Shown here: positions 1 to 34,021 of the stretch, piece by piece | Position numbering within the stretch: the first letter of the stretch is position 1 | Layout: every line of letters starts with the position of its first letter | Assembly: GCA_048884785.1 (NCBI GenBank) | Contig: JBHLQM010000011.1 | Location: forward strand, 30,473 to 64,493 | Direction of reading: 5' to 3' | Source of the DNA: Candidatus Thorarchaeota archaeon | GTDB lineage: Archaea; Asgardarchaeota; Thorarchaeia; Thorarchaeales; Thorarchaeaceae | Length of the DNA: 34,021 nucleotides | The notes under the pieces: model-generated | Told to the model about the DNA's origin: nothing | The model's database searches: none | Seen by the model: the letters and a program-made list of their open reading frames with translations, nothing else | Translations under genes and position numbers: made by a program

Positions 1-792
1 TGGGATATTGCATATCGCCTATGGTTATCCCTGATGACTACACTGAATGCAGCCTGGAGATCCATTGGTCTTGCTAGAGCTGCAAGGGGTAGAAGAGGAC
101 TGGAATACACTGCATATTCAGAAGTTCGCACTCTAAGATCCTTAGACCTAATGAATCTTTATTGGGCAGGCACTGCTATTCTTCTAGTCCCTATAGCTTC
201 ATCATCATTTTTCCTCTCGCTTGGAATTGTGGGATTTCTTGCCGCAATTCTCGGACTATCGCTCATCAGTATAATGGCAATGGAGCTTGTACCCTGGTTT
301 CCGCCAGATGTTGAAAGCGTTCTTTTTAATGAGAAATTTGCCTATGTTTCCCTCTATAGTAGAAACGAACCTCACACTACACCTGTGATTTTTGGATACG
401 ATGGGAAGTATCTCTATTTCGCGATTAGCTTCAAATCAGCAAAATACCGGCTGATGAAACAAAACAATAGAATTGCACTACTTGTTGATATGAGAGATAG
501 AAACAATGTAATGAACAATAGGACTGTTCTCATGAGGGGAAAGGGATTGCTGTTGGGAGAACTAACGCCCATAGGCATTCTTCGTATGTTTGTCCATGGT
601 CTCTGGATGATCAAAGTTAGAATGCTATTCGCTACGAAATATCCTAAATATATGCGGTACTACAAGGATATGGCAGACACGATTCCGCCAGCTTGGCAGA
701 GTACGCCATTACTTTCACGTGTTCTTGTTAGACTGGAGCCCGAACAAATAACATATTGGAGAGAGGCAAGACCAACTTCGCTGAGGGTATAA
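1..792 (+). CDS. 5'-truncated membrane protein with C-terminal PNPOx-like (FMN/F420 split-barrel) domain
   Basis: Frame is open from base 1 (WDIAYRLWLSLM...), so the gene starts upstream of the window. Hydrophobic helices precede FAYVSLYSRNEPHTTPVIFGYDGKYLYF...SAKYRLMKQNNRIALLVD, a typical PNPOx/PPOX pattern. Confidence 0.75.
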   Translation, partial: WDIAYRLWLSLMTTLNAAWRSIGLARAARGRRGLEYTAYSEVRTLRSLDLMNLYWAGTAILLVPIASSSFFLSLGIVGFLAAILGLSLISIMAMELVPWFPPDVESVLFNEKFAYVSLYSRNEPHTTPVIFGYDGKYLYFAISFKSAKYRLMKQNNRIALLVDMRDRNNVMNNRTVLMRGKGLLLGELTPIGILRMFVHGLWMIKVRMLFATKYPKYMRYYKDMADTIPPAWQSTPLLSRVLVRLEPEQITYWREARPTSLRV

Positions 793-793
793 A

Positions 794-1339
794 ATGAAAT
801 CTGAACTAACAATTCAATTGAAGGATCAAAGGCCAGTTCCAAGAGCTGCAATGAAGCTTCTCGAGCATCAATTCTTCGCATACCTAAGTACAGTAGAGGC
901 AGGTTCCAATCCTCACATTACAACTATGTTCTATGTCTGGGATGAAGCACGCCTTCGAATCTACATGATCACAGGAGAGAATAGCACAAAAGCCCAAAAC
1001 ATAAGGAAAAACAATCGAGTGGCTGTAACAGTTGATGAACGTGATCCCAATTCCCCTGCAGGCAACTGTGGTGTTCTCATACGCGGCAGGGCAAATCTAA
1101 TTGATGTCGAGGAGGTTGGTGATGTTATCATGAACAAATACTGGAGCAAGTATCTGAAATTTCTTGGAACAGGATTCCCGATGGGATCTAGGGTATTCAT
1201 CGAAGTTATACCCCGTGTGATTCACTACTGGAAAGGCATTCATTTCTTCAAATGGTACAATCCGGATTATGAGAAACCACTGTACAAATTTAGCCAGGTG
1301 GTCTCGTCAATTTCCGGAAGTAGTAAAGTGCAATCATAA
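794..1339 (+). CDS. Pyridoxamine 5'-phosphate oxidase-like (split-barrel flavin/F420-binding) protein
   Basis: AYLSTVEAGSNPHITTMFYVWD...STKAQNIRKNNRVAVTVD...GVLIRGRA; starts 1 nt after the upstream stop. Confidence 0.85.
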   Translation: MKSELTIQLKDQRPVPRAAMKLLEHQFFAYLSTVEAGSNPHITTMFYVWDEARLRIYMITGENSTKAQNIRKNNRVAVTVDERDPNSPAGNCGVLIRGRANLIDVEEVGDVIMNKYWSKYLKFLGTGFPMGSRVFIEVIPRVIHYWKGIHFFKWYNPDYEKPLYKFSQVVSSISGSSKVQS

Positions 1340-2357
1340 GCATCAGAAATCCAACTGCAAGTGTAATGCTGTGTTCAGTGTACTGAACAAAAGTGGGAAG
1401 AATGTATCCAACAGTCATGTAGAGACCCACAAGAAGGTGCATTAGAACTGTTGCAACATTGGCTGGTACGAGTTGGTTGGGATTGTCAAATGCGCGAAGA
1501 GTTGTTCTGATTCCCACATAGCCCAAAGGCAGCAAAGTTAGAACCAGCAGTGTTTCGAAAGGAATGATGTTCAGAATAGCAAAAACTGGATTCCAAATGA
1601 AAATGGTAGCAATGAGAGCTGTATATCCCTTTGCAGCCTTTGAACGGCCAATTCTCACTACAATTGTTCTCTTTCCAGAATCTCGATCTGCATTGAAATC
1701 CGCAAATTCGTTGATGTACAAGACACCAGCAATGAGAAGTGCTATTGGCACTGATGCCACCACAGGCTCCCAAACAAAATCAAGAGCTTGCACATAGTAT
1801 GCACCAAATGTCATGAGCACCCCAAAATTCAGTCCGATGAATACTTCTCCAATTCCACGCTTCACAAAGCTAAATGGCGGTGCAGTATAGAAGAATCCAG
1901 AACCTGCGCCGATAACTCCTAGAACCAATATGAATAAGTCTCGAGTCATTGCCAAGTAGACGCCAATTGCTCCAGCAATAGCGAAGAAAATCATTGATTC
2001 AGCAAGAACTTCCCGCGGTGAAAGATACCCGAGCTGAATCATTCTACTACCTCCCGTAAAAGGCCGAATGAATTCTACGTTTATATCATCACTACCAGAC
2101 AGCTCAGCTGAGTGATCGAAAAAGTCGTTTGAAACATTCGCTCCAATATGAAGACACACTCCTGCTATCAAGGTAAGCAAAAACACATCAAGAAGCAGAA
2201 TTCCGCGTGTGGCCCATGCGATGGCTGTTCCAAGAAGGACAGGCACTATCGATGCCGTTAGGAAGGGAGCTCGAATCTCAAGGAAAAACGCTCTCAATTT
2301 GCTTGGCTTTTCAGAAGGGGCACTGATTTCTGTCATACTATATCTCTCAGGGGTCAT
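1290..2357 (-). CDS. menA: 1,4-dihydroxy-2-naphthoate polyprenyltransferase (MenA/UBIAD1 branch of UbiA family)
   Basis: RAPFLTASIVPVLLG, NVSNDFFD, GGSR, YTAPPF..KRGIGE, INEFADFNADRDSGKRT; ~9-10 TM helices; SD TAGGAG upstream. Confidence 0.88.
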   Translation of the reverse strand: MTPERYSMTEISAPSEKPSKLRAFFLEIRAPFLTASIVPVLLGTAIAWATRGILLLDVFLLTLIAGVCLHIGANVSNDFFDHSAELSGSDDINVEFIRPFTGGSRMIQLGYLSPREVLAESMIFFAIAGAIGVYLAMTRDLFILVLGVIGAGSGFFYTAPPFSFVKRGIGEVFIGLNFGVLMTFGAYYVQALDFVWEPVVASVPIALLIAGVLYINEFADFNADRDSGKRTIVVRIGRSKAAKGYTALIATIFIWNPVFAILNIIPFETLLVLTLLPLGYVGIRTTLRAFDNPNQLVPANVATVLMHLLVGLYMTVGYILPTFVQYTEHSITLAVGFLMLMIALYYFRKLTRPPG

Positions 2358-2453
2358 TGTCGACTCCTAAAAACTATTACTCATTGTCAGAATGGCTTAA
2401 ATGGGAAAGAGATTTTGAGAGAATGGACATGCATTCGATAGGAGTCATAACAG
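2358..2453. promoter_or_regulatory. Divergent promoter region between menA and the polyprenyl synthase, with mirror-image SD sites
   Basis: GACTCCTA at 2362-2369 and TAGGAGTC at 2439-2446 give the same SD 8-mer for each gene; TATA-like CTTAAAT near 2396. Confidence 0.5.
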
Positions 2454-3512
2454 GTGCCTGAAAGAGATAGCGTCACTACAGAAGGGAAAGAACTCGCTGT
2501 TTACAGTCGAAGTACTTCCCCCAATGGCGAGATTTCGTTTCTGAATGACCTGTCGGAGAGCCTTGTTATTAAAGAACGACTGCGGCTCATTGATGATGAG
2601 ATTGAAAGGGCTTTGGGAAGCGCCGAAGGAGAGCCAAAGATACTGTATGAAACAGCGGCACATCTTCTCAGGGCAGGCGGCAAAAGACTTCGCTCATTGC
2701 TTGTGATTCTATCATGTGAAGCAGTAGGAGGCAATGCGGAGGATGCCATACCTTTTGCCGTTGCCACTGAATTCGCACAGACTGCGAGTTTGATTCATGA
2801 TGATGTAATTGATGAGGATTCGCTTAGGCGTGGAGTGCAATCAACCCATGAGAAATTCGGTCAGAAAATGGCAATACTCGCTGGAGATTTACTTGTTGCT
2901 CAAGCAATACGAATGATAGGAAAACATGCCACTCCTGAAATTATCATTGAGGTAGCGAATGGGGCAATCCGCATGTGCGAAGGAGAAGCTGCGGATATGC
3001 AAATCCAAGCAAATAATCCTGAAGGAATGACAAAGGATAGCTACCTCGATATGATTGAGAAAAAGACTGTTTCATTTTTCAGAACAGCCACAAACATGGG
3101 TGCCACAGTAGGAAAGGGATCTCCATCACAATGCAAGGCACTGAAGGAATATGGTGAGAATCTTGGATATGCATTCCAGATTCGAGATGACATTCTGAAT
3201 GTTATATCCTCCAAGACAATAACCGGGAAATCAGTACACTCAGACCTCCTGTCACAGAGATGCAGCTATGCTCTCGTTCATGCATTGGATTCATGTTCTG
3301 AAGATGAGAGGTCTGAATGTTTGCGATTACTATCACAAGGTGACACTGCATATGCCCTTGAATTGATACACAAGACAAATGCAATCCCCTATGCAATAGA
3401 GCTAGCTCGTGAATATGTGGCAAAATCAAAACTAGCTCTGGTTGGACAGGAATTTCTGAATGAACCTCTGCTTCTGCAAATTGCAGACTTCGTACTACAG
3501 AGACTGCATTGA
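2454..3512 (+). CDS. trans-polyprenyl diphosphate synthase, probably long-chain type
   Basis: GGKRLR, FARM ASLIHDDVIDEDSLRRG, AILAGD, KT, SARM FQIRDDILN; GTG start after the SD. Confidence 0.92.
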   Translation: MPERDSVTTEGKELAVYSRSTSPNGEISFLNDLSESLVIKERLRLIDDEIERALGSAEGEPKILYETAAHLLRAGGKRLRSLLVILSCEAVGGNAEDAIPFAVATEFAQTASLIHDDVIDEDSLRRGVQSTHEKFGQKMAILAGDLLVAQAIRMIGKHATPEIIIEVANGAIRMCEGEAADMQIQANNPEGMTKDSYLDMIEKKTVSFFRTATNMGATVGKGSPSQCKALKEYGENLGYAFQIRDDILNVISSKTITGKSVHSDLLSQRCSYALVHALDSCSEDERSECLRLLSQGDTAYALELIHKTNAIPYAIELAREYVAKSKLALVGQEFLNEPLLLQIADFVLQRLH

Positions 3513-3646
3513 CCAGGCGACATATTATTTCAAATGTTAACCTAATTCATGCTATTGGCTTCATAATATGACCAATCTCACTAAGTGGTTTCTGACTAAG
3601 TTTTCCGATATGCTCATATAGGGTATAGTTAGTTGCAAATCGTAAC

Positions 3647-3702
3647 TTCCAGTGAGATGTTCGAGAGGAGGATTAATAGTCTTCCTGAACATATTATTGG
3701 AA
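3647..3702 (+). promoter_or_regulatory. Long 5'-leader hairpin upstream of the FAD-oxidase operon
   Basis: TTCCAGTGA-G-ATGTTC-GAG-AGGAGGATT-aat-AGTCTTCCT-GAACAT-A-TTATTGGAA gives 24 pairs including G-U; ends 15 nt before ATG 3718. Confidence 0.5.
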
Positions 3703-3717
3703 AATCACTCTGCAAGG

Positions 3718-5454
3718 ATGGCTATCATGATCACACGCAAAGAGTTGCAAGAGCTTGCAGACATAGTCGGAGAAGACTATTTCTCAGCAGAATCTTTTAT
3801 GAAAGAGCTCTATTCCAGCGATATTGCAGCTCTACCAGGACTTGTAAATGACCTGCTGCAAACCAGAGCAGATGCGATTGCTCAACCAATAACATCTGAG
3901 ATTGTATCTAATGTGCTCAAGTACTGCAGCAGCAAAGGTATTCCGGTCATACCCCGGGGGCATGGGACATCAGGATATGGCGGCGCGCTGCCTACTAGGA
4001 ATGGTCTAGTTCTGGAAATGACACGTATGAATCAAATCTACAACATTGACAGAGAGAACATGACTGTTGAGGTGGGCGCCGGAATAATCTGGGGAACCCT
4101 GCTCGAGGCTCTCGAGGATGAAGGCCTATCTCTTGCGGCTTATCCATCAAGCGCCCCATCTAGCACAGTCGGCGGCTGGGTTGCGGCTGGTGGAACCGGA
4201 ATTGGCAGCACTAAATACGGAGGGATTTCAAATCAAATTGTTGACCTCGAAGTAGTGCTACCGAATGGCATGATAATTCGTACAAAGGATGGAGGAAAAC
4301 ACCTCGCCCAAGCTTTGAGAAAGCCAGATTACACCTATTATCCTGGTTCTGAGAAGTATCTCTTTGCTCCTCCGGATTTCAATGAATTCGAGGATGACGT
4401 TTCGCATCTATTTGTAGATAGCAACGGCACATTGGGGGTGGTGACAAAAGTCGTTCTAAAGCTAATACCACTACAAAACATCCGGCCCATGGTTGCATCA
4501 TTCAGAAGCAGAAGACTCATGATAAACGCACTGAAAGATATTCTAGAAGCTACAAGGCCTTTCTATTTACACTTCATTACAAATGAATTCTTTCGCATGA
4601 TGAAAGAGGTCGGTAAGGCACCAGCAACAGCCGGCGATTGGGTCATCCTGAGCACCTACGAGGGGTCTGAGGACGAGGTATCAGCAGAGGTAGAGAAGTT
4701 TCACCATTTTGTGAAACGTCATAATGGTGTGATTGAATCAGATGAGCTTGCCCATCATGAATGGGGAGAAAGATTCTATCCCTTGAGGATTAAGAGACTG
4801 GGCCCAAGTCTTGCACCTTCAGAAGTCTATGTTCCTCTAGATAATCTTCAGGACTTTCTAACTGATATTGATGATCATTTCAAAGATGAAAAATATGCCA
4901 TAGAAGGAGCTATTACCATTAATGGTGAAGTGGCAGCTCTAGCATGGTTTCTTGATGATGAGCGTAAGAAAATATCATTCTTAATGGGCTGGTATAGGTC
5001 GCTTGATTTCATAGATATTGGGATAAAGAATGGCGGCCGCGCCTATAGCATAGGCTTGTGGAATGTTCCGCATTCTCGTTCATACTATGGAAGAGAACGG
5101 CTTGGAAAGATGTCTGATCTGAAGCGATATACTGATCCTAAGAGGAGTGTCAATCCGAATAAAGTGTTCTCAGGATCGCTGAATCTCTCCCTCAGATTCA
5201 ATCTGCTTATTATGTTTGCAGTTTCGATTGCACTTCCAATCATCTTAGTTCTAGCTGGGCTTTGGTTCCCAAGCATAATCAATTATTATGTACCGTGGAT
5301 AGTTCCTGTCACGGTCTTTGATTTCATTATTGCCTTTTGGGCAGGGATGTGTTTAGGATATGTCTTGGTTGAGATTGTGAATGTAATCCCTGTCGGATTT
5401 GTACTATCCATTGGTGGACCTTTCATGAGGTTATTTAGACGAATATGGCATTGA
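3718..5454 (+). CDS. FAD-binding oxidoreductase (PCMH/GlcD-Dld-like fold) with C-terminal transmembrane extension
   Basis: IPRGHGTSGYGG, VEVGAGIIW, PSSAPSSTVGGW, VVLPNG, SNGTLGVVTK, DPKRSVNPNK, then ~85 hydrophobic residues. Start placed at ATG 3718 (or 3727), not 3652. Confidence 0.85.
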   Translation: MAIMITRKELQELADIVGEDYFSAESFMKELYSSDIAALPGLVNDLLQTRADAIAQPITSEIVSNVLKYCSSKGIPVIPRGHGTSGYGGALPTRNGLVLEMTRMNQIYNIDRENMTVEVGAGIIWGTLLEALEDEGLSLAAYPSSAPSSTVGGWVAAGGTGIGSTKYGGISNQIVDLEVVLPNGMIIRTKDGGKHLAQALRKPDYTYYPGSEKYLFAPPDFNEFEDDVSHLFVDSNGTLGVVTKVVLKLIPLQNIRPMVASFRSRRLMINALKDILEATRPFYLHFITNEFFRMMKEVGKAPATAGDWVILSTYEGSEDEVSAEVEKFHHFVKRHNGVIESDELAHHEWGERFYPLRIKRLGPSLAPSEVYVPLDNLQDFLTDIDDHFKDEKYAIEGAITINGEVAALAWFLDDERKKISFLMGWYRSLDFIDIGIKNGGRAYSIGLWNVPHSRSYYGRERLGKMSDLKRYTDPKRSVNPNKVFSGSLNLSLRFNLLIMFAVSIALPIILVLAGLWFPSIINYYVPWIVPVTVFDFIIAFWAGMCLGYVLVEIVNVIPVGFVLSIGGPFMRLFRRIWH

Positions 5455-5478
5455 GCAAAACATAGGTGAGTAAAGAAT

Positions 5479-5868
5479 ATGCAACTAATACCCAATTTCC
5501 ATATGACTATCATCTTAGGACTTCCGGCTATCATCCTATTGGCCATAGGGACTCTATTGTATCAAATATCAAAAGAGAAGTATACATTTGCACATGGCAT
5601 ATGTGCAGGGCTATCTCTGCTACTTACCACGGTCAATATCATTGGAATAATTCCAACAACTGGTGTAGTTCTTGGTGCAGGAGCTGCAGATCTGTTCCAT
5701 TTCTTGCATATTATTATTGGAACGATTGGCTACATCTTTGGAATCATTGCATTTCTTACGGGCATTTCAGGAGTACGGACAAAAATACCGGGTCTCATTG
5801 CTCTTATCTCATGGACTACCGTCTTTGTGATGGGAGTGGCAATTTATGGTATTCAGGTCTTGATTTAG
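5479..5868 (+). CDS. Small 4-TM membrane protein with intramembrane His residues (cytochrome b561/DUF420-like)
   Basis: SD AGGTGAG upstream; four hydrophobic helices; His8, His39, His74, His77; fills the gap between the two FAD-oxidase genes. Confidence 0.75.
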   Translation: MQLIPNFHMTIILGLPAIILLAIGTLLYQISKEKYTFAHGICAGLSLLLTTVNIIGIIPTTGVVLGAGAADLFHFLHIIIGTIGYIFGIIAFLTGISGVRTKIPGLIALISWTTVFVMGVAIYGIQVLI

Positions 5869-5879
5869 GAGGAATAATA

Positions 5880-7358
5880 ATGAATCAAGTAATTCAAGAT
5901 GTCAAAGACCTATCAGAACTGCCTTGGGTTAGCTCAAGCATGACAGAAAGGCTCTCAGCAAGTGGCGATACTACAGGTATTCCATACTACCACTACAGAT
6001 GGAAGAAGAAATGGTTGGCGGATTATGTTGCTTGGCCTACGAGTGCAGAGCAAGTTTCAATGATTCTCAAATTTGCATCAAAGAAGAACATTCCTGTTGT
6101 CCCAAGAGGAGGTGGAACATGCTACTATGGTTCTGCGAGTCCAACTCGAGGCGGCATTATTCTTGACACCAAAGCCCTAGATGCGATTCTCAGGATAAAT
6201 GAGGAGGAGCTGTGGGTAGATGTCCAATCAGGAATAGTATGGGAGGTTTTGGATAGGAAGCTTGAACGAAAGGGCCTATCATTAAAAGTGACTCCACAGA
6301 GCGCACCTGCTTCAACCTTGGGAGGATGGCTTTCAATCGGTGGGAAGGCAGGTATTGGGACACCTAAGTTTGGCACAATGCTAGATAATATTCAGGAGAT
6401 GACGGTTGTTCGTCCCAACGGAACTATCGAAGTTGTGACAGGAGAGAAGATGAAACCATTCTTTGGCACTAGCGGGATAGCAGGCGTAGTGGTTTCAATG
6501 AAACTAAAGATTCGACGCAAGCCTGAAAGAATTGATGGCGTTATGTATGCCTTCGAAACAGTGGAAAAGGCATGTGAGGCCTCTAGATGGATAGGTGAAT
6601 CTAGTCTAAAGCCAGTGTATTTGAGAATCACTGACCTTGAATATGAATGGCGAATTCAGGGAGGCCTTCCGCCGCATCCGAAGAATGGCTGCTTTGTGCT
6701 AGTAACATATGATGGAGCAAACGAGGAAGTAGAACAGGGTATAAAACTGGCGCGGAGCGTGCTTGAGTCTTCAGGTGGCTTCGATGTGGGCAAAAGCTTC
6801 TACGAAAAGAACTGGGAAGACAGATTCATCATTGAAATGAAATTGAAGCTGGAAGTACCAACGCTCTCCATGCAGAATTTCCTGATTGAACCGAGTAAGG
6901 TATCAATACTCACCAAGAAGATGTACAGTATAGCAAAGAAGTACAGAATAAATTCCTGTTTCTACGCAGTTTTAGGAGCCAACACAAAATTCCGTTTCTG
7001 CGCATTTGCGCCTTCAGACCATAGGCATTGGATGCATTTCATGTCTGGAAAATCAATGCTTCATCACTTGGTGAAGGAGGCATATAGGAATGGAGCAAAG
7101 CTCTATACACTTGGTCTACAGAACACGGTATATCTGAAGAAATACCAGCCAGAAGATTACAAGTTGTATAGACAACTTAGAGATGAATGGGATCCTCAAA
7201 AACTAATGAATCCTGACAAGCTCACTAATGCCAATATGACATACAGAAGATTGAATCTAATGTTCTCCATGAATGGTCGCATTAGACGATTGATGGCGAT
7301 TTTTAGAATTGCAAAGAATATACTTCAAGTTCCTGAGTGGGTCAAGGAGGAAAAATAA
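5880..7358 (+). CDS. Second FAD-binding oxidoreductase (GlcD/Dld-like fold)
   Basis: SD AGGAGG precedes ATG 5880; VPRGGGTCYYG, VQSGIVW, PQSAPASTLGGW, GTSGIAGVVV, DPQKLMNPDK. The track's start at 5466 is an over-extension. Confidence 0.85.
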   Translation: MNQVIQDVKDLSELPWVSSSMTERLSASGDTTGIPYYHYRWKKKWLADYVAWPTSAEQVSMILKFASKKNIPVVPRGGGTCYYGSASPTRGGIILDTKALDAILRINEEELWVDVQSGIVWEVLDRKLERKGLSLKVTPQSAPASTLGGWLSIGGKAGIGTPKFGTMLDNIQEMTVVRPNGTIEVVTGEKMKPFFGTSGIAGVVVSMKLKIRRKPERIDGVMYAFETVEKACEASRWIGESSLKPVYLRITDLEYEWRIQGGLPPHPKNGCFVLVTYDGANEEVEQGIKLARSVLESSGGFDVGKSFYEKNWEDRFIIEMKLKLEVPTLSMQNFLIEPSKVSILTKKMYSIAKKYRINSCFYAVLGANTKFRFCAFAPSDHRHWMHFMSGKSMLHHLVKEAYRNGAKLYTLGLQNTVYLKKYQPEDYKLYRQLRDEWDPQKLMNPDKLTNANMTYRRLNLMFSMNGRIRRLMAIFRIAKNILQVPEWVKEEK

Positions 7359-7361
7359 GAA

Positions 7362-8579
7362 ATGCGACGTTTCTTTACAAGTGAATTTGACTTCGATCCT
7401 GATAAGATAGTATTGTGCAGCAACTGCTCAACCTGCAGATGGACTTGCACAAGTTATGAGGAATTTGGCACTGAAGCCATGTTCGCAGGCGGCCGGCTTC
7501 GCCTTCTGAGGTCTTATGTTGAACGAAATCTTTCGGTCGATGATGATTTTGTCAAAGCTGTATATGCCTGCTCAACATGTGAACAGTGTGTTGAGAGATG
7601 TCCAATAAAAGTCCCGTATGTGGATATCATTGAGGATTTGCGCAAGAGACTCGTCCAGATTGGCAAGGGACCTTATGGCAAGCTAGGTGCTCTTGGAGAC
7701 CGAGTGTTCAGCATCCATAATCCATTTGATGGAAACCCCAACGAACGAGCGGCCTGGGTTACACCCGAGCTGAGAGTATCTGAGGATTCTGAATGGGGGT
7801 ATTTTGTAGGATGTACAGCATCATTTAGACGACAAGAAATTGCTGTGGCAACAGTAAAAATGCTCAATCACTTTGGAATCGAACCTCAGATTCTTGGTTC
7901 TGAGGAATATTGTTGTTGTAGCCCACTTATACGTACTGGGCAAGTAAAAAGACCAATCTACAAGAAGAAAGAGGACGGTACTAAGGAGTATCAAGGCGAG
8001 CTTGATGTTGATAAGAAGATAAATCACAATATAGAAGAGTTCAAGACCAGAGGTGTCAAACATCTAATCTATTCCTGTTCTGGATGCTATCGTACAACAA
8101 CGCTGGATTGGCCAAAATACTATCGTGAGCGTGGCGGGATACTACCTTTCTCCACGCAGCACCTCTCCCAGTTCTTAGCACTGAAAGCAAAGAAAGGAGA
8201 ACTGAATTGGAAAAAGCCGTATAATGAACGTGTCACATATCACGACCCATGTCACTTGGGCAGACACGTGGGAATAATGGATGCACCCAGAGAGGTCATA
8301 AGGAGCATCCCTGGTGTTGAACTGGTCGAGATGGAGAGAAACAGGCTCAACTCCAAATGCTGCGGCGCTGGAGGCGGCTTTAAGGCTGGATTTGGAGATA
8401 ATGCAACGAATGTTGCATCACGGAGAATTGAAGAAGCACTTGAGGCTGGCGCGACCACACTGATATCATCCTGCGTCTTCTGCAAGCTCAATTTCCTTGA
8501 TGCTGTCAAAGCCCACGACTATAAGATCAAAATAAAAAATATTGAAGACATATTCATTGAACTGATGGATCTGGGCTAG
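7362..8579 (+). CDS. Fe-S oxidoreductase with 2x[4Fe-4S] motifs and two CCG domains (GlcF/GlpC/HdrD-like)
   Basis: CSNCSTCRWTC, CSTCEQCVERCP, YFVGC, CCCS, SCSGC, TYHDPCHLGR, CCGAGGG, SCVFC. Confidence 0.9.
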   Translation: MRRFFTSEFDFDPDKIVLCSNCSTCRWTCTSYEEFGTEAMFAGGRLRLLRSYVERNLSVDDDFVKAVYACSTCEQCVERCPIKVPYVDIIEDLRKRLVQIGKGPYGKLGALGDRVFSIHNPFDGNPNERAAWVTPELRVSEDSEWGYFVGCTASFRRQEIAVATVKMLNHFGIEPQILGSEEYCCCSPLIRTGQVKRPIYKKKEDGTKEYQGELDVDKKINHNIEEFKTRGVKHLIYSCSGCYRTTTLDWPKYYRERGGILPFSTQHLSQFLALKAKKGELNWKKPYNERVTYHDPCHLGRHVGIMDAPREVIRSIPGVELVEMERNRLNSKCCGAGGGFKAGFGDNATNVASRRIEEALEAGATTLISSCVFCKLNFLDAVKAHDYKIKIKNIEDIFIELMDLG

Positions 8580-8611
8580 AAGGAACTTCAATGCACAAGG
8601 CCAGTTGATAG

Positions 8612-9805
8612 TTAAAGGGTCTCAAAAAGCCTGGAAACAACTGGAGAGAGGAACGATATAGGACGGGGTATGCGGCATCGGATAACATCCTCCAAATACC
8701 TCGAACCACTCAGTCGCATTGCTACTTCGGTGAACGCGTCTGTCATCATCATCACATCAGCAACTCGAAGAATACCAAGAGCCCTGTATAGTTCGCTCCC
8801 AAATTCCTCCTTCCATCTGTCTTCATAGGACGAAAGCGAACTGCCATCAGATAGATGTTCAGCTGCAGTATATCCTGCAATCTCACCTCCAGCCATTGCC
8901 GTAGGGATTCCACCTCCATTCGAAGCCATTACATGCCCAGCTGCATCTCCAGCTAGGAGAACTCCATCTCGGGAGGTTTGCTTCTTTGGTCCTCCAACAG
9001 GAATACTCGCACCAACGGTTCCAACAATCTTTGCATTTGCGGCATGTTTAGAGATAATTGGATCCTTGCGAATCAAGTATTTCAGGAATGAATGAAGGTT
9101 CAAATCAGGCGACATATACCTGCGTCTCAGTCCAAAACCAAGATTTGCAGAAGAGGACGATGTCGGAATCATCCATGCATACCCCCCAGGAGCTGCACGA
9201 TGTCCGAAGAGCATCAGCGGATACGTGGGGTCGAAATCAACTCCTTTCAGGAAGTATTGAAGAGACTGGCTCATATCTCTGAACTCATTCGGATAGGCGG
9301 AACCAATTGAGTTAGCAATTATTGACCTAGGGCCGTCTGCACCAATTACTACTCTAGCTCTGAATTCCTTCATGCCTGTGGGTGTTCTGATCCTGAGTAT
9401 ATTCCCGACAGCTCGATTGAGCACGCGCGACTCCAACATTAGACTTGCCCCGGCATCAACAGCAGAATTGGTTAAGAATTGGTCAAACCGTGCCCTGTCC
9501 ACGATGTTGGATTCAAGCTTGAATTGATATTCTCTCCACTTTGGAGAGATCAAAGACATATGCGTTGTCCTGTTTTGAATCAGGTCCTTAGGGACGTTGG
9601 TCAATCGCAGCACCCTCTTGCACCTGGGAAACATATCTCTTTGCTCTCGAGGGGTAGGAAGATACTCTCCGCATTGAATTGGAACGCCCACCTGCCTTCT
9701 TCTCTCAACAAGGAGTGTACTGAATCCATGCTCAGCAACAACCCTTGCGGCATTACTGCCTGCTGGACCAGCTCCAACTACAATCACGTCGAAAGAAGAC
9801 TGCAC
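8612..9805 (-). CDS. Geranylgeranyl reductase family flavoprotein
   Basis: DVIVVGAGPAG, CGE, DRARFD, VIGADG, PGGYAWMIP, LAGDAAG...GGGI. Confidence 0.9.
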   Translation of the reverse strand: MQSSFDVIVVGAGPAGSNAARVVAEHGFSTLLVERRRQVGVPIQCGEYLPTPREQRDMFPRCKRVLRLTNVPKDLIQNRTTHMSLISPKWREYQFKLESNIVDRARFDQFLTNSAVDAGASLMLESRVLNRAVGNILRIRTPTGMKEFRARVVIGADGPRSIIANSIGSAYPNEFRDMSQSLQYFLKGVDFDPTYPLMLFGHRAAPGGYAWMIPTSSSSANLGFGLRRRYMSPDLNLHSFLKYLIRKDPIISKHAANAKIVGTVGASIPVGGPKKQTSRDGVLLAGDAAGHVMASNGGGIPTAMAGGEIAGYTAAEHLSDGSSLSSYEDRWKEEFGSELYRALGILRVADVMMMTDAFTEVAMRLSGSRYLEDVIRCRIPRPISFLSPVVSRLFETL

Positions 9806-9853
9806 TTTTCAATTCATCACCATTTGAAGTGGAACATTAGGAAGAGCTACTCG

Positions 9854-10057
9854 CTATAAATCCATCTGGCTTCCTGAGTGATGTTGCTTTCGTCTCTGCA
9901 AGAAAACTGCGCATCCAGTGCCAATAGCAAACCAGGCTAGTAGCATCACAAAGATGTTAATTGGCGGATGGCTATCTATTGGAACTGTAGGAGTAGTCAG
10001 TGGAGAGAATGAAGTAAAGAACAGAACTAGAAGCATAGCAATTAACTCAAGCCTCAT
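9854..10057 (-). CDS. Small membrane protein (67 aa, 2 hydrophobic segments)
   Basis: Fills an intergenic gap; signal/TM segment, Pro/Thr linker, TM, basic tail; GGTTGA SD-like site upstream. Confidence 0.55.
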   Translation of the reverse strand: MRLELIAMLLVLFFTSFSPLTTPTVPIDSHPPINIFVMLLAWFAIGTGCAVFLQRRKQHHSGSQMDL

Positions 10058-10165
10058 TCAACCACAGGTTGAGAACCATGCGAATCCATATGAATCTTTG
10101 TCAACTCTCATTGCGATGCGATTATTAGTACAACCTCTCTGAAAGGAATTCGTGCTGGGAGAAAG

Positions 10166-12763
10166 ATGAAGAAGCAGACACCCATGCAGCGGCAATATCT
10201 CGAATTAAAGAGGCAGTATCCTAATTGTATATTGATGTTTAGGCTTGGGGACTTCTATGAGATGTTCAATGAGGACGCTAAAGTAGCAAGTGAAGTACTG
10301 GACATAGTGCTTACTTCTCGAGGTGAGGGTGTGGATAAATGGGCTATGTGCGGGGTGCCCTACCATGCAGTCGATGGCTATGTTGCAAAGTTGCTTCATT
10401 CTGGATTAACCGTGGCAATAGCGGATCAGGTCGAAGAAGCCTCCCAAGCAAAAGGACTCGTTAAACGTGATGTGGTTAGAGTCATAACACCTGGCACTGT
10501 GCTAGAGTCAAACATGCTTGAGGATACTTCAAACAATTACCTCATGTCGCTTGTTGAACACGACAGCGTTGTTGGAATTGCTGCAGTTGATGTTTCCACT
10601 GGGGAGTTCATGTCAACAGAGATTGCTGGAAGAATTACAGATGATGCCATGATAAACGAGGTCTCAAGACTGAATCCCGCTGAAGTTCTTCTCCCGGATT
10701 CCTTGCGGAAGAGAGAAGATATCAAATCTCTCATAGAAGGCACTGGAGCATATATCACATATTGGCGCGACGTTGAATTCTCTGCACGCTCAGGAGAGGA
10801 GAAGCTCAAGGAGCAACTAGGTGTTGCAACCTTGGACGGCTTTGGTCTTTCTGATAAACGGGTTGCTATAGGAGCCGCAGGAGCCGTTCTGTCCTATGTT
10901 AAGGAGATGCACAAAGGAAATCCTCTGACGATATCCAGTCTCAGAGCCTACATAACGGACCGACATATGACCATTGACGCAGCAACTCAGCGGAATTTAG
11001 AGTTAGTAAAGAACGCCAGGGACGGTAGTACGAGAGGAACACTCTTTGAAGTCCTTTCTAGTACTGTAACGCCAATGGGAAAACGCAAGCTCAAACAGTG
11101 GATGCTGCAGCCCTTGCAAGACATCTCAGAGATTGAAAAACGTCTAGAGGCAGTTGACGAGCTGGCACGTACGGCAATGACTCGGAAGAATGTCAGCTCA
11201 AGTATGCGTAATCTTGGAGACCTTGAGCGTATCACCAGTCGCATTGTTTTTGGAACTGGTGGTGCTAGAGACCTCGTTGCACTCAGACTCGCTCTTGGCA
11301 AGGTACCTGGAATCAAGAAGGCTGTGAAGAACTGCGATTCGTCTCTCTTGAAGGAGGTGAATGATTCCATTGATCCCTTAACCAAGCTACATGATACCCT
11401 GAAGGATGCCATTGTTGAAGACCCTCCAATTTCAGTAAAAGAGGGCAAGATGATTCGGGAAGGATTCGACCAAGAATTGGATAAACTGAAAGGAGGAATA
11501 AGTGGCGACAAGAAATGGATTGCTTCACTTCAGTCAAGAGAGCGCATGCGAACTGGAATCAAATCTTTGAGAGTCGGTTACAACAAAGTCTTTGGATATT
11601 ACATTGAAGTCACGAAGGCCAATCTTTCATCTATACCCGATGACTATGAGAGGAAGCAGACACTTGCCAATGCAGAGCGTTTCATCACTCCAGAACTAAA
11701 AGAGAAAGAGGCTGCTGTTCTTGCCGGTGAAGACAGAATTAGCAAGATGGAGTATGAGATTTACGAAAGACTACGGTCACAGGTTCAAGAGTGTATTGAT
11801 AAGCTACGCGAGAATTCAGCATCCATCGCAGTGTTAGACGTAATCTCTTCATTGGCAGAAGTCGCAGTAACAAGGAAATATACACGTCCCAAGTTGACGA
11901 AAGGCAGTAGAATTCGCATAATAGATGGTCGACATCCCTCATTGGAAATGATGCTTGGTTCGAATGAATTCGTGCCAAATAGTCTAGATATCGGAGATGG
12001 AGATACTTCGTTAATTATTGTCACAGGGCCGAATATGGCTGGTAAGAGCACATACATGCGTCAGACCGCACTCATTGTACTTCTTGCTCAAATGGGCTCC
12101 TTTGTCCCTGCGAAAACAGCAGACATTGGAATCGTTGATAGAATTTTCACCAGGGTGGGAGCATTTGATGATCTAACTGCAGGGCAGAGCACATTCATGG
12201 TGGAGATGATTGAAACTGCCAACATCTTGAATAACGCGACAGAGAGAAGTCTCGTTATTCTAGATGAGATAGGTAGAGGGACCTCAACATTTGATGGCAT
12301 GGCAATTGCCTGGGCAGTTGCAGAAAAAATCGCACAGATGAAGACACGCACCTTATTCGCTACTCACTTTCATCAGCTCACAGATATGGCGAACATCTAC
12401 CATGGCGTGAAGAATGTTCACACTCTTGCGAGAGAAACAGGAGACACAATTGTCTTTCTTCACAAAGTTGTTGATGGTGGAACAGATCGATCCTATGGGG
12501 TTCATGTAGCAGCTTTAGCAGGAGTCCCTGAACAAGTCGTCAATAGAGCCAAGGAAATGCTAACGCAGCTTGAAACCCATAATTCTGTTAACTTGGAGGG
12601 TTCAGCTGATGGTGCAACTGAAAAGCTACAAACAAGTCTTGAAGCATTGACCATTGATGACCCAATTGTAGAGCAAATCAAGCATTTGGATCTCGATAGG
12701 ATAACTCCTCTGGCCGCGTTGTTGCGTCTGAAAGAGCTTCAAGATGAGGCAAAGAAGAGATAG
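10166..12763 (+). CDS. mutS: DNA mismatch repair protein MutS (MutS1 type)
   Basis: TPMQRQY, FRLGDFYEMF mismatch-recognition motif, TPGT, TGPNMAGKST, STFMVEM, DEIGRGTST, FATHF, SYGVHVA. Confidence 0.97.
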   Translation: MKKQTPMQRQYLELKRQYPNCILMFRLGDFYEMFNEDAKVASEVLDIVLTSRGEGVDKWAMCGVPYHAVDGYVAKLLHSGLTVAIADQVEEASQAKGLVKRDVVRVITPGTVLESNMLEDTSNNYLMSLVEHDSVVGIAAVDVSTGEFMSTEIAGRITDDAMINEVSRLNPAEVLLPDSLRKREDIKSLIEGTGAYITYWRDVEFSARSGEEKLKEQLGVATLDGFGLSDKRVAIGAAGAVLSYVKEMHKGNPLTISSLRAYITDRHMTIDAATQRNLELVKNARDGSTRGTLFEVLSSTVTPMGKRKLKQWMLQPLQDISEIEKRLEAVDELARTAMTRKNVSSSMRNLGDLERITSRIVFGTGGARDLVALRLALGKVPGIKKAVKNCDSSLLKEVNDSIDPLTKLHDTLKDAIVEDPPISVKEGKMIREGFDQELDKLKGGISGDKKWIASLQSRERMRTGIKSLRVGYNKVFGYYIEVTKANLSSIPDDYERKQTLANAERFITPELKEKEAAVLAGEDRISKMEYEIYERLRSQVQECIDKLRENSASIAVLDVISSLAEVAVTRKYTRPKLTKGSRIRIIDGRHPSLEMMLGSNEFVPNSLDIGDGDTSLIIVTGPNMAGKSTYMRQTALIVLLAQMGSFVPAKTADIGIVDRIFTRVGAFDDLTAGQSTFMVEMIETANILNNATERSLVILDEIGRGTSTFDGMAIAWAVAEKIAQMKTRTLFATHFHQLTDMANIYHGVKNVHTLARETGDTIVFLHKVVDGGTDRSYGVHVAALAGVPEQVVNRAKEMLTQLETHNSVNLEGSADGATEKLQTSLEALTIDDPIVEQIKHLDLDRITPLAALLRLKELQDEAKKR

Positions 12764-12784
12764 GTCACGAGGAGTAGTCGTGAC
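12764..12784. terminator. Hairpin between convergent mutS and LLM genes (possible bidirectional terminator)
   Basis: GTCACGA-ggagtag-TCGTGAC directly after the mutS stop. Confidence 0.4.
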
Positions 12785-12801
12785 AATTATCATTGGCATC
12801 T

Positions 12802-13662
12802 TCATTTGAACGACGGCATTACATCTTTAGCAAATTTGGTGATTGTTTCAATCCCGCTTGAATCACGAGGCAGCGAAACCAGATAATATGAATCGCCCGC
12901 GTCTTTTGCTGATTCAACGGCTTTCATGAATTCTCCAGCTTCAGTTATCCTCTGCCCCATCATACCTCCGGTCATGAAACTGATCTTGTTCTCGCGATTT
13001 GCCTTCTTGGCGGCTTGAATTACTGTTTCTCTTGCCTCAGCTGGATTATATTCGCCGAAGGGTGGAAGGTAGATGATATCGCCATATGTTCCAGACAATT
13101 GAAGCATCCGCTTTCCACGACTGCCAAAGAGGAGAGGAGGATATGGCTTCTGTACTGGTTTTGGCTCCAGCACTGCATCTTTTGCCTTGTAGAAAGTGCC
13201 GTTGAAATTGACCTTGTCTTTAATCCACAACGCCAACATCAGTTCGAGGCCTTCGATTGTCTTATCAACGCGAGTCTTTGAATTTGCCCATTCGCTATAG
13301 CCTTCAAACTCAGCCTGAGACCATCCGGCTCCAATACCTGCGATCACGCGACCGTTTGACAGAACATCAACTGTGGAGATCATTTTGGCGAGAAGTCCAG
13401 GAGGTCTGAATGGCACAGGAGTCACCATTGTACCGAGGCGAATCCTTTCAGTTTTTGCAGCAAGATAAGACAGAGTGATCCAAGACTCCATGGTCACATT
13501 GGAGTCCGGTCTGGACATCATTCTGCTACTCATATCACCCCACATGTAATGGTCTGGCATGACCGCTCCGTAATAACCCAGTCTGTCAGCCTCAATAATG
13601 GCGTTCTTTACAAGTTCGTATTCCTTGTGCCAATTTCCAAGGCCACCTAACATGAATTTCAA
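12802..13662 (-). CDS. LLM-class (luciferase-like) flavin/F420-dependent oxidoreductase
   Basis: PDH, LAAKTERIRLGTMVT, LAKMISTVDVLSNGR, GIGAGW, PKPVQKPYPPL; TTG start after SD GGGTGAT. Confidence 0.9.
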   Translation of the reverse strand: MKFMLGGLGNWHKEYELVKNAIIEADRLGYYGAVMPDHYMWGDMSSRMMSRPDSNVTMESWITLSYLAAKTERIRLGTMVTPVPFRPPGLLAKMISTVDVLSNGRVIAGIGAGWSQAEFEGYSEWANSKTRVDKTIEGLELMLALWIKDKVNFNGTFYKAKDAVLEPKPVQKPYPPLLFGSRGKRMLQLSGTYGDIIYLPPFGEYNPAEARETVIQAAKKANRENKISFMTGGMMGQRITEAGEFMKAVESAKDAGDSYYLVSLPRDSSGIETITKFAKDVMPSFK

Positions 13663-13749
13663 GTAGCATCACCCAATCGGAGATTGAACTAGGAGTCATT
13701 GAAATTTGGTGATAAAAGTGCTTGCGTCTGGTAGTGCATCCGTTCCTCA

Positions 13750-13823
13750 AGAACATCAAACAGAAGTCAAAGGCGATAGAATATGGTATTAGTGGGGCTC
13801 ATTATCTCGGTATGAAATTTCGT
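13750..13823 (+). repeat. Diverged direct repeat, copy 1 (74 bp)
   Basis: Aligns without gaps to 14116-14189; 59/74 identities by manual count. Confidence 0.8.
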
Positions 13824-13832
13824 ACTAGGAAT

Positions 13833-14036
13833 TTATCGGAATGAGCCTTCCGTATCGCCCCCATACATCGCATGTCCTATGAGAAAGAACCCAACAGCAC
13901 CGATGAACGCACCGATTCCAATAGCTGGTAAATACACGTAAGGCTGTGAAGGGTATTGAGGTACTGATGCCAGTATCATCCACAAACCTACAAAGATGCA
14001 GAAACCTGCCAGTCCAAAGAGATCAGGTTTTTTCAT
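13833..14036 (-). CDS. Small membrane protein (67 aa, 2 TM)
   Basis: Two Gly-rich hydrophobic helices with a PQYPSQP loop; GTGAT SD-like site upstream. Confidence 0.65.
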   Translation of the reverse strand: MKKPDLFGLAGFCIFVGLWMILASVPQYPSQPYVYLPAIGIGAFIGAVGFFLIGHAMYGGDTEGSFR

Positions 14037-14115
14037 AGCATCACTTCTGAGTCAGATGCTAATGAATTCTTGCCCCTTTGAAAAGCAAAAAGGAAGGAGG
14101 CAACCCCTCCTGCTG

Positions 14116-14189
14116 AGAACATCAAGAAGAAGTCAGAACCGATAGAATAAGGTAATAGTGGGTTTCATTATCTAGAAATGAAGACTCGT
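14116..14189 (+). repeat. Diverged direct repeat, copy 2 (74 bp)
   Basis: Aligns without gaps to 13750-13823. Confidence 0.8.
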
Positions 14190-14240
14190 GAAGCAACAGA
14201 ATCAGATTGGGAGGATATCAGAAAACTAGGTGATATTGTC

Positions 14241-15833
14241 TTGAAGAAGTACCGTCTCATTCTAGAACCATCAGGGCAGAGAATCCTGATTCCAGGAGGA
14301 ACATGCTTTCTCAATGCCATTAGAGAGAGCGGTTCTTATATCCCTTCAGAATGTGGCGGCAAAGGAACGTGTGGAAAATGCAAAATAATGGTCACCCCCA
14401 TTCCCAAAGCGGCAGGCGATGATGAGCGCCACATTCCTACTGAGGAGCTTAATCGTGGAATTCGCTTGGCGTGTCAACATAGTATTGAAGCCGATTCGCG
14501 AGTTATGACTATGAGTATTTTTGCAGATGCAAGAATCTTGACTGAAGGCAAACCGACAGAAGATGAGTTACTCGTCGATGAGAGCGCAAAAGGAGAGTAT
14601 GGTGCAGCTATCGATATTGGGACGACTACAATAGTTGTATACCTTATGGACCTAGAAACTGGACAGCAAGTTGCATCGGCTGCAGGATTGAACCCCCAAG
14701 TTTCAATCGGTGAAGACGTAATCACACGTATTGGAAACGCCTCTGAAAGCCTCTTGAATCGCAGGAATCTTCAGCTAATGGTTGTAGAAGATATCGATCG
14801 ACTCTTGGCAGGGCTTCTCTCCCAACTGAAAATCAGTCCTTCTAGTGTTGCCAAACTCTCGGTTGTTGGAAACACTGCAATGCACCACTTATTCCTTGGT
14901 CTTGATACATCAAACCTAGGTGTAGTACCATATACTCCAGCTAATACGGATGCGCAATTGGTAGAAGCAAGAGATTTGGGTTTGAAGGTTGTGGATGGCC
15001 AGGTATACTGCGGGCCGCTCATTGCAGGGTTTGTTGGCAGCGATATTACAGCCCTTATCATTTCGCAGCATCTGAATGAAACACATGAAACTGTACTTGC
15101 CATTGACCTTGGCACCAACGGTGAACTAGTATTATCAAAGGCCGGGGAACTCTATGCCTGTTCTACGGCGGCAGGATCTGCATTTGAGGGCGCAACAATA
15201 TCCCAAGGAATGCGGGGACAGACTGGAGCAATAGAACATATCTCACTAGTGAACAAGAACAGCGCACCAGAGATAACTGTGATCGGCCACGTTGCTCCTA
15301 AAGGACTCTGCGGCTCAGCAATCGTGGACATCGTATCTGAGCTAAGAAGAGTGAATCTTGTTTCACCGGATGGAAAACTATCTGAGTCAAAAAGGACCAC
15401 ACGAGATGGAAAGGAAGCTCTTGGATACATCGTTGTGGATAGTGATGAACACGGAGCGGATGAGAGGATCATATTCACTCAAAAAGACATTAGACAAGTG
15501 CAGTTGGCTAAAGCGGCTATAGCAGCTGGTGCAAGAATTCTGATGATGACTGCAAATATTGAAGCAAAGGACCTTGATAGAGTTTTGCTGGCAGGTGCTT
15601 TCGGAAACTATATTGATCCCAACTCAGCATTAAACATCGGACTAATACCAAGAGTCCCTCGAAACCACGTATATCAGGTGGGAAACACCGCAGGAATCGG
15701 TGCAAAGATGATGTTACTATCCTCAGTGAAGCGCAAGGCTGCTGAAACAATAGTTGGTTCTGTAAGATATATCGAACTTGCAGGACGCAAAGACTTCCAG
15801 AAATCGTTCATTGATTCAACAAGTCTGAATTGA
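14241..15833 (+). CDS. ASKHA/DUF4445 protein with N-terminal 2Fe-2S domain (reductive activator of corrinoid enzymes, RACo/AcsV-like)
   Basis: CGGKGTCGKC..RLAC, AIDIGTTT, GNTAMHHL, DLGTNGE, STAAGSAFEG, GLCGS, DIRQVQLAKAAI, LAGAFG. TTG 14241 follows SD GGTGAT; the ORF is open back to ATG 14178. Confidence 0.9.
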   Translation: MKKYRLILEPSGQRILIPGGTCFLNAIRESGSYIPSECGGKGTCGKCKIMVTPIPKAAGDDERHIPTEELNRGIRLACQHSIEADSRVMTMSIFADARILTEGKPTEDELLVDESAKGEYGAAIDIGTTTIVVYLMDLETGQQVASAAGLNPQVSIGEDVITRIGNASESLLNRRNLQLMVVEDIDRLLAGLLSQLKISPSSVAKLSVVGNTAMHHLFLGLDTSNLGVVPYTPANTDAQLVEARDLGLKVVDGQVYCGPLIAGFVGSDITALIISQHLNETHETVLAIDLGTNGELVLSKAGELYACSTAAGSAFEGATISQGMRGQTGAIEHISLVNKNSAPEITVIGHVAPKGLCGSAIVDIVSELRRVNLVSPDGKLSESKRTTRDGKEALGYIVVDSDEHGADERIIFTQKDIRQVQLAKAAIAAGARILMMTANIEAKDLDRVLLAGAFGNYIDPNSALNIGLIPRVPRNHVYQVGNTAGIGAKMMLLSSVKRKAAETIVGSVRYIELAGRKDFQKSFIDSTSLN

Positions 15834-16073
15834 AAGCCGGGACGCGAATTGGAGCTGCGTTGAGAGGATGGATTATAATACATTTCTCTGGTAATGATTC
15901 AGGTCAATGATAATTGACACACTGGTCAATGTTGATAGAATAATATCCTATTGATGATAGATACAAAATGAAACAAACCTTGCGTTGGATACAAACCTTA
16001 AATGATTGCAAAGTACTTTGCATCACAGAGTGAAGTTAGACCAACTTGGTTTGATAATATGAGGTAAATTCAA

Positions 16074-16853
16074 TTGACAGCGGTCGAAATTAAAAATCTG
16101 GTAAAATCCTATGGCGACCTAATAGCAGTTAATGACCTGTCATTTTCAGTAAAAGAAGGCGAAATCTTTGGTTTACTTGGACCAAATGGTGCAGGCAAAT
16201 CGACAGCAATCAAAGTCATAATGGGACTGCTGGATGCGGATAGTGGTGAAGCAAAAGTCTTCTCAATTTCATCACGAGAAGATCCAATCGGTGTGAAGAA
16301 ACTTGTTGGATATGTTCCTGAAGAACTACATCTCTATGAATCTCTAACTCCAAGAGATTTATTTAATTTCATCGCAAGCATTCGAGAGCTCAAGAATGAT
16401 AGAATGACAACTCGCATATCAGAAATGGTAAGGGCGCTGGACTTTGAGAGATACTATGATACACTTATTGCAACGCTCAGCCATGGGAATAGGCAGAAGA
16501 CTATGCTTATAGCGGCACTGATGCACGCACCTAAACTCCTAGTCCTAGATGAGCCATTCTCTGGATTGGATGTCCGTACAACGAAGATAATGAAGGATTT
16601 AATCCGTATTCATGTTGAAAATGGTGGTGCAGTACTACTCAGCACGCACATTATGGAAGTTGCAGAAGGCCTAGTTAATCGTGTGGGAATCATCGATGAT
16701 GGAATTCTTGTTGGTATAGGAACATTAGCTGAACTGAGGGCCCAATCCAAAGACGAGGCCGAAACCTTAGAGAACATATTCCTTCGGCTTACTGAAGATG
16801 AGCAAGATGTGACTGATGGAGTAGCAGCCCTTAGGAAGGTGCTATCTGAATGA
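16074..16853 (+). CDS. ABC transporter ATP-binding subunit (multidrug/ABC-2 exporter type)
   Basis: GPNGAGKST, signature LSHGNRQK, LVLDEP, STH. Confidence 0.95.
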   Translation: MTAVEIKNLVKSYGDLIAVNDLSFSVKEGEIFGLLGPNGAGKSTAIKVIMGLLDADSGEAKVFSISSREDPIGVKKLVGYVPEELHLYESLTPRDLFNFIASIRELKNDRMTTRISEMVRALDFERYYDTLIATLSHGNRQKTMLIAALMHAPKLLVLDEPFSGLDVRTTKIMKDLIRIHVENGGAVLLSTHIMEVAEGLVNRVGIIDDGILVGIGTLAELRAQSKDEAETLENIFLRLTEDEQDVTDGVAALRKVLSE

Positions 16854-18487
16854 AATTCTCTGAGAAGTGGCGACTTGCGGGAATCATAGCTACAGAAGTC
16901 AGATTCAAAGGATATCTTGAAACTAATCCGACAAACCTCTCTCGCGTTAAAGAGAATCCAGAGAGAATTGCAAATCAAATCAGGTCTTCTTCTAGGTTTA
17001 CCATACTAATTTCTGCCGTTCTTATACTTACTTTAACAGCGTTAACAATTGGAATGGTTGGCTTTGATGTCACTATTGGTGCAGGAAATATTCGTATGGC
17101 GATTGGGTTTGGCCTTTACCTCTTGTTCAGTTTCGTTATTCTCTTCTTCCTTAACTTGACGACATCAACAGGATTCTTCGGATCTGGAGCAATGAAACTA
17201 CCAGCAACCCTCCCTCTAAGCAGACCAGAGCTAGAGTATCTATCAATACTGTCCTTCGCAAGAGTGTTTATCGCACCCGCCGCTCTTCTTGTCAGCGTGT
17301 ATCCAATCTTTTCGCTATTCTTGTTTGGACCGCTGGCGGCGCTCAGCTCCTTCATAGGATGTGCAGCAACAGTTGCAATCTCTATGGGAGCTTTGCTTGG
17401 ATTCTCAAAATGGTTTCATAAGAAGACACATTCGGCAGACGAATCGAGGATGTCTACAATAGTTCGACTTGCGGCAACATTTGGTCTTGTTTTGGGTTTC
17501 TTGAGCGTATACATGATCAGCAACCTAATGTACGATATAGTGATAGTTTTTGTGTCAATCGCGACTGAGGTTGGACCCACATTATATTGGATTCTCACTC
17601 TAGTCTTTCCATTCTCATTTGGTTTCCTGTCATCTTTTGCAACATACGGGGTTGGTTTTGGAATAGAGACCTTAGCGCTTGGCCTTATTGCTGTATTATT
17701 CTATTCAATAGTTGCTGTCAGAGCCTTTCGTAATGCAGGTGCGATTCTTAGAGAAGTTAGTGTAGGCGGTGCAACCGCAGGCCGGATTGGTCTAATGCGT
17801 GAGATTGTCATGGAGATTGCATCTCCATTAAAGGCATTAGTGAAAAAGGATTTGAAACTAGCATCAAAGAATGTGGGTTCAGCATTTGTATTCGTTGTGC
17901 CTATTTTCTTGGCATTTGTTATGTATCCCATGATATCATTCTGGGGAGATGGAGTTCGAAGTATGACCGGACTTGTTGCCACAGAGTATGCAAACTTCTT
18001 TGCCGGCATTTCGATAGTGTCAATTCTCATGTTCGATTCACAAGGTGCTTCAATTCAAGAGGGACTTCCACAAAGTACCAGAATGACATTGAATGCAAAA
18101 ACGGTGATTGCTTTTCCAATCTATGTCTTCAGCTTAGTAATGATGGCAGTCTTAATTGCACTCCAGCCTCTCTTTACTCCGCTCCTCATCTTCATTCCAT
18201 TAGCTCAGATTCCAGCAGGATACGCGCTTTCTCTACTTGTAGGTGGAGCAATATACTGGAAGCGAGGAGGGGGTCGTGCGGTGGCGATAAGCTTCACATC
18301 AGACTCTTCAATGGTTATGATTGCAGGAGCAATTGCAGGCATAATCGGCATCATCCCCCTATTGGCTTACGGCATAACAATGCTTCTAACTGGATGGCAT
18401 GCACTTTGTCTAGCTACTCAATTCCTATCAGCATTAGCTCTAGCTGGGATTGCGCATAGAACTGTGAATAGAATACTGAAGGATTAG
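16850..18487 (+). CDS. ABC-2-type exporter permease
   Basis: More than 12 TM helices in two halves; ATGA overlap with the ATPase gene. Confidence 0.85.
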   Translation: MKFSEKWRLAGIIATEVRFKGYLETNPTNLSRVKENPERIANQIRSSSRFTILISAVLILTLTALTIGMVGFDVTIGAGNIRMAIGFGLYLLFSFVILFFLNLTTSTGFFGSGAMKLPATLPLSRPELEYLSILSFARVFIAPAALLVSVYPIFSLFLFGPLAALSSFIGCAATVAISMGALLGFSKWFHKKTHSADESRMSTIVRLAATFGLVLGFLSVYMISNLMYDIVIVFVSIATEVGPTLYWILTLVFPFSFGFLSSFATYGVGFGIETLALGLIAVLFYSIVAVRAFRNAGAILREVSVGGATAGRIGLMREIVMEIASPLKALVKKDLKLASKNVGSAFVFVVPIFLAFVMYPMISFWGDGVRSMTGLVATEYANFFAGISIVSILMFDSQGASIQEGLPQSTRMTLNAKTVIAFPIYVFSLVMMAVLIALQPLFTPLLIFIPLAQIPAGYALSLLVGGAIYWKRGGGRAVAISFTSDSSMVMIAGAIAGIIGIIPLLAYGITMLLTGWHALCLATQFLSALALAGIAHRTVNRILKD

Positions 18488-18547
18488 CCCGCTTTGGGAG
18501 GCAGGGCTTGAGGGGTATACTGCCCCTCATCCTTCCGCCATTTTTTT
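18478..18547 (+). terminator. GC-rich structured element followed by T7 after the permease (terminator or tRNA-like RNA)
   Basis: TGAGGGG-tatactg-CCCCTCA hairpin, a second hairpin AGCCC..GGGCT, closing stem GAAGGA/TCCTTC, then CGCCA and TTTTTTT. Confidence 0.55.
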
Positions 18548-18648
18548 AGATTTCACTAGAGCAATCGAGGTTCTTGCATGACGCTTGAGAGAATCTTATA
18601 TACGAGAGCAGTGATTCTTGGGTTGTGAACACCTAGAGGTATCTTATA

Positions 18649-19305
18649 ATGGACCCAATAATTGCCCCTTCAATTCTTTCGGCAAACTTCGCCCGACTTG
18701 AGGAAGATATTAGAAAAGCAGAAGCGGGTAATCCTGATTATTTTCACTTGGATATCATGGATGGTCATTTTGTACCGAATATCTCCTACGGCCCAATGAT
18801 CGCTGAAACAATGAAGAGAATCACTAAGAAGCCACTTGATGCACACCTCATGATTACCAATCCGGACAAGTACATCCCAGCCTTTGTTGAAGCTGGAGTG
18901 GAGATCATCTATCCTCATATCGAATCATCTTATGACGTCTATAGAACGGTTCAGCTTATCACTGACCTAGGGGCAAAGGCAGGCATCACGCTAAATCCAG
19001 GAACTCCGGTCACTTCCGTGGTTCCTCTTATTGAGAAGCTGGATTCAGTTCTCCTGATGAGCGTATGTCCTGGTTTTGGTGGGCAGAAGTTCATCAAATC
19101 AACACTGAAAAAAGTGCGGAGATTAAAGGAGATAATTAATGAATACAAACCAGGTGTGCATATTGCTGTAGACGGAGGAGTTGATGTAAAAACCATAGGT
19201 CCTCTCTACGAAGAAGGTGCTGACTTTTTTGTTGCTGGCTCTGCTGTTTTCAAGGCGAAGGATATCGCTCAAGCTATTAGAGACCTAAGGGCGGCGTGCA
19301 AATAA
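18649..19305 (+). CDS. rpe: Ribulose-phosphate 3-epimerase
   Basis: IAPSILSANF, HLDIMDGHFVPN, DAHLM, MSVCPGFGGQKF, VDGG, VAGS. Confidence 0.97.
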   Translation: MDPIIAPSILSANFARLEEDIRKAEAGNPDYFHLDIMDGHFVPNISYGPMIAETMKRITKKPLDAHLMITNPDKYIPAFVEAGVEIIYPHIESSYDVYRTVQLITDLGAKAGITLNPGTPVTSVVPLIEKLDSVLLMSVCPGFGGQKFIKSTLKKVRRLKEIINEYKPGVHIAVDGGVDVKTIGPLYEEGADFFVAGSAVFKAKDIAQAIRDLRAACK

Positions 19306-19380
19306 ATCACCGACAGACAACGTAATATATGACTCAGCTTGAATTCACAACCAATTACACCTAGGTTTGAGTTGAGTAGG

Positions 19381-20028
19381 ATGAAGTTCTTTATAGACAC
19401 AGCTAATGTAGATGCCATTAGAAAGGCACACGAGCGAGGAATGGTTGATGGAGTAACTACCAATCCCTCGCTTGTTGCAAAAGAAGGACGGGACTTTAGA
19501 CAGGTCATTGATGAGATTGCCTCATTTGTTAAAGGACCAATAAGCTTGGAAGTAGTTGCAGAAGATGCCGAAGGCATGATTAAGGAAGCACGGGAACTGA
19601 ATGGCTGGATAGATAATGCCGCAATCAAGGTCCCATTAACATGGGAGGGTCTGAAAGCTGTACGAGTGCTTGCTGGTGAGGATATCAAGACCAATGTAAC
19701 TCTGTGTTTCAGTGCTAATCAGGCGCTTCTGGCCGCAAAAGCCGGAGCTACATTCGTATCTCCATTCATTGGTAGGCTTGATGACGTAGGACAGACAGGT
19801 ATGCAGCTCATCGCAGATATCGCAGAAATCTATACCAACTATGGATATGCGACAGAAATCATTGTGGCAAGCATCCGACATCCGATTCATGTCTATGAGG
19901 CTGCACTCCTAGGAGCGGATATAGCCACAATACCACCCGAGGTTCTAGATAAAATGGTGAATCATCCTTTGACAGATGTAGGCATAAAGAAGTTCTTGGC
20001 CGACTGGGAGAAGGTCAAAAAGAGGTAA
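19381..20028 (+). CDS. tal: Transaldolase (short TalC/FSA-like family)
   Basis: [14 protein letters not shown], Schiff-base [17 protein letters not shown]. Glu in ISLEV and Phe in SPFIGR favour transaldolase over F6P aldolase. Confidence 0.93.
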
Positions 20029-20096
20029 AAGACGAATAGTTCCAAGAGAAGAATATTATATGATAAATCCCAGATGTATTTTTGGAGAGATTGTAG

Positions 20097-21656
20097 ATGA
20101 AAATTGTGGCAGATCTTGTAGTTGTTAATGCAAACATAATCACGATGGATCCTGAGAAACCTCGTGCAAGCTCACTAGCAGTAAAAAGTTACAAGGTTAT
20201 CACAGTTGGAACTGAAGACGATGTATTAGACCTAATCCCACATGCAAAACGTGTCATGGATCTCGGTGGGAAAACTGTCATTCCTGGTTTTGTGGATGCC
20301 CACACGCACCTCACAAGCACTGGGATAAGGTCTAGCCAAGTCAATCTCTCATCAGTTGCATCTTCTGAAGAGGCAATTGATGCACTCAAAACCTATAGTG
20401 AATCAAATCCAGAGAAAGAGTGGATTATAGGTTGGGGATATGATGAAAGCAAATGGGAAAGGCGAAGATATCTCAACTCGAAAGACTTGGACAAGGTGAG
20501 TACAAAGAAACCTGTGGTGGCTATCCGCATAGATGGACATCTCATGTCTGTGAACACACTCGGACTGAAAAGAGTTGGAATAAATCTGAATCAAGCAGGA
20601 GTGGAACGCAACAAGAAAGGAGAACCAACTGGGATTCTCAAAGACATTGATGGTATGCATGACAAGTTGAGAGGCACTCCAGAAGAGATACAGGAAGGTA
20701 TCATTGCAGGAACAAGAATTGCAGCTTCGTTTGGAATAACAACTGCAATAGACAATATTGCTGAGGGCTATCTAAGGCAAATAAGAGAGGTTGAGAAACG
20801 AAACGAGATGTATGCACGTATGGTTGTCAACATTCCATTTGAACAGATTAGTCATCTACTAAAACTCGGCATCACAACTGGAATGGGAACGCCCATTACA
20901 AGAATCGGGGGTCTGAAAATTTTCACTGATGGCTCTATAGGAGCCATGACGGCAGCAGTCAGCAAATCATTCAAAGGGTCCAGAAGCAATCTTGGAATGC
21001 TGCTTATTGAGAAAAAGAAGTACCTCAGCATTTTGCGGAAGGCGATTGCTGGAGGGCTTCAAACGGTCACACATGCTATTGGTGATAGAGCCATTGAAAT
21101 GGTCTTGTCTGCTTTTGAAGAATTGAGCGAAGAAGAAAAGAGTATTGTCAGGGTTCAGCGACACAGAATAGAACACGCAGAAATGATAACCGAAGACCAG
21201 ATTAGAAGGGCTGTTGCTCTCGGGTTAATACTATCAATGCAGCCCAATTTTGTTGCCAAATGGCAATTGGAAGACGGTCTCTATGAGCAGCGGTTCGAGA
21301 AGGCAAGAGTGGATTCAATGAATATGTTTCGGGTCGCTCTAGATAACGGAGCCCGTATCTGTTTTGGGTCCGATGGTATGCCGCTGGGACCTCTCTATGG
21401 TATTTGGGCTGCAACCAATCATCCGAATCCCAGCGTAAGATTAACAGTTGAAGAAGCTCTGAGATGCTATACAAGAGAGAGTGCATACGCCTCTTTCCTA
21501 GAAAGAACTGTTGGAGTTATAAAAGAAGGAGCGAGAGCAGATTTCGTTGTGCTATCAAATGACATTCTCTCGATCCCGCCTCCCAGGATAAATGAGATCG
21601 AAATAGAAATGACTATTCTTGGCGGAGAAACTGTTCATTCTTCTCTTGAGGGGTAG
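20097..21656 (+). CDS. Amidohydrolase 3 family (YtcJ-like) metal-dependent hydrolase
   Basis: PGFVDAHTH, KIFTDGS, HAIGDRA, RIEHA, FGSD, GARADFVVL. Confidence 0.92.
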   Translation: MKIVADLVVVNANIITMDPEKPRASSLAVKSYKVITVGTEDDVLDLIPHAKRVMDLGGKTVIPGFVDAHTHLTSTGIRSSQVNLSSVASSEEAIDALKTYSESNPEKEWIIGWGYDESKWERRRYLNSKDLDKVSTKKPVVAIRIDGHLMSVNTLGLKRVGINLNQAGVERNKKGEPTGILKDIDGMHDKLRGTPEEIQEGIIAGTRIAASFGITTAIDNIAEGYLRQIREVEKRNEMYARMVVNIPFEQISHLLKLGITTGMGTPITRIGGLKIFTDGSIGAMTAAVSKSFKGSRSNLGMLLIEKKKYLSILRKAIAGGLQTVTHAIGDRAIEMVLSAFEELSEEEKSIVRVQRHRIEHAEMITEDQIRRAVALGLILSMQPNFVAKWQLEDGLYEQRFEKARVDSMNMFRVALDNGARICFGSDGMPLGPLYGIWAATNHPNPSVRLTVEEALRCYTRESAYASFLERTVGVIKEGARADFVVLSNDILSIPPPRINEIEIEMTILGGETVHSSLEG

Positions 21657-21658
21657 TA

Positions 21659-23455
21659 ATGGGAAAAATCCGTGTCCTTGATGAAGCTTTAGTGTCGCTC
21701 ATATCAGCAGGCGAAGTCATAGAGAACCCCTCTTCAGTTGTAAAGGAATTAATCGAGAACTCCCTTGATGCAAACGCGACAAATATTGAGATTCAGATTC
21801 AGAAGGGAGGTATTGATTCCGTCACAGTATCAGATAATGGTGAAGGAATTCTGAAGGAAGACTGCCTAGTATGTACTCTACGGCATTCGACCAGCAAGAT
21901 ATCTTCTCGAGATGATATCGATTCGATTCTTACATATGGCTTCAGGGGGGAAGCCCTCGCAAGTATAGCGGCAGTGGCCAACCTTGAGATTGTCACTCGT
22001 CATGGAAAAGAGGAAATTGGTACCAGAATAAAGTCAGCAGCCGGCCAAATCCCAACACTTTCTGATGCATCACGCCCGCAGGGCACCAAAGTTGAAGTTA
22101 CTGAGCTCTTTAGGAATATTCCTGCTCGGAAAAAACATCTCTCTGATCCACGCGTAGAGAGCCAACGAGTTCTTGATTCTATAATGAGACATGCTATTAT
22201 CCGGAATGACATTGGATTCCGGTTCTCCAGAGATGGTAAAGTCATGCTCGATTGCCCGAGTGGTCAAAGCGCATCAGATAGAGTGCTTTCGGTATGGGGC
22301 TCGGATATCGCAAGTCGTTTGATAGAAATAAGTCAGAAGAAGAAAGGAATCACGATTTCAGGATTCATTGCAGAACCTTCAATGTCGAGAGGGAATCGTG
22401 GTAGAGAGCTATTCTCAGTAAGGAAGCGGCCTATAGAAGACCAATTACTCAGCCAGACTGTAGAGAATGCATATTCAACACTTCTCATGAAAGGTAGGTA
22501 TCCAATCTTTGCTATTGATATTGACATGGATGTAGCAAAGGTTGATGCTAATGTTCATCCAACAAAACGCGAGGTTAGATTACTTGATCTCGAATTGGTT
22601 CGAGAAATACTCAAAGAAGTCATCTCAGAGGCCCTATCTGATTCAACGCCAGCTATTCCACAGGAATCACTTGAAGAACTCGTCGAATCACAGCAACTGA
22701 TTGGAGAAGCAGCTAGTCTCTTTCCAGATGTGACTTCCGCCCGTTCGGAAGGGAGAGCATTGCTCTTAGAAGAAACCAGGTTAGTACAACCCACACCGTC
22801 AGCAACACCCGATGTAGAGATAGAAGAGCTGGGTAGAATCTTCAATATTCTTGGTCAAGTGAATATGCTGTATATTGTTGCCGCAACAGAAAATGGACTT
22901 GTTCTTGTTGACCAGCATGCTGCCCATGAACGAATTCTCTATGAGAAATACAGAAATCAAGTCAACAATGGAACAGTTGTCATTCAGGAATTACTTGAAC
23001 CCATTGTACTCAAGCTTGGTCCTGGTGAAGCAGAGAAGATTTTGGCACTGGATGAAACACTTGAATCACTTGGATACACAATAGGAAGCTTTGGTGGAAA
23101 TGAGGTCCTTGTATCAACACTTCCTGAAATTCTTGGCCAACGAGCATCGGAGGAAGAGCTGATTGCTCTGGTTGACAGGATTTTGGAAATTGGGATTAAG
23201 GATGGATTGGAGCAATTCATGGACGAGCTAGTCAAACTCACTGCATGCCATTCTGCAATTCGTTCCGGACAGATGATTGGCCATGAAATGGCGAAAAGAC
23301 TGATCAATGACCTATTCAAGACTGAAGGAAAATTCCACTGCGCGCATGGTAGACCCACCATTATCAGAATAGATACGAAAGAGCTGAACACAAGATTCGG
23401 AAGAACTGGCGCAGAAGCCATCGAGAGATTTCGTGCAAGGCATAGATTGAGGTAG
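21659..23455 (+). CDS. mutL: DNA mismatch repair endonuclease MutL
   Basis: AGEVIE, KELIENSLDA, DNGEG, GFRGEALAS, DANVHPTKREV, DQHAAHERILYE, ACH, CAHGRPT. Confidence 0.97.
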   Translation: MGKIRVLDEALVSLISAGEVIENPSSVVKELIENSLDANATNIEIQIQKGGIDSVTVSDNGEGILKEDCLVCTLRHSTSKISSRDDIDSILTYGFRGEALASIAAVANLEIVTRHGKEEIGTRIKSAAGQIPTLSDASRPQGTKVEVTELFRNIPARKKHLSDPRVESQRVLDSIMRHAIIRNDIGFRFSRDGKVMLDCPSGQSASDRVLSVWGSDIASRLIEISQKKKGITISGFIAEPSMSRGNRGRELFSVRKRPIEDQLLSQTVENAYSTLLMKGRYPIFAIDIDMDVAKVDANVHPTKREVRLLDLELVREILKEVISEALSDSTPAIPQESLEELVESQQLIGEAASLFPDVTSARSEGRALLLEETRLVQPTPSATPDVEIEELGRIFNILGQVNMLYIVAATENGLVLVDQHAAHERILYEKYRNQVNNGTVVIQELLEPIVLKLGPGEAEKILALDETLESLGYTIGSFGGNEVLVSTLPEILGQRASEEELIALVDRILEIGIKDGLEQFMDELVKLTACHSAIRSGQMIGHEMAKRLINDLFKTEGKFHCAHGRPTIIRIDTKELNTRFGRTGAEAIERFRARHRLR

Positions 23456-23568
23456 ATATCAGCTCACCCTAAATCGAAAATCATAGGTTTGGAAGGTTGA
23501 ATCAAACGTTGCTCTCATGATTCATTTTTTTACTAAAGAAAAGAAACTGGTTCCTGAGTTGGCAGTCT

Positions 23569-24348
23569 ATGGTGCAGCTCTCATCGGCAATAATCGGGTC
23601 GGGAATACTTGAGATCCGGGAGAGGCTCAAGGAAATATCCGGAGGGAGAATTCTAGACATTGGAACTTGTGAGGGAGGCTTCATCAATACACTGATGAAA
23701 ACGCTGAAGAATTATGATTCGTTTGTGGGGATTGATATCTCAGAAGACAATTTGGATAAAGCATGGAAGGAATTTGAAGGAAAGCCTGTGGAATTCATAA
23801 GAATGAATGCAGAAGAGCTATCCTTTGAGGATAAGACATTTGATACAGTTTGCATTTCTTTCACACTTCATCACCTTGAGAACATCAATCCAGTTTTGAA
23901 AGAAGCCAGGAGAGTATTGAAACCCAATGGCCTTTTCATAATCCAAGAGATGATATCAGATGGAAACCAAAGCGAAGCACAACATACTGACATACTAATT
24001 CATCATTGGGATGCGGAAGTAGATGCGGCAATGAATATCCCACATTTTGAAACCTTTCTGGGGAATCGTTTGAAAGAAATGGTACGCAGCATGGAATTCA
24101 GCAGGCTGGAGGTCTTTGAGGCATCACGTCCCATAAAATGTCTATTCTGTGACAAGGCTGCAGAGTGTGATGATCCTAGAGGCAGTATTCCAAAAGGCGA
24201 AGCTTTCAGTGATATAGATAAAACCTTGGAGAGAGCGAAGGGCTTGGAAGACTATGAAAGGCATTTGGCCATTGCTGAATCCCTTAAAAGAAGGGTAGAA
24301 GCCTACGGAAGCTCACCTGCATCCTATCTGTTCTTCATAGCCGGATGA
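23569..24348 (+). CDS. Class I SAM-dependent methyltransferase
   Basis: RILDIGTCEG, GIDIS, NAEELSFEDKTFD, LHHL, RVLKPNG; exact start uncertain. Confidence 0.88.
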   Translation: MVQLSSAIIGSGILEIRERLKEISGGRILDIGTCEGGFINTLMKTLKNYDSFVGIDISEDNLDKAWKEFEGKPVEFIRMNAEELSFEDKTFDTVCISFTLHHLENINPVLKEARRVLKPNGLFIIQEMISDGNQSEAQHTDILIHHWDAEVDAAMNIPHFETFLGNRLKEMVRSMEFSRLEVFEASRPIKCLFCDKAAECDDPRGSIPKGEAFSDIDKTLERAKGLEDYERHLAIAESLKRRVEAYGSSPASYLFFIAG

Positions 24349-24930
24349 ATGAGGGCCTAATACCGAGATTAGAGATAGATGATGATCTATGGGTTTTTGG
24401 CGCAGTACTGCACACTTATAACACAATAAAAACAGGCCGAGTTTGTACATGGGTCGTGTTGATAATGCAGACAAGCCGTTTCTGCTCGGGTCAGCATGAA
24501 TGATTTTTACATTATTCGTGTCTGATGACGAGCTTCAGACACACTGAAAATTGATGATAGGCCGATCATTCAACTCTGTCACTGATTACTGGAATGACAT
24601 CAGTTCCATTTTTTCAAAGACGGCTGCGATATTCTATCATACTCAGCATGCTATGGCATGAAGATTCACGACTCAGTAACCAATATTCGGAGGTGCCAAC
24701 GATTCTACCAACAGAAAACAACACTATAACCAAGAACAATGCAAGGTGTTCACCAAAGGTAGCGGTGCGAAGGACTAGCGTTCCTCCGAAGAAACGCATT
24801 ATTCTCATTGCTACCTCAGATCAGAACAATATTGTAAGATGCAGAAGATACTGTGAGGGAATACCTCTAAGGGCTCTTGTGTATAAGAGAGATGGAGGCC
24901 GCCACTTCATTTAATATCTGTTCTCAAAAT

Positions 24931-24974
24931 GGCTGCTTGTAGCTATCACCTATAGCAGCCAATCCTCTTTTTTT
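24931..24974 (+). terminator. Hairpin plus T-run
   Basis: GGCTGCT...AGCAGCC stem followed by T7 at 24968-24974. Confidence 0.4.
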
Positions 24975-25055
24975 GTCATTTCAGAAAGAGTGCTAGGAAT
25001 TCGACTCTACAAAACAGCTTATTAACAGGCAACATTCACAGGGCATTGAAATATA

Positions 25056-25955
25056 ATGCTGCAAATGCTTCTCACCGGAGTTATCATTGGGATCCTATTG
25101 GCAATTTTGACCTCTCTGTTTTGGAATATAGCCCCTGTGATTCAGAAAGAAGCACTTGAGGGAATGGAGAAGATCGAAGCCGGCTCCGCAACAAGGCACA
25201 CACGAGCTCTCTTCTCAAATAAGAAGTGGACACTAGGATTCTCAATGTCAGTCTTGGGAGGCTTGACCTACCTCTTTGCCACTCAAATGGCTGGAATTGT
25301 GGTTGTTCAGCCTCTAATGAATGTTGGACTGATTGCACTTGTTATCCTATCTTCACGGCGTCTAGGTGAGGAGATTGATCTGCAGGCAATACTTGGGATT
25401 GTTTTGCTAATACTAACACCAGTCTTCATTGCATTTGGAGGTGTAACGGAGCCAATCATGTTTGTAGACTTCTTCACAATACTGGTCTTTAGCATTATAC
25501 TCTTGGTCGGAATAGGCATCATGATTCCAGCCTCAAGGATGTATCCAATTCTATGGGCACCTATCACCTCATTTCTACAAGCGCTTGCATCGATTTTTAC
25601 ACAGTGGTTCACACTTGCACTTTTTGGCGGAGTGGATCTCATTCAAGGATTCGTAAGTGCAATCGTTCCGCTGATTCTGATGGGAGGTTTTACCTTCGCA
25701 GCAGGGGTGTACGCGGTTTCAATTGGCCTTCAGAAGAATCCGGCTGCGAGGTTCAATGCGATTGTAGGTACAGTTAGTATGTTCGCAGTGATATTTGGCG
25801 GGACTCTAATTTATAGTCAAGTGATGACCAACATGATATTCTACATTATTGGACTCGCGTGTGGGGTTGTCGGTGTTATTCTTTTAAGCAAATATCAAGA
25901 AATGGTAGAAGAAGCTGAGGATGAAGAACATGAAACTGGCATTCAAACCAATTAA
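25056..25955 (+). CDS. DMT-superfamily (EamA/NIPA-like) membrane transporter
   Basis: ~9 TM; IQKEA, KWTLG, VVVQPL, RLGE pattern typical of DMT/NIPA-like proteins. Confidence 0.7.
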   Translation: MLQMLLTGVIIGILLAILTSLFWNIAPVIQKEALEGMEKIEAGSATRHTRALFSNKKWTLGFSMSVLGGLTYLFATQMAGIVVVQPLMNVGLIALVILSSRRLGEEIDLQAILGIVLLILTPVFIAFGGVTEPIMFVDFFTILVFSIILLVGIGIMIPASRMYPILWAPITSFLQALASIFTQWFTLALFGGVDLIQGFVSAIVPLILMGGFTFAAGVYAVSIGLQKNPAARFNAIVGTVSMFAVIFGGTLIYSQVMTNMIFYIIGLACGVVGVILLSKYQEMVEEAEDEEHETGIQTN

Positions 25956-26493
25956 ACCAGATGCAGCTATTCAAAGCATTACCACACTTCTAGAATCAAT
26001 TGTGCTTGTAAAGGCAGAACAGTATGAAATTGACACAGATGTTCACCTGAATCATTCATTCTTTGCTGATTCCCGGAAGTTCAGATTCTTCTTTGAGGAG
26101 TTTGCCAGATTTGCCAATCCGCTATGGGGAAAAGAGTGGAATTTCAGCAAGTTTCCGTTTAGACAGACAGCCAAGGAACTAACTTGTTTGTATCCTGTCC
26201 TAAAAAGAAATGGAGTTTATCAAACTCATGAATCCATCACCGATGTAAATGAGATAGAAGGTGAATTCAAACATAGATTCAGAGGGACATCTTCTGAGAT
26301 AGTGATTCTATGTGCTGTTAATTACGCAGAGCATGATGAGAAAACAAAGTCAGTTTCAGTGAGTCCTACTGAATTGGCAGAGCTTGCGAGGGTATCTTCT
26401 TGGTTCTTCGGAATCTCGTGGGATAATTTAATTTTCATAGTAAATCCTGAAAAATTGGCTCTCTACGTGATTGCGTTCACGGAAGAACAATAA
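25930..26493 (+). CDS. Hypothetical protein
   Basis: ~187-aa ORF overlapping the DMT stop; aromatic C-terminal motif SWFFGISWD; start 25930 or 25921. Confidence 0.7.
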   Translation: MKLAFKPIKPDAAIQSITTLLESIVLVKAEQYEIDTDVHLNHSFFADSRKFRFFFEEFARFANPLWGKEWNFSKFPFRQTAKELTCLYPVLKRNGVYQTHESITDVNEIEGEFKHRFRGTSSEIVILCAVNYAEHDEKTKSVSVSPTELAELARVSSWFFGISWDNLIFIVNPEKLALYVIAFTEEQ

Positions 26494-27096
26494 TCAATCC
26501 GTTTGGAAAAGGCTCATTCTCGTTGAAGCGACATTTGATGATGAAGCGTCATTTGAAGAGGGAATATTCCCTCGTGTGTTATAGACTGCAACTCCGAGCT
26601 GTTCGAAAAGATTGGCAACATTATCACCAGTTCTTGCGGATGTCATGATAAACTCCGCACCAACCTCCTGAGCAAACACTTGTACCTCATTCCTGGTCAC
26701 TTGATGTATTGGTAGATCCATTTTGTTGGCTGCAATGATCATTGGTACCGAGTGTCCAATGTTCTCTTCAGCCTCTGCAATCCATTTAGGTAGCATAGCA
26801 AATGATTCTCTATTGGTTACATCAAACATCAATACTAGGCCTCTAGCAGATTTATAGAATACCGGCCTAACGAACTTGAACATCTCTTGGCCTCCAAGAT
26901 CCCAGACAATCATTTTGACCACAGTGAGGCCCTCAGGACAATTGATATTTACAGATTGAGTAGAATGCTGAACTCCAACCGTAACTTGATAATCTTCATT
27001 GAAGGTGCCTTTAGAATAACGTCTTACTGCACTGCTTTTGCCAACACCAGCGTCACCTATCACGCATACCTTGTAAATGTACGATGGCGCAGACAT
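26494..27096 (-). CDS. Rab-like small GTPase (Ras superfamily, eukaryotic signature protein)
   Basis: G1 GDAGVGKS, switch I TVGV, G3 WDLGGQE, G4 NKMD, G5 SART; alternative start 27120. Confidence 0.93.
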   Translation of the reverse strand: MSAPSYIYKVCVIGDAGVGKSSAVRRYSKGTFNEDYQVTVGVQHSTQSVNINCPEGLTVVKMIVWDLGGQEMFKFVRPVFYKSARGLVLMFDVTNRESFAMLPKWIAEAEENIGHSVPMIIAANKMDLPIHQVTRNEVQVFAQEVGAEFIMTSARTGDNVANLFEQLGVAVYNTRGNIPSSNDASSSNVASTRMSLFQTD

Positions 27097-27312
27097 AATG
27101 GCACTTTCCGGAATAATCATAGGAAATATTATACTTAAATATAATATCTGATTGTAGTCCCTACTTGATGTTGAGTAAGGAAAAAAAGTGGTCGAACCTA
27201 TTGGCTGTGTTTTGGAAGTGTTGGGTTGGAAAAAAAGCTACACCCAGTACTGCGATTTGCATTCTCAATTGAATTCATAAGGGCTATCAAGAGAAATCTG
27301 GAAGAGGCAACT

Positions 27313-28086
27313 GTGTTGATAGAGGAAGTACCAGCTGGTGAGAGACATAGATTATCACATCTCTTTGCTGAGCAGAAGAACCTTCACCTGATTTGCGAGG
27401 GTATCTTAAGAGAAGGAGTAGGGCAGGCATTCACAGATAATATTCAATCTCCATCTACAGCACTTCTGGCTAGAGGTCCTATTGTCTTCCTATCTGGTGA
27501 CGAAAAGAATCCAGCTGCGTCGGAATTGCTCAATAGAGTGGAGCAGAAACGGCTGATCTTTATACCAGATGATAAATGGAAAACCGCAATAGAGAATCAC
27601 TGGGGGGATAAGCTGCGTACCTACCCCAGAACGAGGTTTTTGTCTGACAATCTTGACATTGAATATATGAGGGAAATCCAAGAGGGAATTCCTGTCGGAA
27701 TGAAAATTAGAAGCGTCACGCGAAATTCGATAGGAAGAATATCAGACCAGGCAAAGGGCATTGTACGGCTCCTGTTTTCCTCACTTGACCAGTTCTTGGA
27801 AACGAATTTTGGTTTCTGTATAGAATCGGGAAAAAGAATCGTATCCTTGGCTCTGGCGGCAACACCAATATACAATGGGCATTTTGAGATACATATCGAA
27901 ACTGATCCAGATCATCAAAAGATGGGGCTAGCTGCCATTGTATGTGCAAAACTCATTGAATATAGTCTAGAGCATGGTTTGACTCCCCACTGGGATGCTG
28001 ATAATCCTCCTTCAGCAAAACTAGCAACGAAGCTCGGATTCTCATCTCCAGAGCAATATAATGCATATTTCTGGATTGACGGATGA
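27313..28086 (+). CDS. GNAT-family N-acetyltransferase
   Basis: FGFCI, EIHIETDPDHQKMGLA (motif A), PHWDADNPPSAKLATKLGF; start probably GTG/TTG 27313-27316, ORF open to 27226. Confidence 0.88.
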   Translation: MLIEEVPAGERHRLSHLFAEQKNLHLICEGILREGVGQAFTDNIQSPSTALLARGPIVFLSGDEKNPAASELLNRVEQKRLIFIPDDKWKTAIENHWGDKLRTYPRTRFLSDNLDIEYMREIQEGIPVGMKIRSVTRNSIGRISDQAKGIVRLLFSSLDQFLETNFGFCIESGKRIVSLALAATPIYNGHFEIHIETDPDHQKMGLAAIVCAKLIEYSLEHGLTPHWDADNPPSAKLATKLGFSSPEQYNAYFWIDG

Positions 28087-28099
28087 TTGGAGAAGTGGG

Positions 28100-29014
28100 C
28101 TATAATCCTGATTTCTTAATAATCTCAGCAAGCTTATCTTTTAGAGGATAGCGATATAGCTTGGCCGGATAGAGAAGATGTGCATGCGCCGATTCAACTC
28201 CTTCCACAGCCAACACCTTGTCAGTGATGGTCTCAATCTCTCGTGGGTGCTCAATGACGAAGACGCTCAATATTATTGGATTTGTAGCGGATACAAAAGA
28301 GTACCAGTATGTGTCAGGAAAATGGTGCTCTAGATTCTCGGCAAGCTGAGAGAATTGGATTTCTTTTTCATTCCATTTGCTTTCTAGAAGGAAGTATACA
28401 TTATCACCCTTATTGACATTCCAGTACACACCAAAATGGACACCTTGGCCTTCATAGAGTTCTTCAAGTGTTCGCCTTACTCTTCGTGCGGTGTAACCAC
28501 TTTTGATCGATATATCTGAGATGGACATTCTGGGGTCATCTAGGAGAGCTTTCAAGACCTTCAATTGTATTCTAGTGAATTCGGTCTTTTTCCCCACCGG
28601 AAGCGGCTGATGGCTTATGATGTGGGTTGCCACATGAGTAACTGAACGAAGTCCGCGAATGAATACAGACATGCTCGATATGTCTTCTGTTCCTGAACAC
28701 TGACCGAAGACGATGTATCCCTGTGGCGTTTCACGGAATGTGGCAATTATGGAAGGATATCCCCCCAAGGCATCAATGAACTCCTCCGGTCGCTCTGACC
28801 CGTCTGTCTGCAAGATACATATGACAAGATTTGAGTTTGCGGCTGCGTATGTCAGCTCAACCACAAAATCCACGATAACGCCCACTTCAATTAGGTTGAT
28901 AATCCTCTTTCGAACTGCGTTAGATGAGATATTCAGCTTATCCGCCAATTCGCGATAGCTCAATCTGCAGTTGCCATCAAGTTCAAACAGAATTTTTTTG
29001 TCAGCAAAATCCAT
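28100..29014 (-). CDS. Tandem (double) Lrp/AsnC-family transcriptional regulator
   Basis: Two HTH units, DFADKKILFELDGNCRLSYRELADKL and QLKVLKALLDDPRMSISDISIKSG, each followed by a RAM-like domain. Confidence 0.85.
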   Translation of the reverse strand: MDFADKKILFELDGNCRLSYRELADKLNISSNAVRKRIINLIEVGVIVDFVVELTYAAANSNLVICILQTDGSERPEEFIDALGGYPSIIATFRETPQGYIVFGQCSGTEDISSMSVFIRGLRSVTHVATHIISHQPLPVGKKTEFTRIQLKVLKALLDDPRMSISDISIKSGYTARRVRRTLEELYEGQGVHFGVYWNVNKGDNVYFLLESKWNEKEIQFSQLAENLEHHFPDTYWYSFVSATNPIILSVFVIEHPREIETITDKVLAVEGVESAHAHLLYPAKLYRYPLKDKLAEIIKKSGL

Positions 29015-29130
29015 AGCGATTACTCTCAGCTGGATACCTAGAACCATGTCAATTGTCCTTTACCGTGAACCCAAAGTAATTGAAGCGTAGAAGCCCCCTA
29101 TAAATCATAGCCATTAATGATTCATGCCTC

Positions 29131-30360
29131 CTATCTTCGTTTTATGGCAAATGCAATTCCAACCAAAACAGCCACTCCGCCACCCGCAGCAACCAACATG
29201 ATTGTTGAGACAGTTACATTCACTATGACTGTATCCACAGCAAAATTGCCACTCAGGTCATACACAATGACTGTATAGTTATACGAACCCATTGTGAGAC
29301 TGTCGAGATTAACTGTAATTGCCCCACCATCCCATTCATCAGTTGCGATGATGATACCATCAGCAAACACTTGATAATGACCGGGTCTCAAATCACTGGG
29401 TGACCAACTGATCATGTTTCCAAGTGTTCCTTCTTGAAATGAAACGTCTTCTGGTGTATCAATACTCGGAGCTATGGTGTCTAGAACCGTGACGGTAACC
29501 TCGTCATAGGTGCTGTTGCCGCCTGCATCAGTATACTCTATCCTGTAGTCGTAGTCACCAACATCAAGACCGTCAACTGACACATTAGCAAAAGTCCACC
29601 CACCGTCCCAAATTCCTGTTAGAATGCTCTCATTATCGCGAAAGACCTCGTAGCCTGTACTACTATCGTCATAGACTTTCCAGCTAATGATATTTCCAGT
29701 AGAGCCGTACTCAACTGTCATATCGGAAGGATGCAAAGTTACTGAGGGAATTCCATCTCTGTATGCGGTGATTACTCCAAAAAGATTGCTTGTAATCCTG
29801 TCATATGCCACTAGATCGAACGAAGCAAGCATGCCATCATGCTTAGTGAAAGCAACATGTACTTCAAAATCCCACTCATCTGCAGTGAAAGTGTAGTTAA
29901 AGCCCCATCTAAACCAGTCATCTATTTCAACCGCAGCTTCTATGGCATAGCCACCACTTCCACCCATTGGATTGAAAATGGTTCTGTTTTCGGTCAATTC
30001 AGATAGGAGAGACCAATTTCCAATCGGAACAGCAGCACTCCAGCTATACAGAATCACAATTATGGTTGTTTCCGCTTCAGTGCCATTCAGCCATCTAGTA
30101 TCAAATTCAAGAGGGGGAAGGTCCAACCACGAGTCTAATGGATCTGGGATCAAAACATCAGTTGTATTGAGTTGTAACGTGAAATCCTCATCATAAATGG
30201 TTAGCTCTTCAGCATCCACCCAATAATAGAAATGATATTTGTAGAGCCTCTCGTTATCAGCAGCCCATTCAAAGCTCTCACTGGTTTCTGCCACAATGGG
30301 TGTGACTAACATCGCAGTCAGAAGCCCAAAGATAGTCATCACTATTACAGCATTCTTCAA
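29131..30360 (-). CDS. Secreted membrane-anchored surface protein with two Ig-like repeats
   Basis: Signal peptide; two ~90-aa repeats (GNxISW...WDGG...V.vD.L..G.Y.Y.....D.gGN...D.V.V.V) at about 29215-29751; C-terminal TM plus KRR; several NxS/T sequons. Confidence 0.85.
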   Translation of the reverse strand: MKNAVIVMTIFGLLTAMLVTPIVAETSESFEWAADNERLYKYHFYYWVDAEELTIYDEDFTLQLNTTDVLIPDPLDSWLDLPPLEFDTRWLNGTEAETTIIVILYSWSAAVPIGNWSLLSELTENRTIFNPMGGSGGYAIEAAVEIDDWFRWGFNYTFTADEWDFEVHVAFTKHDGMLASFDLVAYDRITSNLFGVITAYRDGIPSVTLHPSDMTVEYGSTGNIISWKVYDDSSTGYEVFRDNESILTGIWDGGWTFANVSVDGLDVGDYDYRIEYTDAGGNSTYDEVTVTVLDTIAPSIDTPEDVSFQEGTLGNMISWSPSDLRPGHYQVFADGIIIATDEWDGGAITVNLDSLTMGSYNYTVIVYDLSGNFAVDTVIVNVTVSTIMLVAAGGGVAVLVGIAFAIKRR

Positions 30361-30483
30361 TCAAGGTCCACCTTAGTTCTTTCCAATGCCCATTCCTCTT
30401 GCTGTTATAAGATTAATCCGAGCAAATAGGAACGCTAGATCAAGGAGAAATGGTATCATGTAAAGTAAGGCATTATTCTGTAT

Positions 30484-31023
30484 TCACCTACTTGGAATAA
30501 TGCCTCCAAAAGCAAGGTATGAAAATGAAGTGTTTGCGCACTCTGCAATGCCTTTTTCGCAGATTGATTGGATTCGTTTCTGAAATCTAGAGTATTCTTC
30601 CATCCAGGTTTTTGCATCCTCCTCAGAGAGAATATTGAAAGTGAACACTACACCTGCAGCACTCTCCTTTGGACCTCGGCTATATTCAAGCATCAGGTTT
30701 GATACTACCTGAAGATGAGCAGCGGCCGATTCGATGAAAGCCTTTCTTTTTTGCCCCTCAGGATCTTGAGCAGAATCAATTAGTAGGTCTTCAGAGTAAT
30801 CAGGATTGATCCTGTAGTATTTCACATTTCGCGTATACTTCTCAGAGCCTACTCTTACAGCCAGCACCCGCTCATTGACGAAACGAGTGAGATGATGGGA
30901 AATGGTACTCCTAGACACGTTCACCACATCTTTCAATTCTTCAGCTGTAGCTTCCTTTCTCATTAGCACTTCAATATAGATACGAGCCCTGACAGGATCT
31001 GAGAGAAGTTCTGGTAGTGTCAT
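30484..31023 (-). CDS. ArsR-like winged-helix transcriptional regulator
   Basis: LSDPVRARIY...ATAEEL...VSRSTISHHLTRF...KYYR. Confidence 0.85.
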   Translation of the reverse strand: MTLPELLSDPVRARIYIEVLMRKEATAEELKDVVNVSRSTISHHLTRFVNERVLAVRVGSEKYTRNVKYYRINPDYSEDLLIDSAQDPEGQKRKAFIESAAAHLQVVSNLMLEYSRGPKESAAGVVFTFNILSEEDAKTWMEEYSRFQKRIQSICEKGIAECANTSFSYLAFGGIIPSR

Positions 31024-31072
31024 CCTGATGCCTCATTTTAGTTGGCTACTATGCCTTGCTAGAGGAAGAGGT

Positions 31073-31116
31073 CTTATAAGTTCGACGTATTGGTTATATT
31101 TCGATACTATCGAAAT
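31073..31116. promoter_or_regulatory. Divergent promoter with palindromic TATA-like box and perfect operator palindrome
   Basis: CTTATAAG at 31073-31080, about 50 bp from both start codons; ATTTCGATA-C-TATCGAAAT at 31098-31116. Confidence 0.65.
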
Positions 31117-31133
31117 GTTGCGAGGATATAATA

Positions 31134-32186
31134 ATGCATAATGATAGAGTTGCTGAAATACAGGCAGTGATTGAGGAAATGGCCGATCAAGACAAGTTTT
31201 CGGGATCAGTTCTGATTGCTAAAGGCGAGAAGGTACTTTTTGAGAAAGCCTATGGATATGCCTGCAAGAGGTTCAATGTTAAGAACACAATTGAAACAAT
31301 ATTCAATATCGGGTCATTGAACAAGCAATTCACCAAGATTGCTATCCTTCAACTTCATCAGAAAGGCCTCCTTGAATTTGATGACCTTGTGGGAAAACAT
31401 ATACCAGATTTCAAGGATGAAATAGCCTCAAAGGTTACTATTCGACACTTGCTGACATTCACTTCAGGACTGGGCGATTATTTTGGCGATAGATTCAGAA
31501 ACAGCAACTGGAATCTAAGAACTCTGGATGATTTTGTGGAATTGTTTATTGATGAGCCACTCCAATTTGAGCCGGGAAAAACACGGCTGTATAGTAATGC
31601 AGGCTATGTTGTGTTAGGCAAGATCATCGAAGCTGTGAGTGGACTTGACTACTATGACTACATTAGGAGGAACATCTACGAACCTGCAGGAATGACCCAT
31701 TCAGACCACTACGAATTGGATATGCCAATCCCCAATCTGGCTACTGGTTATACCAGAAAGATGGATTGCTGTCCTGAAGACAGTAATGAAGTAAGGAGAA
31801 ACAATAACTACATAATTGGCACAAGAGGCAGCTCTGCAGGTGGTGGACATTCCACTATTCATGACCTTCACAGATTCGACATCGCATTATCAAATGGAAA
31901 GCTGCTTGACGAAACCCATACTAAGATGGCGATACTACCAATTGGTGCAGACTTAAATTCCTCACCAGGCGCAATTGCGCTTGCCGGAGGAGCACCAGGA
32001 TTGTGTGCGCTATTTCTCAAGTTTTTCAAGGCAGGTTATACTGTATTAATCCTTTCAAATTACGACCCAGAGGATGTAGAACCTCTCTCTGGAGAAGTCC
32101 GTGAGATAATTCTTGGAGAATCCGAAAATGGAATGAAACAAGGCACTTGCGGCAATAAGCAGCAGACTGGAAAGTCATGTACTTAG
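31134..32186 (+). CDS. Serine hydrolase, beta-lactamase class C/PBP family
   Basis: FSGSVL, FNIGSLNK (SxxK), TIRHLLTFTSG, YSN (YxN), SAGG; no signal peptide. Confidence 0.9.
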   Translation: MHNDRVAEIQAVIEEMADQDKFSGSVLIAKGEKVLFEKAYGYACKRFNVKNTIETIFNIGSLNKQFTKIAILQLHQKGLLEFDDLVGKHIPDFKDEIASKVTIRHLLTFTSGLGDYFGDRFRNSNWNLRTLDDFVELFIDEPLQFEPGKTRLYSNAGYVVLGKIIEAVSGLDYYDYIRRNIYEPAGMTHSDHYELDMPIPNLATGYTRKMDCCPEDSNEVRRNNNYIIGTRGSSAGGGHSTIHDLHRFDIALSNGKLLDETHTKMAILPIGADLNSSPGAIALAGGAPGLCALFLKFFKAGYTVLILSNYDPEDVEPLSGEVREIILGESENGMKQGTCGNKQQTGKSCT

Positions 32187-32318
32187 GACGAGAATGAGGA
32201 AGCGGGGCAATTACTCAAATCTAATCTGATGAATTCCATTGGATTGGTCTTAGACATACTACTTATTACACAGTCAACCATTGGTCCGCCTTTGTAGTAA
32301 TTCCTGAGAGGGACAACA

Positions 32319-34021
32319 GTGAGTGTTCTAAAAAGGTTGGATCGAAAAAAACAGCTCCTACTCTTCTCTTTAATCCTGATAGGTTCATCTGCAATTGTAG
32401 CCAATCTGATTCAGACAGACTTTGGTACAATTGATGTAGAGTATGTTAGAATAATAGAGGAGAGTGGACTGGCAGTAACTGGAAAACTGTATCGCCCACT
32501 CACAGCGACAAGTGACAATCAAGCGCCAGCAGTACTGTTGCTTCATGGGATGAACAATGACAAGGATACTGAAGGACCAGCCGCTCTTGAGCTAGCAAAA
32601 AGAGGAATTGTAGCACTTGCGATTGATGAGACAAGCCATGGGGATTCTGACCGCCTAATCGACATATTTGGTTACTTCACAGGAAGCCTGGTTACAACGC
32701 TCGGAGCGAATGCGTCATATCAGTGGCTGAAGGGACTTGCCTTTGTGGATGGTACCAGACTAGGATTGGTTGGCCATTCTATGGGGGCAGGCACAGCAGC
32801 TGCTGTGGCAGCAGCTAATCCTGACCACCGTGCGATAGTGATTCAAGCCGACGGACCATACAATCTCACCACGAACGGCTACATGAATAATTACTTGGCT
32901 GTGTGGTCATTTTATGAAGAGCTCTTTACTACTCAAGCTCGAGCTGATTTCCTTCAGGATAGCCTTGAAATGATTGCCTACAATGAAGGGCTCGGCGATC
33001 CATCTGCAGCGCAAATTGATCACACCTATGGAACATTTGCTGATGGTTCTGCTCACAGATACGCACAATGCCCCTGTACTCATCCAGGGGCTACATGGAA
33101 CTCTAAAGGTATAGCTGAAACAACTGCATGGATGCTTCAAGCTCTAATGGGTCTTGGAGAGTCAGCTGCCATGTCCCTTTCTGCAGAGTCAACGCAGACG
33201 TATATGATTCGGGAGGGTGCTACTCTCTTTGCATTGATTGTGTCAGTGTTATCAGTCGTTCCTTTAGCCAGCATTCTTCTAGAAATTCCATATTTTGCAA
33301 ACGTTGCTAGGCCCGTTCCACAGCGGATTCCAACAACAGGGAAGAAATGGTGGATGTTTGCGTTATTGAATTCGGTCATTGGAGGAGTAACATTTCTGAT
33401 CCTTCCCAGTCTTGGGTTACTAGGGGGAGCTTTTCTAGGTGCAATATTCCCCGTTTTTCTCTTAGTGACTGGGAATGGACTGATTCTTTGGTTCCTTGTA
33501 AACGCGCTAATAGCCTACATCTTCTACAGATTCTGGTTCAAGAGGGAATCTGCAGCAGAAGGTGGGATCACTCATGAAGATGTTGGACGATTTGAATCCT
33601 TCAGAGACCCTGAGAGTCGAGATGTCATCATCAGAACAATAGCTCTCTCAGTGGTACTATTTTCATATCTTTACATCCTGGTCGCAGCTTCACAAGAGTT
33701 CCTTGGAATCGAGTTCAGATATATGTGGCCTGTCTTGAAAGAGTTCACACCGGATAAGTTCGGTCAATTCCTCGTGAATATAATTCCTGTGTTTCCGTTC
33801 TTCCTTATCAACGGAGGTGTGTTTTCCTTTGGTATGATCAGACAACCTGAGGCAGGTTCACAACTCAGGACGCTGCTAATATGGTGGATCAAGATTGTTA
33901 TCGCTATGGAACTGGTCCTTCTCGCAATGATTCTTGTCAATTATCTGCCAATGTTCATCCTAGGAACTGGTCCACTATTGAATATGGGGCTCTATGGTAT
34001 TTTCCTCATGGCATATTTGCC
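32319..34021 (+). CDS. Membrane-bound alpha/beta hydrolase with C-terminal multi-TM domain (3'-truncated)
   Basis: Read manually and absent from the ORF track because it has no stop in the window. GTG start MSVLKRLDRKKQLLLFSLILIG, then LYRP, PAVLLLHG, HGDS, nucleophile elbow GHSMG, then many hydrophobic helices. Confidence 0.85.
   Translation, partial: MSVLKRLDRKKQLLLFSLILIGSSAIVANLIQTDFGTIDVEYVRIIEESGLAVTGKLYRPLTATSDNQAPAVLLLHGMNNDKDTEGPAALELAKRGIVALAIDETSHGDSDRLIDIFGYFTGSLVTTLGANASYQWLKGLAFVDGTRLGLVGHSMGAGTAAAVAAANPDHRAIVIQADGPYNLTTNGYMNNYLAVWSFYEELFTTQARADFLQDSLEMIAYNEGLGDPSAAQIDHTYGTFADGSAHRYAQCPCTHPGATWNSKGIAETTAWMLQALMGLGESAAMSLSAESTQTYMIREGATLFALIVSVLSVVPLASILLEIPYFANVARPVPQRIPTTGKKWWMFALLNSVIGGVTFLILPSLGLLGGAFLGAIFPVFLLVTGNGLILWFLVNALIAYIFYRFWFKRESAAEGGITHEDVGRFESFRDPESRDVIIRTIALSVVLFSYLYILVAASQEFLGIEFRYMWPVLKEFTPDKFGQFLVNIIPVFPFFLINGGVFSFGMIRQPEAGSQLRTLLIWWIKIVIAMELVLLAMILVNYLPMFILGTGPLLNMGLYGIFLMAYL

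Follow-up and report, generated by a model that had tools for sequence, protein, structure and literature searches.

A conserved menA, polyprenyl synthase and GGR gene kit beside a complex I-like operon in Thorarchaeia, and its possible role in a salvage-type route to a menaquinone-like carrier

Results

Gene content of the locus

We analyzed a stretch of 34,021 nucleotides from a Candidatus Thorarchaeota genome (contig JBHLQM010000011.1, positions 30,473 to 64,493; hereafter the window), in which nine open reading frames lie between positions 1 and 9805. Profile searches found nine of nine present, in agreement with the gene content and family names given in the first-pass annotation. The block is not transcribed as one unit, with menA and the GGR gene located on the minus strand, the ends of menA and PNP2 overlapping tail-to-tail by 50 bp, and the GGR gene being convergent with the CCG gene. 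The nine genes fall into three units, namely a menA kit, a flavin/Fe-S cassette, and a split-barrel pair. For comparison, we used a set of 37 Thor genomes (the host and 36 relatives), 32 of which carry menA, corresponding to 31 relatives; the host genome is 91% complete. As synteny of the nine genes across these relatives was found only in part of one genus, the earlier view that they form a single conserved module was not supported, and the nine genes were rejected as one conserved unit.

The split-barrel pair begins with PNP1 (1..792, plus strand, ORF 34-792), which was recognized by profile and by its orthologues of about 417 residues as the 3' part of a gene for a protein with a DUF7530 membrane domain and a PNPOx_N domain. 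A scaffold gap of 100 N, ending at base 1 of the window, truncates it, and its true start lies beyond that gap, about 115 bases before the window. PNP2 (794..1339, plus strand) matches the PNPOx_N profile and is a soluble split-barrel protein of the predicted flavin/F420-binding type; cofE is present in the genome, and the split-barrel scores were under the cut-off of the PPOX models. The pair continues an upstream operon, PNP1 being the third gene of a run that consists of a CxxCH surface protein, a CCG protein, PNP1, and PNP2.

The prenyltransferase and its relatives

The MenA-type aromatic prenyltransferase (1290..2357, minus strand) belongs to the core of the kit and matches the UbiA/MenA profile, with both Asp-rich motifs, NDFFD and NEFADxxxD, in place. 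Its score of 105 bits with TIGR00751 exceeds the cut-off of 102 by 3 bits, and this is the only MenA model that it passes, the protein remaining below the cut-offs of all others. UBIAD1 was its only PDB match, and its identity is 25-32% to named MenAs and 75% to the closest named relative, from Ca. Thorarchaeota CSMAG_1925. Five UbiA-family genes are present in the genome, and only this one is MenA-like. In a tree whose sampling left out UBIAD1, UbiA, and MqnP, the protein fell into its own clade (80/94, weak support) beside canonical MenA (82/70), and the four other UbiA proteins of the genome stood apart on long branches. The TIGR00751 score, the PDB match, and the tentative grouping with MenA-type enzymes support the original MenA assignment, and by these sequence criteria the protein is classified as MenA-type rather than as DGGGP synthase or LyeJ.

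The clade is shared with Dehalococcoidia and other bacteria. The closest bacterial relatives are encoded after nqrDEF, within an NrfD/molybdopterin reductase operon, as the first gene of an operon for haem synthesis, or adjoining menG. Among the 150 nearest 50%-clusters, a split barrel occurs in 30, nearly always fused to the prenyltransferase. A profile of the fused domain matched PNP2 with an E-value of 1e-8, two other proteins of the genome scored higher, and one relative (G008) has both the fusion and PNP1/PNP2; the notion that PNP1/PNP2 are simply a split form of the fused barrel was set aside as doubtful. No description of a split-barrel::MenA fusion was found in literature searches, for which subscription papers were mostly outside reach.

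The synthase, the GGR protein, and conservation of the kit

The two other core members of the kit are a trans-polyprenyl diphosphate synthase (2454..3512, plus strand), which matches the polyprenyl synthase profile and is divergent from menA, and a GGR-family flavoprotein (8612..9805, minus strand; GG-red-SF, 211 bits against a cut-off of 159). The residues at -5/-4 before the first DDxxD of the synthase are Ala-Ser, and the product is probably longer than C20; as the second synthase of the genome likewise has small residues at these positions, this chain-length sign is weak. The genome has about 14 GGR-like genes, and the one at this locus is from a clade that travels with menA. The protein is over the TIGR02032 cut-off, keeps the PxxYxWxxP motif, and resembles lipid GGRs (PDB 3oz2, E 5e-33). 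Its suggested identity with MenJ had to be rejected, as it scored 66 bits with NF045655, for which the cut-off is 700.

That menA, synthase, and GGR belong together, as was part of the earlier model, is borne out by their conservation across relatives: the synthase is next to menA in 27 of the 31 menA-positive Thorarchaeia relatives, and the GGR gene is no more than 8 kb away in 20 of the 25 relatives that have it. The trio recurs in Hermod-type Asgards, where it is co-oriented and adjoins a nuo-like operon, and menA-GGR(-synthase) recurs in two further Asgard families.

The main conserved neighbour of the kit, which the first-pass annotation had overlooked, is a complex I-like operon that the trio usually adjoins and that here lies just upstream of the window. 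The operon has no NuoEFG, its NuoB is fused to a flavoprotein, and its NuoD has no counterpart of the quinone-site tyrosine of complex I. Orthologues of NuoD are missing from six menA-positive relatives. Four well-assembled relatives without menA (G009, G017, G024, and G033; 88-98% complete) also have no orthologues of the synthase, GGR, menG, and NuoD, a co-loss that represents about two independent lineages only. Each of the 21 relatives with menG carries menA and a NuoD orthologue.

The trio could in principle produce a non-redox membrane isoprenoid, such as a saturated prenylated lipid or a carotenoid-linked product, with the respiratory neighbours being merely historical. The likeness of the GGR protein to lipid GGRs and its intact catalytic motif would fit this idea, as would the fact that menA and synthase directly adjoin carotenoid genes in Hermodarchaeum as well as in two genera. 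However, the UbiA protein is MenA-type, the kit co-occurs with menG and the pump, and the bacterial relatives are found in respiratory operons, so that we consider this explanation highly doubtful.

Ring synthesis and menG

The first-pass annotation had noted that ring-synthesis genes are missing from the window, and this absence extends to the whole genome and to the Thor relatives. For the classical pathway, the genome (91% complete) gave no match to E. coli MenF, MenD, and MenC and no chorismate-binding protein, and menD exceeded the cut-off in none of the 37 Thor genomes. Matches to MenB and MenE (21-34% identity) were rejected as general enoyl-CoA hydratases and acyl-CoA ligases. MqnA/D, MqnC, MqnE, and MqnP of the futalosine pathway were not found in the host genome, at its 91% completeness, and the Thor relatives have no known ring pathway either. 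A 371-aa gene between GGR and synthase in some relatives was dropped as a ring-gene candidate because it is missing from the host genome and most loci, and no other conserved neighbourhood candidate was seen at the kit loci of relatives.

Elsewhere in the genome, on contig C66, there is a menG of the menaquinone/ubiquinone type (183 bits against a cut-off of 158). The genome holds the salvage-type gene set of MenA, chain synthase, and MenG without ring genes. Because menG is present but the men and futalosine ring genes are absent, the naphthoquinone head group is most likely salvaged from the surroundings. There is a precedent in L. plantarum, which forms MK-6/MK-7 from supplied DHNA and no quinone without it (10.1101/2023.03.13.532228).

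The same absence could mean that the carrier is a different prenylated aromatic compound, or a naphthoquinone made by a novel ring pathway, with the split barrel possibly handling or reducing the head group. The lack of any known ring pathway in 37 genomes despite 32 menA genes is in line with this, as are the distinct MenA clade, the frequent split-barrel fusions among its closest clusters, and the atypical NuoD site. On the other hand, the co-occurring menG is of the menaquinone/ubiquinone type, the neighbourhood offers no further ring-gene candidate, and relatives of this MenA are placed in operons of quinone-using enzymes. We regard such a carrier or pathway as unlikely, and salvage of a naphthoquinone as the preferred reading.

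The flavin/Fe-S cassette

Four plus-strand genes with operon-like spacing (24, 11, and 3 bp) form the cassette. FAD1 (3652..5454; likely start at the ATG at 3727 or shortly before) is a VAO/Dld-fold flavoprotein with FAD_binding_4 and FAD-oxidase_C domains and a C-terminal membrane segment. It belongs to a CCG'-FAD1 pair of which the CCG' partner is not present at this locus; in other loci, FAD1 lies downstream of its own CCG partner and can be about 4 kb away from TM4. TM4 (5479..5868) is a 129-aa four-helix membrane protein with conserved histidines, H39, H74, and H77 being invariant and H8 near-invariant, which makes it a candidate haem b anchor. Atlas leads pointed with fairly high confidence to DUF420 (19% of members) and with somewhat less confidence to b561. 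In fold searches, the TM4 model matched nothing beyond generic four-helix bundles and cytochrome oxidase subunit III (E > 0.3, Z <= 12.5), and a modelled complex of the CCG protein, TM4, and haem scored zero, which counts neither way. FAD2 (5880..7358) is a soluble VAO/Dld-fold flavoprotein with the same two domains and the conserved residues W312, R315, K323, D380, and R382; a 630-aa ORF at 5466 extends FAD2 too far and thereby masks TM4. The last gene (7362..8579) encodes an HdrD/GlpC-like protein in which profiles detected two CCG domains as well as two [4Fe-4S] motifs; its nearest solved relative is PDB 9ojn, and it stays below the cut-offs of all named equivalogs.

The His-x6-His and Glu-His metal/substrate site is absent from FAD1, FAD2, and their paralogues, and an alignment to LDHD and LctD showed that the metal-site residues are replaced in FAD1 and FAD2. 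The VAO fold of the original assignment as GlcD/Dld-type dehydrogenases is thus present, but because the metal site is lost, that assignment does not hold, and an identity of FAD1 and FAD2 as lactate or glycolate dehydrogenases was rejected. The predicted substrate of the cassette is something other than a conventionally bound 2-hydroxy acid.

A cassette orthologue is present in 8 of the 36 relatives, with the present arrangement confined to one genus. The first-pass annotation viewed the four products as a four-subunit dehydrogenase feeding the quinone made next door within one nine-gene module. Their tight spacing, the invariant histidines of TM4, the location of all eight full FAD2 orthologues within a menA island, and the FAD1-TM4-FAD2-CCG order kept in two further genera, on the opposite side of menA, are compatible with this. 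However, 23 of the 31 menA-positive relatives have no FAD2 orthologue, including two genomes of the same genus in which the kit is otherwise intact, FAD1 is elsewhere paired with its own CCG partner and separable from TM4, and the same genome has paralogous cassettes on contig C95 and, next to genes for ccm and cytochrome c, on contig C4. The four genes are an optional, movable cassette, and we find the one-module explanation quite improbable.

Discussion

Gene identities, synteny, co-occurrence, the absence of known ring genes, and the metal-site loss are established. We consider it rather likely that the kit provides a menaquinone-like membrane carrier by salvage and that this carrier serves the complex I-like pump; what the head group is and how it is taken up, how long and how saturated the tail is, and each step of electron transfer are inferences. 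The synthase would supply the polyprenyl diphosphate, whose chain length probably exceeds C20, and MenA would attach it to a head group obtained from outside, a naphthoquinol of the DHNA or menadiol type; MenG would methylate the prenylated ring where needed, and GGR would saturate the tail partly or fully. The carrier would most likely be used by the neighbouring pump and, in a minority of genomes, probably also by optional flavoprotein/CCG/haem cassettes such as the one at 3652-8579.

A bolder proposal, which we consider unlikely, is that Thorarchaeia respire via a carrier whose head group comes from neither known menaquinone route, and that this carrier links the flavoprotein-fused pump to haem-bearing cassettes. 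It would then be a new kind of aromatic carrier, or its ring would be scavenged and would need a split-barrel flavoprotein to reduce it first or to deliver it to a distinct MenA subfamily.

If the salvage reading is true, electron transport at the quinone level would extend more widely across the Asgards, including most Thorarchaeia and Hermod-type genomes, and Thor cells, usually pictured as fermenters, may rely on neighbours for the vitamin-K-like ring. A direct and cheap cultivation lead would be the addition of DHNA or menadione. One recent survey placed a menaquinone switch in Heimdallarchaeia and described deeper Asgards as ferredoxin-based (10.1101/2024.07.04.601786). The Thor locus was undescribed in our searches on Thorarchaeia and quinone, with subscription papers mostly beyond reach.

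Comparison with known systems

For other Asgards, Dld-HdrD pairs and a presumed menaquinone are already published: Sif- and Jordarchaeia have such pairs together with a NuoEFG-less complex I, and the same study records menA and ubiE for some Asgard MAGs (Sun et al. 2021, PMC9723677). The Thor genome is similar in its many copies of FAD oxidase and HdrD-like pairs and its headless Nuo, but its flavoproteins have no Dld metal site and their partners are membrane or His-bearing proteins; that study describes neither the menA-synthase-GGR cluster nor a link between it and the pump.

The Thor kit resembles the MenA/DmkA, DmkB, and UbiE salvage system of quinone auxotrophs such as L. plantarum, in which a prenyltransferase, a chain synthase, and a methyltransferase likewise occur with no ring pathway (10.1101/2023.03.13.532228). 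It differs in being archaeal, in its distinct MenA clade (about 26-28% identity), in the additional GGR, and in its tie to a complex I-like pump, whereas the L. plantarum system is tied to Ndh2/PplA. With MenA (TIGR00751) and UBIAD1 (PDB 8djk), the Thor enzyme has the fold family and Asp-rich motifs in common, and the host of UBIAD1, which prenylates menadione in animals (PMC11119062), likewise has no ring pathway. The Thor MenA nevertheless stands in a separate clade, in the tree without UBIAD1, and its relatives are often split-barrel-fused. MenJ (NF045655) and the menaquinone-specific prenyl reductase AF0648 of Archaeoglobus are GGR-family proteins with a proposed role in quinone-tail saturation, as we propose for the Thor GGR, which keeps the GGR catalytic motif that, according to a review, is reportedly missing in AF0648 (PMC10821996). 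Finally, GlcDEF, LctD, and LDHD (PDB 7qh2, 8jde) share with the Thor cassette the combination of two FAD-oxidase paralogues and a CCG Fe-S protein, and their fold is similar to that of the Thor flavoproteins (TM-score ~0.75), but the Thor cassette has the His-x6-His and Glu-His residues replaced in both flavoproteins and includes an extra four-helix membrane protein.

Gene layout of the window

The window spans positions 30473-64493 of contig C11 of a 3.6-Mb genome with a completeness of 91%, and the closest named relative of the host is Ca. Thorarchaeota CSMAG_1925. ORF and profile scans recovered all nine genes with the families named in the first-pass annotation: the split-barrel genes PNP1 (1-792, +) and PNP2 (794-1339, +), menA (1290-2357, -), a prenyl synthase (2454-3512, +), FAD1 (3652-5454, +), TM4 (5479-5868, +), FAD2 (5880-7358, +), a CCG gene (7362-8579, +), and GGR (8612-9805, -). 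The nine genes are not one transcription unit, as menA and GGR are on the minus strand, with a tail-to-tail overlap of menA and PNP2 and a convergent arrangement of GGR and the CCG gene. PNP1 is interrupted by a scaffold gap of 100 N that ends at window base 1 (19874-19973 of L001, the C11 region upstream of the window) and hides about 450 bases of the gene; its orthologues are 417-aa proteins with DUF7530 and PNPOx_N domains. MutS and MutL genes are found at 10166-12763 and 21659-23455, and MutS borders GGR in many Thor genomes. The window also encodes a luciferase-like (F420-type) oxidoreductase (12802-13662) and a RACo corrinoid activator (14178-15833).

A conserved kit of menA, prenyl synthase, and GGR

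Orthologues of menA were found in 31 of the 36 family relatives, and the prenyl synthase adjoins menA in 27 of these, with three cases undecided at contig ends and one in which the genes are apart. GGR orthologues are present in 25 relatives, at most 8 kb from menA in 20 of them. The kit genes of Hermod-type genomes all share one orientation and lie beside a nuo-like operon, and two more Asgard families carry menA and GGR in one run with FAD/CCG or oxidase genes. The gene preceding the Hermod-type GGR-synthase-menA order (L042, L043, and L049) is presumably sulfide:quinone-reductase-like. Several relatives have a 371-aa gene between GGR and synthase (L034:2629-3744), of which none was found in the host genome.

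Four well-assembled genomes without menA also lack orthologues of synthase, GGR, menG, and NuoD, which is a pattern and not a statistic, as these genomes are related and represent about two independent losses. Orthologues of menG occur in 21 relatives, all of which also possess menA and a NuoD orthologue; the latter is missing from six menA-containing genomes.

The window UbiA protein exceeded the TIGR00751 cut-off narrowly, had UBIAD1 as its sole PDB match, and is the only MenA-like one among five UbiA genes of the genome. A tree of 44 rows placed it, with weak support, in an Asgard and Dehalococcoidia clade beside canonical MenA. Another UbiA-family gene, which we take to be LyeJ-like, is part of a carotenoid-type cluster with desaturases and phytoene synthase (C16:340-6173; L109-L111 elsewhere), and in two genera synthase and menA directly follow such a cluster.

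Small residues before the first DDxxD motif of prenyl synthases permit chains longer than C20, and Ala-Ser precedes this motif in all 33 orthologues that could be read there. This sign of chain length is weak because the other synthase of the genome has Gly-Ser at the corresponding position. The GGR protein passed the GGR family model, but an assignment as MenJ failed with 66 bits against a cut-off of 700. The genome contains about 14 GGR-like genes, and a quinone role of this one is predicted from its neighbourhood alone.

The upstream complex I-like operon and the split-barrel genes

The 20 kb preceding the window include a complex I-like operon (L001:918-14203) that the nine-gene framing had missed. 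It encodes subunits A, J, K, C, D, H, and I and several antiporter-type proteins, with a fourth antiporter-type gene at C11:9918-11417, and has no NuoEFG. Its NuoB, which exceeded the cut-off of NuoB models, is fused to a flavoprotein (FAD oxidase), and its NuoD lacks both hydrogenase CxxC pairs as well as the usual Tyr. In most Thor loci, the kit is followed by a CCG protein, the flavoprotein-NuoB fusion, and this putative pump. A 1330-aa surface protein (L001:14452-18444) contains a single CxxCH and long repeats, and a Thr-rich stalk leads to its C-terminal membrane anchor.

A second CCG gene upstream of the window stops 46 bases ahead of the inferred PNP1 start. Since PNP1 and PNP2 are located behind this CCG gene in every Thor locus where both were seen, they continue the upstream run. 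In an Asgard of another family, a split-barrel pair is likewise convergent on menA.

An N-terminal split barrel is fused to MenA in one Thor genome (G008, L066:9477-11015) and one Dehalococcoidia genome, and a third Asgard showed a weaker match. Besides L066, the fusion was noted at L051:9512-11044 and L105:5184-6518. The fused-type domain occurs in 30 of the 150 closest 50%-clusters, with hosts including Nitrososphaerales, Endomicrobiia, Albibacterium, Marinimicrobia, and Hodarchaeales. The fusion is a widespread family of bacteria and archaea. Subfamily copies directly follow nqrDEF-type genes, lie within an NrfD/molybdopterin reductase operon, are first in a haem-synthesis operon, or precede menG. 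As Albibacterium carries futalosine genes together with an MqnP of its own but no MenD, its fused MenA would be an extra enzyme, as expected of a salvage enzyme. These neighbourhoods and the fusion support a quinone role for the MenA subfamily and a link of split barrels to the MenA step. That the kit makes a non-redox lipid appears very improbable. The fusion is no proof that PNP1 and PNP2 act at this step, because two other host proteins are closer matches to the fused domain and the fusion occurs together with PNP1/PNP2 in G008.

The FAD/CCG cassette

The first-pass annotation had united the nine genes in one candidate menaquinone-linked module with a heteromeric dehydrogenase. A full FAD2 orthologue was present in only 8 of 36 relatives, always inside the menA island but at differing positions; only the host and three genomes of its genus have FAD2 between synthase and GGR, whereas two more members of the genus do not have it at that place. 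PNP1 was found in only 11 of 36. The nine-gene module was framed too widely, and a single functional unit of this size is rather improbable.

In relatives and on host contigs C95 and C4, FAD1 stands behind its own CCG gene and TM4-FAD2-CCG forms a separate trio, so that the set of four in the window resembles one and a half cassettes. Paralogous cassettes lie at C4:23255-46729 (L081/L082), on C95 (L080), and on C102 (L083); the C4 copies have ccm genes, a cytochrome with seven CxxCH motifs, and a fusion of a cytochrome with TM4 as neighbours. Mono-haem surface proteins are also encoded at these loci, and a further copy of the menA-linked GGR (45%) is truncated by the end of C102. FAD1 and FAD2 are folded like D-lactate dehydrogenases, but the residues that bind metal and substrate in those enzymes are missing from both. 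TM4 forms a bundle of four helices in which H39, H74, and H77 are invariant, and haem binding by it is only a lead. CCG proteins in general exchange electrons with membrane carriers or with disulfides.

Head group and comparison with known systems

The first-pass annotation had seen no ring-synthesis genes in the window. Likewise, we found no MenF, MenD, or MenC, no chorismate-binding protein, and no MqnA/D, MqnC, MqnE, or MqnP in the genome (91% complete). MenG is encoded on contig C66, above cut-off. MqnA/D was not found in 61 Asgard genomes, and MenD exceeded the cut-off in a single genome of another family among those searched. Locus L101 (G051), from an Asgard of another family, carries menD, menF, and a canonical-type MenA.

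Judged by gene content, MenA, synthase, and MenG without ring genes is the set of a putative quinone auxotroph. Most probably, a naphthoquinol head group would be salvaged, prenylated, and methylated and its tail saturated, giving an MK-like carrier that would serve the pump, as well as the cassettes in genomes that have them. A head group or ring route of a novel type would also fit the missing ring genes but seems unlikely.

Dld-HdrD pairs, headless Nuo, and presumed menaquinone have been published for Sif- and Jordarchaeia (PMC9723677), and a later survey assigned menaquinone use to Heimdallarchaeia (10.1101/2024.07.04.601786). None of the literature searched describes the kit of Thor archaea, its association with the pump, or the split-barrel-MenA fusion; the kit is a real and conserved variant of known parts that is apparently unpublished. 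The menaquinone reductase of Archaeoglobus was reported to lack the GGR catalytic motif (PMC10821996), whereas the window GGR has kept it. Salvage of the predicted kind is known from L. plantarum, in which MK-6/MK-7 are formed only when DHNA is supplied (10.1101/2023.03.13.532228), and the gene content of the host matches that of such a quinone auxotroph.
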